From Bdellovibrionota bacterium (GTDB taxonomy: Bacteria; Bdellovibrionota; Bdellovibrionia; Bdellovibrionales; JAEYZS01): DNA of 58,636 bases. Positions 1-58,636 of the stretch are shown piece after piece. Location of the stretch: positions 1 through 58,636 of the forward strand of contig CAUJDY010000019.1 in the NCBI GenBank assembly GCA_963169805.1, in the 5' to 3' direction. How positions within the stretch are numbered: the first letter of the stretch is position 1; every line of letters starts with the position of its first letter. The notes beneath the pieces were generated by a model. It did no database searches. It saw only the letters and a list, made by a program, of their open reading frames with translations, and had not been told where the DNA came from. A program made the position numbers and the translations under genes.

Positions 1-490
1 ATTTTTTTATTTTATAATGGATTCTATTAGACCACATTTTTTCAGACGCGCGAGTTGCATCTCCTGTAAATAAAAAGCTATTTTTGAACTTAAATATACT
101 TGAATTAGAGTTATTATCGTTAAAGGACTGCGATTGAAAAAGAGTCTGAATCGAACGGCTTAAATTTTTGCATGGAGGAAGATTTTTTAAGTATTTATGT
201 TTTGACTCTTTAAAGAGGCACAGAGTTCTCATGTTTTTTTGTAAATTGATTGCAAAATTAATATGATCTTTATCTTCGTGACTGTAATAAGCAAAATTAT
301 TCAGGTGTTGGCAAAGAGGTATCACGTCTGAAGGAAAAACTTCACCTCCAAAATCTATGTGATGACATTCGTTTTTGTAGAAGATTGTCAAAAATTGTCC
401 TTGTCCAATATTCCATAAAATAATTTGTGGTTTGAAATCAAAACAAATTGCTGTTGGAAGTAAAAAGATGCAAGCGAGAAGCTCTTTCAT
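1..490 (-). CDS. Metallo-beta-lactamase-fold protein resembling the ComEC C-terminal domain (3' end runs off the window; absent from supplied ORF track)
   Basis: My own minus-strand translation from the ATG at 490..488 gives MKELLACIFLLPTAICFDFKPQIILWNIGQGQFLTIFYKNECHHIDFGG...YYSHEDKDHINF...SFLFTGDATRASE. It stays open to position 1. The GQGQ..DFGG, SHxDxDH and TGD motifs are typical of the ComEC MBL domain. AAGGA lies about 6 nt upstream of the ATG. Confidence 0.6.
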   Translation of the reverse strand, partial: MKELLACIFLLPTAICFDFKPQIILWNIGQGQFLTIFYKNECHHIDFGGEVFPSDVIPLCQHLNNFAYYSHEDKDHINFAINLQKNMRTLCLFKESKHKYLKNLPPCKNLSRSIQTLFQSQSFNDNNSNSSIFKFKNSFLFTGDATRASEKMWSNRIHYKIKK

Positions 491-1349
491 ATTTTTCCTT
501 TATAATAATCATGCAGTTAAAAATAAAAAAATAAATCCAAAGATAAAAGATTGAGATCTTCCATTGAGCGGATACGGTGTCTAATGAGATGTGTTTGAGA
601 GTAGAAAATAGCGTAGACCATAAGAAGTCAATAAGAGGTGAGATTGGAGTAATAAAGCTAAGAAGACTTAAGGGGAAAAGGGCGAATCCTATTAACGGTG
701 CAATAAGGGTGTTTATCAAGATGCTGATGGGATGTGGAGCTGAAAATGCAACCAGTACAGGCAAAAGAATGAAATACGTGGATGTATTCCTTAGAATATG
801 CTGTTGTCCGGGTCTGCAAGCTAAAGCCGCTGAAGCGCTTAACAAAGTAGAAAATGAATGGATAAAAGTTCTTTGAGCGAAAAACAAGCATAGGGTGCTA
901 ACCAGTACAATCTCACTATGAAGCCAAAATAGAATTTTTTTAGAAACAAGTTGTGTGATAACAAGAGATATGAGCCCTCTAAGAGCAGGAGCTTGAAGTT
1001 TAGTCATTAGGCAGTATAAAAAAAGACACACTATTTTTAGTGTAAACGTACATTTTAATTTGCTCAGGAACCAATCAAGAAAGATGAGATGTGAGGCAGA
1101 GACCACAATAAGATGAATGAGCCCACTCGATCTTAATAGATATAACTCAACATGTGGTATTTGAGATTGATCTCCACATACAATTGCTCGTGTCATAAAG
1201 CCATAGTGACTGTTTGGAGTAAAATTTAAGCACAAATTATGAAGATATTCAGAGGTAGAATTTAAGTTTAGACCATTCCAGTTCGGAACGAAAATAAGTC
1301 CTATTGTTATTATAATTGATACAAACCACATAAACATCTGTTTATGCAA
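438..1349 (-). CDS. comEC: ComEC/Rec2-like competence-domain integral membrane protein (DNA internalisation channel part)
   Basis: 303-aa polytopic membrane ORF. The motif RSSGLIHLIVVSASHLIFL matches the ComEC competence-domain signature (SGLSHLLAISGLH-like). An MBL-domain ORF follows immediately downstream. Confidence 0.6.
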   Translation of the reverse strand: MHKQMFMWFVSIIITIGLIFVPNWNGLNLNSTSEYLHNLCLNFTPNSHYGFMTRAIVCGDQSQIPHVELYLLRSSGLIHLIVVSASHLIFLDWFLSKLKCTFTLKIVCLFLYCLMTKLQAPALRGLISLVITQLVSKKILFWLHSEIVLVSTLCLFFAQRTFIHSFSTLLSASAALACRPGQQHILRNTSTYFILLPVLVAFSAPHPISILINTLIAPLIGFALFPLSLLSFITPISPLIDFLWSTLFSTLKHISLDTVSAQWKISIFYLWIYFFIFNCMIIIKEKYERASRLHLFTSNSNLF

Positions 1350-1832
1350 TCATAAGGCCGCGTACTGCTAGAACATATTGCATTTGAATTCAGCAAAAAA
1401 CGAAAATCGGATTTAAGATCTTAAATAAAAATGTTAGAGATTCGTTAATTTGTTATTATTAATTAGTAATTACAGATATTTATGAGTGATGTATTTTTAA
1501 GCAAATCGGTGAAACCGTTGAGTTTAAGTGGGTCTAAGGTCTAGTTGTGTGACCTTTCCACAATCATTGTGGAAAAGTCTTAATTGAAAGACCCAGACCA
1601 ATAGATTGTGCATAGAAAATGCAACTTCGACTAAATAGAACGATCAAAAAAATACAACATGATGCAATTTTACAACACTCATATACTCTTAAAAATCATG
1701 ACTAGACTTTGCGACTTAGATTTTTATTTAAATACAAAAGGCTGTTAAAATTTAATCTATTAAATTCAGTGCTTGCAGCGCAGTGTGCTGACATCACTGG
1801 CAACTTGATTTCACGCCACGGAGGGCTTTGTA

Positions 1833-2450
1833 ATGAGATTAATCCTATTGGGATGCTTCGTATTCTTAGTTTCATGCCAAACCCAAGTTAAAAGCAGATC
1901 TGCCGCAATGCCAGTTCAATCGCAGGATGTAAAGAAGAGTTATGATCAGTTAGAAAAAGAAAATTTGGAACTTAATCTTCGTAACTCTATTCTGTTGAAG
2001 GCTTTAAAAGAGAAGCGACCTCAGACAGTTAAAAAGACACTCAAACCATCCTCTACGCCGTTTCCTGAGTTTGATGAAGTTCTTCATGAGCAGGCACAAG
2101 CTGCATATGAGGCTAAGGATCTGGATCGTCTTGTTGAGGCTATGAGAATTCTCAAGGCAAATCACGCATCAAGCCAGTACTTACCCCGAATCTATATTTG
2201 GTTAAGTGATATGCAGATTCAAAAAAACCAACATACACAGGCACTTGTAACGCTTGATGAATTTATTAAGAGTTACTCTCAGCATGAATACGCATCCAAA
2301 GCTCTGTATTTGAAAGCAAAAATTTATGAGAAATTAAATCTTAATATTCAGGCACGAGAGGTTTACTCCAATGTGCAAAGACTTTATCCAAAGTCTAAAG
2401 AAAGAGAGCTTTCAGAGCTAGCTCTTAAGCGTAAGGAGATGAAACAGTGA
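1833..2450 (+). CDS. Lipoprotein with N-terminal coiled coil and C-terminal TPR-like repeats (YbgF/CpoB- or BamD-like)
   Basis: Lipobox signal MRLILLGCFVFLVSC. The C-terminus (FIKSYSQHEYASKALYLKAKIYEKLNLNIQAREVYSNVQRLYPKSKE) resembles the YbgF repeat pattern. Confidence 0.45.
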   Translation: MRLILLGCFVFLVSCQTQVKSRSAAMPVQSQDVKKSYDQLEKENLELNLRNSILLKALKEKRPQTVKKTLKPSSTPFPEFDEVLHEQAQAAYEAKDLDRLVEAMRILKANHASSQYLPRIYIWLSDMQIQKNQHTQALVTLDEFIKSYSQHEYASKALYLKAKIYEKLNLNIQAREVYSNVQRLYPKSKERELSELALKRKEMKQ

Positions 2451-4150
2451 AGTTCGTATTATTGATTATTTTATTGGGATCTTTCGTTTTTGCTCAAGAT
2501 GAACTTGGTTCTGAAATACAGAAGTTAGAGTCTGGAAATGTTGAACAAGTTCAAGGAGCAGAATCTGTTGAAACTGTAGAAGAAGATTTAGAGCAGGAGT
2601 TAGCGCAAGAGCCACCTGCACCACAAGAAACGGATCCCATCGTGGATTCAGCAGAGGAACCTGTATTAGAGGAGGCTCCTGCTGATGAAGCAGAAGCTCC
2701 TGTAGAGGAGATTGTTGCTCCAGATACATTACCAGAGCAAAACTTTGAATCTGTTGATCCAGTTGTTGAAGAAGATTCACAAGAAAAAGTTGCTCCTGTT
2801 GTAACAGAAGATCCGACGCCTGAGGAAACTCTAGAGCCACAGCAAACAGCATCTTTTGATGCCCAGGGCTCCGATTTTGAGGCAAGGCTAAATCGGATTT
2901 ATAATCAGTTTTATTCTGAGGCATTATCTGAAGATGCGTGGAAGCAAATCGCAGGCGAAAAAATTAATGAATCCTATACAGTCCAATCTGGAGATACTTT
3001 GTGGGATATTAGCGTCACGTTTTTTGGAAATGGGCATTATTGGCCCAAAGTTTGGCAGTTAAATGATGATATTACAAATCCACATTTAATATCTGCTGGT
3101 TATCAACTTAAATTTGTACCAGGTACGCTCAAAGATGCTCCTCAACTTAATATTACAGATGGTACTGCTGAAGCGCCCCCTGAACCTGTTGTTGCAGATG
3201 AATCTCAATCAGCTGCTCCGGAAGAAGAGTTAACTCCTGTGATTCCTCCTCCATCAAAAAAATCAAGATCAGTTTTGCAAAGCTTGCCTCCAAGTTTGCC
3301 GATGCTTGTATCAAAAAAGTATGCTGAGTTTGATAATGATGGGTTTTCAAGACAACAATCTCGAGCGGCAATTAAATCTACTGATGTTTTTTTGACTTCA
3401 TATATTTCTGATTCTAAACCTGAAAAATTAGGATCGGTTGTTGAATCCGATATAGGTGATGTTGAAACAGTTGGAGTTTACGATACTGTTTATGTAAAAA
3501 TTGATCAGTCTGCGCAGCCAAATGAAAAATTTGTGATTTATAACTTAGGAGAGCAGATTCGTTCTAAAGATTCTGGTAGAAAAGGGTATCAAGTATTCTG
3601 TCATGCAGAAATACGAATCATTGAAAAAGTGAACGAGGATAAAAACATTTATAAAGCTCTAGTCACTAAAAGCGTATTTCCTGCTAAGGTAGGGGCGATG
3701 TTGATGAAGGGTAGTATTCCTCTAGCTAATGCTGAGGAAACTGGGGCCTCAGGTTCAACAACGGGTGAGATTATTGGCGGAGATTATGAAGACGAACGAT
3801 ATCTATTTGGAACTCAGCAAGTTGTGTATATTGATCGTGGAACAGAAGATGGAGTGCAAGTTGGCAGTATTTACTCTGTTAGGAAAAATAACAGGCTTAG
3901 AAATCCAAGTTCTCTTGTAAAAGAAATGAGAACTCAAATAGCAAAAATAAAAGTTGTTAAGACGGCCGGGCAATTTTCAACGGCAATTGTTTTGAATTCG
4001 AACGAAGAAGTACGAGTTGGTGATAAATTTACTGCTGCATCTGGTGGTGCGGCTCCTATTATGAAAGATATCATTGAAGAACAACAATCGGAACAACTTC
4101 CGGAATCCGAGTCCGAAGAAGTTGAAAGAGATGAGTTTATTGAAGAGTAA
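2447..4150 (+). CDS. Secreted LysM-domain peptidoglycan-binding protein with an acidic low-complexity N-terminal region
   Basis: GTG start overlaps the upstream stop (GTGA). Signal peptide MKFVLLIILLGSFVFAQ. LysM motif YTVQSGDTLWDISVTFFGNGHYWPKVWQLNDDITNPHLISAGYQLKF. Confidence 0.75.
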   Translation: MKFVLLIILLGSFVFAQDELGSEIQKLESGNVEQVQGAESVETVEEDLEQELAQEPPAPQETDPIVDSAEEPVLEEAPADEAEAPVEEIVAPDTLPEQNFESVDPVVEEDSQEKVAPVVTEDPTPEETLEPQQTASFDAQGSDFEARLNRIYNQFYSEALSEDAWKQIAGEKINESYTVQSGDTLWDISVTFFGNGHYWPKVWQLNDDITNPHLISAGYQLKFVPGTLKDAPQLNITDGTAEAPPEPVVADESQSAAPEEELTPVIPPPSKKSRSVLQSLPPSLPMLVSKKYAEFDNDGFSRQQSRAAIKSTDVFLTSYISDSKPEKLGSVVESDIGDVETVGVYDTVYVKIDQSAQPNEKFVIYNLGEQIRSKDSGRKGYQVFCHAEIRIIEKVNEDKNIYKALVTKSVFPAKVGAMLMKGSIPLANAEETGASGSTTGEIIGGDYEDERYLFGTQQVVYIDRGTEDGVQVGSIYSVRKNNRLRNPSSLVKEMRTQIAKIKVVKTAGQFSTAIVLNSNEEVRVGDKFTAASGGAAPIMKDIIEEQQSEQLPESESEEVERDEFIEE

Positions 4151-4182
4151 GCTGGCGCTCTGTTTGCAGTTATCATTCTCTT

Positions 4183-5076
4183 ATGAATATAAGTGAATTT
4201 CTAGCCATATACTCGACTCAATCCTACATTAATTTTGACCAGTTCATAACTTGGAGAGGTTTATTTAAAGATCCTGAGGATTTTAGAAGAAACTACGATC
4301 AAGTTATTGATGATGAGGAGAGGTTAAAAATAAAATCTCTTTCGATTTTTGATAGAGTTGATAGAATATTTTTAGATTGTATCAATCATAAGTCACAAAT
4401 ACTTCACCCCTATCATCCTGATTACCCTGACACTTTTTTAAATTTGAAAAGACCACCCTTGTTTTTGAATATAAAGGGGAGGCTTTCGTCGTCTTATAAT
4501 GCATTTTCTGTTGTTGGAAGTCGTGAGCCATCATTAAGAGTGGTAGATTGGATGCAAACTTATTTACCCAATGTCATAAAAAATGGATATGGTATTGTGA
4601 GTGGCGCTGCAAGAGGTGTGGATCAAGAGGCTCATAAGATCTGTTTAAGGGCGGGGCAATCCACAATAGCTTTTTTACCATCAGGTCTGAGATCTGTGTA
4701 TCCAAGAGATTTTATTAAATATGAGGATCATATACTTAGCATGGGAGGAGCCCTCATAAGTGAGTATGAGCCTCGTAGAGAGGTCATGCCTCATCACTTC
4801 TCTGAGAGAAATAGAATGATTGCAATGTTAGGTAGTCTTGTTTTAGTTTGTGAGGCGAAGATTCGGAGTGGATCTTTTATGACGGCTCGTCTAGCGATTG
4901 AAAATTGTAAAACACTTTGTGTTTTACCTTCTTTTCCTACTGATACTAAGAACGCAGGCGGACTCAATCTCTTATTTGAGGGGGCCTTTCCAATTCGTGA
5001 TGATAAAGATCTTTTAACCTTATTGGCTGTTTCGAACTTAAATTCTACAAATGTTACTTATTCCAAATTGCTTTAA
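4183..5076 (+). CDS. dprA: DNA-processing protein DprA (Smf)
   Basis: VVGSREPS...GIVSGAARGVDQEAHKICL...IAFLPSGLRSVYPRD...ISEYEP...FSERNRMIA is the characteristic DprA Rossmann-like core. Confidence 0.85.
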   Translation: MNISEFLAIYSTQSYINFDQFITWRGLFKDPEDFRRNYDQVIDDEERLKIKSLSIFDRVDRIFLDCINHKSQILHPYHPDYPDTFLNLKRPPLFLNIKGRLSSSYNAFSVVGSREPSLRVVDWMQTYLPNVIKNGYGIVSGAARGVDQEAHKICLRAGQSTIAFLPSGLRSVYPRDFIKYEDHILSMGGALISEYEPRREVMPHHFSERNRMIAMLGSLVLVCEAKIRSGSFMTARLAIENCKTLCVLPSFPTDTKNAGGLNLLFEGAFPIRDDKDLLTLLAVSNLNSTNVTYSKLL

Positions 5077-6214
5077 GAGAGTAGGCTGCAAAAATTGAAA
5101 ATAAGATATTTGGTACCCACATTGCTAGCAGAGCTGGTATGTGACCATTAATAGCTAGATTGTCCATTGTCACATTTAAAACCCAGTATGCCACAATCAA
5201 AGCTACGGAGATAACAAATCCTCCAGATCTAGCAACTCTGCGATTTGTAACTGTTCCTAATCCCACTCCTACGACTGAAAAAATAAGACAGGCAAAGGGA
5301 AAAGCCCATCTTTTATGAAGTTCAGTTCTAAGAATAACATGGCGTTCTTTATCATTATCGGGGTGATTTACCTCTTCATAAATCTCTCGAATCGTCATGG
5401 CCTTTGGTTCTTTTTTTCGATCTTTCTTTTGGACCGTTGCAGATAAAAAGATATCGTAATTATCAAAGTGTATTTTTGTATATGCACTCATATCTGCACG
5501 ATGAATACTTCCCTGGAAAAGCCTGAGTACTGAAGATTTAGATTCATCATTTAAATTTAAGATCTGGCCTTCTCTAGCGATGATTGTAACTGGATTTTTT
5601 TCCGATCTTTCGTCATATATAAATACGTCTTTTAAAATACCTTTTTTTTGATTTATTTTATTTGCATATACAACTAAATCATAAAAACCTTCAGCAAAGG
5701 TACCTTCTCGAATTGTTGAAACAACTTTAGTGCTACCGAGTTTTGCAATTAAATCATTAAATTGTCTTTGTCCCCAAGGTCCTATGTAAAAATAGGTTTG
5801 AGCTGAAAGAAGTGTCATAAGTAGACCTATGAGCAAAGGAGGTATAGTGAGAGTTTTTTGTGATAACCCAAGAGATTTAAAGGCTATAATCTCTGAGTCT
5901 GTGCTGAGGCGTCCATATGTCATAAGAACAGAAAATAGCACGCTCATTGGTAGTATCATGGGTAGAAAGCTAATAGAGAGATAGGTTACAAGTTGAAAAA
6001 TCGTTTTTATTTGGATTCCGTGTACTAGAATGAACTCTGTGAGTTTGAGGATCTGAAAGGTGAGTAGGATAGAGATAAAGACGAGGCTTCCCACGAGAAG
6101 GCTCGGTAGAATTTCTTTTATGATGTAGCTTATAGCATAAATGTGTCTCAAGCTGTCCTCATAGGGAGAATACCTGTTTCTTAAACTTTGTGCAAAGCAA
6201 AATAGATAAGACAT
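5054..6214 (-). CDS. LptF/LptG-family (YjgP/YjgQ) LPS export permease
   Basis: 386-aa membrane protein. N-terminal TM bundle (IKEILPSLLVGSLVFISILLTFQ...PMSVLFSVLMTYGRLSTDSEIIAFKSLGLS), a central periplasmic domain, and C-terminal TMs. Confidence 0.75.
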   Translation of the reverse strand: MSYLFCFAQSLRNRYSPYEDSLRHIYAISYIIKEILPSLLVGSLVFISILLTFQILKLTEFILVHGIQIKTIFQLVTYLSISFLPMILPMSVLFSVLMTYGRLSTDSEIIAFKSLGLSQKTLTIPPLLIGLLMTLLSAQTYFYIGPWGQRQFNDLIAKLGSTKVVSTIREGTFAEGFYDLVVYANKINQKKGILKDVFIYDERSEKNPVTIIAREGQILNLNDESKSSVLRLFQGSIHRADMSAYTKIHFDNYDIFLSATVQKKDRKKEPKAMTIREIYEEVNHPDNDKERHVILRTELHKRWAFPFACLIFSVVGVGLGTVTNRRVARSGGFVISVALIVAYWVLNVTMDNLAINGHIPALLAMWVPNILFSIFAAYSLKAIWNK

Positions 6215-6250
6215 TTTGACCCTTAAGGGGCCTCTTCATCATAATGAGGT

Positions 6251-6973
6251 ATGAGACGTATATTTTTGCTTCTTGATGATTATGTTGAATTGACATTTCT
6301 TGAGACCATATTAAAAAAAGTTGGTTTTGATGCTGTTGGATATCAAGGCATTATGAACGCCAGCGACAAGGCCATGGAAATTTCACCAGATCTTTTAATT
6401 TTATCAGATGTCATTAAAGGTCAAGCCACATCCGACGCTTTAGATCAGATCAAAAGAATTCGACCGCAAGCAAAGTGTCTTCTTTTAAGAAGAGATTTTT
6501 CTCTGCCTATAACTCATAATTTAAAGCTTATTGATCTGACTTTAAAATCTCCTATAGATCCGATTGATTTTCTGAAGCATGTTTCAGGACTTATGCAAGT
6601 TGATGCTGCTGCTATAGTAGAGAAGTTTATGAAGCTTGGTTTGTTTCGTGGTGCAGAAGCCGAGTCTTATATTAAGGTTGCAAAGTCTACGTCGACTTCA
6701 AATGCAATTTTAGACCATACGGATGACGTAAAAGTCACTTCTAGTTCTACGGAAAATAGCAATTTCTTAAAAAAAGTAACGTCTACAGATACAACACGAA
6801 TTGATTCTTATCAAAAGAAGATTCAAGGTGTTCCTGAAGCAAAATCCTCAGGAATAGATCATAAGGCAGTTGTTAAAGCGTCCGCAGAGCTAAGAAGTCG
6901 TAGTGGAGATAAAGAACTCCAGAAAATTGATGAAGAACGTCAAGAGTTTGTAAAGGCTCTTTTTAAAAAGTAG
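6251..6973 (+). CDS. Receiver (REC)-domain protein with a Ser/Thr-rich C-terminal extension
   Basis: LLLDD acidic pair, DLLILSD acceptor-like Asp and LKSPIDP (KP motif) in REC-like spacing. No output domain recognised. Confidence 0.45.
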   Translation: MRRIFLLLDDYVELTFLETILKKVGFDAVGYQGIMNASDKAMEISPDLLILSDVIKGQATSDALDQIKRIRPQAKCLLLRRDFSLPITHNLKLIDLTLKSPIDPIDFLKHVSGLMQVDAAAIVEKFMKLGLFRGAEAESYIKVAKSTSTSNAILDHTDDVKVTSSSTENSNFLKKVTSTDTTRIDSYQKKIQGVPEAKSSGIDHKAVVKASAELRSRSGDKELQKIDEERQEFVKALFKK

Positions 6974-6979
6974 ATTTTC

Positions 6980-8908
6980 CTATTTCTTTTTCTTGAATAG
7001 CATACCAACAACATCTTTTAAATCTGCATTCATGATGTCTACAGGTTTTGAAGATTTCTTTTGGAGCGAGATAATATTCAATTCTCTTTTTGCTTCTACG
7101 TTATTTGATTGCATTGAGAGAGCTTGTTTCATATTTTTTTCTGCCTGTTCAAGATCTCCAATTTGCTTCAAATATAGACCTTTAACAAAATAATAGGTCG
7201 TATTATGCCTATCCTCAGGCGGTATTCTATTTAAATCTGATTCAATATCCTTTAGATAGGATTCTACGTTTTGTGCTTGTGGGATTAGGATTTTGCCCCA
7301 AAGATAGTGTAAGCGAATTTCTGCAGTTGGGGGGCGAAGAGACATTGCTTTTTCTAAAAGAGGAATAGCTTTCTGAGGTTGGTTTGATTTTAGAAAGGAT
7401 TTTCCTTCTTCGAATAAAGATTCTGACTCAAGAATTTTTTCAGCAAACCCCTTTTCAAGTTCTTTAAGATATTTAAGTCTTGATTCATCTTCACCAAGCA
7501 TTTCATAGGCTTTAGAGATCTTTGCAAAAATATTATTTGTTAACTCTAAAACTTCTTTTGGAGCTTGTGGAGAGACTTTGTCTGGGTGAAAAAGCTTTGA
7601 AAGCTCATAGTAAGATTTTTTGATCTCTTTTGATTTTGCTTTATCGCTAAGACCTAAAACTTCAAAGTGATTTTGCAGATCCATGTCTGCCTTAATTTTA
7701 GAAAGTCTTTCTATAAGCGCCTTATTGTCGACAGGCTTTACCTGCTTATCGAAGCAAATAAATTCGTTAACAATTAGCATGTGAACACCTATCAGGACAT
7801 CTTCTTCTTTGAATGTCTTTTGGTCTAAAATTTCTGTTAAATTGGCGCCTTGTGTGAGAATTTGTGCAAACTTAGGCATTCTATTAAGCGGAGCTAAATT
7901 ATGAATAGGTGATATGTCAGCAAAGAATTTTGTTTTGGATATTTTATTTTCCATCCAAGGCATGTAGAAAGTTTTAAGCCATGTCAGGGTGAATTTTGAG
8001 TGCAGCCAATCGCTGAGAAACCTTTGGTAATCCTGTGATTCTAGATGAACGGCATCCTCTGTTATATTTTGTTCTGATATTTCTAATTCATATGAAGTGT
8101 TTTTAATTAAATATCCCACTCGTATGCCAAGCTGTTCAGCGTTGATAATATCAATAACATGTGGACTTACAAGATTTGCGTCTACAAGTCTCTCTCCAAT
8201 TCTTTTGGATGATTTTTGTTGGAGAGTTGTTTCAAGCATTTCTACAGAAATAAAGTTTTTATCAACGAGGAGTGCTCCAAAGAATGACTTTGGATCATCT
8301 ACAACTGCCTTTACAATCGCTCCTGATTTAAGATGTATTTCTATTGGCTTCACTTGAGAAGATTTAAATTTTAGTATTCCAGAGAATTGAGCCTTCATTA
8401 GGTATGCAAGTGCACGAGGAACATCAAATCCATGGATTTCTGTCATAGAGCGTACGGCTTCAAGTCTTTCTGAATGTGTTGCTTGATCTTTTGTTAGGAT
8501 ATCAGACGTAGGGGCTAACTCTTCAGTTACAAGATCTGCAAATTCGTTTGATAGAAGTTCTACTACGACTTTTGTATCTATAGGTTTTTTAAAAAAGTGC
8601 TGTGACTTAGTTTTAATCATAGCATCTTTAGCAGAGCTTTTATCTAAAACAAAACTCATAAAAATAAATTTAGGTGTAGATGTTGCTTCTTTTTGGATTA
8701 TGCCAACAATATTATCGAGAGAGGCTTTTTGAGTGAGGCATTCAATAAAAATTAAATCAAATTTTCTAAGCTTAACGGTTCCAATGAGTTGATCATGGTC
8801 AGAGAAGCAAAAAACAGAATAACCCGCCTTCTCAATTTCAGCCTTCATTTTTTGGGCAGATGCGGAGTCAATATCTAGAATGGCAATAGAAATATCTTTT
8901 TTATTCAT
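6980..8908 (-). CDS. Multidomain J-protein: REC-like (Glu at acceptor position), DUF4388-like region, DnaJ J-domain and TPR repeats
   Basis: N-terminus ILDIDS...FDLIFIE...FKKPID. The central segment FSGILKFKS..IEIHLKSGAIVKAV is DUF4388-like. J-domain NHFEVLGLSDKAKSKEIKKSYYELSKLFHPDKV carries the HPD motif. The C-terminus has TPR-like repeats. Confidence 0.7.
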   Translation of the reverse strand: MNKKDISIAILDIDSASAQKMKAEIEKAGYSVFCFSDHDQLIGTVKLRKFDLIFIECLTQKASLDNIVGIIQKEATSTPKFIFMSFVLDKSSAKDAMIKTKSQHFFKKPIDTKVVVELLSNEFADLVTEELAPTSDILTKDQATHSERLEAVRSMTEIHGFDVPRALAYLMKAQFSGILKFKSSQVKPIEIHLKSGAIVKAVVDDPKSFFGALLVDKNFISVEMLETTLQQKSSKRIGERLVDANLVSPHVIDIINAEQLGIRVGYLIKNTSYELEISEQNITEDAVHLESQDYQRFLSDWLHSKFTLTWLKTFYMPWMENKISKTKFFADISPIHNLAPLNRMPKFAQILTQGANLTEILDQKTFKEEDVLIGVHMLIVNEFICFDKQVKPVDNKALIERLSKIKADMDLQNHFEVLGLSDKAKSKEIKKSYYELSKLFHPDKVSPQAPKEVLELTNNIFAKISKAYEMLGEDESRLKYLKELEKGFAEKILESESLFEEGKSFLKSNQPQKAIPLLEKAMSLRPPTAEIRLHYLWGKILIPQAQNVESYLKDIESDLNRIPPEDRHNTTYYFVKGLYLKQIGDLEQAEKNMKQALSMQSNNVEAKRELNIISLQKKSSKPVDIMNADLKDVVGMLFKKKK

Positions 8909-9036
8909 TATATTTAAATATCGGAAATAACACGGTTTTTTTTAAATAAAAAAATAGCTTTTGCACTTGACGAAGCACCCCTTGAATCTCACATTGATAC
9001 GAGAGATGATCTATCTGCAATAAATAGGAGTTCCGT

Positions 9037-9363
9037 ATGGCAAAGTTCACAAAAGCAACAACTGACAGTAGTTTTGAACAAGATGTAATCAAGGCAGAGA
9101 AGCCTGTGCTTGTAGATTTTTGGGCAGAGTGGTGTGGCCCATGCCAAGCCCTAGGTCCGAAGCTTGAAGAAGTAGCTGAAGCGATGTCTCAAAAAGCGAC
9201 GATTATTAAGCTTAATGTAGATGAGAATCCGCAAACAGCAGCTAAGTATGGTGTGAGAAGTATTCCAACAATGATCATTTTTAAGAATGGTCAAGATGTA
9301 GATCAAATCGTTGGCAATGTACCAAAAGAGACAATCGTATCTATGCTTCAAAAACACATGTAA
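9037..9363 (+). CDS. trxA: Thioredoxin
   Basis: 108 aa with [14 protein letters not shown] (WCGPC active site) and [14 protein letters not shown]. Confidence 0.95.
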
Positions 9364-9385
9364 AATTTTAGATCTCAAACAAATT

Positions 9386-9417
9386 AAAAAAGCTCATTCT
9401 TAGATGAGCTTTTTTTT
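9386..9417. terminator. Bidirectional rho-independent terminator between trxA and rodA
   Basis: AAAAAAGCTCAT-tcttag-ATGAGCTTTTTTT. The stem is flanked by an A-run and a T-run and lies between convergent genes. Confidence 0.7.
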
Positions 9418-9444
9418 ATTTAAAATGAATATTATTGTTTCAAA

Positions 9445-10560
9445 TTAGAAGATGTACCTTCTGGCAGAGACGCTCGAAATAATACCTAAACACACAAATG
9501 TTGTTAACATACCGGATCCACCATAAGACATAATTGGTAGTGGGATTCCCACAATCGGCAGCATTCCAATAACCATACCGATGTTTACAAACATATGCCA
9601 AAAAATAATTGAAAGACATCCCACAACAAGAAGTGCACCGTATTTATCTCTGGCTTGTGATGCGATTTTTATCCCAATCAACAAGAGAATTATAAAGAGC
9701 GTAAAGACAGTAAAACTCCCAACAAACCCGTGCTCCTCTGATAAGACACTATAAATAAAATCAGTGTGGCGCTCTGGTAGGAAATCAAGTTGCGACTGAG
9801 TGCCGTTTCGAAAACCTTTGCCAAAAAATTTTCCACTACCTACTGCAATTTTAGATTGAATGCTGTTGTAGCCAGCTCCTTGAGGATCACGATTTGGATC
9901 AATAAATGTCAGAACTCGATTTTTTTGATATTCTTTAAGTCCAAAATTCCATGCTAAAGGAATGATAAGGATTCCTGTAATGATAAGAGAGATGAGAATT
10001 GTTTTTCGGATACCAACAAACAGCAACATAGACCCTGCAACAGAGGCAATCATCATAGCTGTTCCTAAATCGGGTTGTGAGACTGTGAGTCCAAAAGGTA
10101 TCAAAGTCAGAAAGACAGGCATTGCAAGTTCTTTGAGGCCAAGTCCACTGATTGGACTTTTTTCTGCAAGAACTTTAGCTAGCACAAGAGCTATAACCAA
10201 CTTCATTGTCTCAGAAGGCTGATACTTAAAAAAACCTAGATCTAGCCACCTTTGTGCGCCGTAGGCGATGTTTCCTATCAGATCAACAACAATAAGAAAG
10301 ATCACATTAATGACATAGAGTGGGTAAGCCATTTTTAAGAAAACTTTGTAATCAATAAGCGTTACTAAGAAAAATAAAATCCAACCACCAGAAAACCAAA
10401 CCATTTGCATAGTAAAGAGTCTATTAATACCCACTGTTTCTGGATCATGTGTTGCGCTAAATAAGTTGATGAGACCAATAATATTGAGTGCGAGTATCAC
10501 AAAAATCAGATTGAAATCTAATTTTTTTAAAAAACCTCTTTCTTCAATCTGCATTTCCAT
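9445..10560 (-). CDS. rodA: Rod-shape-determining SEDS glycosyltransferase RodA
   Basis: FtsW/RodA/SpoVE family multi-TM protein (QPSETMKL, PDLGTA, FLPERHTDFIYSVLSEEHGFVGS). Lies immediately downstream of PBP2. Confidence 0.9.
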   Translation of the reverse strand: MEMQIEERGFLKKLDFNLIFVILALNIIGLINLFSATHDPETVGINRLFTMQMVWFSGGWILFFLVTLIDYKVFLKMAYPLYVINVIFLIVVDLIGNIAYGAQRWLDLGFFKYQPSETMKLVIALVLAKVLAEKSPISGLGLKELAMPVFLTLIPFGLTVSQPDLGTAMMIASVAGSMLLFVGIRKTILISLIITGILIIPLAWNFGLKEYQKNRVLTFIDPNRDPQGAGYNSIQSKIAVGSGKFFGKGFRNGTQSQLDFLPERHTDFIYSVLSEEHGFVGSFTVFTLFIILLLIGIKIASQARDKYGALLVVGCLSIIFWHMFVNIGMVIGMLPIVGIPLPIMSYGGSGMLTTFVCLGIISSVSARRYIF

Positions 10561-12523
10561 TATCTGGAGTCTCCTTATTAGGTATTATTTTTGGAGCAGC
10601 TGCTACAAATTTTTCTGGGTGATACTTTTTCATGTAAGCTTCGATAATATCTCGTGCAATTGGTGCAGCACCACCGGAACCTGAACATGCATGTTCTGCA
10701 AGTACTGAGACAACAATCTCGGGATTATCGGCAGGTGCATAGGCCACAAACCAACCGTGGTGCCTTTGTTTGATGGGGCGCGATTTACAATCTGCAAAGA
10801 CTTGGTCTGCACTGAGTGTAAAAAGTTGAACAGTCCCAGTCTTTCCAGCAATAGGTGTGTTAGCTACCTTGTGCCATTTTGCAGTACCAGACGGTCCATT
10901 ACCGACCATCCATAGACCTTCTCTGATAATATCCATATTTTGTTTTGAGACTTTTACCTCTGTGTTTTGGCCTGTTACGGTATCAAACTTAAGTTCTTCT
11001 TTTATATCTTGAATAACTTTTCCATCTATATCTAAAACTTTCTTTACAAAGTGAGGCTGAAACACAGGGCCTGCATTTGCAAAACTTGTAAAGGCTTGAG
11101 CTAATTGGAGCGCGGTCGTAAGAAAAAAACCTTGCCCAATTGCATTCGAAAGATTTTCGCCAGGTTGCCATGGTTCACCAAAAGTTTTTTGTTTCCATTC
11201 TTCGGTTGGAACAAGTCCTGGGACTTCGTTGACCATATGAATACCGGTACGCTTACCAAATCCAAATGAGCGTGCGTATTTTGCAATTCTATCAATCCCT
11301 AAAGCCAGCCCCATTTTATAAAAGAAAACATCACACGACTGCTCGAGTGCCTGAACAACATTCACATATCCATGTCCACGCTTTTGGTGGCAGTGATAAA
11401 TACGCCTACCAAACTTATAAAAACCTGGGCAAAATACAGTTGAACTTTTTGTCACTTCTTTTTCCTCGAGCGCTGCGAGGGCTACTATTGCTTTGAATGT
11501 GGATCCAGGGGGAAAGTGATCTTGAATCACTTTGTTACGAAGAGGTTTAAAAGGATGATTAATAAGCTCCGTCCACATTTTTGAAGAAATACCTTTTGAA
11601 AATTCTGTTGGATCAAAACTAGGTCCGTTGACCCAGGCTAAAATTTCTCCATTTTTTGGATTCAGAGCGACGGCTCCTCCTATGCGTTCTTTTGCAACGA
11701 ATGAAGCTTGTGCTGCTTCTTGAATATCTTTATCGATCGTGAGCATTAAAGTTCTGCCAGGAATAGGCTCGCGTGTTAAACTCACTTCCCCGATAAATTC
11801 TGGAACAGAAAGGGATGTAATTTCTCTTCCTCTTGCATCTACTTGAATAAAATCCTGACCACTGCTTCCACGAAGATCTTTATCATAAACAACTTCTAAT
11901 CCATTTTTGCCAACGATATCGCCTTGAGAAAACTGTTCATCAGGTCGGAGGTTTTTATTGTATTTTGGAAGTTCGTCTTTAGAAATTTCTCCAACGTAAC
12001 CAAATAGTTGAGCTCCATTTTCTTTGAGTAAATAAGATCTTTGGATTGTCATAGAAATATCTAAACCTGGATTATTGATACGGAGTCGGTCCAATCTTGC
12101 GACTTCGTCTCGGTTGAGATTGTTTTTGATTACGACAGGGCGGAATGGTCCATTTTTCTTTTTTTCTACTTTTACTTGGTGAATAATTTTTTCCGTTGGT
12201 AAACCTAAAATTGGACTTATGATGTGTGCTGTTTTTTCGAGTTCAGTGGCATATTGAGGTGTTATGGAAACTTCAAACCCAGGGAAATTATCAACTAGAA
12301 TTTTTCCCTCACGATCAATAACCATTCCGCGAGGGGCTTGAATTTTTTTAATTTTAAATCTATTTTTTTCAGAGAATAGACGGAGTTCTTCGCCTTGAAA
12401 AACTTGGAGATACCAAAGACGCATAATAAAAATAACAAACGTAAATGCAACCAGTGCGTAAATGTACTTATATCGAGGCAAATAATCTTTGGCCTCTTCT
12501 GGATCCGATAGGTATTCGTTCAC
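10544..12523 (-). CDS. mrdA: Penicillin-binding protein 2 (elongasome transpeptidase)
   Basis: 659 aa with an N-terminal TM helix, RGMVIDREGKILV, active-site PGSTFK (SxxK), and KTGT near the C-terminus. Operon context is mreCD-mrdA-rodA. Confidence 0.9.
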   Translation of the reverse strand: MNEYLSDPEEAKDYLPRYKYIYALVAFTFVIFIMRLWYLQVFQGEELRLFSEKNRFKIKKIQAPRGMVIDREGKILVDNFPGFEVSITPQYATELEKTAHIISPILGLPTEKIIHQVKVEKKKNGPFRPVVIKNNLNRDEVARLDRLRINNPGLDISMTIQRSYLLKENGAQLFGYVGEISKDELPKYNKNLRPDEQFSQGDIVGKNGLEVVYDKDLRGSSGQDFIQVDARGREITSLSVPEFIGEVSLTREPIPGRTLMLTIDKDIQEAAQASFVAKERIGGAVALNPKNGEILAWVNGPSFDPTEFSKGISSKMWTELINHPFKPLRNKVIQDHFPPGSTFKAIVALAALEEKEVTKSSTVFCPGFYKFGRRIYHCHQKRGHGYVNVVQALEQSCDVFFYKMGLALGIDRIAKYARSFGFGKRTGIHMVNEVPGLVPTEEWKQKTFGEPWQPGENLSNAIGQGFFLTTALQLAQAFTSFANAGPVFQPHFVKKVLDIDGKVIQDIKEELKFDTVTGQNTEVKVSKQNMDIIREGLWMVGNGPSGTAKWHKVANTPIAGKTGTVQLFTLSADQVFADCKSRPIKQRHHGWFVAYAPADNPEIVVSVLAEHACSGSGGAAPIARDIIEAYMKKYHPEKFVAAAPKIIPNKETPDNGNAD

Positions 12524-13047
12524 GACATACCTCCTTCTCGAATAGATTCATCAGGAGGATTCAATTTTTCAAGAATGGGGTAGAAAATAGGGCTGATGAT
12601 GAAAGCTAGAAATGCCTGTGCAATCCATTTCCAAACTTGAGGACTAGCGTGAGGTTTTATCTCTGTTAAAATGGAAATTAAAAATACGAAAATTTGAAAA
12701 ATGAGGATGCTAGCTGCATAAACTGTCGCAAAATACATTTTGCTTGGAATAAAGATACGGTCTTTTAAAAGCTTAATAAAAATATAAACAGCTGTGAGTC
12801 CAAAAAGGATAAATCCAAGGGGTTCTGCGCTCAGTGCAAAGTAAAAGAGGGACGGAACATATATTATAATCAATCCTTCAATACGAGTTCGATAGAGCAT
12901 GACTGCAACAACAACGGAAAGCCACAGCATAGGACTAGGAACTGGCGCAAATAGCCAATACCAAAAAGACGTTTCAACACACGCAACTAAAATTACGAGG
13001 AGAATATTGATTATTAAAAAAGTGTTACTACGTTCTTTTTCTGTCAT
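12520..13047 (-). CDS. mreD: Rod-shape-determining protein MreD
   Basis: 175-aa polytopic membrane protein between mreC and mrdA. Its 3' end overlaps the mrdA start by 4 nt. The call rests mainly on position. Confidence 0.7.
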   Translation of the reverse strand: MTEKERSNTFLIINILLVILVACVETSFWYWLFAPVPSPMLWLSVVVAVMLYRTRIEGLIIIYVPSLFYFALSAEPLGFILFGLTAVYIFIKLLKDRIFIPSKMYFATVYAASILIFQIFVFLISILTEIKPHASPQVWKWIAQAFLAFIISPIFYPILEKLNPPDESIREGGMS

Positions 13048-13048
13048 T

Positions 13049-13912
13049 TCAATCTTTCAGGCTGAGTTCTTTCATTTTTGCTTCGACTGCTTGTATGTCA
13101 TTTGTCTTCAAAACAATAAAAACTGCTTCTGAGTCAAATGTAGATACAAGAGGCTGAATTTGCACTTCCTGCGAAATTCCGTAATCTTTCTTTTCAACTT
13201 TAGTGACTTTGCCTATAGGAAAGCCTTTAGGGAAGATTCCATCTAGACCTGTAGTGACAATAAGGTCTCCTGCTAGTACATCATCGGTTCTTTGAAGATA
13301 TTTAAGTTTACAAAGTGAAGGAGATGCTCCCTCTACGATTCCTCGCGCTTGCGAGCGTTCCACAACGGCATCAATAGCCGAGTAGGTGTCAGTGAGGGTT
13401 AAGACCTGAGAGAAATCTTCTTCTGTATTTAGAACGGAGCCTATAACACCTCTAGGTGTAATAACAGCTTGTCCCGGTTGAATTCCATCTTTTGAACCTT
13501 TATCAATAAAAAGTGTTGTATGCTGTCCCAATAAATCATGACCAATAACACGCGCACCTAGAAGTTTATGTTGAGATGTTTTTTTAAACTCCAAGAGTTC
13601 TGTTAGACGAGTGTTTTCTTGCTCTAAACTTTTGAGGATGAGAAGTTCAGCTTCTAGTGCACTCATTTTAGTTTGCATTTCTCGATTGTTCTTTTTGATA
13701 TCAATGAGGTTAAGATATAGGCTTGTTGTTTTTTGAACACTGTCTGAGTAGTTGGATACACTACTTTGAATAAACGATGCCGTTATAAAAAAGGGTTTAA
13801 GAAAAAAGGACAGCTCGCCTTCATTGCGCTGAATGTTAATTGCAATCATCGGTATCGTAACTAATAAGCATATGATGAATATTTTTTTGAAATCGATGGG
13901 GAAAAAACCCAT
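13049..13912 (-). CDS. mreC: Rod-shape-determining protein MreC
   Basis: N-terminal TM helix, coiled coil (LEAELLILKSLEQENTRLTELLEFKK), then a beta-rich domain with PRGVIGSV...GLDGIFPKGFPIGKV. Confidence 0.85.
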   Translation of the reverse strand: MGFFPIDFKKIFIICLLVTIPMIAINIQRNEGELSFFLKPFFITASFIQSSVSNYSDSVQKTTSLYLNLIDIKKNNREMQTKMSALEAELLILKSLEQENTRLTELLEFKKTSQHKLLGARVIGHDLLGQHTTLFIDKGSKDGIQPGQAVITPRGVIGSVLNTEEDFSQVLTLTDTYSAIDAVVERSQARGIVEGASPSLCKLKYLQRTDDVLAGDLIVTTGLDGIFPKGFPIGKVTKVEKKDYGISQEVQIQPLVSTFDSEAVFIVLKTNDIQAVEAKMKELSLKD

Positions 13913-14059
13913 GTTGTAACCTCATATAATGTCTTCAGCGATGTTTCCTGCAATGAACCAACAGATAACAGGGTAACAAATGATGGATCAGAATCAATAA
14001 ACTCTTGAAAAAAAAGTAAAAAACTGCAAATGCTTTAACATCACACAACTGAGGTAAAG

Positions 14060-15229
14060 ATGATCAACGAACTTAAATCAAAGTTAACTAAGAAAAACAT
14101 TTTCGCGACAATATTATTCTCTGCCATTATTCTTGTATTTGTCTTTTTCGGATTTCAGGCAGGTGGGCCAGGAATGGTAGGCTATGCGGCTCGAGTGAAT
14201 AGTAAGACTATCTCTTTAAGAGATTTACAAATGGCAAGCGAACGTCTAGCTCAGTTTTATTCGTCATTTATGGGGGGCCAGCAGGCGAACAATGAGATGT
14301 TTCAGATGCAGATTAGAAGCTCTGCGTTAAATCAGCTAATTCAAAGAGAGGTCCTTCTTCAAGGAGCGAAGAAAGCTGGCTTTACGGCATCAGATCTTGA
14401 AATTGCAGAGTTCATCAGAGGAGTTCCTCAATTTCAAAAAGATGGAATTTTCCAAAGAAGTATTTATCAATCGTTTATTGAGCAGCAGGGACTTTCAACA
14501 AGCAAGTTTGAAGAGCAGATTCGAGATGATATTATTCTTAACAGAGTTCAGTCGGTTGTTAATTTGGGTTTAGAACCTTTTCAGGCAGAGGTGGCAAAGC
14601 TGGCAAAATTGAAAGAAAAAACAATTACTCTGGATTACGTGAATATCAAAAATATCAATTTTGATAAGATGGTGAGCGTTGGAGATTCTGAGGTTCAGCA
14701 GTTTCTAGAAAACAAGGACAATCAACTCAAAGTACAGCTTGAATTTGGGAACAATAAAGAGATTTATAAAGATAAAACTTTAGAGTCAGTTCAATCTGAA
14801 ATTGCCAAAAAAATTATAAGAGATGAGAAATCAGAGAAGCTATTGTCTCAAATGGAACAGGCTGCACAAAATCTAGCAGAAGTTGAGACTTTGCTAAAAA
14901 AATATGGAGCCTCTTGGAGTAAAACGACGGCTGTTACGCTTGATGCGGATGCGATTCCTGAAATCGGAGCTTCTGATAGGTTACAGGCAGAGCTTGGAAA
15001 GCTTGAAAAGCCAGGCCAACATGTTCCAGAGGTCATTCGAACATCTCAGGGTGATTTTTTGGTTAAGTTGAGATCGATTGACACTAAGAAAACAAACACA
15101 GCGGAAATTTCAGGGCTTGATGAGCAAATTCGAGGACAAAGAGTAAATGAACTAATGATGAAGTGGTCTGATCAGCTTGCCAAAGATGCCACAATTGTGC
15201 GAAACGAAAGTCTATTCACCAGGCAGTAG
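14060..15229 (+). CDS. PpiD/SurA-N-terminal-domain-like periplasmic chaperone (no obvious parvulin domain)
   Basis: N-terminal membrane anchor IFATILFSAIILVFVFFGF, followed by a region resembling the SurA N-terminal domain (ISLRDLQMASERLAQFY..., EFIRGVPQFQKDGIFQRSIYQSFIEQQGLS). Confidence 0.6.
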   Translation: MINELKSKLTKKNIFATILFSAIILVFVFFGFQAGGPGMVGYAARVNSKTISLRDLQMASERLAQFYSSFMGGQQANNEMFQMQIRSSALNQLIQREVLLQGAKKAGFTASDLEIAEFIRGVPQFQKDGIFQRSIYQSFIEQQGLSTSKFEEQIRDDIILNRVQSVVNLGLEPFQAEVAKLAKLKEKTITLDYVNIKNINFDKMVSVGDSEVQQFLENKDNQLKVQLEFGNNKEIYKDKTLESVQSEIAKKIIRDEKSEKLLSQMEQAAQNLAEVETLLKKYGASWSKTTAVTLDADAIPEIGASDRLQAELGKLEKPGQHVPEVIRTSQGDFLVKLRSIDTKKTNTAEISGLDEQIRGQRVNELMMKWSDQLAKDATIVRNESLFTRQ

Positions 15230-15308
15230 CCTGGTGAAACCTAAATCCAACTCCAGGCAGTAGCCTGGTGAAACCTAAATCCAGAGCTCCAGGCAGAGTA
15301 GCCTGGTG
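15219..15308. repeat. Tandem repeat (2 perfect 31-nt units plus a third partial unit), each carrying a CCAGGC-AGTA-GCCTGG hairpin
   Basis: CCAGGCAGTAGCCTGGTGAAACCTAAATCCA at 15219..15249 and 15253..15283. A variant CCAGGCAGAGTAGCCTGGTG lies at 15289..15308. Unit 1 contains the last codons and TAG stop of the upstream CDS. Confidence 0.85.
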
Positions 15309-15336
15309 GTAGCTAAAGATAGTTAGTACGTCTTAA

Positions 15337-17274
15337 TTAAGAAGCTTTTTTAAGTTTTTGAGTCCATTGATTAATTTTGATCAATGATTGTTCGTCTGTA
15401 TCCGTAAACTTCACGCCGTAATTTTGGGTATTTGACATCCAAACAACTTGTCCTGAAACACGAATGCTGTCGCTACCATTTGGACCGGCGACTTTCATTT
15501 GGACTGGCAGACCAAGTTTGAGTACGGCACTTGTATTCAGGCTGAGACCACCCAGAGAGATTGTTCCAACTTGTCCTAGATATTCAGACTGACCAAGCAA
15601 AATCTGTACTTGTGATGGCATATGGAAACGTTCAAATCGTCTCTGATTTTTTGGGTTTTGGCTTAGTAGTATTGCAATCACAAGTGGGAAAGCAAGAATA
15701 GCCAGAACAACTAATATTGAAAGTGGGTGAGTAGGAGGAGGATTATTTTGATTGTTTTCGTAGTCTGTATAAACTTTTTGAACTAAGCCACATCCCGCTG
15801 CAGCGGCACCGGCTGGTGATCTTAATAAATGTGCTGAAACATCGTAGTCAGGAGAAGAGGCATCAACAGAGGCAGAGTTTGCATCAGCAACAGCTGTGCT
15901 CGCATTTACACGACCACTATTCTTCACTTTTCCTTGAAGTTTTGGTGTAGCGCCAGACAATGGAACATCAATTGATCCCATGAGTAAGTTTTTTGTTTGG
16001 TAACCAATCATTGTAGGCTGTTGATACATCATCATAGCTGCAATACCGGCTACAAATGGAGCGGCCATACTGGTTCCAGTCATGGAGGCTGTATAGTTAC
16101 AAGTGGCATCGCCCGTATTGCAGGCAACTGTACTTAAGACTCCAACGCCAGGTGAGCCAATGTGAACATTATTGACTCCATAGTTTGAGAAGCTTGCGCT
16201 GTAGTCGAACGAATTTGAAGCTCCAACAGAAAGAACATTAGGAACATTATAAGACGCAGGATAAGTTGGACTTGCATCAATGTTTAACCCAGAGTTACCT
16301 GCTGCAGCGACAAACAGAGTGTTACGATCATAAGTGTAGGCAATAGCTTCATGTAGTGCAGTGGAGTAAGAACCACCTCCCCAAGAATTATTCAAGATTT
16401 TTGCACCTTTGCTAGCGGCATAATAAATGGCTTGAATAGCATCAGAGGTTGTTCCAATCCCATCACAATCTAAAAACTTAAGAGCCATGAGTTTAATTCG
16501 AGTGCTTGCTAATGCTCCAGCCCCAACCCCAATAATATCCTGAGTGGCTCCGCGAATAATTCCGGCTACATGTGTTCCGTGATCGTTACAGTCATTAGGA
16601 GTGTTGTCGTTTGAAACAAAATCCCAGCCGGCAATGTCATCAACATAGCCGTTGCCATCATTATCAACACCGTCGACCACTTCTCCAGAGTTGGTCCATT
16701 TAGCATCAGCAAGAAGAGTATTTCTGAAATCGATGCCAGTGTCTATCACTGCAACTACAATTTCTGGATTTCCTGTGCTTAGCTGAGCCCAAGCTTCAGG
16801 AACTGATATCGGTGCTCCTGTTTGATCGTAAGGAAGACCTGTTGCACCTTCGTGATAGTTTTGAGCTGCATATTCCTCAGCTTCTTCAACAGACATTGTT
16901 TGGGACTCGCGTACGGCGCGTGTGACGGACACGTAGTAGTTTGGCTCTGCGTACTCAATATCTGGATCGTTTCGAAGTTCGTTGACCATTTGGGAAACAG
17001 TTTTATTAGATTCGATTTTATAACTAAAAGTGCCTTGATCGACCCACGCACGCTTTGCTTTGAGTCCTTTTTTGGATGCAATTTTTTGATGAATTGAAAG
17101 AGTCTTTGATTTTGTGTTGGCAGCTGAAAGGCTATTTGTGGGATCTTGATTTTTGTATTTAACAATAACTTCTCCGGGAACATAACTGTTTGTTATGCTC
17201 TGAGCTGCAGAGAATGATCCTACAAAAAGAAAACAAAAAGATAAAAGTACACTAAACGTTCTATTCACGCACAA
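15337..17274 (-). CDS. Secreted subtilisin-like (S8) serine protease with a C-terminal TM helix and cytoplasmic PilZ-like domain
   Basis: Signal peptide MCVNRTFSVLLSFCFLFVGSFSAAQS. Triad motifs VAVIDTGID, HGTHVAG and GTSMAAPFVAG. TM helix LSILVVLAILAFPLVIAILL. The C-terminal 102 aa contain RRFER (RxxxR) and TISLGGLSL (xSxxG). Confidence 0.85.
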   Translation of the reverse strand: MCVNRTFSVLLSFCFLFVGSFSAAQSITNSYVPGEVIVKYKNQDPTNSLSAANTKSKTLSIHQKIASKKGLKAKRAWVDQGTFSYKIESNKTVSQMVNELRNDPDIEYAEPNYYVSVTRAVRESQTMSVEEAEEYAAQNYHEGATGLPYDQTGAPISVPEAWAQLSTGNPEIVVAVIDTGIDFRNTLLADAKWTNSGEVVDGVDNDGNGYVDDIAGWDFVSNDNTPNDCNDHGTHVAGIIRGATQDIIGVGAGALASTRIKLMALKFLDCDGIGTTSDAIQAIYYAASKGAKILNNSWGGGSYSTALHEAIAYTYDRNTLFVAAAGNSGLNIDASPTYPASYNVPNVLSVGASNSFDYSASFSNYGVNNVHIGSPGVGVLSTVACNTGDATCNYTASMTGTSMAAPFVAGIAAMMMYQQPTMIGYQTKNLLMGSIDVPLSGATPKLQGKVKNSGRVNASTAVADANSASVDASSPDYDVSAHLLRSPAGAAAAGCGLVQKVYTDYENNQNNPPPTHPLSILVVLAILAFPLVIAILLSQNPKNQRRFERFHMPSQVQILLGQSEYLGQVGTISLGGLSLNTSAVLKLGLPVQMKVAGPNGSDSIRVSGQVVWMSNTQNYGVKFTDTDEQSLIKINQWTQKLKKAS

Positions 17275-17454
17275 CGCTCCGTTTTTTTGTTACATTTAAC
17301 ATATCGGACTTTCGTCATGCGGAATTAACAGAAATCATTGGTTTTTTAGGTCTCTAAAACGAACTCAGCAAGCTGTTGAAATCTCAATGTAATACAAAGC
17401 TTCTGTCTACGAAGAAGACAAAAATAAAAATAAAACTTTGTTGCTAGAGTGTTA

Positions 17455-17599
17455 CTAAGGTACCAGGTCGCTTTTCCGAATTACGTGGGTTAGTTTTGAT
17501 TTGAAGTGTAACTATTTTAGAAAAATTCAAACGATGAATTTCTTGCAACTCAGATTAAAAATACCCCCCATAATTCGGAAAAGCGACCTGGTACCTTAG
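17455..17599. repeat. MITE-like element: perfect 29-bp terminal inverted repeats around an 87-bp non-coding core
   Basis: CTAAGGTACCAGGTCGCTTTTCCGAATTA (17455..17483) is the exact reverse complement of 17571..17599. The right arm overlaps the stop codon of the dadA-like gene. Confidence 0.6.
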
Positions 17600-18834
17600 A
17601 AGCGGTTGGGATTAAAGGGGGAGGGGTTTACGTAGGGAGTTGTGCCTGAGATTAATTCTTCTGCAAGACGAGCAGATCCAGGTGCTGATTGTAGGCCCAA
17701 CATTTGGTGCCCGGTGCAGTAAAATAAATTTTTATATCGATTCGAAAAGCCAATCATTGGTACTCCGTCGGGCGTACAAGGTCTCAGACCTCTCCAGGTT
17801 TCCTGAATATCAAGATCGAGAGGAAGATCAAAAAACTGTTGCGTACCTTTTATGATAGCTTGAACTCGACGTGGAGAAATGGATTCGTCATTTCTGACAA
17901 GCTCTAACGTTCCTGCAACACGTACAGAATCTTTACGAGGTGTAATGGCAATTTTTTTCTCTATTAACATCATTGGATGCAAAGGTATATTTTTAAAATT
18001 CTTAACGATAAGGCTATAACCCTTTCCCCCCATTACAGGAATACTTAAGTTCAGCTGGCGCGCTAACAATTGTGACCATGTTCCCATGGCAATCACTACA
18101 AGATTTGCTTCAAAAACACCTCGAGTCGTATGTATCTTTTTAATATCACCCTTGTGAGCCTCGATTTGAAAAACTTCAGTGAAGGGAAGGAATGTCCCTC
18201 CTAGATTTTGAACTTCTTGCGACATTTTTTCAACTGCAGCGAGGGGCTCTACGTGAGCTTCATTCGGAAAATAAACTCCACCTAAAAGATTCTTTTTAAT
18301 TGAGGGTTCCATTTTATAAATTTCATCTGGAGTGAGTTTTTTACCTGTGATACCTCTGAGCGCCATCAGTTCAAGTTCTTCAACTGCAGCCTTGTAGCCC
18401 TCATTAGTTTGAGTCACCATTAAGAGGCCTTTTTGTTGAAAAGAAAAATCATGTTTTTGTGAAAGTTCTTGGTATATTTTTAAACTTTCTTTTGAAATTT
18501 CAGCTAAAACTTCAATAGATTGATTCATTTTTTTGTGAGTCATGCTTTTTGTAAAATACATAAGCCACTTAGCAAGTTGAGTGCTGAATTCAGGTTTAAT
18601 ATAGAGCGGACTTTCTGGATCTAAAAGCCAGCCTAAGGATTTCCAAAACATCCCTGGTTGAGGAAGTGGCATTGCAAAACATGGAGTCACCCACCCCGCG
18701 TTTCCGTAAGAGCAACCATAGCCAATGGCTCCTTTATCTAAAACAGTAACGTGTCTCCCTTTTTTTTGTAGAGCATGAGCGACTGAGGTCCCTACTATTC
18801 CAGCTCCTAGAACAAGTATATCAACTTTTTTCAT
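17596..18834 (-). CDS. FAD-dependent oxidoreductase, D-amino-acid dehydrogenase (DadA)-like
   Basis: N-terminal dinucleotide fold MKKVDILVLGAGIVGTSVAHAL..VTVLDK and GCSYGNAGWVTP, as in DadA. 412 aa. Confidence 0.7.
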   Translation of the reverse strand: MKKVDILVLGAGIVGTSVAHALQKKGRHVTVLDKGAIGYGCSYGNAGWVTPCFAMPLPQPGMFWKSLGWLLDPESPLYIKPEFSTQLAKWLMYFTKSMTHKKMNQSIEVLAEISKESLKIYQELSQKHDFSFQQKGLLMVTQTNEGYKAAVEELELMALRGITGKKLTPDEIYKMEPSIKKNLLGGVYFPNEAHVEPLAAVEKMSQEVQNLGGTFLPFTEVFQIEAHKGDIKKIHTTRGVFEANLVVIAMGTWSQLLARQLNLSIPVMGGKGYSLIVKNFKNIPLHPMMLIEKKIAITPRKDSVRVAGTLELVRNDESISPRRVQAIIKGTQQFFDLPLDLDIQETWRGLRPCTPDGVPMIGFSNRYKNLFYCTGHQMLGLQSAPGSARLAEELISGTTPYVNPSPFNPNRF

Positions 18835-20163
18835 TTATTTTGCTTTTACTTTATGTTTTGAGTCAGAATTTTTGGAAGGAGACACTTTAGCTTCAGGTTC
18901 AAAACCATCCCAACATTTCAAATAATCTTTCTGCAGAAACTTAGATTTTAGAGATTGTTGTGTGGTACGAAAGGTGTAACGTGTTTCAAACATGAATGCC
19001 ATTGTTTGATCAATTTTAGTTGGTTTGAGTGTCTCGGCTGTGGCTTTGCGGTAAGTTTCTAAATCTGGGCCGTGGGGAGTCATCGTATTATGAAGGCTTG
19101 CTCCCCCAGGGAGAAATCCCTCTTGTTTTGCATCATAGGCGCCAACAATTAATCCCATAAATTCACTCATACAGTTTCTATGAAAATATGGTGGACGGAA
19201 AGTATTTTCGGCAACCATCCACCTTGGTGGAAAAATCACAAAATCGACATTCGCTGTACCCACTTCATGGGAGGGTGATGTTAGGACTGTAAAAATGGAA
19301 GGGTCGGGATGGTCAAAGCTCACGGTGTTTATAGTATTAAACAAGCTAAGATCATACTTATAAGGATATGTATTTCCGTACCATGCTACTACATCGAGAG
19401 GATTATGATTGAGGTTGGCTACAAAAAGTTCGCCCATATATTTGTTAAGCAATTTGTATGTCCCAGTTTCATCTACATAGTTGGCAACTGGTGCTAAGAA
19501 ATGTCTAGGGTTGGCAAGGCCGTTTGCCCCAATTGGACCCAAATCTGGAATTCTAAGATAAGAACCAAAGTTTTCCAAAACATAGCCTCTCGCCTTTTCT
19601 GATTGAACAAGAACCTGAAATTTCACTCCACGTGGAATTACTAAAATTTCTAATGGCTTGATCTCAAGAATACCAAATTCTGTTTTAAAGCATAATTCTC
19701 CTTCTTGTGGAACGATGAGCATTTCTGCATCAGAATTTTGGAAAAAACTATTCTTCATAGATGAATTGCACGTGTACATGTGAACAGCGCACCCTGCTTG
19801 GCTTGGAGGGCTTCCTGCTACTGCATATGTCATAAACCCCGCTATAAAATCATGAGACTTGTTAGGTATTGGAAGAGGGCTCCAGCGTAGTGGATTGGGT
19901 GTACAGATTTCATCAAAGTTATGCGAAAAAAATGTTGGGTGGTGAAAAGGTTTAAATTCTCCGTGACCTACAGAAGGTCTTAGGCGGTATAGCCAGGATT
20001 TTAAATTTGATTTTTGAGGAGCTGTGAATGCAGTTGAACTTAATTGTTCCGGGTAAAGAGAGTAAGGTGTTTTTTGAGGGGAATTTTGATTTTGAGGTAG
20101 GGCATTTTTCAGGGCTTCTGTCGATAAGATATTTTGAAATCCACTCATGTAATCAAGTTTCAT
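18835..20163 (-). CDS. hmgA: Homogentisate 1,2-dioxygenase
   Basis: 442 aa. The N-terminus YMSGFQNILSTEALKNALPQNQNSPQK, the later PPYFHRNCMSEFMGLI and the FMFE segment are typical of HGD. Confidence 0.85.
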   Translation of the reverse strand: MKLDYMSGFQNILSTEALKNALPQNQNSPQKTPYSLYPEQLSSTAFTAPQKSNLKSWLYRLRPSVGHGEFKPFHHPTFFSHNFDEICTPNPLRWSPLPIPNKSHDFIAGFMTYAVAGSPPSQAGCAVHMYTCNSSMKNSFFQNSDAEMLIVPQEGELCFKTEFGILEIKPLEILVIPRGVKFQVLVQSEKARGYVLENFGSYLRIPDLGPIGANGLANPRHFLAPVANYVDETGTYKLLNKYMGELFVANLNHNPLDVVAWYGNTYPYKYDLSLFNTINTVSFDHPDPSIFTVLTSPSHEVGTANVDFVIFPPRWMVAENTFRPPYFHRNCMSEFMGLIVGAYDAKQEGFLPGGASLHNTMTPHGPDLETYRKATAETLKPTKIDQTMAFMFETRYTFRTTQQSLKSKFLQKDYLKCWDGFEPEAKVSPSKNSDSKHKVKAK

Positions 20164-20301
20164 AGTATTTCCACCTTTAAGTGTTTAGCTTTGAGACATA
20201 ATAAAGCACATATAAAAAATGACATGAGATAACTGGCATTTCAACAGCAAAAACCATGTGTCGTATTCAACCTTTATATCATTTCTGCCGTTAGTATAAG
20301 T

Positions 20302-20784
20302 ATGAAGATTTTTGCACTTTTAGCCATTTTGTTCTTTGCATTCAGAGCTTTTAGCCAAAACTTCAACTATTTCTATGTGGATGAGTATATACGTGCGCAA
20401 GAGGATAAGGACTACCAAGCTTATCTTGTTCAAAAAGAAAAGGATAAGAAATTCTTCAGACAAGGTGTGGAAGATTACAAAGATCAGAAGGACTATGATG
20501 AGCAGATGCAGGAAGTGGCACGGCAAAATTATTCAGAATGGAAAAGAACCGTACCGCAAAAAAACTTTGAAAAATATGAGCTAGATCATGAAAAGAAAAA
20601 ACAAAAAGAAGAAGAAAAGTTTTTGGCGATACAAAAGAAATACGCGTATGAAAAATCTTTAAACCCCCAGATCTCACCTAACTTTCTGGAGCGTAATAGT
20701 CGAGCTATAGCTTCTCTAGAAGAGCGTAAATTTATTCCTAAGAAAGATCGAAAGTTTAAATTTAAGAATCCTAAAAAGAATTAA
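20302..20784 (+). CDS. Secreted, highly charged (Lys/Glu/Asp/Tyr-rich) hypothetical protein
   Basis: Signal peptide MKIFALLAILFFAFRAFSQ, then low-complexity charged sequence. No family recognised. Confidence 0.5.
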   Translation: MKIFALLAILFFAFRAFSQNFNYFYVDEYIRAQEDKDYQAYLVQKEKDKKFFRQGVEDYKDQKDYDEQMQEVARQNYSEWKRTVPQKNFEKYELDHEKKKQKEEEKFLAIQKKYAYEKSLNPQISPNFLERNSRAIASLEERKFIPKKDRKFKFKNPKKN

Positions 20785-20825
20785 AATAACTCCTCATTTA
20801 GTTTTTTTTGTAGTAACAGTGTCTT

Positions 20826-21719
20826 ATGAAAATAGACCAACTTCAAACCCCACAAGCTCGTTTTTTTAAATCACTCCAAGAAGAAATCACTACAGCTCTT
20901 GATGTTGTTAATAAAAAATCCTTTTTGCAAGATGATTGGCTGAGAGACGGTGGTGGAGGTGGGGATACACGGGTTTACACAGATGGAGATTTACTCGAAA
21001 AGGGAGGGGTTAATTTTAGTGAAGTTTTTGGACAGTTTAGTCCTGAGTTTGCTAAGCAAATCCCACACGGTGAGGGGCTTGACTTTTATGCAACAGGTGT
21101 TTCTTTGGTACTTCATCCCAAAAATCCTTTTGTTCCTACTGTGCATGCAAATTTTAGATATTTAAAACGTGGAAGTGCTGCATGGTTTGGTGGCGGAGCA
21201 GATCTTACTCCTTATTACGTGTTTGAAGAAGATGCTGTGCATTTTCACTCCACTTTTGCTACAGCTCTTAATCCTTTTGGAGTAGATAAATATCCAAAGT
21301 TCAAAAAGCAATGTGATGAGTATTTTTACCTTCCTCACAGGGGGGAAACTCGTGGAGTAGGTGGAATCTTTTTTGACTATCAAATGGAAAGTGATGGTCC
21401 ATTTGAGATGGTTCAATCTTGTGGACGTGCTTTTTTAAAGGCTTATCTACCAATCGTAGAAAAGCGTATTCAAACTACTTTTACGGATGCACAAAAAGAA
21501 TTCCAAGAGCTTCGAAGAGGGCGTTATGTCGAGTTTAATCTGCTCTATGATCGAGGCACGTTGTTTGGGCTTAAGACAAACGGACGAGTTGAATCTATAC
21601 TGATGTCTTTACCTCAAAAAGTACGTTGGGGTTATGACTACAAGCCTCGGGCAGGCACACCAGAAGCACAATTGACGAATTATCTTAAACCTATTGATTG
21701 GTTATCTTTAAACTCTTGA
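20826..21719 (+). CDS. hemF: Oxygen-dependent coproporphyrinogen-III oxidase
   Basis: 297 aa with DDWLRDGGGGGDTRV, GGVNFS, HPKNPFVPTVHANFRY, WFGGGADLTPYY, RGETRGVGGIFFD and RRGRYVEFNLLYDRGT. Confidence 0.95.
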   Translation: MKIDQLQTPQARFFKSLQEEITTALDVVNKKSFLQDDWLRDGGGGGDTRVYTDGDLLEKGGVNFSEVFGQFSPEFAKQIPHGEGLDFYATGVSLVLHPKNPFVPTVHANFRYLKRGSAAWFGGGADLTPYYVFEEDAVHFHSTFATALNPFGVDKYPKFKKQCDEYFYLPHRGETRGVGGIFFDYQMESDGPFEMVQSCGRAFLKAYLPIVEKRIQTTFTDAQKEFQELRRGRYVEFNLLYDRGTLFGLKTNGRVESILMSLPQKVRWGYDYKPRAGTPEAQLTNYLKPIDWLSLNS

Positions 21720-21723
21720 AGAG

Positions 21724-22029
21724 TTAGATTGCAGCATCAACTAAAAATCTGCTCTTCTTCCAAGTAATTAACTGGTCTTGGATTTTTCTGCTGAGTTCGA
21801 GCATAAGATTTCTAACATCTGTGTTTTCCGCTATCGCTGAGAAAGGTTTTTCACCAAAAAAAATCTTTTGTACACCCAAAATACGCCCGGATTCTTTTAT
21901 GAAATCGAGTGTAATCGTAGCTTGGCTAGGGGAGAGGTCTTTAATTTGATCTAACTTTTGATTTAGAAATTGCTTATCTTCTACTGATGGTTCGAACCCA
22001 ATGTAGTTAATAAAGATATTCATAGCCAT
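21724..22029 (-). CDS. Small protein, possibly a short ribosome hibernation factor of the HPF/RaiA family (start trimmed to the ATG preceded by AAGGAGG)
   Basis: AAAGGAGGTTTTATGGCTATG gives MAMNIFINYIGFEPSVEDKQFLNQKLDQIK...SRKIQDQLITWKK. Pattern and length resemble RaiA/HPF (MNI..., ...KL.RQL.K.K). Weak, by eye only. Confidence 0.4.
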   Translation of the reverse strand: MAMNIFINYIGFEPSVEDKQFLNQKLDQIKDLSPSQATITLDFIKESGRILGVQKIFFGEKPFSAIAENTDVRNLMLELSRKIQDQLITWKKSRFLVDAAI

Positions 22030-22180
22030 AAAACCTCCTTTTTGCTGGTTCCTTTGCTTTATCTGAATGTTGCTATTCTGGTTATAGCAACTTATGACAC
22101 GAAATGTAATACCCATTGTCAGTATTACATGAAAGTAGAAAAAACGAGAGGTTTCAATATCTTATTAACAAAAATTAACG

Positions 22181-23539
22181 TTACTGTTTACGTCTTTTAA
22201 CCTTAAATTCAACTCGTCTGTTTCTTTCGCGACCTTGGAAGTTACCATTATCTGCTAGAGGCCTACCTTCTCCATAGCCATAGGCTTTAACTTTTGAAAC
22301 AGGTAGTCCGTGAGTTCTAACTAAATACAGTCCAACGGCCTTAGCTCGACGTTTACTCAGATCAAGGTTATAGGCCGCCGAACCTATTGAATCTGTATGG
22401 CCTTCAATAACAAGAAGTTCCATTTCAGGCGGGCGCTTAAGGTAGTTTGCAAATTTATCTAAATTTTTGAGAGATTGGCGATCTAAAATATCTGAGTTAA
22501 ATGCAAACTTGATATCTTTAATGACAAAGGTTTCATTTTCCTCAGGTTCTAAATCGAATGAGTCAATATCAACAATCTCAACATCTCCACTTTCATTTGT
22601 CACAAGTTTATAGACTGAATCAACAGTTGCAGCTTGAGGTTTGTCGACACCTCCAAAAAGTGGTCCAAACGTCCAATTGACCCCTGTATAAACACGCCAG
22701 TCGGGAGTCGCTGAGCCGTTGAGGATCTCTTTTCCTGCTCCAAGATGAAGTGCCAGTTGAGATGATGGCTGATATTTTATTCCAGTGATAAATTCAAGAG
22801 AAGATTGCTCTCGATTGGTATTGAGTTCTGTACTCTCAGCTGGAGTGGATCCATAGATTTCAGAAATAAGTTTCAAATCAACATCGTCAAAGTAGTAACT
22901 TGCAGCAAGTGAAGCAATCCACTGATTCTGAAAAGGCTCAATTTCTGGAAAATCGGGGAGTTGCTCTCCTGGATCACGGAAGCGATATCCAATATTTGCT
23001 CCCATCGCAATTTTATTTTTAAGAGTTGTATCTCCAGCTAACTCTAAAGTGTAGATGGGGCCAGATTTATCACCTACGAAAGGGTTATTTTCAATTTGGT
23101 TAAAGCTAACAGATAATATAGCGGCTAAACCTCCTGAGCTATTCCCAAAGAAACGGTATTTTGTATTAACGCGAATTTCTGTATTGCCTGTTTCTTCAAA
23201 GTAGCCCAGATCTGCGTCTGTATCGAGAGATTGTTCAAGTAGGTAGGGGAAACTAATTCCAAAGTCCCAGTTTTTGCCTAAGCCTACCCCCATATTAAGA
23301 TCTGCTGCTAAAATTGAGTCTCCTTCTTCTCCTCCATCAAAATAAGGGAGGGTATTCTTAGAGTAATTAAGAAAAAAACCTAAGTTGAAGTACCCTGGTT
23401 CTAGGGTTTCCGAAGAATGCACTGTAATAAAATCAAGTCCGCTCGTGGTCGTATTAAAATTTTGGGTATCAACTCCCACAACGTTCGCGCGAGATACGGA
23501 TAGGCTTAATAAGATCAATAAAATCAGTGTTTTCTGCAC
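22181..23539 (-). CDS. OmpA-family outer-membrane protein (N-terminal beta-rich domain, C-terminal OmpA/peptidoglycan-binding domain)
   Basis: Signal peptide MQKTLILLILLSLSVSRA. The C-terminus has IEGHTDSIGSAAYNLDLSKRRAKAV...NRRVEF, the OmpA-like domain signature. Confidence 0.85.
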   Translation of the reverse strand: MQKTLILLILLSLSVSRANVVGVDTQNFNTTTSGLDFITVHSSETLEPGYFNLGFFLNYSKNTLPYFDGGEEGDSILAADLNMGVGLGKNWDFGISFPYLLEQSLDTDADLGYFEETGNTEIRVNTKYRFFGNSSGGLAAILSVSFNQIENNPFVGDKSGPIYTLELAGDTTLKNKIAMGANIGYRFRDPGEQLPDFPEIEPFQNQWIASLAASYYFDDVDLKLISEIYGSTPAESTELNTNREQSSLEFITGIKYQPSSQLALHLGAGKEILNGSATPDWRVYTGVNWTFGPLFGGVDKPQAATVDSVYKLVTNESGDVEIVDIDSFDLEPEENETFVIKDIKFAFNSDILDRQSLKNLDKFANYLKRPPEMELLVIEGHTDSIGSAAYNLDLSKRRAKAVGLYLVRTHGLPVSKVKAYGYGEGRPLADNGNFQGRERNRRVEFKVKRRKQ

Positions 23540-23643
23540 GAGGCACCTCTGTGTCTTATTATCCGTGTTATTTTTTCAGTATTTCAATAAAAAACAATCT
23601 TTTAGAGGCCAATTTCGCTGCAATTACCGCAAGATAAATACGG

Positions 23644-23672
23644 TTGACAGTTCAACTAAGAATCTTTACTTT
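23644..23672 (+). promoter_or_regulatory. Candidate sigma70-type promoter for rpmG
   Basis: TTGACA (23644..23649), a 17-nt spacer, then TACTTT (23667..23672), about 40 nt upstream of the rpmG ATG. Confidence 0.35.
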
Positions 23673-23710
23673 CGGTGCTTTGATTATTCATTTCGTGCAC
23701 AGAGGTTGCC

Positions 23711-23890
23711 ATGGCAAAAAAAGGTAAAGTTAGAATTATCACGTTAGAATGTACTGAAGCTCGTAAAGAAGGAAAGTCTCCTTCTCGCTATACGACTAAG
23801 AAGAACACTCAGACTCACCCAGAGAGACTTGAAAAAAAGAAGTACAATCCATTCTTGAAAAGACACACACTTCACAAAGAAATTAAATAA
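23711..23890 (+). CDS. rpmG: 50S ribosomal protein L33 (59 aa, below the ORF-track length cutoff)
   Basis: My own translation: [59 protein letters not shown]. The pattern is classic L33 (RYxTxKN...ERLExKKYxPxxRKHxxHKE). Confidence 0.9.
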
Positions 23891-23919
23891 ACTTAATTTC
23901 TTTGAACTTGTGAGCAATA

Positions 23920-23952
23920 AAAAAGCCGACTCTTTTTAAGTCGGCTTTTTTT
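23920..23952. terminator. Bidirectional rho-independent terminator (rpmG / HiPIP gene)
   Basis: AAAAAGCCGACT-cttttta-AGTCGGCTTTTTTT between convergent genes. Confidence 0.75.
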
Positions 23953-23996
23953 ATTTCTATAATCTTAAGTGCTAGGCACTATTGTTTTTTAACAGA

Positions 23997-24371
23997 TTAT
24001 CCTTTAGCTGCTGGATTGTGTGTCCAAGTTGGGCACCAACCTTCGTTTTTAACTTTCATACACCCTTTTGTGATAACAGTGCAAACTCCACCCTGAAGAA
24101 GAATACAGTTTCCACAATTTTGCTGAGCAAACTTTAAGGTTTTTTTGTCCGCTTCTGCTTTTGCTGCAGGTGCAACTTTTGATTTATCCTCTACATAATT
24201 AATGGTAGCTGCGCCATCAACACCCGGCTTTGCATCACATGATTTTGGATCTTGAGACTCGCCTTTTTTCTTTTTCTTTTCTTGAGCAAAAGCCATAGGG
24301 CCCACAAGAAGTGCTGCAGATGCAACTGATAGAGATAAGAGTTGTTTTAGAAAATCACGACGTGCAGTCAT
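23997..24371 (-). CDS. High-potential iron-sulfur protein (HiPIP) with twin-arginine signal peptide
   Basis: TAT motif MTARRDFLKQLL. The C-terminus QNCGNCILLQ...KGCMKVKNEGWCPTWT matches the HiPIP cluster-binding pattern (NCxNC...KGC...GWCxxW). Confidence 0.75.
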   Translation of the reverse strand: MTARRDFLKQLLSLSVASAALLVGPMAFAQEKKKKKGESQDPKSCDAKPGVDGAATINYVEDKSKVAPAAKAEADKKTLKFAQQNCGNCILLQGGVCTVITKGCMKVKNEGWCPTWTHNPAAKG

Positions 24372-24498
24372 GAATAGCTCCTTTGTTGGGATCCATTAAG
24401 ATCCGTTTGTAATCATTAAGGTTTCAACTTATTTTCAATATATATTCATTTAGATTGAGGTACAATTTTAAACGCATCATGTTATAGGTCTGAATAGA

Positions 24499-25428
24499 AT
24501 GTCAGAAATACTGAAATGTGAAATGATTCATCCACAGATGTCTGGTTATAAGTGGAAGCTCAGTCTTAAAACAGAAAATGCCTTTTTAAATATCTCTGTT
24601 GCCACACTTTTTTTTTCCTTCATGCAAGTTATTGTCAAATACCTCAAGGACCTGCCATTTTTTGAGCTGGTGTTTTTTAGAGCTGGTATCTCACTTATTT
24701 TTGCTTTTGGAGCCCTTAAGGTTGCGGGTATTTCTCCACGTCCATCTAATATTAAATGGGTTGTGATTCGTGGTTTAGCAGGGACTCTGTCTCTGATGGC
24801 TTACTTTTACAGCCTTCAAACTCTGCCTCTCACAACAGCTGTGACGCTTCAATATTTATCTCCTATTTTTAGTGTTTTGTGGGCCTCAATGTTTTTTCGA
24901 GAACCGTCAACTGTCATACAATGGTTTTTTCTATTAACAGCTTTTTTGGGAGTTTATGTAGCAAAGGGAATTGAAGGCACTATTCCGCTTGTTGATGTAG
25001 GAGTTGGAATTGCGGGAGCAATGCTATCTGGAATGTCTTATAATGCCATTCGACAACTTAAAGAGAGTGATCCGCCACTTCGAGTTGTTTTTTATTTTCC
25101 TTTAATAACAGTATTTATTGCAGCTCCATTTGCTTTTTCGAATTGGGTTTGGCCCACATTTGATCAGTGGCTACTCATTTTAGCATTAGGCATGGTTACA
25201 TGGGTGGCTCAGATATTTATGACGAAAGCATATCAGCAAGGCGCCCCTGGCGTTGTGAATATTGTGGGTTATACTGGAATTTTCTATGCGGCGTTTTTTG
25301 GGTATGTCTTTTTTGAGGAAAAATTGACTCTGCTTCATACCTTTGGAATTCTGATCATGCTAGTGAGTGTTGTGACGAGTACTTTGATTTCACAATCAAA
25401 AAAACACAAAGGGGCTGGGACTGCATGA
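24499..25428 (+). CDS. EamA/DMT-family transporter
   Basis: About 10 TM segments in two similar halves, which is the typical EamA repeat organisation. The true start may be an internal Met. Confidence 0.7.
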   Translation: MSEILKCEMIHPQMSGYKWKLSLKTENAFLNISVATLFFSFMQVIVKYLKDLPFFELVFFRAGISLIFAFGALKVAGISPRPSNIKWVVIRGLAGTLSLMAYFYSLQTLPLTTAVTLQYLSPIFSVLWASMFFREPSTVIQWFFLLTAFLGVYVAKGIEGTIPLVDVGVGIAGAMLSGMSYNAIRQLKESDPPLRVVFYFPLITVFIAAPFAFSNWVWPTFDQWLLILALGMVTWVAQIFMTKAYQQGAPGVVNIVGYTGIFYAAFFGYVFFEEKLTLLHTFGILIMLVSVVTSTLISQSKKHKGAGTA

Positions 25429-26318
25429 GCGATAAACATCATCACGATCATAGGCATAGCCATCACCACCACCACAGTCATTTTAGTTCTGACAAGAAAC
25501 TGTTGATTGTGTTTCTCTTAAATCTCTTTATGTCGATTATTGAGTTTATTGGAGGTCTTTATACAAACTCAACGGCTATTCTTGCGGATGCTCTACATGA
25601 TTTTGGTGATGCGATTGCTCTTGGTAGTAGCTGGATTTTAGAAAAAGTATCTAAAAAAACAGGAGATCAGCATTTTTCATTTGGGTACAAAAGGTTTTCG
25701 CTTTTAGCAGCGCTCATAAATTCACTTATACTTCTAGTGGGTTCATTTTTAATCCTTAAAGAAGTTTTTCCTCGGATTCTGTCTCCAGAGGAAGTTAACA
25801 CTTCCGCTATGATTGGCTTTGCACTATTTGGACTCCTCGTAAACGGGGGCTCGGTTTTGCTATTGAAGGGCGGGAGTTCTTATAATGAGCGTGTCGTAAC
25901 ACTTCATCTTTTAGAGGATGTACTTGGTTGGGTTGCTGTTCTTATTGGAGCAATTGTTATGAATTACTATCCACTCCCAATTCTAGACCCTATTCTTTCT
26001 TTATTGATAGCTTTATTCATCCTGAAGAATGTCTATGTAAATTTAAAGGATGTTCTCTTCATTTTTCTACAAGGAACACCTCAAAATATTGATTTAAAAG
26101 TGCTCCAAGAAAAACTTTTGAATCATGAGTTCATTCAAAAAATCTACCACATTCACGTTTGGTCACTGGATGGTGAAAAACATGTTCTGACAGCTCATGT
26201 TGTTCTCAAAAAATCAGTCCAACTATCTGATATTCCGCAGATTCAAAAATGGGTTCAAGAAAAGACTCAAGCCGCTGGATTATGGCATTCTACAATTCAG
26301 TACGAAATTTCAGTTTGA
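25425..26318 (+). CDS. Cation diffusion facilitator (CzcD/ZitB-like Zn/Co/Cd efflux) with a His-rich N-terminus
   Basis: HHHDHRHSHHHHHSH tail. TM2 ILADALHDFGDAI and TM5 LHLLEDVLGW are CDF metal-site motifs. Its start overlaps the EamA gene stop by 4 nt. Confidence 0.85.
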   Translation: MSDKHHHDHRHSHHHHHSHFSSDKKLLIVFLLNLFMSIIEFIGGLYTNSTAILADALHDFGDAIALGSSWILEKVSKKTGDQHFSFGYKRFSLLAALINSLILLVGSFLILKEVFPRILSPEEVNTSAMIGFALFGLLVNGGSVLLLKGGSSYNERVVTLHLLEDVLGWVAVLIGAIVMNYYPLPILDPILSLLIALFILKNVYVNLKDVLFIFLQGTPQNIDLKVLQEKLLNHEFIQKIYHIHVWSLDGEKHVLTAHVVLKKSVQLSDIPQIQKWVQEKTQAAGLWHSTIQYEISV

Positions 26319-26321
26319 AGT

Positions 26322-26858
26322 TTAGAACTGATTTTTCCACATCATAGATTCAACAGGGTGATTTGTACGGCCGTTGTATTTAGCAGATTGTTTTTTTGCG
26401 TAGGTTGTTTGGATGTCACCTTTAACTTCGAAATATATAATCTGGCCTATTGGCATTCCTGCATAAACACGTACGGGTTTCTTAACTGAAATTTCAAGTG
26501 TCCAGTAGTTGCAAAAGCCAACATCGCCTTTCCCGGCAGTTGCATGGATATCTATACCAAGGCGACCAACAGAGGATTTTCCTTCAAGGAAGGGCACGTG
26601 TCTGTGTGTCTCTGTGTATTCCTCTGTAACGCCTAAGTAAAACTCATTTGGTTGTAGAACAATTCCTTCTTCCGGAATTTGTTTAAATTCAATTTGGTTG
26701 TGCTTTTTTGAGTCTAACACGTCGTCTTTGTAGAGGCCTAAAACGGGACCAAGATGAACATCATAAGAATTTGTTCCCAGGCACTGGCGTCTAAAAGGCT
26801 CCACTTTGATTGCGCCTTCTTCTATGTGTTTTAAAATCTCTGCATCTGTTAGAATCAT
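26322..26858 (-). CDS. dcd: dCTP deaminase (start trimmed to MILTDAEILKHIEEG)
   Basis: MILTDAEILKHIEEGAIKVEPF...NSYDVHLG...LEGKSSVGRLGIDIHATAG...GFCNYWTLEI matches the Dcd family. The longer ORF would overlap the divergent PilZ gene. Confidence 0.85.
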   Translation of the reverse strand: MILTDAEILKHIEEGAIKVEPFRRQCLGTNSYDVHLGPVLGLYKDDVLDSKKHNQIEFKQIPEEGIVLQPNEFYLGVTEEYTETHRHVPFLEGKSSVGRLGIDIHATAGKGDVGFCNYWTLEISVKKPVRVYAGMPIGQIIYFEVKGDIQTTYAKKQSAKYNGRTNHPVESMMWKNQF

Positions 26859-27001
26859 AAGAACCTCATGGTTAGAGCAACTAGATATGTCTAGAATTGG
26901 AACATTTATCAAATAAAAAGAGTTTGTCGCAAAGCGATACACCCTTTGTTCCATCTGTAGAAAAGTTTAACAATTTCCATAAAATTCCGAAAAGTCTAGA
27001 T

Positions 27002-27643
27002 ATGGCAAAAAATAACGCGATCAAAAATAGCGGCATCCACAAGGCTACTAATAGGCGAGTTGATGCTCGGATAGACGTCAGTGCACTCCAGTACAAAGTG
27101 GCCTTTGTAAATCCGCAGGATGTGGAGTCTGATGTGCTCTTGCACAATATTAGTCTTGGGGGAATAGGTATTGTGTCTCAAGATGAGATGCAAATTTCTG
27201 ATCGTGTTCATTTTTGTTTTGATCGATATACCAATCATTATTTTTCGGGAACAATCAAATGGGTGGAAAGGCTTCGAGACGCTAAGACATTTAAATATGG
27301 AATTCAGTTTGATATTGGCAGTGAAAAAGATCTTGAAGTTGTAAATGCCTTTGTTACTCAAATATTTATTCAGATGCCAAAGGAATTTATTATTATTAAA
27401 GCCATCGAGTTGTTTACTTCTGGGCAAATGCTTCAAAATCAACTGAAACTTAAAGAAGTAGAGCAGATGATCATCAAAGATGATATTAAATCATTCGTTA
27501 AAAATATGAGTGGAAAAATAGAAAGTTCAATTAAAGACATTCCTAATTCTAAGGATCTTATTCTGAACTTTCTATATCAGATGTATATGTTGAAGGCCGA
27601 TGTCGATCAGTTTCAAGCTGATGTGGATACAAAGTATCACTAA
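27002..27643 (+). CDS. Stand-alone PilZ-domain protein with a C-terminal helical extension (start trimmed to MAKNNAIK)
   Basis: Canonical c-di-GMP-binding motifs RRVDAR (RxxxR) and NISLGGIGI ([D/N]xSxxG) in the correct spacing. Confidence 0.75.
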   Translation: MAKNNAIKNSGIHKATNRRVDARIDVSALQYKVAFVNPQDVESDVLLHNISLGGIGIVSQDEMQISDRVHFCFDRYTNHYFSGTIKWVERLRDAKTFKYGIQFDIGSEKDLEVVNAFVTQIFIQMPKEFIIIKAIELFTSGQMLQNQLKLKEVEQMIIKDDIKSFVKNMSGKIESSIKDIPNSKDLILNFLYQMYMLKADVDQFQADVDTKYH

Positions 27644-27667
27644 ACAGCGACTTGCAAATATTGTTTC

Positions 27668-30265
27668 TTAGCCTTCAGTAACGACCAGCTTATCGTTTTT
27701 AACATCTATTTTGACTCTTGAGTTATCTTTGATATCGCCCGAGATTACTTTTTTTGCTAATTCGGTCTCAAGGTGTCTTTGAATGTATCTTTTAAGAGGG
27801 CGTGCTCCGTAAACGGGATCATAGCCAGCCTCAGCAAGATACTTCTTAGCTTGAGTCGATATATGTAGTTCAATCTGTCTATCCTTGAGTCTTGCACGGA
27901 TAGATTCCAATTGAATGTCCACAATCTTTTCAATTTGATCTAAATGCAACGGGCTAAATAAAATTACTTCATCAATTCGGTTTAAAAATTCTGGGCGAAA
28001 ATGTTGCGACAACTCTCCAAGAACTTTTTTTCTTGTTTTTTCTGGGATTTCTTTTGATTCCTTAAGTTCCTCAATAAGGATTGGGGCGCCAATATTTGAT
28101 GTCATGATCACAACAGTATTTTTAAAGTTTACTGTTCGTCCTTGCGAATCTGTACATCTACCATCATCTAAAATTTGTAATAAAATATTAAAAACGTCAG
28201 GGTGTGCTTTTTCTATTTCATCAAATAGAATCACTGAGTAAGGTTTTCTTCTGACGGCTTCAGTGAGCTGGCCGCCCTCGTCATAGCCAATATATCCTGG
28301 AGGAGCACCTATAAGGCGTGAAACCGCATGTTTCTCCATGTATTCACTCATATCAATACGAACAACGTTTTCTTCTGAGTCAAAAAGTGTTTCCGCAAGT
28401 GTTTTGGCAAGTTCTGTCTTTCCTACTCCTGTAGGTCCTAAAAATAGAAATGAACCAATTGGACGTTTTGGATCTTTAATTCCTGCTCGTGCTCTTAAGA
28501 CTGCATTAGAAACTAATTCAACAGCGTCTTCCTGGCCAATGACTCTTTGATGGAGGATTTCTTGAAGTTTTAGGAGTTTTTCTTTTTCACCCTGCAAGAG
28601 TTTGCGCACAGGAATTCCTGTCCAACGGCTTACTATGTCTGCAATCTCATCTTCGTTCACTTCCTCTTTTAAAAACTTTGACTCTTTAGTTTCACTGTTT
28701 TCTAGGGATTTAATTTTTTTCTCAAGCTCAGGTATACGACCTAATTTAAGTTCTGCTGCTTTGTTGAGATCATAGCTGCGTTCAGCTTTTTCTAATTCAT
28801 TTCGCGCTTGCTCAAGCTGTTCGCGGATTTTTCTAACATCCTGAATGGAGCTTTTTTCATTATCCCACTGGGCCTTCATCTCTTTAAACTGAGCTTTTAA
28901 GTCTGCAATTTCTTTTTGAAGTTTCTCGAGTCTTTTTAAAGAGGCCGTATCTTTTTCTTTTTTTAAAGCTGTTTCTTCTATTTCAAGCTGCATGATACGG
29001 CGATTGATTTGATCTAGCTCAGAGGGCATAGAGTCCAAATCTGTTCTTATTTTCGCGCAAGCTTCGTCTACCAGATCAATCGCCTTGTCTGGTAAAAAAC
29101 GGTCGGTAATGTATCTGTCTGACAGCACAGCTGCAGAAACAAGCGCGCTATCTTGTATGCGTACGCCGTGGTGAACTTCAAACCTTTCCTTGAGTCCTCG
29201 TAAAATTGAAATGGTATCTTCCACGTTGGGTTGGTCAACAAGAACAGTTTGAAATCGTCTCTCAAGAGCAGGATCTTTTTCGATATACTTTCTGTATTCA
29301 TCTAAAGTTGTTGCTCCAATACAGTGAAGCTCTCCGCGAGCTAGCATAGGTTTTAAAAGCTGTCCAGCATCCATCGCTCCGTCTGATTTACCTGCACCAA
29401 CAATAGTGTGAAGTTCATCAATGAACATCAGGATTCGCCCCTCTGCCTGTTTCACTTCATTAAGCACGGCCTTGAGTCGTTCTTCGAATTCGCCACGGTA
29501 TTTTGCTCCAGCAACGAGAGCTCCCATATCCAGTGCAAAAACGATCTTATCTTTTAATCCTTCAGGCACATCACCGCGTACAATTCTTTGTGCAAGACCC
29601 TCTGCAATTGCTGTTTTACCAACTCCTGGTTCTCCTATGAGTACGGGGTTATTTTTTGTTTTACGAGATAAAATTCGAACAACTCTTCGAATTTCCTCAT
29701 CTCGCCCTATAACCGGATCTAGCTTTCCGTTTTGTGCTTCCTTCACAAGATCGCGTCCGTATTTTTCAAGTACATTGTAGGTATCTTCTGGATTTTGTGA
29801 TGTCACTTTCTGACTCCCTTTGATTGCTTGTAGTGATGTTTTAAATTTATCTTTTGTGATTTGATGTTTTTTGAAAATCTCGAATACATTCTTGGGCTCC
29901 TGAGTTTCAAGGAGTGCAAGTATAATGTGCTCGACAGAAATGTATTCGTCCTTTATTTTTTTAGCCTCTGTTTCAGCGTTCATAAGAAGCTTGTTGAATT
30001 TTTGTGTAATATAAATTTTTGAATCATCAGCTCCAGATCCTGTCACTTCTGGCTTTTTCTTAAGTTCCAATTCTATTTCTGATAGAAGTCCAGACAACTG
30101 AACTCCCATCTTTTTTAGTATTTCTGGGATAAGGCCCTGTTGTTGAGAGGCAACACTATAAATTAAGTGTTCTGCATCAACATCTTGATGTTTAAATCTG
30201 ATTGCAGTTTTTTGTGCGTCTTGTAGTGCCTGCTGAGTTTTTGTTGTAAATTTGTCGATATCCAT
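27668..30265 (-). CDS. clpB: ATP-dependent chaperone/disaggregase ClpB
   Basis: 865 aa with two AAA+ modules ([10 protein letters not shown] and [12 protein letters not shown] Walker A), a long M-domain coiled coil, and a Clp N-domain. Confidence 0.97.
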
Positions 30266-30283
30266 TAGCTACCTCTTCCTACA

Positions 30284-30311
30284 ATTGTGAGTATGAAATA
30301 GGAGAAGTCAA
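30284..30311 (-). promoter_or_regulatory. Candidate promoter for clpB (sigma70-like hexamers)
   Basis: Minus strand reads TTGACT (30311..30306), a 16-nt spacer, then CACAAT (30289..30284). The RBS AGGAAGAGG follows. No clear sigma32 or CIRCE element was seen. Confidence 0.3.
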
Positions 30312-30495
30312 CAGACGTTAGCCTTTTTTATGAGTTGCTCTTTGCGTGTGAAATTTTAACTTTTAAATCAAAATAATAAGATAGGAACGAACGAAAGACG
30401 TAAATTGTCATTTTTTGTTGGGCTTGACAAAAAAATAGACGCTCTCAAGTTTAGGGTGTGGCAACAGAGGTTGCTTAAATAAATAGGAGGTAAGT

Positions 30496-30960
30496 ATGAG
30501 ATACTTATGGAAACCAAATACAAATGTAGATTCAAGAAATTTTTTAGATACTCGTTTTCAGTCTCTGGTGGATGACTTATTTAAGGATTTTAGTCTAGAG
30601 CAATGGCAACAGAAGAATGCTTCTCGATTTGTTCCAAAAATTAATGTCATGGAGCGAGAGCATGAGTATGTGATAACAACAGAATTACCAGGTCTTGAGG
30701 AGAAAGACTTTGAAGTGAGTATGGAAGATGGAGTTTTAAGAATTAAAGGAGAGAAAAGACATCATTTCGAAGAGGGAGATAAGGCGACATCCTACCGGTA
30801 TGAGTCTTCATACGGCGCCTTTGAGCGTGCCCTAACACTTCCGGAAGGTATTGATTTGGAGAAGTCTAAGGCACAGTTTAAAAATGGTCTGCTTACTTTA
30901 ACTATTGCCAAAAATAAAGCAGAGTCTAAGGTTCATAAGTTCAAAATTGACACTCATTAA
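30496..30960 (+). CDS. Small heat-shock protein (Hsp20/alpha-crystallin family)
   Basis: Alpha-crystallin core PKINVMEREHEYVITTELPGLEEKDFEVSMEDGVLRIKGEK...YGAFERALTLPEGID...AQFKNGLLTLTI. RBS TAGGAGG. Divergent from clpB. Confidence 0.9.
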   Translation: MRYLWKPNTNVDSRNFLDTRFQSLVDDLFKDFSLEQWQQKNASRFVPKINVMEREHEYVITTELPGLEEKDFEVSMEDGVLRIKGEKRHHFEEGDKATSYRYESSYGAFERALTLPEGIDLEKSKAQFKNGLLTLTIAKNKAESKVHKFKIDTH

Positions 30961-30986
30961 CCTCTAGAATCCCCCTAGAGTTCTTG

Positions 30987-31008
30987 ACCTGCTCCGAAAG
31001 GAGCAGGT
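30987..31008 (+). terminator. Hairpin downstream of the hsp20 gene (possible terminator or attenuator)
   Basis: ACCTGCTCC-GAAA-GGAGCAGGT, a 9-bp stem with a GNRA-type loop. The T-tract is weak. Confidence 0.4.
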
Positions 31009-31036
31009 ATCTTTATGTAAATTTCTAGGAGGATTT

Positions 31037-31417
31037 ATGAAAAAAGCAGTTCGTTCGGAGTTAGCACCGAATCCAGTGGGTCCATATTCTCAAGCAATAC
31101 AACAGGGGCCGTTTTTATTTTGCTCGGGTCAAGTTTCAATAGATCCAAAAACAAATGAAGTTTTAAAAGGATCTGTAAAAGAGCAAGCTCAGCTCGTTAT
31201 GAAAAATATCGAGGCTGTTTTATCGGCTGCAGGCTTGAACTTTTCTCATGTGGTTAAAACAACCATTTTTTTAACAGACATGAATGATTTTGGTCAGGTA
31301 AACGAAATCTACGCGAGCTACTTCAAAGAGCCATATCCAGCACGTTCAACTGTAGCTGTTTCTGCGCTTCCAAAATCTGTTAATGTTGAGATAGAAGTTT
31401 TAGCCTACAAGAACTGA
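31037..31417 (+). CDS. ridA: RidA/YjgF-family reactive-intermediate deaminase
   Basis: 126 aa. APNPVGPYSQAI..GPFLFCSGQVSIDP...VVKTTIFLTDMNDFGQVNEIYASYF..PYPARSTVAVSALPK...VEIEV. Confidence 0.9.
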   Translation: MKKAVRSELAPNPVGPYSQAIQQGPFLFCSGQVSIDPKTNEVLKGSVKEQAQLVMKNIEAVLSAAGLNFSHVVKTTIFLTDMNDFGQVNEIYASYFKEPYPARSTVAVSALPKSVNVEIEVLAYKN

Positions 31418-31428
31418 TTGGTAGAGAT

Positions 31429-32007
31429 TTGAGCTTTCGTCCAAAATCACTTTCATTTCAAATGATTTTTGTCATCAGTGGAATTTTAGTTTTACTGTTT
31501 TTTATTTTCTTTTTAAGAGAATATCAAAACGTTGTTTCTCAAAAATCAAACGCATGGACAGAGGATACGACGGGTGATTGTGCTGTTGTTTTGACTGGAG
31601 GGAGGGGGCGTGTCAAGGAGGGATTCTCGCTCCTAGCGCGAGGTTCAATTCGCAAGCTTATTATCTCTGGTGTTTATGAAAAAGCCCAATTGAAAGATCT
31701 ATTTCCAGAGCTTATTTTTATCAGTACAATCAACCCGGATGATATCATTTTAGAGAAACACTCTCAGACAACATATGGAAATGCATTGCAGACACGAACA
31801 CTCGTGGAGGCATTAAAGTGTAAAGATCTTGTGCTGATTACCAGTCAAACACATATGTACCGTGCATATAAAACATTTAGAAATCATTTTCCAAAAGAAT
31901 TTACGATTACTAAAAGATCATTAACTGCAGGCAGTTATAATCATGAAGTCATAGAGTCCATGGAAGAAGCTCTAAAGTCTTTATTCTATTCTGTTTGGAC
32001 GTATTAA
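31429..32007 (+). CDS. DUF218 (SanA/ElyC/YdcF-like) membrane-anchored protein
   Basis: N-terminal TM helix, then CAVVLTGGRGRVKEG...LIISGV...TYGNALQTRTL...LVLITSQTHMYRA, the typical DUF218 core. TTG start. Confidence 0.7.
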   Translation: MSFRPKSLSFQMIFVISGILVLLFFIFFLREYQNVVSQKSNAWTEDTTGDCAVVLTGGRGRVKEGFSLLARGSIRKLIISGVYEKAQLKDLFPELIFISTINPDDIILEKHSQTTYGNALQTRTLVEALKCKDLVLITSQTHMYRAYKTFRNHFPKEFTITKRSLTAGSYNHEVIESMEEALKSLFYSVWTY

Positions 32008-32981
32008 GACGCTTTTTTAATTTCGACTTTGAAAAGTGTGCGGAACACTTTAATAAGAGCCGGATCATATTTTCCGCTTTCTGTTAAGAGAAGCGCGAGA
32101 GCGTCTTGAGGTGTGTAGAGTGCCCGGCCACCTCGGCGAGTTGTAAGTGCACTAAATGCATCAGCTATTGCAACAACACGGGCAGGATAAAAGATTTCAG
32201 GGCCACGAAGTCCTCTTGGATATCCAGTCCCATCCCAGTGCTCGTGATGTTGTTCAATAACAAGTTTTACTTCTTCTGGAAAACCTTTAAGCTGATTCAC
32301 CATTTCTATTCCCATTGCTGGGTGGCTTTTAACCTTGGCCCACTCTTGAGGTGTTAGCTGGCGATTCACGCTATCAAAATCTTCTGGTAGTTTACTCATT
32401 CCAAGGTCATGTAGAAGACCTCCTAGTCCTATGATGCTAAGAGTTTTTTCATTGTTATTTTGAGCTGCCTTAGCAAGTAAGATCGAAAATACAGACGTTG
32501 CAATCGCATGTCTGCATGGATATGCCTCTTGTCTTGAAAGATTAATGAACGTTGCCAAATTTTTTGGGTCTACTTTTAGTATATCAATATAGCTCTTAAT
32601 AATAGTTTGTGTTCTACGTAGGGAGTGTTCGTCAAAAACCTTGTCCTCGTATATTTCAAAGAGAGTTTGTTCTGTGAGTTCCTCTATCGCCTTTTGTGCT
32701 TCCGCTAGATTGAATTCTTTTGCATCTTTAAGTTTGTGAACAAGAACTTCGGTGGCACTGATATAGTCTCTTCTTTCAGATCTATGAATATATAATTGCT
32801 GAACACCTTTTGCAGAGTAGTGTTCAAAACGCTCTTTATCAACAATGTCTCCTTTTTTGAATATTAAAGTGAATTTATCAATGCTTAACTGAACATACAC
32901 TCCAAAGGGAAGTTGTCCTGTCATTGAGAGCAGGTTATCGATGCTGATTTCTGAATAATCCTTATACTTAACTTGAGACAT
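32004..32981 (-). CDS. HD-GYP-domain c-di-GMP phosphodiesterase (start trimmed to MSQVKYKDY)
   Basis: GGLLHDLGM (HD) and HHEHWDGTGYPRGL (GYP) motifs. The N-terminal domain is uncharacterised. Confidence 0.85.
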   Translation of the reverse strand: MSQVKYKDYSEISIDNLLSMTGQLPFGVYVQLSIDKFTLIFKKGDIVDKERFEHYSAKGVQQLYIHRSERRDYISATEVLVHKLKDAKEFNLAEAQKAIEELTEQTLFEIYEDKVFDEHSLRRTQTIIKSYIDILKVDPKNLATFINLSRQEAYPCRHAIATSVFSILLAKAAQNNNEKTLSIIGLGGLLHDLGMSKLPEDFDSVNRQLTPQEWAKVKSHPAMGIEMVNQLKGFPEEVKLVIEQHHEHWDGTGYPRGLRGPEIFYPARVVAIADAFSALTTRRGGRALYTPQDALALLLTESGKYDPALIKVFRTLFKVEIKKAS

Positions 32982-33135
32982 GATTTTATATCGGTATCTA
33001 GAGGGGTGAACTGAAAGAAAACCCAAGTTTTAGCGAAAGGCTTTCGTCGAGAATGTGGGTTAAGTTTTTGGCTTGTGTCTCAAATTGAATCAGTTTGGAG
33101 TCATCTTTAATATAATCTCTTCCGATAAAGCATAG

Positions 33136-33660
33136 ATGAAAATAAGCTCTACTGTCGTTCCTACATCAGTATCTCTTTATAGCCCGGAAAAGGTCGGTAT
33201 TTCCATGGAGGCTGTAGGAACTGATTTTATTCAAATGCAAGAAAAAGAAATTCAAACAAAGTGGTTTCGATCTCATGAAACAGAGACAGATATTTTTGTT
33301 TGGTATGACTCTCAAGGAAAAACAATCAAACAACAAGTTATCCATATGGGAGTTGTTGTAGAGTGGAATATTCTTGATGGCGTTCGCACTGGTATTCTTT
33401 TTGATACAGAGATACAGCCTGCGGTTAAGAATACACAGACTGGAGAAGAGGCGTCAGAGGCTGTGAGTGAGTCCATTCAGTACGACAATATAATACAGAG
33501 GCAGTGCCTCATCACAGCGCTAGAAATTGTCAAGCATTCTAAATGTATTGATGGAGATCTGAGAGCTAATCTATTTAGGAATTTTTCACAAGAATCCATA
33601 CAACCAGATCGTGGTGGTTTTTTAAATATGCTACTTAAATTTATATTAGGACGTAAATAG
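33136..33660 (+). CDS. Hypothetical protein
   Basis: 174-aa ORF in an otherwise gene-free interval. No motif recognised and the start is uncertain. Confidence 0.4.
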   Translation: MKISSTVVPTSVSLYSPEKVGISMEAVGTDFIQMQEKEIQTKWFRSHETETDIFVWYDSQGKTIKQQVIHMGVVVEWNILDGVRTGILFDTEIQPAVKNTQTGEEASEAVSESIQYDNIIQRQCLITALEIVKHSKCIDGDLRANLFRNFSQESIQPDRGGFLNMLLKFILGRK

Positions 33661-33729
33661 AGCTTTACTTGTGGAATAAATCAACAGAACAGTTTTGACA
33701 GTCATATGCCTTTGGCGTAGCCTTGTTTC

Positions 33730-34962
33730 ATGAAGACCTCTTGGCTTTTCTTTAAAAAATATATCCTATCGAAAAATTCTAATTCAACGACACGCAGAAT
33801 TTCATTTTTATGTTTTTTGGGTATATCTGTTAGTGTGATGGCAGTTACTGTTATTATAAGTGTTATGAATGGCTTTGGTGAGGCCATAGAATCTAGAATG
33901 TTAAATTTTGAACCACATATTGTAGTCAAATCTGATTCACCGGAAAGCCTTGAGAAACTTCAAAAAACTCTTCTGTCTGAAGAAGTTCGTTCTTATGTTT
34001 TTTATCAAGATCAAGTTATTATTCGAACTATAGATGGGCAGTATTCGGGGGCCATTGCAAGAGGTCTTGCAGAGGAATCACTACAGCAGTTTGTCCAAGC
34101 GTCTCGGCAAGTTCAGCAAAGTCGTGTGAAGAGACTATCGTGGGGAGAAAAAGTTGAATCGCCACTTGTTTTGGGAGCAGATGATATTCTTATTGGAAGT
34201 GATCTAGCTTACCAACTTGGAGTTTTTATTGGGGATCAGCTGGTTATGACTCCTCCTGAAACTTTATTGCTTCCCCAGGGGGAGATTCCGGCGGTATCTA
34301 AGAAAACCATTCAAGATGTTGTTCGTACAGGTGTTCAATCTTTTGATGGACAATTTATTCTGTACTCAAAGAATAGAGGTGTTCTCTTTAAAGATTCTGT
34401 CAGCCACGAGGTCTTACTTGAAATTTATTTATCACAGCCTAAATTTTTAGATAAAGTTTTAAATAAAATTCCTTCTTCTTTTCATGTGGAAACGTGGAAA
34501 GAGCGAAATTCTGCTTTATTTTATTCTCTTAAAATGGAAAAGAATCTAATTACTTTTTTCCTTTTGCTTGCTATTTTAATTGGATCATTCTCTATCGTTA
34601 CAATCTTGATCCTTCTAGCTACACAAAAAAGACAAGAAATAGCAGTACTCATTACATTAGGCATGAATCAAAAAAGAATTTCTAATATGTTTACTCATAT
34701 TGGTTTTTTCATATCAAGCTTAGGTGTTTTGGTCGGGTTTATGATTGGGCTTATACTTTGTGTTTTTTTAGACCGTACAACTTTTATTCAACTGCCAGAT
34801 ATTTACTATGATCGTAGTCTGCCTGTACAGTTTGTTCCCGTGTTTTATATGTGGGTATTACTTTTTAGTCTGATAATAGCTTTATTGAGTTCCAATTTGC
34901 CAGCAAGGTGGTTCTTGCGTTTTTCACCTCAAGATATTCTTCGTAAAAACTTTAAAGGCTAG
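33730..34962 (+). CDS. LolC/LolE-type (FtsX/MacB-fold) lipoprotein-release ABC transporter permease
   Basis: 410 aa with an N-terminal TM helix, a large periplasmic domain, and a C-terminal FtsX-like 3-TM bundle (NLITFFLLLAILIGSFSIVTILILLATQKRQEIAVLITLGM). Confidence 0.8.
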   Translation: MKTSWLFFKKYILSKNSNSTTRRISFLCFLGISVSVMAVTVIISVMNGFGEAIESRMLNFEPHIVVKSDSPESLEKLQKTLLSEEVRSYVFYQDQVIIRTIDGQYSGAIARGLAEESLQQFVQASRQVQQSRVKRLSWGEKVESPLVLGADDILIGSDLAYQLGVFIGDQLVMTPPETLLLPQGEIPAVSKKTIQDVVRTGVQSFDGQFILYSKNRGVLFKDSVSHEVLLEIYLSQPKFLDKVLNKIPSSFHVETWKERNSALFYSLKMEKNLITFFLLLAILIGSFSIVTILILLATQKRQEIAVLITLGMNQKRISNMFTHIGFFISSLGVLVGFMIGLILCVFLDRTTFIQLPDIYYDRSLPVQFVPVFYMWVLLFSLIIALLSSNLPARWFLRFSPQDILRKNFKG

Positions 34963-35115
34963 TTAAGCTTGAATAGGTCTTGCCTATTTCAGTTTAGAGC
35001 CAGACTTAAGTTTGAGTTTAAGATGGCTCTGGAGCCTTTTTATATGTAATCTTTGAGCCAGCGTCTGGGCACAGGTATAATAAAACATTGTAGGGCTATG
35101 TCCGAAGGAGTCGGT

Positions 35116-36105
35116 ATGTTCACACGTATGTGTTTAGTTGTATCTTTGTGTTTTGGATTTTCTACTCTAGCAGCAGAAAAGGTACGTAAAGTTAAATTGG
35201 CGGACGTTCTTTTGCATGTATCGGCTAAAGCATCTCAAGTAAGGCAATTGAAAGATTTCGGTCGACTTTTAAATTTATCAGAACAAACAAAGAGTGAATA
35301 TTTAATTTTTTTAAAAAGTAAAAAGCTGGAACTGGCAGGAGCATCAAACCTCAATGTGAATGGAGCTACTTTGGTTCTTGAGGATGCTAATGTTCAAATT
35401 TTACTGAGTGATATTTCAAAGGGCTTTGTGGAAGTGAACAAAAAATCTATACAAGTGGTTAAGGGAGAGTCTCTTGAGGAGCGTTACGCAAAATTTTTAG
35501 CAGCACTTTCTCATAAATCTTTTATTCGTTCTATATTTTTTGAACAGGCTTTTGCAGCGGATTCAGTTCAGGCAGCGGCAACTCAAACTATGATTTTAGT
35601 AGAAAGTGTATCTCATCTTATTGAGCTTTGTATTTCTGGGAACAAGAGATCGGATGGTTCCATTGCAATTTGTCCTCTTGCTAGAGATTCTTTTGCTTTA
35701 AATGATCTGTATGCGGATGAGTTTCCAATTGATTTAAAGTGTAGAGATGGAAAGCCAGATTATCTTAAGACGGATAAGAGAAGGCTCAGTTTTTTTAGTG
35801 GATCTAATGCATATGGCGAAGCTAAGGAATCAGTTAAAGAAGCCGGAAAAGAAGTCTGTGTTGCAAGAGATTATATGAGCTATAGGTCTCAGGATAACGT
35901 TTCTATCGCTCAAGGAATGAGTGCTTCTCAGTGTCTTTCACTGCTTAAGTTTGCGAACAGCTGCTGCGGAGACGAGGATCAATGTCTTAATTCATTAGGG
36001 CTTTTGATAGATGAAACCAAAACAAAAGATCTTTATGATAAAAAATTTGCCCCTAAGGGGGGTACTCCTGGGAGACAATGGGACAAAGGCAGCGGCAAGC
36101 AATAA
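35116..36105 (+). CDS. Secreted Cys-containing hypothetical protein (start trimmed to MFTRMCLVVSL, preceded by GAAGGAG)
   Basis: GAAGGAG sits 5 nt upstream of the ATG at 35116. Signal peptide MFTRMCLVVSLCFGFSTLAA. No family recognised. Confidence 0.6.
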   Translation: MFTRMCLVVSLCFGFSTLAAEKVRKVKLADVLLHVSAKASQVRQLKDFGRLLNLSEQTKSEYLIFLKSKKLELAGASNLNVNGATLVLEDANVQILLSDISKGFVEVNKKSIQVVKGESLEERYAKFLAALSHKSFIRSIFFEQAFAADSVQAAATQTMILVESVSHLIELCISGNKRSDGSIAICPLARDSFALNDLYADEFPIDLKCRDGKPDYLKTDKRRLSFFSGSNAYGEAKESVKEAGKEVCVARDYMSYRSQDNVSIAQGMSASQCLSLLKFANSCCGDEDQCLNSLGLLIDETKTKDLYDKKFAPKGGTPGRQWDKGSGKQ

Positions 36106-36109
36106 TTCC

Positions 36110-36170
36110 AAAAGGTGCCAGGCACTTGGAAACGTATATGCAAAACGTTTCCAAGTGCCTGGCACCTTTT
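36110..36170. terminator. Very long perfect hairpin (about 25-26 bp stem) acting as a probable bidirectional terminator
   Basis: AAAAGGTGCCAGGCACTTGGAAACG (36110..36134) is the exact reverse complement of CGTTTCCAAGTGCCTGGCACCTTTT (36146..36170). It fills the 67-nt gap between convergent genes. Confidence 0.7.
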
Positions 36171-36172
36171 TG

Positions 36173-36982
36173 TTAGACGCTTAAGTCAAACTCTCTTAGG
36201 GTCTGATTGAGAGAAGTTTTTTTGTCTGTACTTTCTGTTCTTTGACCAATAATTAGTGCGCACTGAGTTTGATAGGTTCCTGCTGGATAGCTTTTGGCAA
36301 CTGTTCCTGGAATTACAACGGAGTTTTTTGGAACATAACCTTTTATTATTTTCTCTTGGCTTTGAGTGACATCAATAATTTTTGTGGAAGCTGTAAGAGT
36401 TACTCCAGCAGCGAGCACCGCCCCTTCTTCAACTCGAACTCCTTCTACAACAATACAACGACTTCCAACAAAAACATGGTCTTCAATTATCACTGGAGCG
36501 GCTTGGGCTGGCTCTAAAACACCACCAATACCTACACCTCCGCTTAAGTGAACATTCTTACCAATCTGTGCGCAAGATCCAACTGTAGCCCATGTATCGA
36601 CCATTGTACCTTCATCGACATAAGCACCGATATTCACATAGGAAGGCATTAATATACACCCTGAATGTATAAAAGATCCTTTTCGTGCAATAGCAGAAGG
36701 GACAACGCGAACTCCATCGGAGAGTGCCCAGTCTTTTAAGGGGATTTTATCTATAAATTTTAAGACGCCAGACTCCATGACAGACATTTTTTGCGTTCTG
36801 AAATAGAGGAGTATTGCTTCTTTAATCCAGGCGTGTGTTGTCCATGCTCCATTAATTTTTTCGGCCACTCGAATTTTTCCGCTATCTAGCTGCTGAATCG
36901 TTTCTTGAACAACTCGTTGCAATTCCGGAGTATCAATTGGTAGTTCATTTTTAAATCCACGATGAATTAAATCTTGTTTCAT
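36173..36982 (-). CDS. dapD: 2,3,4,5-tetrahydropyridine-2,6-dicarboxylate N-succinyltransferase
   Basis: Near-identical blocks to E. coli DapD as I recall it: LMPSYVNIGAYVDEGTMVDTWATVGSCAQIGKNVHLSGGVGIGGVLEP. Confidence 0.95.
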   Translation of the reverse strand: MKQDLIHRGFKNELPIDTPELQRVVQETIQQLDSGKIRVAEKINGAWTTHAWIKEAILLYFRTQKMSVMESGVLKFIDKIPLKDWALSDGVRVVPSAIARKGSFIHSGCILMPSYVNIGAYVDEGTMVDTWATVGSCAQIGKNVHLSGGVGIGGVLEPAQAAPVIIEDHVFVGSRCIVVEGVRVEEGAVLAAGVTLTASTKIIDVTQSQEKIIKGYVPKNSVVIPGTVAKSYPAGTYQTQCALIIGQRTESTDKKTSLNQTLREFDLSV

Positions 36983-36990
36983 GAGTATCC

Positions 36991-37428
36991 TTATTTGTTC
37001 CAGTCTTTGAGTCTTTGCAGGCGTTGAGCTTGGTTGTTAGAGGATTCAACAATATTTCTTGCAACTGTGAGGGCTAAATCTTCATGCATAGAGTTCATCA
37101 AAGAGACGGCTTGCACAGCTTCTCTAAAATATGCCTCATTTGAAAAAGACTCTATGAGAGTATAGAAAGCTGATGGGATCTGGCGATTTTTAAATTTTTC
37201 GAGAATAAATAACTTAGTATCTTCATTCGGATAGAGCTCTAAGAGCCGAAGTGTGGAAGTTTCAAAGGTATTCTTGTTCATAAGTTCCAGGCATTTTTGA
37301 TTTTTCTCATGAAACTGAGATCTACAGAAAAAATCCACTTCGCTTTGATCCTTGAAGTTCATTAGCGCAGAGTGAGCGCTTGTTAAAGCAACAACCATCA
37401 GACTTGTAAAAAATAGTTTTTTATTCAT
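36991..37428 (-). CDS. Secreted hypothetical protein (start trimmed to MNKKLFFTSLMVVALTSAHSA)
   Basis: Signal peptide at the internal Met. The longer ORF would overlap the upstream gene. No family recognised. Confidence 0.5.
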   Translation of the reverse strand: MNKKLFFTSLMVVALTSAHSALMNFKDQSEVDFFCRSQFHEKNQKCLELMNKNTFETSTLRLLELYPNEDTKLFILEKFKNRQIPSAFYTLIESFSNEAYFREAVQAVSLMNSMHEDLALTVARNIVESSNNQAQRLQRLKDWNK

Positions 37429-37456
37429 TCTGAGTGTCCTAACAAATCCAAAGGAC

Positions 37457-38113
37457 TTAGGCAAGTTTCTCAGTAGTTTTAAGTGCTTCAAGTATGGCAG
37501 GTACATGGGTTTTCAAAATTTTTTCATGATCAAGACCACGTTCAATTTCATAGGTTAGAGTAGGGATATCTCTTTCCAGTCCACAATATGTCCCAAGGCA
37601 CCCTGGAGTTGGGTATCCTATATCTTCCTGTATGATGTAGCCAGTTAGATTGCTAATAGTTTCTGCCTCTTTTTTACATTTTCCATTCACATTTAAAAGA
37701 GGTTTCCAAGAGTGCAGGCTGTAAATGATTCGCGGTTTTTCCTTCTGAAGGAATTGAACGAGTGCCTGATTCTCGGGTTCACTGTTTGCAGATGTACCTG
37801 GACAGTAGCGCGGATTTAACACTTCTGAAGTCCAGTCTTGTGTAGGTAAATTTCTGTTGAGATCTACACCATTTTTATTTTGCCGAGTTTTTGCCAAGAC
37901 TCCATCGAAATTTAAAGTAGGAATAATCGTAAGTTTAAGTTTATACGGATTATTGATTAAAAGACTTTCGATGAGTCCAAAACTTGCGACAACGCCTTCG
38001 GATTCGTCACCATGGACACCGCCTAGAATTAAAACATGAGGGCCGGGAAAGGACCACTGATACCCCATAATAGGTAATCCTGAGACTGTTTTTCCTACAA
38101 GAATACTTTTCAT
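37457..38113 (-). CDS. M14-family zinc amidase resembling murein peptide amidase MpaA (gamma-D-Glu-meso-DAP amidase)
   Basis: LILGGVHGDESEG (HxxE), NFDG, NKNGVDLNRNLP, NSEPENQAL, SLHS and GYPTPGCLGTYC mirror the E. coli MpaA blocks GTHGDE / NPDG / NANGVDLNRNFP / GSEPETQAL / SFH / GYETPGSFGSWC (recalled from memory). Confidence 0.6.
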   Translation of the reverse strand: MKSILVGKTVSGLPIMGYQWSFPGPHVLILGGVHGDESEGVVASFGLIESLLINNPYKLKLTIIPTLNFDGVLAKTRQNKNGVDLNRNLPTQDWTSEVLNPRYCPGTSANSEPENQALVQFLQKEKPRIIYSLHSWKPLLNVNGKCKKEAETISNLTGYIIQEDIGYPTPGCLGTYCGLERDIPTLTYEIERGLDHEKILKTHVPAILEALKTTEKLA

Positions 38114-38169
38114 TTTGAATCTCTCGTGTTAAGAATTCGATCCAACACTATGCCATTAGAGGATCATTT

Positions 38170-39387
38170 GTGGTATCAAATATTTGTGTAAAAAAATTTG
38201 GCGGAACTTCTGTAGGATCGACAGAGCGTATAGAGGCAGTTGCTGACCGTATTCTCAAAGAGCGGGAAAAGGATTCAAGGCCTTATGTGATCGTTGCATC
38301 TGCAATGGCGGGTGAAACAAATCGTTTGGTTGATTTAGCAAATCGAACTTATCTTGGATTTCGTGGGCCGGCTTATGACATGCTGTTGGCTTCTGGAGAG
38401 CAGGTCTCAATTGCACTTTTGTCTATGGCTCTGGAAAAAAAAGGGCTCAAAGCAAAGCCGTACCTTGCTCATCAAGTCGGTATAAAGACAGATTCTATGT
38501 ACTCACGAGCGCGTATTAAGGAAATTAAAACTGAACCGCTCATGAAAGATATTCAAAGTGGTATCATACCTGTTGTTGCTGGATTTCAAGGAGTAGATGA
38601 GTTTGATAATATCACAACTCTGGGGCGAGGAGGATCGGACACCTCTGCTGTTGCTCTAGCCGTTGCTCTTAAGGCGCAGGATTGTGAAATTTATACGGAT
38701 GTGCCAGGGGTATTCAGTGCCGATCCTCGTATTGTGCCTAAGGCAAAGAAAATACCATCTCTCTGTTTTGAGGAAATGGTAGAGATGGCTTCTCTAGGAT
38801 CTAAAGTTTTACATATTAGAAGTGTTGAAATTGCCGCCAAGTTTCAATTGAAACTACAAGTCAGATCAACATTTGAAATGACAGAAGGAACATGGATTAT
38901 GAATGAAAACGAATTAAATACAAGTATGGAAAGCCCTCTTGTGACTGCAATCACTCATGATACTCAAACTGCAATTTTTAAGTTAGTGCCACTTCCGCAA
39001 GGTGCAGAAGTTTTAGCTCAATTATTTGCAAGACTCTCTGAGAAGGGGATTGTCGTAGACGTCATATCTCAGAGCGAAATAGATCAAGGTCAAAGATTAG
39101 CTTTCTCTGTTCCTGTAGAAGATATTATACAAACTAAGCAAGTTATTTCCGAATTTTTTCCAAAAGTAGATACAACAGTTTTAGATCAAGTCTCTAAAGT
39201 GAGTATTGTTGGTGTAGGGATGAGGAATCATCCAGGTGTTGCAGCTAAATTTTTTAATGTTTTAGCTCAAAATAAAGTTCCTATTCATCTTGTTACAACG
39301 TCAGAGATCAAGGTATCTGCGATCATAGATCGTAAGGATCTTGAAAAGTCTGCCCAAGCTTTGCATTCAGCGTTTGGGCTTGATTGA
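38170..39387 (+). CDS. lysC: Aspartate kinase
   Basis: VKKFGGTSVGS, the GETNRLV region, TLGRGGSDTSAVALA, and two C-terminal ACT domains. GTG start. Confidence 0.92.
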   Translation: MVSNICVKKFGGTSVGSTERIEAVADRILKEREKDSRPYVIVASAMAGETNRLVDLANRTYLGFRGPAYDMLLASGEQVSIALLSMALEKKGLKAKPYLAHQVGIKTDSMYSRARIKEIKTEPLMKDIQSGIIPVVAGFQGVDEFDNITTLGRGGSDTSAVALAVALKAQDCEIYTDVPGVFSADPRIVPKAKKIPSLCFEEMVEMASLGSKVLHIRSVEIAAKFQLKLQVRSTFEMTEGTWIMNENELNTSMESPLVTAITHDTQTAIFKLVPLPQGAEVLAQLFARLSEKGIVVDVISQSEIDQGQRLAFSVPVEDIIQTKQVISEFFPKVDTTVLDQVSKVSIVGVGMRNHPGVAAKFFNVLAQNKVPIHLVTTSEIKVSAIIDRKDLEKSAQALHSAFGLD

Positions 39388-39389
39388 TT

Positions 39390-40592
39390 ATGAAAGATTT
39401 TGCTGGAGTCTCGATTTCATCGCTCGTAAAAAAGTACGGGTCTCCAATTTACATCTATGATTTAGATTCCATGGTAGGGGCCGTTCAAAGCCTGAAAACA
39501 GCTTTTGAGGGACAAGTCGAAATTCACTATGCAACCAAAGCAAATTCGCATCCTCTTATTTTAAAAGCATTTTTGAAAGAGAAAATTGGTGTGGACACGG
39601 TCTCATGGGGAGAGGCAGAAGAGGCCCTGAATGTAGGATTCAAACCAAAAGATATTATTTTTTCTGGAGTTGCAAAAACATCTGTGGAACTCACTCAAGC
39701 AATACGAAAACAAATTAAGCAAATTAATGTAGAATCTCCTCAAGAATTGATTCGGATTGGCGAAATAGCAAAAAAACTAAAAAAGAAAGCACAAGTTGCT
39801 TTTCGTATGAATCCAAACGTAAATCCGAATACTCATCCCTATATTACTACGGGGTTCCGTGAAAATAAGTTTGGAATGGATACAACTTTTCTTCCTGAGT
39901 TGAGAGGCATTTTGAGAAAATATGCAAAGCATCTTGATCTTAAAGGGGTTACACTGCACGTTGGTTCTCAGCTTAGAGATTTAAGTGGAATTTTGGATGC
40001 TATACAAAAGACAATTCCAGTTTTTCTAGATTTAAAGCATTCTGGTTTTCATATGGAAACTTTTGATATTGGTGGTGGGATTGGGATTCCCTACGACGGT
40101 AGTGAACCAATGGATCTGAAATTGTATGCAACTCAAGTTGTGGATTTATTAAAGCCTCTCGGGTGCCGCATTCTTACAGAGCCTGGTCGCATCCTGGTAG
40201 GTCCGTATGGAATTTTAGTTGGAGAGATTCAGTATATAAAAGCGAGTCCATACAAAAACTTTGCCATTCTTGATACTGGGATGCACCACTTGATGAGGCC
40301 AGCACTTTATCAGGCATTTCATCGTATGGAAAAAGTAGGGGTGGTTGTTAGTGATGATAAGGTTTTGTATGACATTGTAGGGCCTATATGCGAAAGCTCA
40401 GATGTTATTGGTAGAGATCGATATTTACCTATACTTGAGCAGGGTGATTTGATTGCAATTAGAGATGCAGGTGCCTATGGATTTTCTATGGCATCCTTTT
40501 ACAATGCGCATGCATTACCAAAAGAAATTATTATCTCCTCCAAAAAAGCAACAACGTTGAAAAAACCACACTTACCTGATTCTTGGCTCTAA
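39390..40592 (+). CDS. lysA: Diaminopimelate decarboxylase
   Basis: PLP fold-III decarboxylase: HYATKAN (PLP Lys), HVGSQ, DIGGGIGIPY, EPGR, CESSDV and AGAYGFSMAS. The ATG lies 3 nt after the lysC stop. Confidence 0.92.
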   Translation: MKDFAGVSISSLVKKYGSPIYIYDLDSMVGAVQSLKTAFEGQVEIHYATKANSHPLILKAFLKEKIGVDTVSWGEAEEALNVGFKPKDIIFSGVAKTSVELTQAIRKQIKQINVESPQELIRIGEIAKKLKKKAQVAFRMNPNVNPNTHPYITTGFRENKFGMDTTFLPELRGILRKYAKHLDLKGVTLHVGSQLRDLSGILDAIQKTIPVFLDLKHSGFHMETFDIGGGIGIPYDGSEPMDLKLYATQVVDLLKPLGCRILTEPGRILVGPYGILVGEIQYIKASPYKNFAILDTGMHHLMRPALYQAFHRMEKVGVVVSDDKVLYDIVGPICESSDVIGRDRYLPILEQGDLIAIRDAGAYGFSMASFYNAHALPKEIIISSKKATTLKKPHLPDSWL

Positions 40593-40636
40593 TATTTTGA
40601 AATCCAAATTTATTCTCGCTAATCTCGAAACCATTA

Positions 40637-41278
40637 GTGGGGGGATCTGTGGGGATAATTCACAAAATAATTGGGATATTGTTTTTATTTGCAACAACTA
40701 CTGTTTTAGCACTACCTGCGATTTCAGATTCAGTAGCAAGAGACTATGAGAATACAAAACAGGTACTTCGTAGTCAGGGGTATATTGATACTCAGCTTGA
40801 AGCAGATCTTCAGTATCTTAAACAAATAAAATATTCAGTCCCTCGTGAGATGACAGAAATGGAAGTTTACTTAACTCATCCTGGATCTGGATACGGATTT
40901 AGCCGTGCAGAAGATTCAGAAAAAGAATTAATACGTATTATTGAAGAAACTCAAAAGAGACCTCACTCCTCGGAAAAGGAACTTATAATTGGAGATGCCT
41001 ACCATTGGCTTGGGCACTTGTACCAAGAGAGATTTGATTTACTTAAAGCTTTTGAGAGCTTTGTGAGATCTTTTTTTCACTACAGATTGACGTCTCTCAG
41101 TCGTTCTCCTCGAATAAATTCACGTGTTGAGGTCCACGAACATAGTATTTTCCATTTAAGCGATATTAGTAAATATATTCGACGTTCGGTGTCTGGGATC
41201 CAGTACTATGAAAACGTCATTTTACCGAGACAGGCCATACAGAGTTGTAAGGAATTTTTTAGAGCTTCAGGATTCTAG
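40637..41278 (+). CDS. Hypothetical secreted/membrane-anchored protein
   Basis: 213-aa ORF with a GTG start and hydrophobic N-terminus IIGILFLFATTTVLALPA. No family recognised. Confidence 0.45.
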   Translation: MGGSVGIIHKIIGILFLFATTTVLALPAISDSVARDYENTKQVLRSQGYIDTQLEADLQYLKQIKYSVPREMTEMEVYLTHPGSGYGFSRAEDSEKELIRIIEETQKRPHSSEKELIIGDAYHWLGHLYQERFDLLKAFESFVRSFFHYRLTSLSRSPRINSRVEVHEHSIFHLSDISKYIRRSVSGIQYYENVILPRQAIQSCKEFFRASGF

Positions 41279-41956
41279 AACAATAAAATGATCTTTGAGT
41301 TGCTTAAGTGAAACAATCCACTCTCTTTGAGCGATATCTGGAAACTTTTCTTGGAGATGAGTCACTAAGTCTTTTGTGATCATAGAGCCTTCGCTTAATT
41401 CATCTAGAATAGCGGCATGATAGAGAGTTCCGGCTAGATAGGTGATTTCTTTTGTCTCAGAGTTCTTTGAAATGAGCAGCAAATTTTGTTTTTCTAATGG
41501 CTGACCTTGCGGTTTTTGTACATAGCCAAAAATATCAAATTTTAATCGAAGTGCCTGAGCAATTGGGTTTGAGTAGACGATAGTCGAAAGGCTACTATAC
41601 AGACCTTTTATGCGATTTGGAGTCGGGTCATTTTGAATTTGAAATATCGTGATTTCGTAATCAAGTAGTTCTAAAAAATAATCTTCTACACAGTACTTTT
41701 CTTGATATTTTTTGAAAAATAAAGGGAGATAAAAAATATTCTCGGAGAGATCTTGTGTATTGATTTGAATCTCTGATAGGTAATGAGGAAGAGAGTCTTT
41801 AAAAAAACTCTCTCCTTTTAATGTTAAACTAAGAGGAGCAATTTTTTTAATTTTATAAATATAAAATGCAAAATCCCGAGTGTTTAACGTGGGGTTAATA
41901 TAGCTTTTTATTTTATGTACAAAATCACTCTTTTTAAAGTTTAACAAAAAATCCAT
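41267..41956 (-). CDS. Hypothetical protein, possibly DUF2063/HvfC(BufC)-like, translationally coupled to the upstream Cys-rich peptide gene
   Basis: Its ATG overlaps the TAA of the upstream gene (TAATG). Segments FLELLDYEITIFQIQ and LYHAAILDELSEGSMITKDL loosely resemble DUF2063 patterns. By eye only. Confidence 0.35.
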   Translation of the reverse strand: MDFLLNFKKSDFVHKIKSYINPTLNTRDFAFYIYKIKKIAPLSLTLKGESFFKDSLPHYLSEIQINTQDLSENIFYLPLFFKKYQEKYCVEDYFLELLDYEITIFQIQNDPTPNRIKGLYSSLSTIVYSNPIAQALRLKFDIFGYVQKPQGQPLEKQNLLLISKNSETKEITYLAGTLYHAAILDELSEGSMITKDLVTHLQEKFPDIAQREWIVSLKQLKDHFIVLES

Positions 41957-42246
41957 TAAGTTTTAACTTTCTTGTCTTTTCCGCAACCACAAGACTTTCC
42001 ATCACCTTTGCAAGACTTACTATCACAAGATTTGCCATCTTTATGGCCTCCGCATTTACAACCTTTTTCACAGGTACAGCTTTCTCCACCACAGGATTCG
42101 CAGGATTTAGTATCTTTTGCGTCAGCTACTGTTTGACTTGCTGTTGTTCTGTCTTTTTTTGCGGCCTTATCGCAGTCGCAAGCCATAGCTTTTTGTGTTA
42201 TCGAAAAAACAAATAAAAGACCCAATAAGAATGTAAGTAGCTTCAT
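41956..42246 (-). CDS. Exported Cys/Lys/Gly/Asp-rich mini-protein (metallothionein-like or RiPP-precursor-like)
   Basis: Signal peptide MKLLTFLLGLLFVFSITQKAMA. The mature part of about 74 aa has 12 Cys in CxC/CxxC/CGCG arrangements (CDCD, CESCGGESCTCEKGCKCGG, GKSCDSKSCKGDGKSCGCGKD) and no aromatic residues. Confidence 0.65.
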   Translation of the reverse strand: MKLLTFLLGLLFVFSITQKAMACDCDKAAKKDRTTASQTVADAKDTKSCESCGGESCTCEKGCKCGGHKDGKSCDSKSCKGDGKSCGCGKDKKVKT

Positions 42247-42284
42247 GTAGACTCCTTTTTTTTTAGTTATCCATCAATTATCCT

Positions 42285-42383
42285 ACACCAAAAGGTACGG
42301 CGCCACTGATGGTTTAGCTTAGCGTCATTTAATACAAAAATGACGCTAAGCTAAACCATCAGTGGCGCCGTACCTTTTGGTGT
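42285..42383. repeat. 99-bp perfect palindrome (46-bp arms, 7-nt centre) in a divergent promoter region
   Basis: ACACCAAAAGGTACGGCGCCACTGATGGTTTAGCTTAGCGTCATTT (42285..42330) is the exact reverse complement of 42338..42383. The loop is AATACAA. Confidence 0.9.
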
Positions 42384-42486
42384 CTAAAGTTTGGAAAGAG
42401 ATGAATAGATTACATGCAACCCCTTGTTTTGCTGGAGTTTTTTGGTTATGGACGCTACCTTATGTGCGCCACGTTAAAGGTAATGG

Positions 42487-42837
42487 ATGAAGTCTATGAT
42501 CATGGTACTAAGTTTAATTTTAGCTGTTCTTGTAAACCTGGGTGCGTTTGCGTCGGATACTGCATTTCAGGATTGTATTCGTAAGCACAATTCAACCTTT
42601 CAGATGATGGTTCAGCGCCATGAAACAGAATCGGATGACCTCTTTCAGGGGGCACTCCTAAACCTCTCACAAGATTTAGAATCTTCTGGATTTAAAATTC
42701 ATTACATTAATTTAAAAACAGGAACTTTTTTACTTCAGACTCTAGATCCAGTTTTAGCAGAAAAGTATGCCACTCAACAAATTGCGAATGGATCTCTCAT
42801 TTTTCAAGGATGCCAAGTAGAGGGAGTTTTGCAGTGA
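42487..42837 (+). CDS. Small secreted hypothetical protein
   Basis: Signal peptide MKSMIMVLSLILAVLVNLGAFA. 116 aa. No family recognised. Confidence 0.5.
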   Translation: MKSMIMVLSLILAVLVNLGAFASDTAFQDCIRKHNSTFQMMVQRHETESDDLFQGALLNLSQDLESSGFKIHYINLKTGTFLLQTLDPVLAEKYATQQIANGSLIFQGCQVEGVLQ

Positions 42838-43370
42838 AACTCATCTTTACATTAAATCTTGTGGTAGGCCTCATTTTTACAGGTCAGTGTTCTTGGGCAA
42901 ATATTAGTCCAGATTCTATAAATAGTATTCGTCATAAGCTAGACGGCGTTTCTCTGTTGTATAGTGAAGACACCTCCATTTTAATGCAACAGTCGACTTG
43001 TGTTGTTGAAGTGAACTTAGGATTTGATAATCAAATACAATCTTTCCGCTATCAAGGTAGAGCTCGAATGCTGAGATATGAATTAGGGGCGGGGGCGGTA
43101 AAATCAGCTATTTCATTTCCAGAAACTGAATTGGCTCTTAGTAATAGAATGAGCGGCCTTCGTGTTGAGAGTACTTACGCCAATAACACTTCAACATTAA
43201 GAGTCTTTAGTGGAAAAGATGTTTTATACCTTGTAACGATTGCTTTTGATTTTCAGAAAAAACCCATATCCACTTACATTCAATACAACAAGCCGATATT
43301 TGGTTCAAAAGTTGTTGAGTATTATGAGGCTTATTGTGGGCTTCGTATTAGTGAGCTAGGTTCGTTGTAA
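42834..43370 (+). CDS. Secreted hypothetical protein (start set to the GTG overlapping the upstream TGA)
   Basis: GTGA start/stop overlap with the preceding ORF. N-terminus [22 protein letters not shown] is signal-like. No family recognised. Confidence 0.5.
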
Positions 43371-44628
43371 AAAACTTTTCCCATTTTTTTTGCTTATCTT
43401 TTGTAAGAAGCGCGTAGCATATCACGCCATGATCGCTAAACTCTTGATGTTGAATTTGTCCATCTCGTGCTAAATCAAATAGAAGGTGTTTTTCTGAGAG
43501 CGGAATAAAGAGCTCAGTCACAAGTTGTTTTCCATCAATGAGCTTAATCATTTCTTTTTTGAGTTGATCTAATCCGGATCCTGTGAGGGCGCTTACGAAA
43601 ACACGGTTTTCAACATCTCTGATTTGAAACTTCTTTTCTAAAGGTGTTTTATCAATTTTATTGAAAACATGAATAATTTTTTTTGTTTGCCAGTTTAACT
43701 CCTGAATAATTTGATTGACTGTTTCGAGTTGCTTTTTCCACTGACTATGGGAGAGGTCAATAACATGAACAAGCACGTCGGCACTGGCAGACTCTTCCAG
43801 TGTTGCTTTGAAAGCCTCGATAAGTTTTGTTGGGAGTTTATTAATAAATCCAACTGTATCTGTTATGACAGCTTCTGAGTTTCCTGCAGGACTTTCACTG
43901 AGTTCAAATTTTCGAGTTGTTGGATCAAGTGTTGCAAAGAGCTGATCTTTTGCAAGGACTTGAGAGCCGGTGAGAGCATTCATAAGAGTACTTTTACCTG
44001 CATTTGTGTAGCCAATAAGAGCAAAGCTAGGGATTTGTCGATCTTGTCGTTTTTGCCTACGTGTTTTACGACCTTTTTCAACGTCTACTAACTTCTTTTT
44101 AATCATATCGATTCGGTTTCTGATGTTTCGACGATCTAATTCAATCGCCTTTTCTCCGGGGCCCACAGTGCCAATACCGCCACCTTGGCGTGAGTGAGAG
44201 CCATGCCATGCTCCAACTTGTCTGGAGTACTGATCCATAAGCTGAGCAAGTTCAACTTGAAGTTTACCCTCGTGGCTTTGTGCGCGCTTTGCAAAGATAT
44301 CTAGAATAAGTTGTGTGCGATCTAATACAGGAACGTTCACAACTTTTGAAAGATTGCGCCCTTGAACTCCCGAAAGATTTTGATCCAAAATAACAAGTTG
44401 TGCTTGAGTTTCTTTAACTAGATGAGCAAGTTCATCAACTTTTCCAGCTCCCATCAGAGTTGCTGGATTGTATTTAGGAAGAAACTGAACAAGTGAGCCC
44501 ACCACTTCGGCTCCTGCTGCCTCAGCAAGCTCTGAAAGTTCCCCTAGAGACTCTTTTACGTCTTGGAAGTTCTCGCTTTTGAGCCCTACACTAACAACGA
44601 GGGCCTTTTCTCTTTTCTTTAACGTCAT
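43348..44628 (-). CDS. hflX: GTPase HflX
   Basis: HflX N-terminal domain plus G-domain. G1 [22 protein letters not shown] and DTVGFI are in typical HflX order. Confidence 0.92.
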
Positions 44629-44638
44629 TTATTCATAC

Positions 44639-46930
44639 TCATTTGCGAGCTTTATACTCCCTAACGACCTGAATTTGAAGGGCCGTTAATGCTACAGTAT
44701 TTACTATATCATTAACATTACAGCTTCGCTGCATAGTATGTGCAGATTTTTTGAGGCCCATTAGGAAGGGGCCTAAAATCTCAGCTCCACCTAGACGTTG
44801 GAGCAGTTTGTACGCAATATTACCCGAGTTTAAATCTGGGAATAAAAGGATATTGGCGCCTTTTTTGAGTTCAGAAAACGGAAATTGTTCTGCAATAATC
44901 GTTGGGTCAACTGCTGTGTCTGCTTGCATTTCACCATCTACAATAAGATGTGGGTACTTGTCTTTCACCATTTCGGCTGCTTGCTTCATCTTGATTGAAG
45001 ATTCATAGCGTGATGAAAAATTTGAAAAGCTGAGCATTGCTATTCTTGGTTCCATTTCAAAATACTGAACAATTTCTGCGGCTGATGTTGCAATGTAAGC
45101 AAGTTGCTCAGCTGTTGGGTTGACGTTGAGTGTACAGTCTGCAAAGAAGAGAACCTTATCTTTTAAAACAACAATGATTAACCCCGATGCAACACCTTTT
45201 CGAGTTTTCCCAATAATCTCAAGAATTGGTTTAACTGCAACGCCATAACTTTGCGTTACTCCATTAATAACTCCGTCAAGATCACCCATTTGTGTAGACA
45301 TCACAGCAAAGTAATTTGGGTCAGACATCAATCTCATTGCTTCTGGCAAATTAACTCCCTTACGCTTTCTCATATCGTAGAGCTTCTGCGCATAGGTGTT
45401 TAATTGAGGGTGTTGGCTGGGTCTAAAAATTGGAACCTCGTAGAGATTACTGAGATTTAAGCTTTCAATTTTTTTGCGAATAATATCTGGGTAACCAAAT
45501 AGCACGGGTTGTGCTAAACCTTCTTCCACAATAATGTTACACGCTTTCAAAACTTTTTCGCTATGTGCTTCTGGAAATCCAATTTTAGGCAGCTGGTGAT
45601 TTGATTTTTTTGTAGATGATTTTACGCGATTAATTGCGGAACGAATAAAGCTTTTTGCGGCACCTTGCAAGGATTCCAACTTGTCGTGGTATGCTTCAAA
45701 ATCTTCAATGGGCAGTTGAGCAACCCCAGTTTCCATAGCAGCTTTTGCAACAGCTGGTGCGACCCAAAGTAGGACGCGTGAGTCAAATGGTTTTGGGATA
45801 AAATAATCTGGTCCAAATTTAAATTGCTTTCCACCGTAGGCTCTTGAAACGCTTTCCGGTACTTCCTCTCGTGTAAGCTTTGCAATTGCATAGACAGCTG
45901 CAAGCTTCATAGCTTCGTTGATTTGTGTCGCACGAACATCAAGAGCTCCTCTAAATATAAACGGGAATCCAAGTACGTTGTTTACTTGGTTTGGAAAATC
46001 ACTACGTCCTGTTGCAATCAGAACATCTGGTCGAGCCGCAATAGCTTCATCAGGTAAGATTTCTGGATCAGGATTGGCGCAAGCAAAGACAATCGGACGA
46101 TCTGCCATTTTCTTGATCATGTCTCCATTAACCGCTCTTGCGACGCTCAAACCGAGGAATACATCAGCTCCTTCGAGGGCTTCTGAAAGAGTTCTTTTTT
46201 TGGTATCGTTTGCGAAATCTTCTTTCCATTTGTTCATGCCATCTGTGCGACCTTTATAGATAACACCTTTAGAGTCGCACATAATGACATTTTCTCGTTT
46301 TACACCAAGGCTCAAAAATAAATTTGTACAGGCATAGGCAGAGGCTCCAGCTCCGTTCACAACAATCTTAATTTTTTCAATTTTCTTTCCTGCAATCTCA
46401 ACAGCATTTAGAAGAGCTGCAGATGTAATGATCGCGGTTCCATGCTGGTCATCATGAAAGACAGGAATTTTGAGCTCTTTTTTAAGAGTTTCTTCAATAA
46501 CAAAACACTCCGGCGCTTTGATGTCTTCAAGGTTAATTCCTCCAAATGTGGGCTCAAGGGCTTTGACCGCCGCAATGACTTCTTCTGGAGACTCGCAGTT
46601 GAGCTCAATATCAAAAACATCGATATCCGCAAATTTTTTAAAAAGAACTCCTTTTCCCTCCATGACAGGCTTACCTGCAAGTGGACCAATATTTCCGAGT
46701 CCTAAAACAGCAGTTCCGTTTGTAATAACGGCAACTAAATTTCCTTTAGCTGTGTAATCAAAAACTTTTTTTGGATCTTTCGCAATTTCAATGCAGGGTT
46801 TTGCAACACCCGGGGAGTAGGCGAGAGCGAGATCTCTATCTGTATCGCAAGGTTTGGATGTGATAACTTCAATTTTTCCAGGTCGTCCGGAGGCGTGATA
46901 ATCAAGTGAATCTGTAAACGATGAAGACAT
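44639..46930 (-). CDS. maeB: NADP-dependent malic enzyme (MaeB type, with C-terminal phosphotransacetylase-like domain)
   Basis: 763 aa. The N-terminus has [47 protein letters not shown] and [10 protein letters not shown]. The C-terminal half is PTA-like. Confidence 0.92.
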
Positions 46931-47146
46931 GCTGTTACTCCAATGAGTGTTTAATAAAGTCTAAGAGTAAGAAGGGTCAGCTGTTAAGTCAATGTGCCTA
47001 AAAGAACACAGAAAATACTTTTAGGGTGCTCTATTGCTTTGCGCAAAGTTCTTGATTCCTTGGATATCAAGGACTCTTTGTGTGACTTTCTGGCATGTTT
47101 CAAGCAATATAAATACACAAAAATTTTTATCCTGTTAGGAGCATCT

Positions 47147-48445
47147 ATGGGGAATCCAAGAGACGTCGTAATTGTAGAAGGTGTACGCACTCCGTTTGCA
47201 AAAGCTGGCACTGTGTTTAAGAATGTTCACGCTAAAGAACTGGGACGAGCTTCTGTTAAAGAGCTTTTAGAAAAAACAAGCCTCGATCCTAAGGTCATTG
47301 AAGAGGTCATCGTTGGAAATACAGGAAACCCTTCTGACAGTGTAAATATTGGTAGAGTTGTAGCTCTTAACGCGGGAATTCCGCAGTCCACGTCTGCTCA
47401 TACCGTTCACAGAAATTGCGCATCTGCATTGGAGAGTATTGCAACCGGATTTGATAAAATAAAAGCCGGAGTTGTCGATGTTGTTGTAGCGGGAGGAACG
47501 GAAAGCATGTCAGATATGCCTCTGATTTTTTCCAGAGCGTTTGCTGCAAAATTTGGAGAGTTTGCAATGGCAAAAACACTCGGAGCTCGTCTTGCCGCAC
47601 TCAGAAAAATAAATTTAAAAGATTTAAAACCTCGAATTTCAATTATGGAAGGTCTCACAGATCCATTTGTGGGAATTAATATGGGGCAAACTGCTGAAAT
47701 TCTTGCGAAAGAATTTAAGATTTCTCGAAAAGAGCAAGATGAGTTTGCTGTTTTATCACACCAAAAAGCTGTTGCTGCTCAAAAAAGCGGTCGTTTTGCA
47801 AAAGAAATTGCACCATTTTTTCTGCCGCCAGATTTTAAAACTGCTGTTGTCGATGACGTAGGTCCTCGAGAAGGGCAGAGTATGGAACAACTCGCAAAAC
47901 TGAAACCATTTTTCGATCGTAAATTTGGAACTGTAACTCCTGGAAATTCTTGCCCGATTACAGATGGTGCTGCGATGGTACTTTTAATGAGTCGGGAAAA
48001 AGCTCAAAGTCTTGGTTACAAGCCCATTGCGAGCATCCGTTCCTACGGATTTAGAGGTTTAGAGCCAGAGAGAATGGGGCTGGGGCCAGCTTACTCAACT
48101 CCATTAGCACTCAAGCGTGCAGGTCTTGAGTTAAAAGATATTGGTCTTGTTGAACTCAATGAAGCATTCGCTGCGCAAGTCATTGCCTGTCTCAAAGCTC
48201 TAGAAAGTGATAAGTTTGCTCAAGATAAACTTGGATTATCAAAAGCCGTGGGCTCTATAGATCCAAAAATTTTAAATGTGAATGGTGGTGCCATTGCGCT
48301 TGGACATCCAGTTGGGACAACAGGAACACGCCTTATTCTAACATTGATGAAAGAAATGCAGCTTAAAAATGTTCAGTTTGGTCTTGCAACTTTATGTATT
48401 GGTGGCGGGCAAGGCGGATCCATGATTTTGGAAAGAGAGGCTTAA
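47147..48445 (+). CDS. fadI: 3-ketoacyl-CoA thiolase (FadI-like; start trimmed to MGNPRDVVIVEG, preceded by AGGAG)
   Basis: VRTPFAKAG, active-site RNCASALESI, the FadI-type insertion (LRKINLKDLKP...), NVNGGAIALGHPVGTTG and CIGGGQG. Confidence 0.85.
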   Translation: MGNPRDVVIVEGVRTPFAKAGTVFKNVHAKELGRASVKELLEKTSLDPKVIEEVIVGNTGNPSDSVNIGRVVALNAGIPQSTSAHTVHRNCASALESIATGFDKIKAGVVDVVVAGGTESMSDMPLIFSRAFAAKFGEFAMAKTLGARLAALRKINLKDLKPRISIMEGLTDPFVGINMGQTAEILAKEFKISRKEQDEFAVLSHQKAVAAQKSGRFAKEIAPFFLPPDFKTAVVDDVGPREGQSMEQLAKLKPFFDRKFGTVTPGNSCPITDGAAMVLLMSREKAQSLGYKPIASIRSYGFRGLEPERMGLGPAYSTPLALKRAGLELKDIGLVELNEAFAAQVIACLKALESDKFAQDKLGLSKAVGSIDPKILNVNGGAIALGHPVGTTGTRLILTLMKEMQLKNVQFGLATLCIGGGQGGSMILEREA

Positions 48446-48446
48446 A

Positions 48447-50585
48447 ATGGAATCTTTAAAACTCAAAAGAGATGGTGAAGTAGGGATTTTAGAGTTTGAT
48501 CTTCAAGGTGAGAAAGTGAATAAACTTTCTTCTTCAATGTTAACTCGCATCAGTGAAATCCTTGTTGAAGTTCAAAAATCAGATCTTAAAGCTCTTGTAT
48601 TTATATCAAAAAAACCAAAAATATTTATAGCAGGTGCAGATATAGAAGAGATTAAAGGCTTAAAAACAGCCGAGGCTTCTCGGGATGCAGCTGCCGCAGG
48701 ACAGAAAATTATTAATCAATTCGAAGATCTTAAAATCCCTGTCATCGCAGCAATCAATGGAGCCTGTATGGGCGGAGGATGTGAGCTTGCGCTTGCATGT
48801 GACTATAGACTTATAACGGATGACCCATCTTCTAAGATTGGACTTCCTGAAACAAAACTTGGAATTCTTCCGGGTTTTGGTGGATGTGTGCGTCTACCTC
48901 GAGTCATTGGTATTCAAGCCGCGCTTGATATTATTTTAGCGGGCAAGGCCATTGATGGAAAAAAAGCTTTTAAATTAGGATTAGCAGATGAACTTGTTCC
49001 CGCAAGTTTACTGGAGTCGTATGTTCTTAAGTATGCTCAAGAGATTATAAAGTCGGGCGCTAAAAAACGTAAAAAATATTTTAAACCTAAGGGAATGGCT
49101 GCTGGATTTTTGGAGTCGTTTGCTGGTCGTCCAATTGTTTTTTCACAAGCAAAGAAAATGCTACTCAAGCAAACAGGAGGTCATTACCCATCTCCTGTGA
49201 AAGCACTTGAAGTGGTTGAAAAAACTTATGGTATGAGTAATCGTGACAAGGCTTTGCAAATTGAAGCGGAAGCTTTTGGCCAAGTGGCTGCAACAAGTGT
49301 CTCTAAAAATTTAATTAATTTATTCTACATGATGGAGGGAGTTAAGAAGCAAACAGGTGTCAGTAATGCGTCTGTTAAATCTCTCCCAATTTCAAAAATT
49401 GCTGTATTAGGTGCTGGAACTATGGGTGGTGGTATTGCTCAATTAGGCGCTGACAAGGGGTATAGTGTTCGTATGAAGGACATTAACAACCAAGCGATTT
49501 CTCTAGGTTACCAGCAAGCTGCAAAGATTTGGAAAAAAGATCTTGAGCGTAGAAAGATGACGACATTTGATTTTGAAACAAAAATGGGACGTATCAGTGG
49601 TGGTGTTAATTATGACGGATTCAAAAATACAGATGTCGTGATTGAAGCTATCGTTGAAGATATGGAAATCAAAAAGAAAGTTTTGGCTGAAACATATAAA
49701 CACTGCAAAGAAGATGTTATTTTGGCTACAAATACATCTTCTTTGAGCGTTAACGAAATGGCTAAGGGGTTAGAAAAGCCTGAAAATTTTGTTGGAATGC
49801 ACTTTTTTAATCCTGTCCATAAGATGCCTTTAGTAGAAGTTGTGCGTGGAGAGAAATCGTCTGATGTTGCTGTCGCTACAATTTTTGATTTGTGCAAAAA
49901 AATGGGTAAAACACCTGTTGTTATGAAAGATGGTCCTGGATTTTTAGTGAACCGCCTTCTTTTGCCCTATTTGAATGAAGCTGTTTATCTTCTTGAAGAA
50001 GGGTACAGTGTTGAGTCTATTGATAAGGCCTTTCTGAAATTTGGAATGCCAATGGGCCCTCTCCATCTTATTGATGAAATTGGAATTGATGTTGCTGTGA
50101 AGGTTGCAAAAATCTTTAACAAAGCTTTTGGTGAAAGAGCTCAGCCATCAAAAATTATGATCAAGGTAAGTGAAACTGGACGCCTTGGTAAGAAAAATAA
50201 AAAAGGTTTTTATACTTACAACGAGAAGGGCTACAAGCTTGAAGTTGATCAGAAGGTTTACGCAGACCTTGGTTTGCCAAGTCCGACTCAAAAGCTTGAT
50301 GAGAAGATTGCGGTAGATCGTGGAGTTTATGCCATGATAAATGAAGCAGCATTAGCGTTTCTTGAGGATCGCATTGTAGAAAAGCCAGAAGATGTAGATC
50401 TTTGTATGATCATGGGAACGGGATTTCCTCCGTTTCGTGGTGGGCTATTAAGATATGCTGACTCAATAGGAAGTGTATCCATTGTGGATTCTCTTGAGGA
50501 ATTTGCAGTTAAGTTTGGTCCACGCTTTAAGCCATCGCATCCATTAAAGGCTATGGCTAAGACCGAGCGTAAATTTTATTCGTAA
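48447..50585 (+). CDS. fadJ: Multifunctional fatty-acid oxidation protein (enoyl-CoA hydratase / 3-hydroxyacyl-CoA dehydrogenase, FadJ/FadB-like)
   Basis: 712 aa. Crotonase fold (FIAGADI, GACMGGGCELALACD, GLPETKLGILPGFGG), then NAD-binding VLGAGTMGGGIA and HFFNPV. Confidence 0.9.
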   Translation: MESLKLKRDGEVGILEFDLQGEKVNKLSSSMLTRISEILVEVQKSDLKALVFISKKPKIFIAGADIEEIKGLKTAEASRDAAAAGQKIINQFEDLKIPVIAAINGACMGGGCELALACDYRLITDDPSSKIGLPETKLGILPGFGGCVRLPRVIGIQAALDIILAGKAIDGKKAFKLGLADELVPASLLESYVLKYAQEIIKSGAKKRKKYFKPKGMAAGFLESFAGRPIVFSQAKKMLLKQTGGHYPSPVKALEVVEKTYGMSNRDKALQIEAEAFGQVAATSVSKNLINLFYMMEGVKKQTGVSNASVKSLPISKIAVLGAGTMGGGIAQLGADKGYSVRMKDINNQAISLGYQQAAKIWKKDLERRKMTTFDFETKMGRISGGVNYDGFKNTDVVIEAIVEDMEIKKKVLAETYKHCKEDVILATNTSSLSVNEMAKGLEKPENFVGMHFFNPVHKMPLVEVVRGEKSSDVAVATIFDLCKKMGKTPVVMKDGPGFLVNRLLLPYLNEAVYLLEEGYSVESIDKAFLKFGMPMGPLHLIDEIGIDVAVKVAKIFNKAFGERAQPSKIMIKVSETGRLGKKNKKGFYTYNEKGYKLEVDQKVYADLGLPSPTQKLDEKIAVDRGVYAMINEAALAFLEDRIVEKPEDVDLCMIMGTGFPPFRGGLLRYADSIGSVSIVDSLEEFAVKFGPRFKPSHPLKAMAKTERKFYS

Positions 50586-50586
50586 C

Positions 50587-50688
50587 AAGCGCACGTTGAA
50601 AGGCCATCTGCTTTGTTTGTCGTCGCTCAGATATTAGATGTATACCTCGCTCCTCCTTCCTTGCATCTGGCACTTTCAACGCACGCTT
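50587..50688 (+). terminator. Imperfect inverted repeat downstream of the fadJ-like gene (possible terminator or structured 3' element)
   Basis: AAGCGCACGTTGAAAGGCCATCTGC (50587..50611) pairs with GCATCTGGCACTTTCAACGCACGCTT (50663..50688). About 20 positions pair, mismatches are clustered, and the loop is about 51 nt. Confidence 0.25.
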
Positions 50689-50742
50689 TAGGTCTAGTAG
50701 AAACGTCTCAAGTTAGGACAAAGAAGAACCGATAAAGCTTCT

Positions 50743-52140
50743 ATGAAGCTGAGGCGTGGTTTTTCGATTTGCATTCTAATCTTTTTTGCTATGGCAAATG
50801 TTTTGTTTTTTCAGAACTGTGCAAAGACAATGTCTGGATCTAGTGATAAGCCATTAGTATTTGGGCAACCCGTGTTGCCTTTTAATATTGCTGATGATTT
50901 CTTTGTAGGATTTGCTCATAACTTAGATTATTCAAATTCAACGGCTCGTATTGAGCTAGAAGGAGTTGATCCATTTCAACCTGTAGGTTTTCAGCAAATC
51001 TACTTTAACCTCTTTAATGGTCCTCGAACAAATCTAACTCCCTATTATATTCATAAAGAATTTTTTGACAGTGATAATGTTGAAGATTTTGCCTTTGCTT
51101 CTGGTGTGTATAATAGCGCGACGAATTTATCCGTTTACAATCTTTATGTGTATTCTGGATCAACAGGCAATCGTATTTATGAAAAGTACTATCACATTGA
51201 AGAGCCTCTATTTGTAGGGGATGTTAATCACGATGGACAGCCAGAGGTCTTGGGGTATAGATACGACACTCGGTTGTACTATTTATTTACGATTGATCCT
51301 GAAAATCCAAATTATAGAGAGGATCTTAAACAAGATGAAAGGTTATACAAATATAGGAAAAATGGTCAAGAGTATGATATCACCAATTATCTTTACTATT
51401 ACGGACGAATTCCAGATGTAAATGGTAATGGATATGATGAGCTACGTTTTATGGCCTACTACACGGCTCCTAATGGGCATCAAGATTTTATTGCGTTAAT
51501 TGTGGATTCAAAAGATCTCGACATCAATAACCCTTTGTTTACATATGTGGAAGAGTACCCATTTAGTCAGGAAGAGCAAACTGTTCAGTGCTATAACAAT
51601 CAAAACCTAAATTTTTGTAAATACAATGTGGCAATTGAGTACCGCGATAATCGACTTTATGTAACAGGTAAGGAGCAGCTGAAGGTATTCAGAAAACAAA
51701 CTGATAATACTTTTGTGTTAGAAACAGCAACAAACTATCCACCTGGGTACAGAGCTGTACGGAATGATTATTATCGTCCTCGCAATGATATACAGTTTGA
51801 TCAGAAGAGTTCGCCTAAGTTTATGATTCAATTGCAGTCTGTTGTTAACGGAGCTTTTAAAGCCCATGTTGCTTGGTATGATAGAGCTACAAATACTTTT
51901 GATTTATCTGTTACTAACCAAATACTTGAAATCACACAGTGTGGAAGTGATTGTTATATCTCGGACTATGAAGTTCATAAGAGGGATGGAAAAACATATG
52001 CCATTCTCAATGTTGGGCAACCCAACTACATGGGGCTTTATTATGTTCTAAATTTGACAGATAACACTCAGATCTGGAAAGGTCGCAACTACTCAGGAAT
52101 TTGGACAAAACGGCTCTACCTCATACGTAAAAGAGAGTAA
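50743..52140 (+). CDS. Lipoprotein of unknown function with FG-GAP/VCBS-like calcium-loop motifs
   Basis: Signal/lipobox ILIFFAMANVLFFQNC. Two DxNxDG-type loops (GDVNHDGQPEV, PDVNGNGYDEL). Tyr/Asn-rich and probably beta-rich. Confidence 0.55.
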   Translation: MKLRRGFSICILIFFAMANVLFFQNCAKTMSGSSDKPLVFGQPVLPFNIADDFFVGFAHNLDYSNSTARIELEGVDPFQPVGFQQIYFNLFNGPRTNLTPYYIHKEFFDSDNVEDFAFASGVYNSATNLSVYNLYVYSGSTGNRIYEKYYHIEEPLFVGDVNHDGQPEVLGYRYDTRLYYLFTIDPENPNYREDLKQDERLYKYRKNGQEYDITNYLYYYGRIPDVNGNGYDELRFMAYYTAPNGHQDFIALIVDSKDLDINNPLFTYVEEYPFSQEEQTVQCYNNQNLNFCKYNVAIEYRDNRLYVTGKEQLKVFRKQTDNTFVLETATNYPPGYRAVRNDYYRPRNDIQFDQKSSPKFMIQLQSVVNGAFKAHVAWYDRATNTFDLSVTNQILEITQCGSDCYISDYEVHKRDGKTYAILNVGQPNYMGLYYVLNLTDNTQIWKGRNYSGIWTKRLYLIRKRE

Positions 52141-52166
52141 CTCAGGTATAGCTTTTTTTTGAATTC

Positions 52167-54179
52167 GTGGATATTCTTCATGTTATGAATAGGTTAGCTC
52201 AAGAAAAAAGTCCGTATTTGCAACAACACAAAAATAATCCGGTAGATTGGTATCCATGGGGATCTGAAGCTTTTGAAAAAGCAAAAAAAGAAAATAAACC
52301 AATCTTTTTGTCTATCGGCTATTCTTCCTGCCACTGGTGTCATGTAATGGAGCATGAATCCTTTGAAGACCAGCAGATCGCGGACTATCTCAATCAAAAT
52401 TTTATTTCAATTAAAGTAGACAGGGAAGAGCGCCCAGATGTAGATAGTCTTTATATGCTTGTTTGTCAGATGATGACGGGTCAGGGAGGATGGCCTCTCT
52501 CTATTTTTATGACATCAAGCCAGCAACCTTTTTTTGCTGGAACCTATTTTCCTAAAATAACAATGAATGGACGGCTTGGATTTATTGATGTTTTAAAGCG
52601 TATTCAGTATATCTGGTTACAGCAGAAAAAAGACCTTCACAATACAATTCAAAATATTGATGTTGCACTAAGAGAATCACAAAAGAATCTATCTGAACAT
52701 ATTCAAATAGAAGCTCTGATTGAACAAGCAACTCAAGATTTAAAAACACAATTTGACCCCCACAGAGGTGGTTTTGGCGTAAAGCCTAAATTTCCGTCAC
52801 CCCATAAAATTTTATTTTTAATTGAGCAGTATCGTTGGACAAAAGATCCTGAGATACTTTCGATTGTTGATAAAACTCTCAGAGAAATGCATCGTGGGGG
52901 AGTTTTTGACCATATTCGAGGGGGATTTCATCGTTATTCTACAGATGAAAATTGGGAGTTACCTCATTTTGAAAAAATGCTCTATGATCAAGCTTTATGT
53001 GCCCGAATGTATTTGGAAGCTTATCAACTAACAAAAGTTGAACTTTATAGAACAGTAGCTGAAAAGATCATTCACTTTGTACAAATGTCTATGTCGGACG
53101 GTGGTGGGTTCTTTTCTTCTTTTGATGCGGATAGTGACGGAGAAGAAGGGGCGTTTTATACATGGTCTTACCAGGAATTGGAGAGTATTTTGTCCTCCCA
53201 GGAATTGTATCGACTGGAGCAGATGTTTGATATTCGGAAAGACGGAAATTTTTTGGATGAGGCGACCCATGAGCCTGTTAATAAAAATATTCTATTTTTG
53301 AAGAATTCAATTATAGGCAGCTCTAAGGATTATACTTCATTATCTGGTATTTTTGAGAAATTAAAGAGCATGGCTCAAAATAGAGTCCAACCTATGAGAG
53401 ATGAAAAAATATTAGCAGATTGGAATGCTCTATTTATTCAAACTCTTCTAAAAGCCTATGATATTTTAGGAGAAGAAAAATATCTAAACTTGGCTGAACA
53501 ATCTTTAGATTTTTATGAAAAGAATCTGATTAAAGAGGGTAGAATATTTCATAGAGTGTGCGATGGAGATATTCTAGAAAAGTCGTTTTTGGATGATTAT
53601 GCTTTAGCAATTGGAATGTATCTTCAGCATTTTCTTGTGACATACAATGTAGATTCCTTAGAGAAAGCAGTTGATTTTACAGATCGAGTTATCAATGAGT
53701 ATCTGGACAAAGAAGGCTCTGGTTTTTATTTAAGTTCAGAGTTCGATCAAGATGTTTTTATGCGTACGAAGGATTTTTATGACGGCGCATACCCTTCTGG
53801 GAATTCTTTTATGTATGAGAATCTTGTTATTCTTTGGAATATAACTGGTCAGTCTAAATATAAAAGCCAATTAGAGATTTTGCAGAAAAATCATGGGGCA
53901 CATTTGTCTGCTTCGCCCACTGGGTTTGTCTATTTACTTCGGGCTTTATCTCTTTGGCATCGTGGAAGTTTAGAAATTCAAATTCAAGGTGAGTGGGATA
54001 AAAAATCAAGGGCAGAAATCGAGTCTATTGTAAGAGATTATTATTTGCCAGAGAAAATTATAAAAATAACCGATAGCGATAAGCCACAAATTCAAATTTG
54101 TCGTGGAATGTCGTGTGGTTTGCCTGTTTTGACTATTTTAGACTTTAAAAATGAATTAAGGAAGTTGTACTCCTCCTAG
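52167..54179 (+). CDS. Thioredoxin-domain protein of the YyaL/DUF255 family (thioredoxin-like N-terminus plus (alpha/alpha)6 barrel)
   Basis: [61 protein letters not shown] is the hallmark DUF255 N-terminus. 670 aa. Confidence 0.85.
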
Positions 54180-54213
54180 GTTTCTCATATGCTTTTGGCA
54201 CTCGGGGGGGTAT

Positions 54214-55380
54214 ATGAAAATTGCTATTTTCTTTTTTGTTCTTATTTTACAAACATCTTTATCTTTTGCTCAAAATTGTGCAGGTGTAAAATCCTACGCA
54301 TCAGCACAAGATTTTGTAACTCAAACATCCACAAACGAAATAAAAATCATGAGTTATAATGTGGAGAATCTATTTGATACGAAACATGATGAGGGGAGGG
54401 ATGACTATGAGTTTCTCCCAATACGCCATCCTGAAAAAGCAAAGTGTGATTTTAAGCAGGGTTACTACAAACAGGTCTGCAAGACGCTCGACTGGACTGA
54501 TGAGAAGGTTTATTTAAAGCTCAATCAAGTTCGAAGCGTTTTAGCAGCTCAAGGTGAGCTACCAGATATTTTGTCTGTTCAAGAGGTTGAGAATAGTGAT
54601 GTTGTGAATATGCTAGCAGGTGCTCTTGGTTATGAGTATTACCTGCATACAACTGGTAATGATGATCGTATTGAGCTTGGTCTTATGTTCAATGAATCAA
54701 AACTGACATTTAAAGAAGCTCAAGAACTAATTATTGAATTTCCAAACGGCGTAGGAGTTAAGAAGACCAGAAATATTTTGGTTGTGCATTTTACACTTAA
54801 AAATGATCCCAATAAAATTTTGGCTGTTTATACAAATCACTGGCCATCTCAAGCTTCTCCTGCGGGGGCACGAGTTCAAGCTGCAGTCACCATGAGACAA
54901 GCCATAGATTATTATACAGATATGTATGGAGAGCAGAATTATCATGTTGTAGCGACGGGGGATTTTAATACTGTTGATCGCGATGTTCCTCATCCATTTC
55001 ATACGGTTTTTTATGATCAATCCTGGTCAAATATGTTATTTGATTTGGATCATGTGTATTATACGGTTGGGTACAAAGAAGACCCTCAGCAAATGCATAT
55101 GCGTATGCCTCCAGGAACATATTATTACGGAAAAGATAGAGCCTGGAACAAGCTTGATCATTTCTTTTTAAGTAGAAATTTATTAGATCGCCAGGGGATG
55201 GATGCTCAAACGGGATCTTTTAGAATTTTAGCACCTGATTTTATATTGGCTAGCTATGATGATAAAAAGTCTAACTTCTGTTACGATGGAGTTCCTTACA
55301 GATACGACCATTTTAGCAGCCAACCTGATACGGCTGGCTTCTCAGATCATTTTCCAATTTTATTTAAAATTAAACTGTAA
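54214..55380 (+). CDS. Secreted endonuclease/exonuclease/phosphatase (EEP)-family protein
   Basis: Signal peptide MKIAIFFFVLILQTSLSFA. MSYNVENLFD, SVQEVEN, ATGDFN and GFSDHFPI are EEP catalytic motifs. Confidence 0.75.
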   Translation: MKIAIFFFVLILQTSLSFAQNCAGVKSYASAQDFVTQTSTNEIKIMSYNVENLFDTKHDEGRDDYEFLPIRHPEKAKCDFKQGYYKQVCKTLDWTDEKVYLKLNQVRSVLAAQGELPDILSVQEVENSDVVNMLAGALGYEYYLHTTGNDDRIELGLMFNESKLTFKEAQELIIEFPNGVGVKKTRNILVVHFTLKNDPNKILAVYTNHWPSQASPAGARVQAAVTMRQAIDYYTDMYGEQNYHVVATGDFNTVDRDVPHPFHTVFYDQSWSNMLFDLDHVYYTVGYKEDPQQMHMRMPPGTYYYGKDRAWNKLDHFFLSRNLLDRQGMDAQTGSFRILAPDFILASYDDKKSNFCYDGVPYRYDHFSSQPDTAGFSDHFPILFKIKL

Positions 55381-56044
55381 GTCTGTATCCAACACCACGG
55401 ATTGTTTCAATCGTATGTCCGTGGTCGTTGAGTTTCTTTCGAATCGCGCAAACGTGTACGTCAATAGTTCTTTGAGTCACGTTTGCTCCACCATTGATAC
55501 GATTGATAAGATCCTCACGTGTTAATGTTTTTCCATTAGCAATAAATAGCTCTCTTAAGATATTAAATTCCATTAGAGTTGTGTCGAGTGGGCTATTTTT
55601 GACTTTAACTTTATAGGAGTTACAATCGATCATAAGATCATTCTTAACTAGGACTCCACCGGAGGCATCTTTTTGTAGTCCACGAGATAAAACAGCTTTA
55701 ATGCGTCTTAATAAAATGCTGAGTGAAAATGGTTTTTCGACGTAATCATCGGCTCCTTTATCAAAGGCACTCATAATTGTTTCTTCTTGTGAAAAAGCTG
55801 TTAAAATCATAACTGGTGTATTCTTGGTTTCTGAATTTTCACGAATAGCCTTAAGAACTTCTAGGCCGTGAGTGTCTGGTAAACACTGATCTAAAACAAC
55901 AAGATCGGGTTTGTAATCAAGTACTGTTTGCAGAGCGGTGTTACCTTCATGAATCGCTTGAGTGTGATAACCATTTTCAGCGAGTGACTGAGTGAGGTAA
56001 TCTGCGAGCTCTACTTCATCTTCAATAATTAATATTTTCTGCAT
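55370..56044 (-). CDS. OmpR/PhoB-family response regulator (no histidine kinase adjacent)
   Basis: REC domain KILIIEDE...DLVVLDQCLPD...PVMILTA...KPF. Winged-helix output LTREDLINRI...RTIDVHVCAIRKKL...IETIRGVGYRL. Confidence 0.9.
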   Translation of the reverse strand: MQKILIIEDEVELADYLTQSLAENGYHTQAIHEGNTALQTVLDYKPDLVVLDQCLPDTHGLEVLKAIRENSETKNTPVMILTAFSQEETIMSAFDKGADDYVEKPFSLSILLRRIKAVLSRGLQKDASGGVLVKNDLMIDCNSYKVKVKNSPLDTTLMEFNILRELFIANGKTLTREDLINRINGGANVTQRTIDVHVCAIRKKLNDHGHTIETIRGVGYRLTV

Positions 56045-56270
56045 GATCTCTCTCCCGTGAGTCTTGATTCTTAGTACTGTTTAAGTGACACCCATATTAG
56101 AATAATGGGCTAATTGTCACTTTGTTAAGGTTAATTTCTTGTTAAAACACCTGTACAAGTATGGAAACACCCTAGTCCTTTGTCAAATAACCAGCGCTAA
56201 GTACTGGATTTTAAAGCTAATGTTGCGGTACGTGCAAAGATTAAAATACAATACGTAAAGAGGTTGCATC

Positions 56271-57131
56271 ATGAAACTAGCCATCATTTTTATACTCTTA
56301 TCCAGTGCGTTTACAGCGAATGCGGCATATATCGAAAAGATCAAAGGTAAAAAGGCGCTTATCTATTTGGACGGACTTCAGGTTCAAAAAGGTGATCTTG
56401 TAAATGCGATCGAAGATACAAACCGAAAAACCGTGGGTATTTTTAGAGTTACGACTGTTAAAGATGGAAAGGCTATTGGTCAACTTGTAAAGGGTAAGGC
56501 TCGCGTCCATCAAGAAATCACATTTCGAAAACAAGCTTTCCGCAGTACAGATAAGCCAACAGGAAGAGATGAACAAGTTGAAGAGGTTCCTAAGGCATTT
56601 AAATCATCATACGCAATAGGCGGAATGTTAGGCCTAGGGTTTGACTCCATGGATATAAAAATTGGATCTCCGCAGGAATCAGTTTCTCAGAGTGGCGTCG
56701 GATATAGTTTGAGTGCGGTTTTGGATTATAGATGGATTCCATTAATTTCTATCAGAGGCATGATCGGAATTGATCAATTCAAGGTTGATGGGACAGCTTC
56801 TCAGCCGACAACGCCTTGTTCAACTTGTAAGTCTGAAATCACGTATGTAACCTCTTTGGTTTGGGGGAGATTTCATATTACTCAATCTGATACGACTATA
56901 TGGGTTGGGCCAGGTATGGGATATTTTATACCTACTACAAAAGATACAAATGCACTCGATTCATCTTCAATCAAAAATACATTTGTTTTTGGATTTGGAG
57001 GGGGAGTTGATCTTTCTTTAAATCAGAAGTTATCGATTCCAATTCATCTAGAATATGTGTTTTTAAATGATTCAGAAGATGTAAAAGCCAACTACTATGC
57101 TGTAAAAGCTGGATTGTTATTTAAGTTTTAA
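56271..57131 (+). CDS. Outer-membrane beta-barrel protein (OmpW/porin-like) with a small N-terminal soluble domain
   Basis: Signal peptide MKLAIIFILLSSAFTANA, alternating-hydrophobic beta strands, and a C-terminal ...AVKAGLLFKF ending in Phe. Confidence 0.55.
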   Translation: MKLAIIFILLSSAFTANAAYIEKIKGKKALIYLDGLQVQKGDLVNAIEDTNRKTVGIFRVTTVKDGKAIGQLVKGKARVHQEITFRKQAFRSTDKPTGRDEQVEEVPKAFKSSYAIGGMLGLGFDSMDIKIGSPQESVSQSGVGYSLSAVLDYRWIPLISIRGMIGIDQFKVDGTASQPTTPCSTCKSEITYVTSLVWGRFHITQSDTTIWVGPGMGYFIPTTKDTNALDSSSIKNTFVFGFGGGVDLSLNQKLSIPIHLEYVFLNDSEDVKANYYAVKAGLLFKF

Positions 57132-57144
57132 GTATCCTCACAAC

Positions 57145-58470
57145 ATGCAAACTTTTTTGATTAAAGATTCAACGCTAGTGCCCATGGTCCGTTCACATGA
57201 GTTTTTCAAAGCTGATTTGCTAATTGTGAACGGTCGAATTCACAGTATTGGTCATCAACTCAAAGCTCCAAAAGAAGCAATAGAAATAGATGCGACAGAC
57301 TGTTTGACTCTGCCCGGGTTTATACAAGGTCATATTCACCTCGTTCAAAGTTTGCTGAGGCATCAAGCAGATGATTTAGAGCTTTTAGATTGGTTGAAAG
57401 AAAGAACGTGGCCTTATGAAGCATGTCTAGACTCGGAAGATGTGCACGCGGCTGCACAGCTAGGAATTGCAGAACTGCTTTTGGGGGGCACGACAACCAT
57501 TTGTGACTATGGAACAACTCACTCTCATGAGGCGGTGTTCAAGGCCGTTGCAGATATGGGAATTCGATACATTGGTGGAAAAACCATGATGAACCAAGGG
57601 GAACTCGTTCCAAAGAGACTATTGGAAAGCACGGAAAATTCTCTAAGAGAAACCTATGATCTTGGGAAAAAATGGCATCGTCATAAAGATTTAATTTCTT
57701 ATGCAGTCACGCCACGGTTTGCTGTGAGCTGTAGTTCTGATTTAATGAAGCAAGCGGCACAGATTGCTCGGGAGAATAATTGGTATTTGCAGACTCATTC
57801 AAATGAAAATAAATCTGAAATAGAACTTGTTCGAAAAATGACAGGGCTTAGTAATATTGATTTTTTAGAATCTGTAGGTTTTTGTGGAGAAGATACGATT
57901 CTTGCTCACTGTGTTCATGTTACAGAGAGTGAGTTGTCATCTCTTAAAAAGAATAAAACAAGAATTTGTCACTGCCCTGGTTCAAATTTGAAATTAGCTT
58001 CTGGAATAGCCGATATCCCTCGTTTTTTGGACGAAGGGTTAAGAGTTCTTTTAGGGGCAGATGGTGCTCCTTGTAATAATCGCCTGAGTGTATTTCACGA
58101 AATGACACTGACGGCAACGCTCCACAAAGTAAAATTTGGTCCGCAAGCAATGTCTGCATGGAAGACTTTGAGTTTAGTGACTCGAGAGGGTGCGGAGGCT
58201 CTTAGATTGGATTCAGAAATAGGAACGTTGGAAGTGGGAAAGAAGGCAGACATTGTTATAATGAAGAGAAATTCGGTCTCACTTTACCCGAGTGGAGATC
58301 CAGCTTCGCAAATTGTTTATGGAGCGCATCCTCAAGATGTTAACCATGTGTTTATTGATGGTATTCCCCAAGTCATGGACGGAGAGTTGCTCTCGAATTC
58401 TCTTCATGAGATTTTAAAAGAAGCAGAACGTTCATGGAATCATGTAGAAATGAGAATGAAAAAAAGATGA
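57145..58470 (+). CDS. Amidohydrolase-superfamily deaminase (MtaD / SAH-MTA deaminase / chlorohydrolase-like)
   Basis: LPGFIQGHIHLVQSLLRHQADDLELLDWL (HxH metal site), HSNEN, AHCVH and GADGAPCNN fit the ATZ/TRZ-MtaD subgroup. Confidence 0.75.
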   Translation: MQTFLIKDSTLVPMVRSHEFFKADLLIVNGRIHSIGHQLKAPKEAIEIDATDCLTLPGFIQGHIHLVQSLLRHQADDLELLDWLKERTWPYEACLDSEDVHAAAQLGIAELLLGGTTTICDYGTTHSHEAVFKAVADMGIRYIGGKTMMNQGELVPKRLLESTENSLRETYDLGKKWHRHKDLISYAVTPRFAVSCSSDLMKQAAQIARENNWYLQTHSNENKSEIELVRKMTGLSNIDFLESVGFCGEDTILAHCVHVTESELSSLKKNKTRICHCPGSNLKLASGIADIPRFLDEGLRVLLGADGAPCNNRLSVFHEMTLTATLHKVKFGPQAMSAWKTLSLVTREGAEALRLDSEIGTLEVGKKADIVIMKRNSVSLYPSGDPASQIVYGAHPQDVNHVFIDGIPQVMDGELLSNSLHEILKEAERSWNHVEMRMKKR

Positions 58471-58636
58471 TAAAGAATTGGCTTCGTAAAAAAATAATTG
58501 ACCCCTTGATTCTCTTATTACAACAAGGAGTCACTGTTGAAAAACTATCGTGGTCATTAGCGGCTGGCCTTGTTTTGGGGTGTATTCCCATACTCGGGGT
58601 TACTAGTACATTGTGCTTTATTGTTGCCATAGTTTT
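58467..58636 (+). CDS. DUF2062-like membrane protein (5' part only; runs off the window; absent from ORF track)
   Basis: ATGA overlap with the upstream stop. My translation is MIKNWLRKKIIDPLILLLQQGVTVEKLSWSLAAGLVLGCIPILGVTSTLCFIVAIV, which resembles the DUF2062 N-terminus. Confidence 0.5.
   Translation, partial: MIKNWLRKKIIDPLILLLQQGVTVEKLSWSLAAGLVLGCIPILGVTSTLCFIVAIV

Follow-up and report, generated by a model that had tools for sequence, protein, structure and literature searches.

In the window, the whole 58,636-nucleotide stretch of Bdellovibrionota DNA that we analysed, a minus-strand gene at 15337..17274 encodes a subtilase (Peptidase_S8, here S8) joined through one transmembrane helix to a PilZ domain. 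Our best explanation of this arrangement, in which we have somewhat better than even confidence from its sequence and predicted structure, is 'inside-out' control by c-di-GMP of a periplasmic protease tethered to the inner membrane. The S8-PilZ fusion is not a new architecture; it is a widespread and already catalogued family of the Bdellovibrionota. If the PilZ domain binds c-di-GMP and thereby alters the protease, the family would place extracytoplasmic proteolysis under second-messenger control within one polypeptide, a logic that, to our knowledge, is at present known for the two-protein LapD/LapG system only.

Gene and family

The open reading frame comprises 645 codons, from a TTG at 17274 to the stop codon at 15337-15339, and reads as a pre-pro-subtilase-TM-PilZ protein. 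Re-translation of the coordinates placed this frame, and all of the peptides quoted from it in the earlier note, exactly where that note had them; every feature of the gene described below lies on the minus strand. The true start is probably GTG 17268, which would give a protein of 643 residues: a GGAG sequence precedes this codon by 8 nt, and the 90% identical homologue P0001 begins with MNRTF. A scan for promoters and terminators around the gene found nothing above chance, and an Rfam search of its 5' region for riboswitches or known RNAs returned generic-hairpin matches only, all of them sub-threshold.

At least 261 full-length homologues have the same S8-TM-PilZ layout, and all of the named ones come from Bdellovibrionota. 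Both S8 and PilZ are present in each of the 238 distinct matches listed in two homologue searches, and the pattern Cys...RxxxR[FYW]...[T/S]hSxxG is found in 261 of 262 full-length members. A scan of genome contigs with the whole protein recovered 80 loci, all of them other S8 paralogues, with no S8-PilZ fusion encoded at any (0/80). A homologue search with residues 482-645 alone gave no matches, a result of a word-index limit and not evidence of absence.

The earlier note knew of no description of the architecture, a novelty that the published record does not bear out. A 2008 survey of serine proteases lists the Subt-PilZ architecture of B. bacteriovorus NP_969350.1 under a generic 'Signalling' label (PMC2605481), a 2020 review names Peptidase_S8 among the partners of PilZ (PMC7288161), and databases hold hundreds of homologues, some annotated as 'subtilisin family serine protease/Tfp pilus assembly protein PilZ'. 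NP_969350.1, from strain HD100, has the same Peptidase_S8 and PilZ architecture as the window gene and comes from the same phylum, the only two features from which we infer their orthology. We found no functional study in the literature, and no binding or activity data, on any S8-PilZ member, nor any description of two features discussed below, the T/S replacement in the PilZ pocket and the invariant juxtamembrane cysteine. A point against the control mechanism favoured here comes from Tn-seq in B. bacteriovorus 109J, where insertions in a probable orthologue, assigned by neighbourhood only, are tolerated and cause no strong defect in predation. The 'First Bite' paper names three attack-phase pilZ genes of B. 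bacteriovorus, Bd2524, Bd2545 and Bd3100, and its supplement contains no entries matching the S8-PilZ gene.

Protease domain, membrane helix and juxtamembrane segment

The N-terminal signal peptide spans residues 1-24 (17203..17274; ...SFSAA|QS), as judged by hydrophobicity and an n-h-c layout. Small residues at positions -3 and -1, together with an 'A.AQ' end that is moderately conserved across the family, suggest that it is cleaved. Following it is a subtilase propeptide of the intramolecular chaperone/inhibitor type (16939..17202), recognised by Pfam and by fold match, with a Fervidolysin_NPro-like prodomain (PF22148) at residues 23-112 (E 4.8e-11).

The Peptidase_S8 catalytic domain comprises residues 171-435 (15970..16764) and matches PF00082 at E 5e-49 and 167.5 bits (cut-off 21.8). 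The catalytic triad is formed by D178 in VAVIDTG (codon 16741-16743), H232 in HGTHVAG (16579-16581) and S402 in GTSMAAPF (16069-16071), positions that were re-translated and that are invariant in 121/121 family sequences. The oxyanion asparagine is N327 (AAAGN), also invariant, in alignment A2. A full-length AF2 model (pLDDT 83) displays the subtilisin alpha/beta fold; its best Foldseek match is the deseasin MCP-01 (3vv3; 42% identity, E 2.8e-24), and it also matches unautoprocessed pro-subtilisins and fervidolysin. The complete triad reported in the earlier note is therefore intact, and we predict that the domain is a protease with a preserved active site. Two more specific assignments were rejected. 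The best NCBIfam match, mycosin (TIGR03921), reached 126.2 bits where 278.75 are required, and in the wrong context, with no T7SS genes nearby; the anti-phage S8 protease IteS scored 14.6 bits, its cut-off being 900.

By hydropathy, hydrophobic segments occur in just two places in the protein, at residues 1-24 and at 518-537. The second, LSILVVLAILAFPLVIAILL (15664..15723), is a predicted single transmembrane helix, with a mean Kyte-Doolittle value of 3.12 over 19 residues, an AF2 helix at 517-538 and an equivalent hydrophobic segment in 121/121 family members. The lysine and arginine residues flanking it number 0 on the N side versus 4 on the C side in the window protein, and on average 1.3 versus 6.2 across 121 sequences. 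Because this charge distribution is positive-inside, we place the PilZ domain in the cytoplasm. These features support a bitopic N-out/C-in protein of the inner membrane, with the lone internal helix and inward C-terminus that had been proposed from the sequence.

The tether between the protease and the helix (481-517) is modelled with low AF2 confidence, and within it residues 486-499 are predicted to be disordered (pLDDT <50). Here we found a conserved periplasmic segment, R485...G494-C495-G496-L-V-x-K500 (15775..15822; C495 codon 15790-15792), in which C495 and G496 are invariant (121/121) and R485 nearly so (119/121). C495 is the sole invariant cysteine of the family, often the single cysteine of the mature protein, and being the sole conserved one it could not form an intramolecular disulfide.

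A segment that is conserved yet predicted to be disordered is what would be expected of a processing or recognition site, and the succession of G-C-G, spacer, transmembrane helix and Arg-rich tail start could represent a Cys sorting signal of the MYXO-CTERM kind. The protease would then be lipidated and/or cleaved, under c-di-GMP gating via the PilZ domain, before transfer to one of three destinations, namely outer membrane, cell surface or prey. Bdellovibrio-like predators do secrete many proteases, and the invariance of C495 and G496 would suit such a role. The order of elements is also that of the MYXO-CTERM protein TraA, in which the helix comes after a spacer of ~13 residues and leads into an Arg cluster, the generic motif of these signals being GCGC (PMC11980579). 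The candidate signal is not C-terminal, however, as a folded domain of ~100-108 aa follows the helix, and an NCBIfam search of the 80-aa juxtamembrane/TM region gave no match to MYXO-CTERM (TIGR03901) or to another sorting signal at E<=10. Moreover, a scan of 2,618 ORFs from the loci examined, most of them from Bdellovibrionota, revealed no other Cys-TM-Arg C-terminus, a CPBP-type protease gene is absent from all 8 neighbourhoods, and Bdellovibrio goes unmentioned in the survey of such signals by Haft. We consider sorting of this kind to be quite improbable. Lower still in our estimation is the idea that helix and PilZ domain together constitute a second-messenger-gated C-terminal sorting signal, with the Cys segment as its processing or lipidation site and c-di-GMP, or cGAMP in view of the T/S residue of the PilZ pocket, deciding between retention on the predator's inner membrane and export towards surface or prey; if true, this would make it the first protein-sorting tag under nucleotide control.

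PilZ domain and its probable ligand

The cytoplasmic PilZ domain comprises residues 543-645 (15340..15648) and was identified by Pfam, AF2 and Foldseek. PF07238 matches the full protein at E 1.6e-16 and 60.9 bits (gathering cut-off 22.5), so that Peptidase_S8 and PilZ both score well above threshold in the same polypeptide, and it matches the tail alone at E 4.7e-18 and 65.8 bits, with 100 of 102 profile positions covered. The AF2 model of the tail is a confident PilZ barrel (pLDDT 92.4), with six strands and a C-terminal helix at tail positions 90-100. Its top 30 Foldseek matches are all PilZ domains, with TM scores of up to 0.81, and the best of these in the PDB are the c-di-GMP-bound PilZ domains of Alg44, MapZ, YcgR and BcsA (Alg44 4rt0, E 2.7e-6 and TM 0.74-0.77; 4xrn, TM 0.81). 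By profile and predicted fold, what the earlier note had described as PilZ-like is a genuine PilZ domain.

Of the two ligand motifs, RxxxR is represented by R545 and R549 (RRFER, 545-549; 15628-15642), and the second, [D/N]hSxxG, takes the variant form [T]hSxGG at T571-G576 (TISLGG, 571-576; 15547-15564), its h, S and G positions being conserved. All 121 family sequences keep R545, R549, G575 and G576, and S573 is found in 118/121. T571 aligns with the asparagine of NISAGG in MotI. The substitution of threonine for D/N was correctly noted at the outset; it is not, however, a peculiarity of one protein, since T or S occupies the position in 256/261 members (T 195, S 61, C 4, N 1, D 0).

A PilZ protein with serine in place of D/N, PA2989 of P. 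aeruginosa, can bind c-di-GMP, and binding is reported to persist in PilZ domains that form part of fusion proteins (Galperin & Chou preprint 10.1101/814665). PA2989 differs from the window protein in belonging to the tetramer-forming tPilZ subclass with a helical insert, in being soluble and in having no protease domain. From its motifs and modelled fold, the tail is a predicted c-di-GMP receptor. Its affinity or specificity may differ from those of textbook PilZ domains, because D never occupies the guanine-contacting position and N does so in 1/261 members.

Taken further, such a difference could mean that the T/S pocket has been retuned to another nucleotide, for example 3'3'-cGAMP, making the protease cGAMP-responsive or dual. 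The preference for T/S (256/261) does set the family apart from its 173 nearest non-family PilZ domains, 138 of which have N/D and among which the T/S cases are mostly truncated family copies. The window's stand-alone PilZ protein (26897..27643, plus strand; RVDAR and NISLGG) likewise has N at this position. B. bacteriovorus makes cGAMP by a Hypr GGDEF enzyme, and no receptor for it is named in the paper concerned, from whose text the words 'receptor' and 'effector' are absent (PMC9140294). Against a change of ligand, serine at the D/N position still permits c-di-GMP binding in PA2989, and the remaining c-di-GMP contact motifs of the window protein are all canonical. We know of no PilZ domain demonstrated to prefer cGAMP, and we rate a change of ligand the least probable of the readings weighed here.

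The window encodes a further component of nucleotide signalling, an HD-GYP-type phosphodiesterase (32004..33026, minus strand), which matches HD_5 and HD and carries HD at 206 and HHExxDGxGYP. Motifs and profile matches thus confirm both this gene and the canonical stand-alone PilZ that the earlier note had pointed out.

Proposed control of proteolysis and comparison with known systems

In the mechanism that we favour, c-di-GMP control of the tethered protease, the Sec system would export the protein via its signal peptide, and the propeptide would assist folding of the subtilase in the periplasm before being removed. The mature protease would remain on the periplasmic side of the inner membrane, held there by ~35 flexible residues and one transmembrane helix, with the C-terminal PilZ domain staying in the cytoplasm. 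Binding of c-di-GMP would close the RxxxR loop onto the barrel, or bridge two PilZ domains, and this closure or pairing would in turn shift the helix and juxtamembrane segment or bring them together in pairs. Since the RxxxR loop starts 7 residues past the exit of the helix from the membrane, an effect of the nucleotide on these elements is to be expected. The resulting change could alter the activity of the periplasmic protease, its access to substrates, its binding of partners or its release. In this way c-di-GMP binding would be coupled to proteolysis. As a single helix is a weak allosteric conduit, control may run through oligomerisation or localisation and not through catalytic switching. 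The T/S residue of the pocket, found family-wide, and the invariant juxtamembrane cysteine offer mutational handles on the system.

Alternatively, the PilZ domain could be a localisation or scaffold module that, whether c-di-GMP is present or not, brings the tethered protease to a cytoplasmic partner or to a cell site such as the Sec/PpiD site, the elongasome or a pole; activity would be unchanged and regulation would be by placement only. On general reasoning, placement passes through a single transmembrane helix more easily than allostery does. Some PilZ proteins work purely by protein-protein contacts, and the nearest PDB relatives of this PilZ domain by sequence are the type IV pilus PilZ proteins of Xanthomonas. 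Gene order also bears on this reading. Convergent with the protease gene is a gene for a PpiD/SurA_N-like membrane-anchored periplasmic chaperone (14060..15229, plus strand; Pfam SurA_N_3, 2.5e-36), the window neighbours being the ppiD-like gene, mreCD, pbp2, rodA, DAO and hgmA. The ppiD-like gene and mreCD-pbp2-rodA adjoin the S8-PilZ gene in 7/8 contexts examined, with its orientation varying between clades. Adjacency alone is no proof of interaction, however, and it is absent in the remaining context (1/8), a Bdellovibrio sp. locus. In addition, adaptor PilZ domains that do not bind have lost RxxxR and [D/N]xSxxG (Galperin & Chou preprint 10.1101/814665), whereas RxxxR and [T/S]xSxxG are near-invariant in the S8-PilZ family, which makes it very likely that a ligand is involved. 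We therefore regard a pure localisation role as unlikely, if still deserving of attention.

Under the preferred reading of c-di-GMP-controlled proteolysis, the family gains interest from its hosts. c-di-GMP governs prey invasion and growth in Bdellovibrionota. Because the S8-PilZ family is conserved across this phylum, and usually lies beside mreCD-pbp2-rodA and ppiD-like genes, it is a testable candidate for connecting nucleotide signalling with remodelling of the envelope in predatory bacteria.

Several known systems share part of this design. The mycosins (MycP), subtilases of type VII secretion, resemble the window protein in combining an S8 domain with a signal peptide and a membrane anchor at the C-terminus, but have no PilZ domain. 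MYXO-CTERM and GlyGly-CTERM proteins, such as TraA and VesB, the latter itself a serine protease bearing such a C-terminal tag, share a short Gly/Cys signature, a spacer, a transmembrane helix and a basic cluster; the window protein differs in matching no model of these tags, in carrying PilZ after the helix and in having no cognate sorting enzyme that we could see. LapD/LapG, of Pseudomonas fluorescens and relatives, follows the same inside-out logic, with cytoplasmic c-di-GMP controlling periplasmic proteolysis (PMC10333796). The analogy is functional only: that system consists of two proteins, a receptor with degenerate GGDEF-EAL domains and an unrelated soluble protease controlled by sequestration, and by Pfam the window protein contains neither HAMP-GGDEF-EAL nor a LapG-type protease and has no homology to either part. 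Alg44, the alginate co-polymerase of P. aeruginosa, differs in that its PilZ domain is N-terminal, an HlyD-like domain without enzymatic function makes up its periplasmic part and its sequence identity is only 18-20%; according to published family descriptions it carries the standard [D/N]xSxxG, where the window protein has threonine. Its PilZ domain is nevertheless the best structural match to the tail, and Alg44 is likewise a single-pass inner-membrane protein in which a cytoplasmic, c-di-GMP-binding PilZ domain controls a periplasmic function.

Domain architecture of the S8-PilZ protein and its family

The minus-strand open reading frame at 15337..17274, which encodes 645 aa when read from its TTG, was present as the earlier note had described, and re-translation of the codon ranges placed all of the peptides quoted there where they had been reported. 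The true start is probably the GTG at 17268 rather than the listed TTG at 17274, because a GGAG lies 8 nt upstream of it and the 90%-identical homologue P0001 has the N-terminus MNRTF; this start gives a protein of 643 aa, with nothing else altered. Residues are numbered here from the TTG.

The protein comprises a fervidolysin-type subtilase propeptide (residues 23-112, Pfam E 4.8e-11), a Peptidase_S8 domain (171-435, E 5e-49) and a C-terminal PilZ domain (543-638, E 1.6e-16, 60.9 bits against a cut-off of 22.5), all three far over the curated Pfam cut-offs. An NCBIfam scan gave sub-threshold matches only. The highest was to the model for the membrane-anchored mycosins of T7SS, at 126 bits where the cut-off is 279; the tail had a weak match to TIGR02266, a myxobacterial PilZ paralogue domain. 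A full-length AlphaFold model built from 43 family sequences (pLDDT 83) matched the structures of deseasin MCP-01 (42% identity, E 2.8e-24), unprocessed pro-subtilisins and fervidolysin. The Pfam domains and these fold matches mark the N-terminal two thirds as an ordinary pre-pro-subtilase whose active site is intact. Its catalytic residues, D178 (VAVIDTG), H232 (HGTHVAG) and S402 (GTSMAAPF), form the complete triad recognized earlier, and the triad is kept in 121 of 121 family sequences.

The tail is a real PilZ domain by the test of its predicted fold. Alone, it scores 65.8 bits with the Pfam PilZ model, and its AlphaFold model (residues 539-645, from 27 tail sequences) has a pLDDT of 92.4, with six strands and a C-terminal helix. 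In the PDB, every top Foldseek match is a PilZ domain, and almost all are structures with c-di-GMP bound. Among the matches are Alg44 (4rt0; E 2.7e-6, TM 0.74-0.77) and a P. aeruginosa PilZ domain (4xrn; TM 0.81), with further matches to MapZ, YcgR, BcsA, MotI, PlzD, MrkH and PlzA. Profile search and structure prediction, both proposed in the earlier note, thus agree on the assignment.

The PilZ motifs are RRFER (545-549) and TISLGG (571-576). By profile alignment, T571 aligns exactly with the Asn of NISAGG in B. subtilis MotI, so the threonine had been correctly placed at the D/N position of [D/N]xSxxG. Residues R545, R549, G575 and G576 are conserved in 121 of 121 sequences and S573 in 118, and the pattern Cys...RxxxR[FYW]...[T/S]hSxxG occurs in 261 of 262 full-length members. 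Across full-length members the D/N position holds T (195), S (61), C (4) or N (1), and never D; of the 173 non-family PilZ domains nearest to it, 138 have N or D, and the T/S cases in this set are mostly truncated family copies. The stand-alone PilZ of the window carries N as well. On this sequence comparison, the threonine is a conserved family signature and not decay. A serine at this position in P. aeruginosa PA2989 is compatible with c-di-GMP binding, and PilZ domains within fusion proteins are reported generally to keep binding (Galperin & Chou preprint). We consider nucleotide binding by the S8-PilZ protein likely. The T/S pocket might prefer another nucleotide, for example 3'3'-cGAMP. 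Bdellovibrio makes this molecule, and neither a receptor nor an effector is named in the paper that describes it (PMC9140294); we regard such a preference as highly improbable.

The fusion is, on database searches, not a one-off. All of the best 120 homologues (40-90% identity) have S8 and PilZ domains and nearly all have the propeptide; the organism-named matches among them are all Bdellovibrionota, Bdellovibrionales, Bdellovibrionaceae or Bdellovibrio, the one exception being a MAG labelled generically as 'Proteobacteria bacterium'. With a Bdellovibrio sp. member as its seed, a second search added 118 distinct clusters of identical layout, and a tail-only profile search of 1.8 billion representatives returned 45 clusters at E<=1e-30, all of them either proteins of 600-680 aa matched at their very C-terminal end or truncated versions of these. 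Nor is the architecture undescribed, as had been claimed: a 2008 survey gave B. bacteriovorus NP_969350.1 as 'Subt-PilZ' with the sole label 'Signalling' (PMC2605481), a 2020 review lists Peptidase_S8 among PilZ partners (PMC7288161), and JGI annotations of homologues read 'subtilisin family serine protease/Tfp pilus assembly protein PilZ'. Our full-text literature search found no functional study of S8-PilZ proteins. Apparently new here, in that we did not find them in the literature examined, are the family-wide T/S pocket residue, an invariant juxtamembrane cysteine motif and a conserved neighbourhood. The protein belongs to a catalogued family and does not represent a new kind of system; as a subject for experiments it is a good choice.

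Topology and the juxtamembrane cysteine motif

Only two hydrophobic segments occur in the protein, residues 1-24 and 518-537. The first is built like a signal peptide, positions -3 and -1 being small residues (SAA|QS), from which we infer cleavage. The second, LSILVVLAILAFPLVIAILL, averages 3.12 on the Kyte-Doolittle scale and lies within a single AlphaFold helix (517-538); ahead of this helix the model has a tether of ~35 residues (481-517) at low confidence, and after it comes the PilZ barrel. There are no Lys/Arg in the 15 residues before the helix and four in the 15 after it; averaged across 121 family members, the counts are 1.3 and 6.2, respectively. The positive-inside rule links a basic flank to the cytoplasmic side, and this charge bias would therefore place the protease in the periplasm and the PilZ domain in the cytoplasm, the one-helix, C-terminus-inside arrangement first proposed.

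Approximately 22 residues before the helix is an invariant motif, G494-C495-G496-[L/T/M]-V498-x-K, which the earlier note did not mention, with a near-invariant R485-x-[P/L]-A-S upstream. C495 is the only invariant cysteine of the family and in many members the sole cysteine of the mature protein, so no intramolecular disulfide is possible. Residues 486-499 have a pLDDT below 50; conservation of a disordered segment usually hints at a partner, at processing or at contact between chains. In the order of its elements (G-C-G, spacer, transmembrane helix, basic cluster) the region resembles the MYXO-CTERM tag, whose generic motif is GCGC; in TraA the helix follows a spacer of 13 residues (PMC11980579). 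The Cys-helix-PilZ unit could accordingly be a gated sorting or release signal; sorting-signal models gave no match to the juxtamembrane and transmembrane region, no other Bdellovibrionota protein with a Cys-TM-Arg end was found among 2,618 ORFs of the compared loci, and we think this reading improbable.

Genomic neighbourhood and other c-di-GMP-type genes

On one side of the protease gene are a ppiD/SurA_N-like gene (14060-15229, +) and, on the minus strand, mreC (13049-13912), mreD (12520-13047), pbp2 (10544-12523) and rodA (9445-10560), followed by a thioredoxin gene (9037-9363, +). In six further contexts, with orthologues of 41-54% identity, ppiD-like and mreCD-pbp2-rodA genes likewise adjoin the protease gene, which in four of them (L083, L084, L087 and L088) is co-directional and 167-259 nt downstream of a full-length ppiD. 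The window's clade differs: there the two genes converge, and the ppiD-like one has lost its rotamase domain. The window's ppiD-like product has 389 aa, with only an N-terminal membrane anchor and SurA_N domains; in the more distant clades, represented by those four loci, the neighbour has 500-516 aa and keeps the parvulin/rotamase domain. This adjacency suggests, without proving, a link to envelope biogenesis.

The Bdellovibrio sp. orthologue (L085) has a different location, adjoining MgtE and two ABC transporter genes. In the B. bacteriovorus 109J Tn-seq table (PMC6561027 supplementary file 3), EP01_RS08730, a 'subtilisin-like serine protease', adjoins the same 2OG-oxygenase/ABC/ABC/MgtE run and is, by neighbourhood only, probably the 109J family member. 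It tolerates transposon insertions, with a fitness of ~1.0-1.5, near neutral genes; should it be the orthologue, predation in that screen did not require the gene.

Beyond the thioredoxin gene is an unusual multidomain protein (6980-8908, -) with a receiver domain, DUF4388/PatA_N, a DnaJ J-domain and TPR repeats, which keeps this position beside thioredoxin and rodA in the orthologous loci L081 and L083. On the other side, a DAO-family FAD oxidoreductase gene (17596-18834, -) lies between the protease gene and homogentisate dioxygenase (hgmA; 18835-20163, -); its absence from that place in L081 and L086 suggests a local insertion. A hairpin (17455-17599) abuts the DAO 3' end, between the DAO stop (17596) and the S8-PilZ start. 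It has 57-nt arms of 84% complementarity, with the inner 31 bp perfect, a 31-nt loop region and an RNA fold of -69 kcal/mol (z = -9.8), and is single-copy in the window. Rfam gave no riboswitch, only sub-threshold miRNA-precursor-like (generic hairpin) matches; the hairpin could terminate or insulate the operon upstream of it, or else be a small element of mobile or REP-like type.

Both of the other c-di-GMP-type genes named previously were recovered. The stand-alone PilZ (26897-27643, +; Pfam 2.8e-9) has canonical motifs, RVDAR at 54-58 and NISLGG at 84-89, and ~90 aa without assignment C-terminal to the domain. From its first ATG it overlaps a convergent dCTP-deaminase-like ORF (26322-26954, -) by 58 nt, and its real start may therefore be an internal Met. 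The HD-GYP-type phosphodiesterase (32004-33026, -; Pfam HD_5 1.9e-29, HD 1.1e-13) carries HD at position 206 and HHExxDGxGYP at 260-270; Pfam assigns no domain to its first ~170 aa.

Possible inside-out control and known systems

The architecture and topology, on which the original structural interpretation was right, are very probably as described; the function is a well-founded hypothesis. After export by Sec, the subtilase would mature in the periplasm and stay anchored to the inner membrane, its C-terminus forming a nucleotide sensor on the cytoplasmic side. The RxxxR loop of characterised PilZ domains closes around c-di-GMP when the nucleotide binds. Because this loop begins only 7 residues past the helix here, a bound nucleotide should influence the helix directly. 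It could pull or tilt the helix or pair two chains, and in either case would affect the conserved juxtamembrane segment. From sequence, we lean slightly towards inside-out control by c-di-GMP of protease activity, access, partners or release, whereas a coupling of binding to proteolysis itself is proposed only tentatively. That the PilZ domain merely localises the S8 enzyme seems unlikely.

By protease type and anchoring, the closest known proteins are the mycosins, although assignment as a mycosin is ruled out by score (126 versus 279 bits) and context. In architecture, Alg44 comes nearest among characterised proteins, with a cytoplasmic PilZ domain, one helix and a periplasmic domain. In logic, the nearest system is LapD/LapG, in which c-di-GMP governs a periplasmic protease from inside (PMC10333796) through two unrelated proteins rather than a single polypeptide.

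Follow-up and report, generated by a model that had tools for sequence, protein, structure and literature searches.

A two-gene operon for an exported Cys-rich mini-protein and a divergent DUF2063-RRE partner, with no MNIO gene nearby, in Bdellovibrionales-like bacteria

What could an exported Cys-rich peptide and a DUF2063-like partner protein do together when no MNIO gene accompanies them? Signal-peptide-bearing Cys-rich peptides followed by DUF692 (MNIO) and DUF2063 proteins constitute the bufferin/HvfA class of copper-binding RiPPs. A gene pair that resembles this arrangement and lacks the enzyme gene is present in the genome of a Bdellovibrionota bacterium (GCA_963169805.1, contig CAUJDY010000019.1, positions 1–58,636). 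The entire contig of 58,636 nucleotides was analyzed and is referred to below as the window.

Both genes are located on the reverse strand. The upstream one (41956..42246) starts with ATG and encodes the 96-aa precursor of the mini-protein; it is supported by its reading frame, composition, homologues, selection, and an RNA contig. The downstream one (41267..41956), also with an ATG start, encodes a 229-aa partner that is predicted to be cytoplasmic. The TAA of the peptide gene and the ATG of the partner gene overlap by 1 nt in the sequence TAATG (41954..41958), which points to translational coupling of the two genes. A Shine-Dalgarno sequence, AGGAG, graded as strong from the sequence, lies 5 nt from the ATG of the peptide gene (42252..42256) and is kept in the upstream alignment of relatives. 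Expression support for the operon is a single low-depth contig from a biofilm metatranscriptome; it is 251 nt long, is 100% identical to the window, and covers positions 41876–42126, spanning the peptide/partner junction. Scans for sigma-70 promoters and terminators around the operon gave no more matches than in shuffled sequence. An Rfam search of the upstream region returned just sub-threshold hairpin noise on a 46-nt palindrome, and no conserved RNA structure was found in the conserved intergenic block of about 95 nt (RNAalifold energy of −4 kcal/mol, zero covariation).

The precursor begins with a Sec-type signal peptide (residues 1–22, MKLLTFLLGLLFVFSITQKAMA; 42181..42246, reverse strand) ending in an A-x-A cleavage site. 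The n/h/c architecture and the A-x-A site, as read from the sequence, are kept in all family members. Cleavage by signal peptidase I rather than at a lipobox is indicated, since members L004, L005, and P0074 have no Cys at position +1. A lipoprotein reading of the A-x-A-C site was considered and rejected: most members have a Lys at −4, which violates the lipobox rule, and several lack the +1 Cys. The mature peptide of 74 aa contains 12 Cys, 16 Lys, 10 Gly, 9 Asp, 8 Ser, 1 His, and zero Phe, Trp, or Tyr, and is net cationic (17 Lys and Arg versus 12 Asp and Glu). Its Cys residues are clustered as CDC, CESC, CTC, CKC, and CGC within a core of K-x-C and C-x-C units (residues 49–88; 41983..42102, reverse strand), defined by composition and family motif counts; the individual units are TKSCESC, SCTCEKGCKC, DGKSCD, SKSCKG, and DGKSCGC. 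The ORF list and composition analysis thus agree with the sequence-only reading, which had described a 96-aa ORF with a signal peptide, a mature part of about 74 aa with 12 Cys and no aromatic residues, and the TAATG overlap with the 229-aa ORF. Chance is a poor explanation for such an ORF, because it is the only one of up to 160 aa in the 58.6-kb window with a hydrophobic N-terminus, at least 6 Cys, and at least 8% Cys.

The short, leader-like motif TVADAKD (residues 39–45; 42112..42132, reverse strand) was found by family alignment downstream of the signal peptide and ahead of the core. V40, A41, D42, A43, and K44 are invariant or nearly so among 18 otherwise fast-evolving peptides, and the deep relative L017 carries the variant TVASAKA. 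We propose TVADAKD as the recognition sequence for the RRE-like domain of the partner. The number of Cys residues across the family varies from 6 to 12, odd counts included, and most members have His-rich HKHKK stretches. The family contains 35 G-K-x-C-x-C units, and Lys occupies position −2 of 73 of the 184 core Cys. AF2 predicted the signal peptide as the only helix, with a disordered core (pLDDT <50). The peptide was compared with DUF2282 and the other known precursor families, a check that the sequence-only reading had called for: Pfam PF10048 (DUF2282), the bufferin 1 signature with four conserved Cys, was not matched, the window peptide had no Pfam match at all at E ≤ 10, seven family members had none at E ≤ 1, NCBIfam models gave no match, and the EGKCG repeats of oxazolin/fontiphorin precursors (Lys-Cys group) were absent from all 23 family peptides. 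No metallothionein family passed, the best being a plant PEC metallothionein (E 0.65, in one member), and the family profile did not match metallothioneins in the PDB. Its only PDB sequence matches were Fab chains covering just the N-terminal ~40 residues; we assume that these are bacterial secretion leaders of expression constructs. The mature peptide is probably a small secreted metal-binding protein.

Profile comparisons and the predicted fold identify the 229-aa partner as a divergent two-domain DUF2063 plus RRE protein (PME-like) of the HvfC/BufC/TglI type. Proteins of this kind usually bring such peptides to the MNIO, an iron enzyme. The AF2 model had a mean pLDDT of 67, with values of 70–90 in the domain cores. 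The N-terminal helical domain (residues ~26–109; 41630..41881, reverse strand), with helices at pLDDT 80–90 and the motif ELLDYE, is homologous to the C-terminal part of DUF2063 according to AF2 and hhalign. The C-terminal domain (residues 130–223; 41288..41569, reverse strand) is an RRE-type winged helix (NGO1945_C/HvfC_C), modeled as three strands and three helices and indicated by a sub-threshold Pfam PF22106 match, AF2, and Foldseek. The PF22106 match (E 0.0024) spans profile positions 1–91 of 93 and scores 18.7 bits, below the gathering score of 27; precomputed PF22106 matches exist for three members of the partner family, and one locus has a faint match. The best Foldseek match of the partner model was NGO1945 (3DEE; E 4.6e-4, probability 1.00, TM 0.52/0.58, 220 columns), followed by TglHI chain A (TM 0.59) and then by the RRE protein TbiB1 and MbnC; TbiB1 RRE domains were among the matches. 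Chain A of 8hci is the partner TglI, since the DUF692 chain is D.

Sequence comparison leads to the same group of proteins. An exhaustive profile search linked the partner family to 37 proteins, 17 of them with PF09836 and one an MNIO-DUF2063 fusion. Compared by hhalign with a DUF2063-bearing set, in which 13 of 15 members have PF09836, the partner family aligned with 99.7% probability (E 5.2e-27, 202 columns), and this set itself matches 3DEE_A by sequence (E 9.4e-9). Partner residues 31–228 aligned to residues 45–253 of the DUF2063-bearing protein P0038. Homology therefore begins at residue 31, corresponding to the C-terminal half of the Pfam DUF2063 domain, and the N-terminal signature segment is undetectable; the ELLDYE and KIAPLS motifs of the DUF2063-like domain are well conserved. 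The likeness to DUF2063 originally noticed by eye was thus upheld by fold and profile comparison, although the thresholds of PF09836 and of the NCBIfam HvfC models were not reached: PF09836 gave nothing even at E ≤ 10, and no NCBIfam family, the HvfC/BufC models included, was matched at E ≤ 10.

The earlier claim that no DUF692/MNIO gene lies near the pair was borne out for the 58.6-kb window and the related flanks. No match to PF05114 (MNIO) was found among 35 window ORFs, including every ORF of at least 200 aa lacking identification via labelled orthologues. A phmmer --max search with an MNIO domain found nothing in ORFs of at least 80 aa in the window and 14 loci (best E 0.085); in the PDB, the same query recovers TglH at 5e-20 and MbnB at 2e-3. 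In at least 11 related lineages, no MNIO gene was found within 8–10 kb, and PF05114 labels were absent from the flanks of every family locus as well as from those of the deep relatives L017 and L018. The absence of MNIO is defined by 58.6 kb of the host genome and 4–20 kb per relative, and we consider it somewhat likelier that no MNIO acts on the peptide than that one does. Loss of MNIO with retention of the partner happens elsewhere: of two syntenic loci in a sister branch, P0032 has an adjacent PF05114 gene and P0031 does not, while both keep the partner.

Homologues of the peptide form 18 protein clusters. In the window and at loci L001–L006, L008, L009, L011–L014, L017, and L018, the partner gene directly follows the peptide gene; across the eight pairs measured, the spacing ranges from −1 to 21 nt. 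The stop/start overlap of the window recurs in L012 and L014, and the other lineages have gaps of 0 to 21 nt. The partners of L017 and L018 (P0029 and P0030) are remote matches to the family profile (E ~1e-19), and the pair is still present. Both genes are under purifying selection (dN/dS of ~0.1–0.2); for the peptide and its closest relative, pN is 0.12 and pS is 0.62. Conservation as neighbours, which the initial reading had asked to be checked, holds in most relatives and fails at three loci representing two lineages (L007, L010, and the P0018 contig), where the partner occupies the same hflX...lysA position and the peptide gene is absent. The coupling is therefore strong, not universal. 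Neither a peptide gene elsewhere in the peptide-less loci L007 and L010 nor a second copy was found. Where genomes with the family are named, all are MAGs labelled Bdellovibrionales, and the pair is conserved in a narrow lineage of uncultured Bdellovibrionales-like bacteria. The host organisms inhabit wastewater, activated-sludge, and biofilm communities; the biofilm and activated-sludge runs X1–X8 contain 51%–97% of the window words.

We tentatively favor, at a probability a little short of even, the view that the two-gene operon is an MNIO-less derivative of the captophorin (bufferin/oxazolin) periplasmic metallophore system, consisting of a thiolate metal binder and a dedicated cytoplasmic partner. 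Both alternatives put forward by the sequence-only reading, a periplasmic metallothionein with its own partner and a reduced or divergent RiPP-metallophore system, fit these data. The RRE-like domain of the partner would bind the nascent precursor, most likely at TVADAKD, keep it unfolded, reduced, and metal-free in the cytoplasm, and time its hand-over to Sec. PME1 partners bind precursors with Sec signal peptides, and masking of the signal peptide before export has been proposed (PMC12452194); bufferins chelate copper in the periplasm (PMC11626156). After cleavage of the signal peptide, the periplasmic mini-protein could use Cys and, in most relatives, also His as ligands to sequester soft metal ions (Cu(I), Zn, Cd), acting as a metallothionein-like buffer with plain thiolates in place of the bufferin thiooxazoles. 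The periplasm is oxidising, and free CxC thiols there tend toward disulfides. This makes an unmodified periplasmic thiolate buffer chemically awkward, and thiol oxidation is plausibly the reason why bufferins turn Cys into thiooxazoles. The wider proposition, that DUF2063/RRE PME proteins have an MNIO-independent function, here the dedicated cytoplasmic escort of an unmodified, Sec-exported, intrinsically disordered metallothionein, is possible and rather doubtful. Since the partner occurs without an adjacent peptide gene at three loci, it may have another client or function. The DUF2063-like domain, thought to dock MNIO in known systems, is well conserved, and the model assigns no specific job to it; recruitment of a different, non-MNIO enzyme is one possibility.

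The awkwardness of free thiols in the periplasm would disappear in a split captophorin/bufferin pathway, where the pair is the substrate and the adaptor, and an MNIO encoded elsewhere in the genome converts Cys to 5-thiooxazoles before Sec export, since thiooxazoles would avoid periplasmic thiol oxidation (PMC11626156). Such a division of the genes is conceivable. The partner retains both domains and the acidic ELxDYE motif common to MNIO-linked DUF2063 proteins, Bdellovibrio bacteriovorus GCF_000196175.1 has an MNIO and a DUF2063 gene (PMC12452194, Table S4; column order as interpreted here), and the possibility that one MNIO-PME pair serves several precursors in some genomes has been discussed (PMC12452194). 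We nevertheless regard this explanation as unlikely. Neither the 58.6-kb window nor the regions flanking the loci of at least 11 independent lineages yielded an MNIO gene, the partner shows no trace of the N-terminal segment of the DUF2063 signature, and the K-x-C-x-C units differ from the K-C (EGKCG) and C-K motifs of the characterised enzymes (PMC13097082).

There are two further explanations. The neighbourhood could be non-functional, the 229-aa protein having a role of its own (e.g., regulatory or DNA-binding) and the Cys-rich peptide gene being merely inserted upstream. The presence of the partner at the hflX...lysA position without the peptide gene in L007, L010, and the P0018 contig agrees with this, as does the transcriptional regulation proposed in the original NGO1945 structure paper (PMC2954202), but the DNA-binding proposal for DUF2063 has since been replaced by the role of an MNIO partner (PMC12452194, PMC11626156). 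Moreover, the genes overlap or are no more than 21 nt apart in all eight measured pairs, remain together in the distant L017 and L018, and are crossed at their junction by the RNA contig; a mere insertion is improbable. Alternatively, the secreted peptide might be a disulfide-rich effector (antimicrobial or directed at the prey of a predatory bacterium) rather than a metal binder, with the partner as an immunity protein or export chaperone. A secreted, net cationic peptide in a family whose named genomes are only MAGs labelled Bdellovibrionales would suit such a role. However, zero aromatic and almost no hydrophobic residues leave it without the amphipathicity typical of membrane-active peptides, and Cys numbers of 6 to 12, odd counts included, misfit a fixed disulfide framework. 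CxC pairs, typical of metal-thiolate clusters as in metallothioneins, make poor disulfide partners. With the His-rich HKHKK stretches of most members and the lack of a predicted fold also speaking against it, an effector function is very improbable.

Under the preferred reading of an MNIO-less metallophore derivative, the pair seems to be a reduced form, not described before, of the copper-binding peptide systems of the bufferin/captophorin type. In recent surveys, DUF2063 plus RRE proteins were defined purely as MNIO partners, almost always encoded beside MNIO (PMC13097082, PMC12452194). With their focus on MNIOs or on the PF09836 signature, these surveys were bound to miss the window family; a search of the literature on exported bacterial metallothioneins found nothing relevant. 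A selected, lineage-wide operon of precursor and partner without the enzyme raises the question of the solo function of the partner. Candidate functions are holding of the precursor, masking of the signal peptide, and timing of export; for BufC, these are so far speculation. A peptide that works unmodified would be a bacterial metallothionein outside the cytoplasm, and thiooxazole chemistry would not be obligatory for such periplasmic metal buffers. If the escort is indeed independent of MNIO, the operon would represent the first described class of periplasmic metallothioneins in bacteria and a natural "enzyme-less" RiPP-like operon. If, on the other hand, an unlinked MNIO exists, captophorin enzymes would have a new substrate motif in the K-x-C-x-C units. 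Metal stress is relevant in the wastewater, activated-sludge, and biofilm habitats of the host organisms.

Among known systems, the closest are the captophorin operons, including bufABC(D), hvfABC, and fonABC. They share with the window a precursor that carries a Sec signal peptide and whose core is rich in Cys, Lys, and Gly, a gene order in which the precursor is followed by a DUF2063 plus RRE-type partner, and, as a likely role, periplasmic binding of soft metals. The captophorin EGKCG repeat is similar to the G-K-x-C-G/x-C units of the window family, which have one residue inserted. Unlike in those operons, no MNIO (PF05114) gene was present between or near the pair in the window or in any relative examined, there is no DoxX gene, the peptide is outside DUF2282, EGKCG, and every NCBIfam model, and the host lineage is Bdellovibrionales-like instead of Pseudomonadota. 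Bufferin 2 precursors (Buf_6/12Cys, Cys-Lys group) have 6 or 12 conserved Cys and a small folded domain; the count of 12 Cys in the window peptide may be a coincidence, its family ranges from 6 to 12, and AF2 finds no fold. BufA1 and BufA2 are predicted to fold (PMC11626156), whereas the window precursor is predicted to be disordered.

For the partner, NGO1945 (3DEE; PME-type 1/HvfC-BufC) is the best structural match, combining a helical DUF2063 domain with a C-terminal RRE-type winged helix, and is linked to it transitively by sequence via the DUF2063-bearing set. Differences are an identity of ~15%, the unrecognisable N-terminal ~30 residues of the DUF2063 signature, and the absence of an adjoining MNIO gene; HvfC/BufC partners also differ in that the window partner falls below the PF09836 and NCBIfam thresholds. 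TglI of TglHI (8HCI/8HI7) is a structural match of similar quality (TM 0.59). [quoted passage not shown] At the P0031 locus, too, a DUF2063-like partner preceded by another gene is retained without MNIO, and the adjacent PF05114 gene is still present at the syntenic P0032; the product of the upstream gene there, however, has 150 aa, lacks a signal peptide, and is not rich in Cys, and the synteny is different (arginase ... queG ... resB).

Finally, the peptide can be compared with known metal-binding proteins. SmtA/BmtA are cytosolic, have a zinc-finger-like fold, and have no partner protein, while the window peptide carries an export signal and has a partner; in sequence and Pfam comparisons it resembles neither SmtA nor other metallothionein families. 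Csp1, a Tat-exported folded four-helix bundle, shows that an exported protein can store Cu(I) through Cys. The features that the peptide shares with SmtA/BmtA and Csp1, namely, a large share of Cys, CxC clusters, His, and a lack of aromatic residues, suggest metal-thiolate binding.

The peptide gene (41956-42246) and the partner gene (41267-41956) were found on the minus strand just where the sequence-only reading had placed them, encoding proteins of 96 and 229 amino acids, respectively. They are joined by the sequence TAATG, in which the stop and start codons share one base, and an AGGAG Shine-Dalgarno sequence lies 5 nt upstream of the ATG of the peptide gene. The peptide ORF is the only one in the 58.6-kb window to combine a hydrophobic N-terminus with such a density of Cys, and its homologues form 18 protein clusters. 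Comparison with the closest relative gave pN of 0.12, far below the pS of 0.62, for the peptide gene, and dN/dS was about 0.1-0.2 for both genes in the remaining pairs. The peptide gene is real. Positions 41876-42126 are exactly matched by one contig (251 nt) from a biofilm metatranscriptome, and the match crosses the junction of the two genes; this single low-depth contig is direct, if weak, evidence of a bicistronic RNA.

The first residues of the peptide, MKLLTFLLGLLFVFSITQKAMA, form a typical Sec signal peptide and include an A-x-A site. The mature part of 74 residues contains 12 Cys, 16 Lys, 10 Gly, 9 Asp, 8 Ser, and 1 His, and aromatic residues are missing. In all members of the peptide family, the signal peptide ends in ...QKAxA; the mature N-terminus usually carries C[DP]C, and the almost invariant TVADAKD motif is followed by a variable linker. 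The core consists of G-K-x-C-x-C units (35 counted), with Lys at position -2 of 73 of the 184 core Cys, most members contain HKHKK-like His stretches, and the C-terminus is GK[DS]CGC. The Cys count varies from 6 to 12 across the family, again with no aromatics. Searches with seven members against Pfam and NCBIfam revealed no family match, hence no DUF2282, and EGKCG, the repeat known from oxazolin and fontiphorin precursors, was absent from the family.

The partner matched neither PF09836 (DUF2063) nor any NCBIfam model, and its sole Pfam match, to PF22106 (NGO1945_C, now HvfC_C), was below the threshold (E-value 0.0024; 18.7 bits at a cut-off of 27), covering the whole profile with partner residues 130-223. 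In the AlphaFold2 model (mean pLDDT 67; 70-90 in the domain cores), residues 26-109 form a helical N-terminal domain, and residues 134-223 fold into a C-terminal domain with three strands and three helices. The best PDB match of the model was NGO1945 (3DEE; E-value 4.6e-4, TM-score 0.52/0.58 over 220 columns). Chain A of the TglHI complex was also a best-ranked match (TM-score 0.59), and since the DUF692 enzyme is chain D in this structure (8HCI), chain A was taken as the partner TglI; the RRE protein TbiB1 and MbnC came next. An exhaustive profile search built from 24 members of the partner family retrieved 43 representatives at an E-value of ≤1e-3; among 37 remote ones, PF09836 was found in 17 and PF22106 in 8, and one is an MNIO-DUF2063 fusion. 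In a profile-profile comparison, the family matched a set of 15 remote proteins, 13 of which carry PF09836, with 99.7% probability and an E-value of 5e-27 over 202 columns, and the profile of this set matched 3DEE_A by sequence (E-value 9e-9). Since three independent lines, namely the fold, the profile search, and the profile-profile comparison, agree, we consider it settled that the partner is a divergent member of the DUF2063 + RRE superfamily, which bears out the DUF2063 likeness proposed earlier by eye. Characterised members of this superfamily (BufC, HvfC, FonC, and TglI) serve MNIO enzymes by presenting precursor peptides to them (PMC11626156, PMC12452194, PMC13097082). Having neither a signal peptide nor a hydrophobic segment, the partner should be cytoplasmic.

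The window represents an ordinary chromosomal region (mreC, PBP2, rodA, lptF/G, clpB, lysA, aspartokinase, dapD, hflX, malic enzyme, fadAB), and the pair is always flanked by hflX and lysA. The partner family is small, with about 24 clusters of 40%–53% identity, and occurs in only three species-representative genomes, all of them MAGs (two entitled Bdellovibrionales bacterium and one Proteobacteria bacterium). The organism of the window was found in biofilm, activated-sludge, and wastewater metagenomes. In the window and at 12 related loci (L001-L006, L008, L009, and L011-L014), the peptide gene immediately precedes the partner gene; eight pairs were measured and had gaps of -1 to 21 nt. This neighbourhood is kept in two much deeper relatives. 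At one of them, the partner P0029 (E-value 3e-19 to the family profile) is found in unchanged synteny, and the gene before it encodes a 91-aa exported CxC peptide, which contains TVASAKA and is matched by the peptide HMM (E-value 4e-8); at the other, a 67-aa exported peptide with CDCDKKDG and GKECGCDKKDGKSC precedes the partner P0030. The exceptions are L007 (2904-3080) and L010 (9800-9977), which belong to one lineage, and the contig of the partner homologue P0018, where the partner gene is intact at its usual hflX...lysA position, the peptide gene is absent, and only 140-200 nt of non-coding DNA lie upstream. No Cys-rich peptide was found throughout the 20.7 kb of L010.

An MNIO enzyme (DUF692, PF05114) was missing near the pair, in agreement with the sequence-only reading. 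Pfam scans of 35 ORFs of the window, including every ORF of at least 200 aa not already identified through Pfam-labelled orthologues, gave zero matches to PF05114, and in the related contigs examined, no gene at a distance of up to 8-10 kb from the partner gene carried a PF05114 label. The MNIO domain of the fusion protein P0057 was also run with phmmer --max against every ORF of at least 80 aa from the window and from 14 related loci, with a best E-value of 0.085. Since the same query finds TglH (5e-20) and MbnB (2e-3) in PDB, this negative result is meaningful. A parallel is offered by the sister branch of partner homologues P0031 and P0032, whose loci share synteny (arginase, M42 peptidase ... 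queG, polyA polymerase, resB, ccsA, cytochrome c7). A PF05114 gene is present between the upstream ORF and the partner only at the P0032 locus, where the order is a 159-aa ORF, a 228-aa PF05114 protein, and P0032 (241 aa), while the P0031 locus (L015, 7545-8594, and L016) encodes a 150-aa protein, without a signal peptide and not Cys-rich, followed by P0031 (197 aa); P0032 extends about 45 residues further at its N-terminus. The two loci seem to be a natural case of MNIO lost or gained with the partner retained, which, by analogy, supports an MNIO-independent life of such partners.

Bufferins can be modified without their signal peptide, and the stretch that follows it takes part in recognition (PMC11626156). 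For PME-type 1 partners, the authors of an MNIO survey speculate that they keep the signal peptide masked until modification has finished (PMC12452194). TVADAKD is short, invariant, and Cys-free and is located exactly at the position expected for a recognition sequence, while the rest of the peptide evolves quickly. This position and invariance in a fast-evolving peptide led us to propose a partner-binding mechanism. The RRE-like domain of the co-translated partner would bind TVADAKD in the cytoplasm, and the partner would keep the Cys-rich chain reduced, metal-free, and export-competent before handing it to Sec. After cleavage, the mini-protein could bind Cu(I), Zn, or Cd in the periplasm via its Cys and His.

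The main rival to this proposal is an MNIO encoded elsewhere, unlinked to the pair. The chemistry speaks for it, as the oxidising periplasm endangers free thiols, and so does the good conservation of the DUF2063-like domain of the partner. However, every locus examined was wholly without MNIO, and PME1 genes are reported to be almost universally adjacent to MNIO genes (PMC13097082); we consider an unlinked enzyme rather unlikely. The peptide-less loci could mean that the peptide/partner neighbourhood is non-functional, but its tight and deeply conserved coupling makes this improbable. Even less credence is given to a secreted disulfide-rich effector of a predator, which would fit the taxon but is at odds with the composition of the peptide, its His stretches, and the variation in Cys count.

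Several neighbouring features were also observed. Upstream of the peptide gene, the intergenic region contains a perfect inverted repeat of 46 nt around a loop of 7 nt (42285-42383), present in a single copy within the window. The closest relatives lack it, showing an alignment gap of ~54 columns over part of the region; in the DNA sequencing run X1, its depth was about 33 versus about 7 in the flanks, and its loose ends run into differing sequences. Because of this absence, depth, and loose ends, it looks like an inserted multi-copy palindromic element, REP- or MITE-like. Across the window, L012, L014, and L001, a non-coding block of ~95 nt (~42380-42474) shows higher DNA conservation than the coding sequence next to it, and its motif TTGCNTGTAATCTNTTCA is confined to this subclade; it had no Rfam match and no covariation and is possibly the shared promoter/operator of two divergent operons. 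Just downstream of it, two overlapping genes on the plus strand, divergent from the peptide operon, encode small proteins of 116 (42487-42837) and 186 aa (42810-43370) with signal-like hydrophobic N-terminal segments and no match in Pfam or NCBIfam. This pair is conserved in the subclade at L001, L012, and L014 (129/176, 119/177, and 135/156 aa), and large TSP1/PKD-domain proteins take its place in the other subclade. On the other side, a convergent 213-aa ORF (40637-41278, plus strand), which is hydrophobic at its N-terminus and matched no family, shares 12 nt with the 3' end of the partner gene; at L001, L012, and L013, but not at L004 or L005, this position is likewise taken by convergent genes of similar size. 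Farther away, the window encodes an unusual 645-aa fusion of a fervidolysin-like prodomain, a subtilase (Peptidase_S8), and a C-terminal c-di-GMP-binding PilZ domain (15337-17274, minus strand), a separate 248-aa PilZ protein (26897-27643), and a 642-aa protein with response-regulator receiver, DUF4388, DnaJ, and TPR domains (6980-8908, minus strand). Just two genes with a relation to metals or thiols were seen in the window. They encode a CDF-type cation efflux transporter (25425-26318, plus strand) and a 670-aa DUF255/thioredoxin-domain protein (52167-54179, plus strand), are located about 16 and 10 kb from the pair, respectively, and neither is linked to the peptide operon in relatives.

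In the literature searched, the papers on DUF2063 either place it within MNIO operons or predate that assignment, and none of them reports an enzyme-less operon of a precursor and a partner. BufA1 and BufA2 are predicted to fold (PMC11626156), whereas AlphaFold modelled only the signal-peptide helix of our peptide and predicted its mature part to be disordered (pLDDT <50). The G-K-x-C-x-C units are similar to the EGKCG repeat, with one extra residue between Lys and Cys; at the sequence level this is a resemblance and not a demonstrated relationship. Compared with captophorin and bufferin operons, we rate the system as a similar module minus the catalytic enzyme, which is absent from the loci examined, and with a new precursor family.
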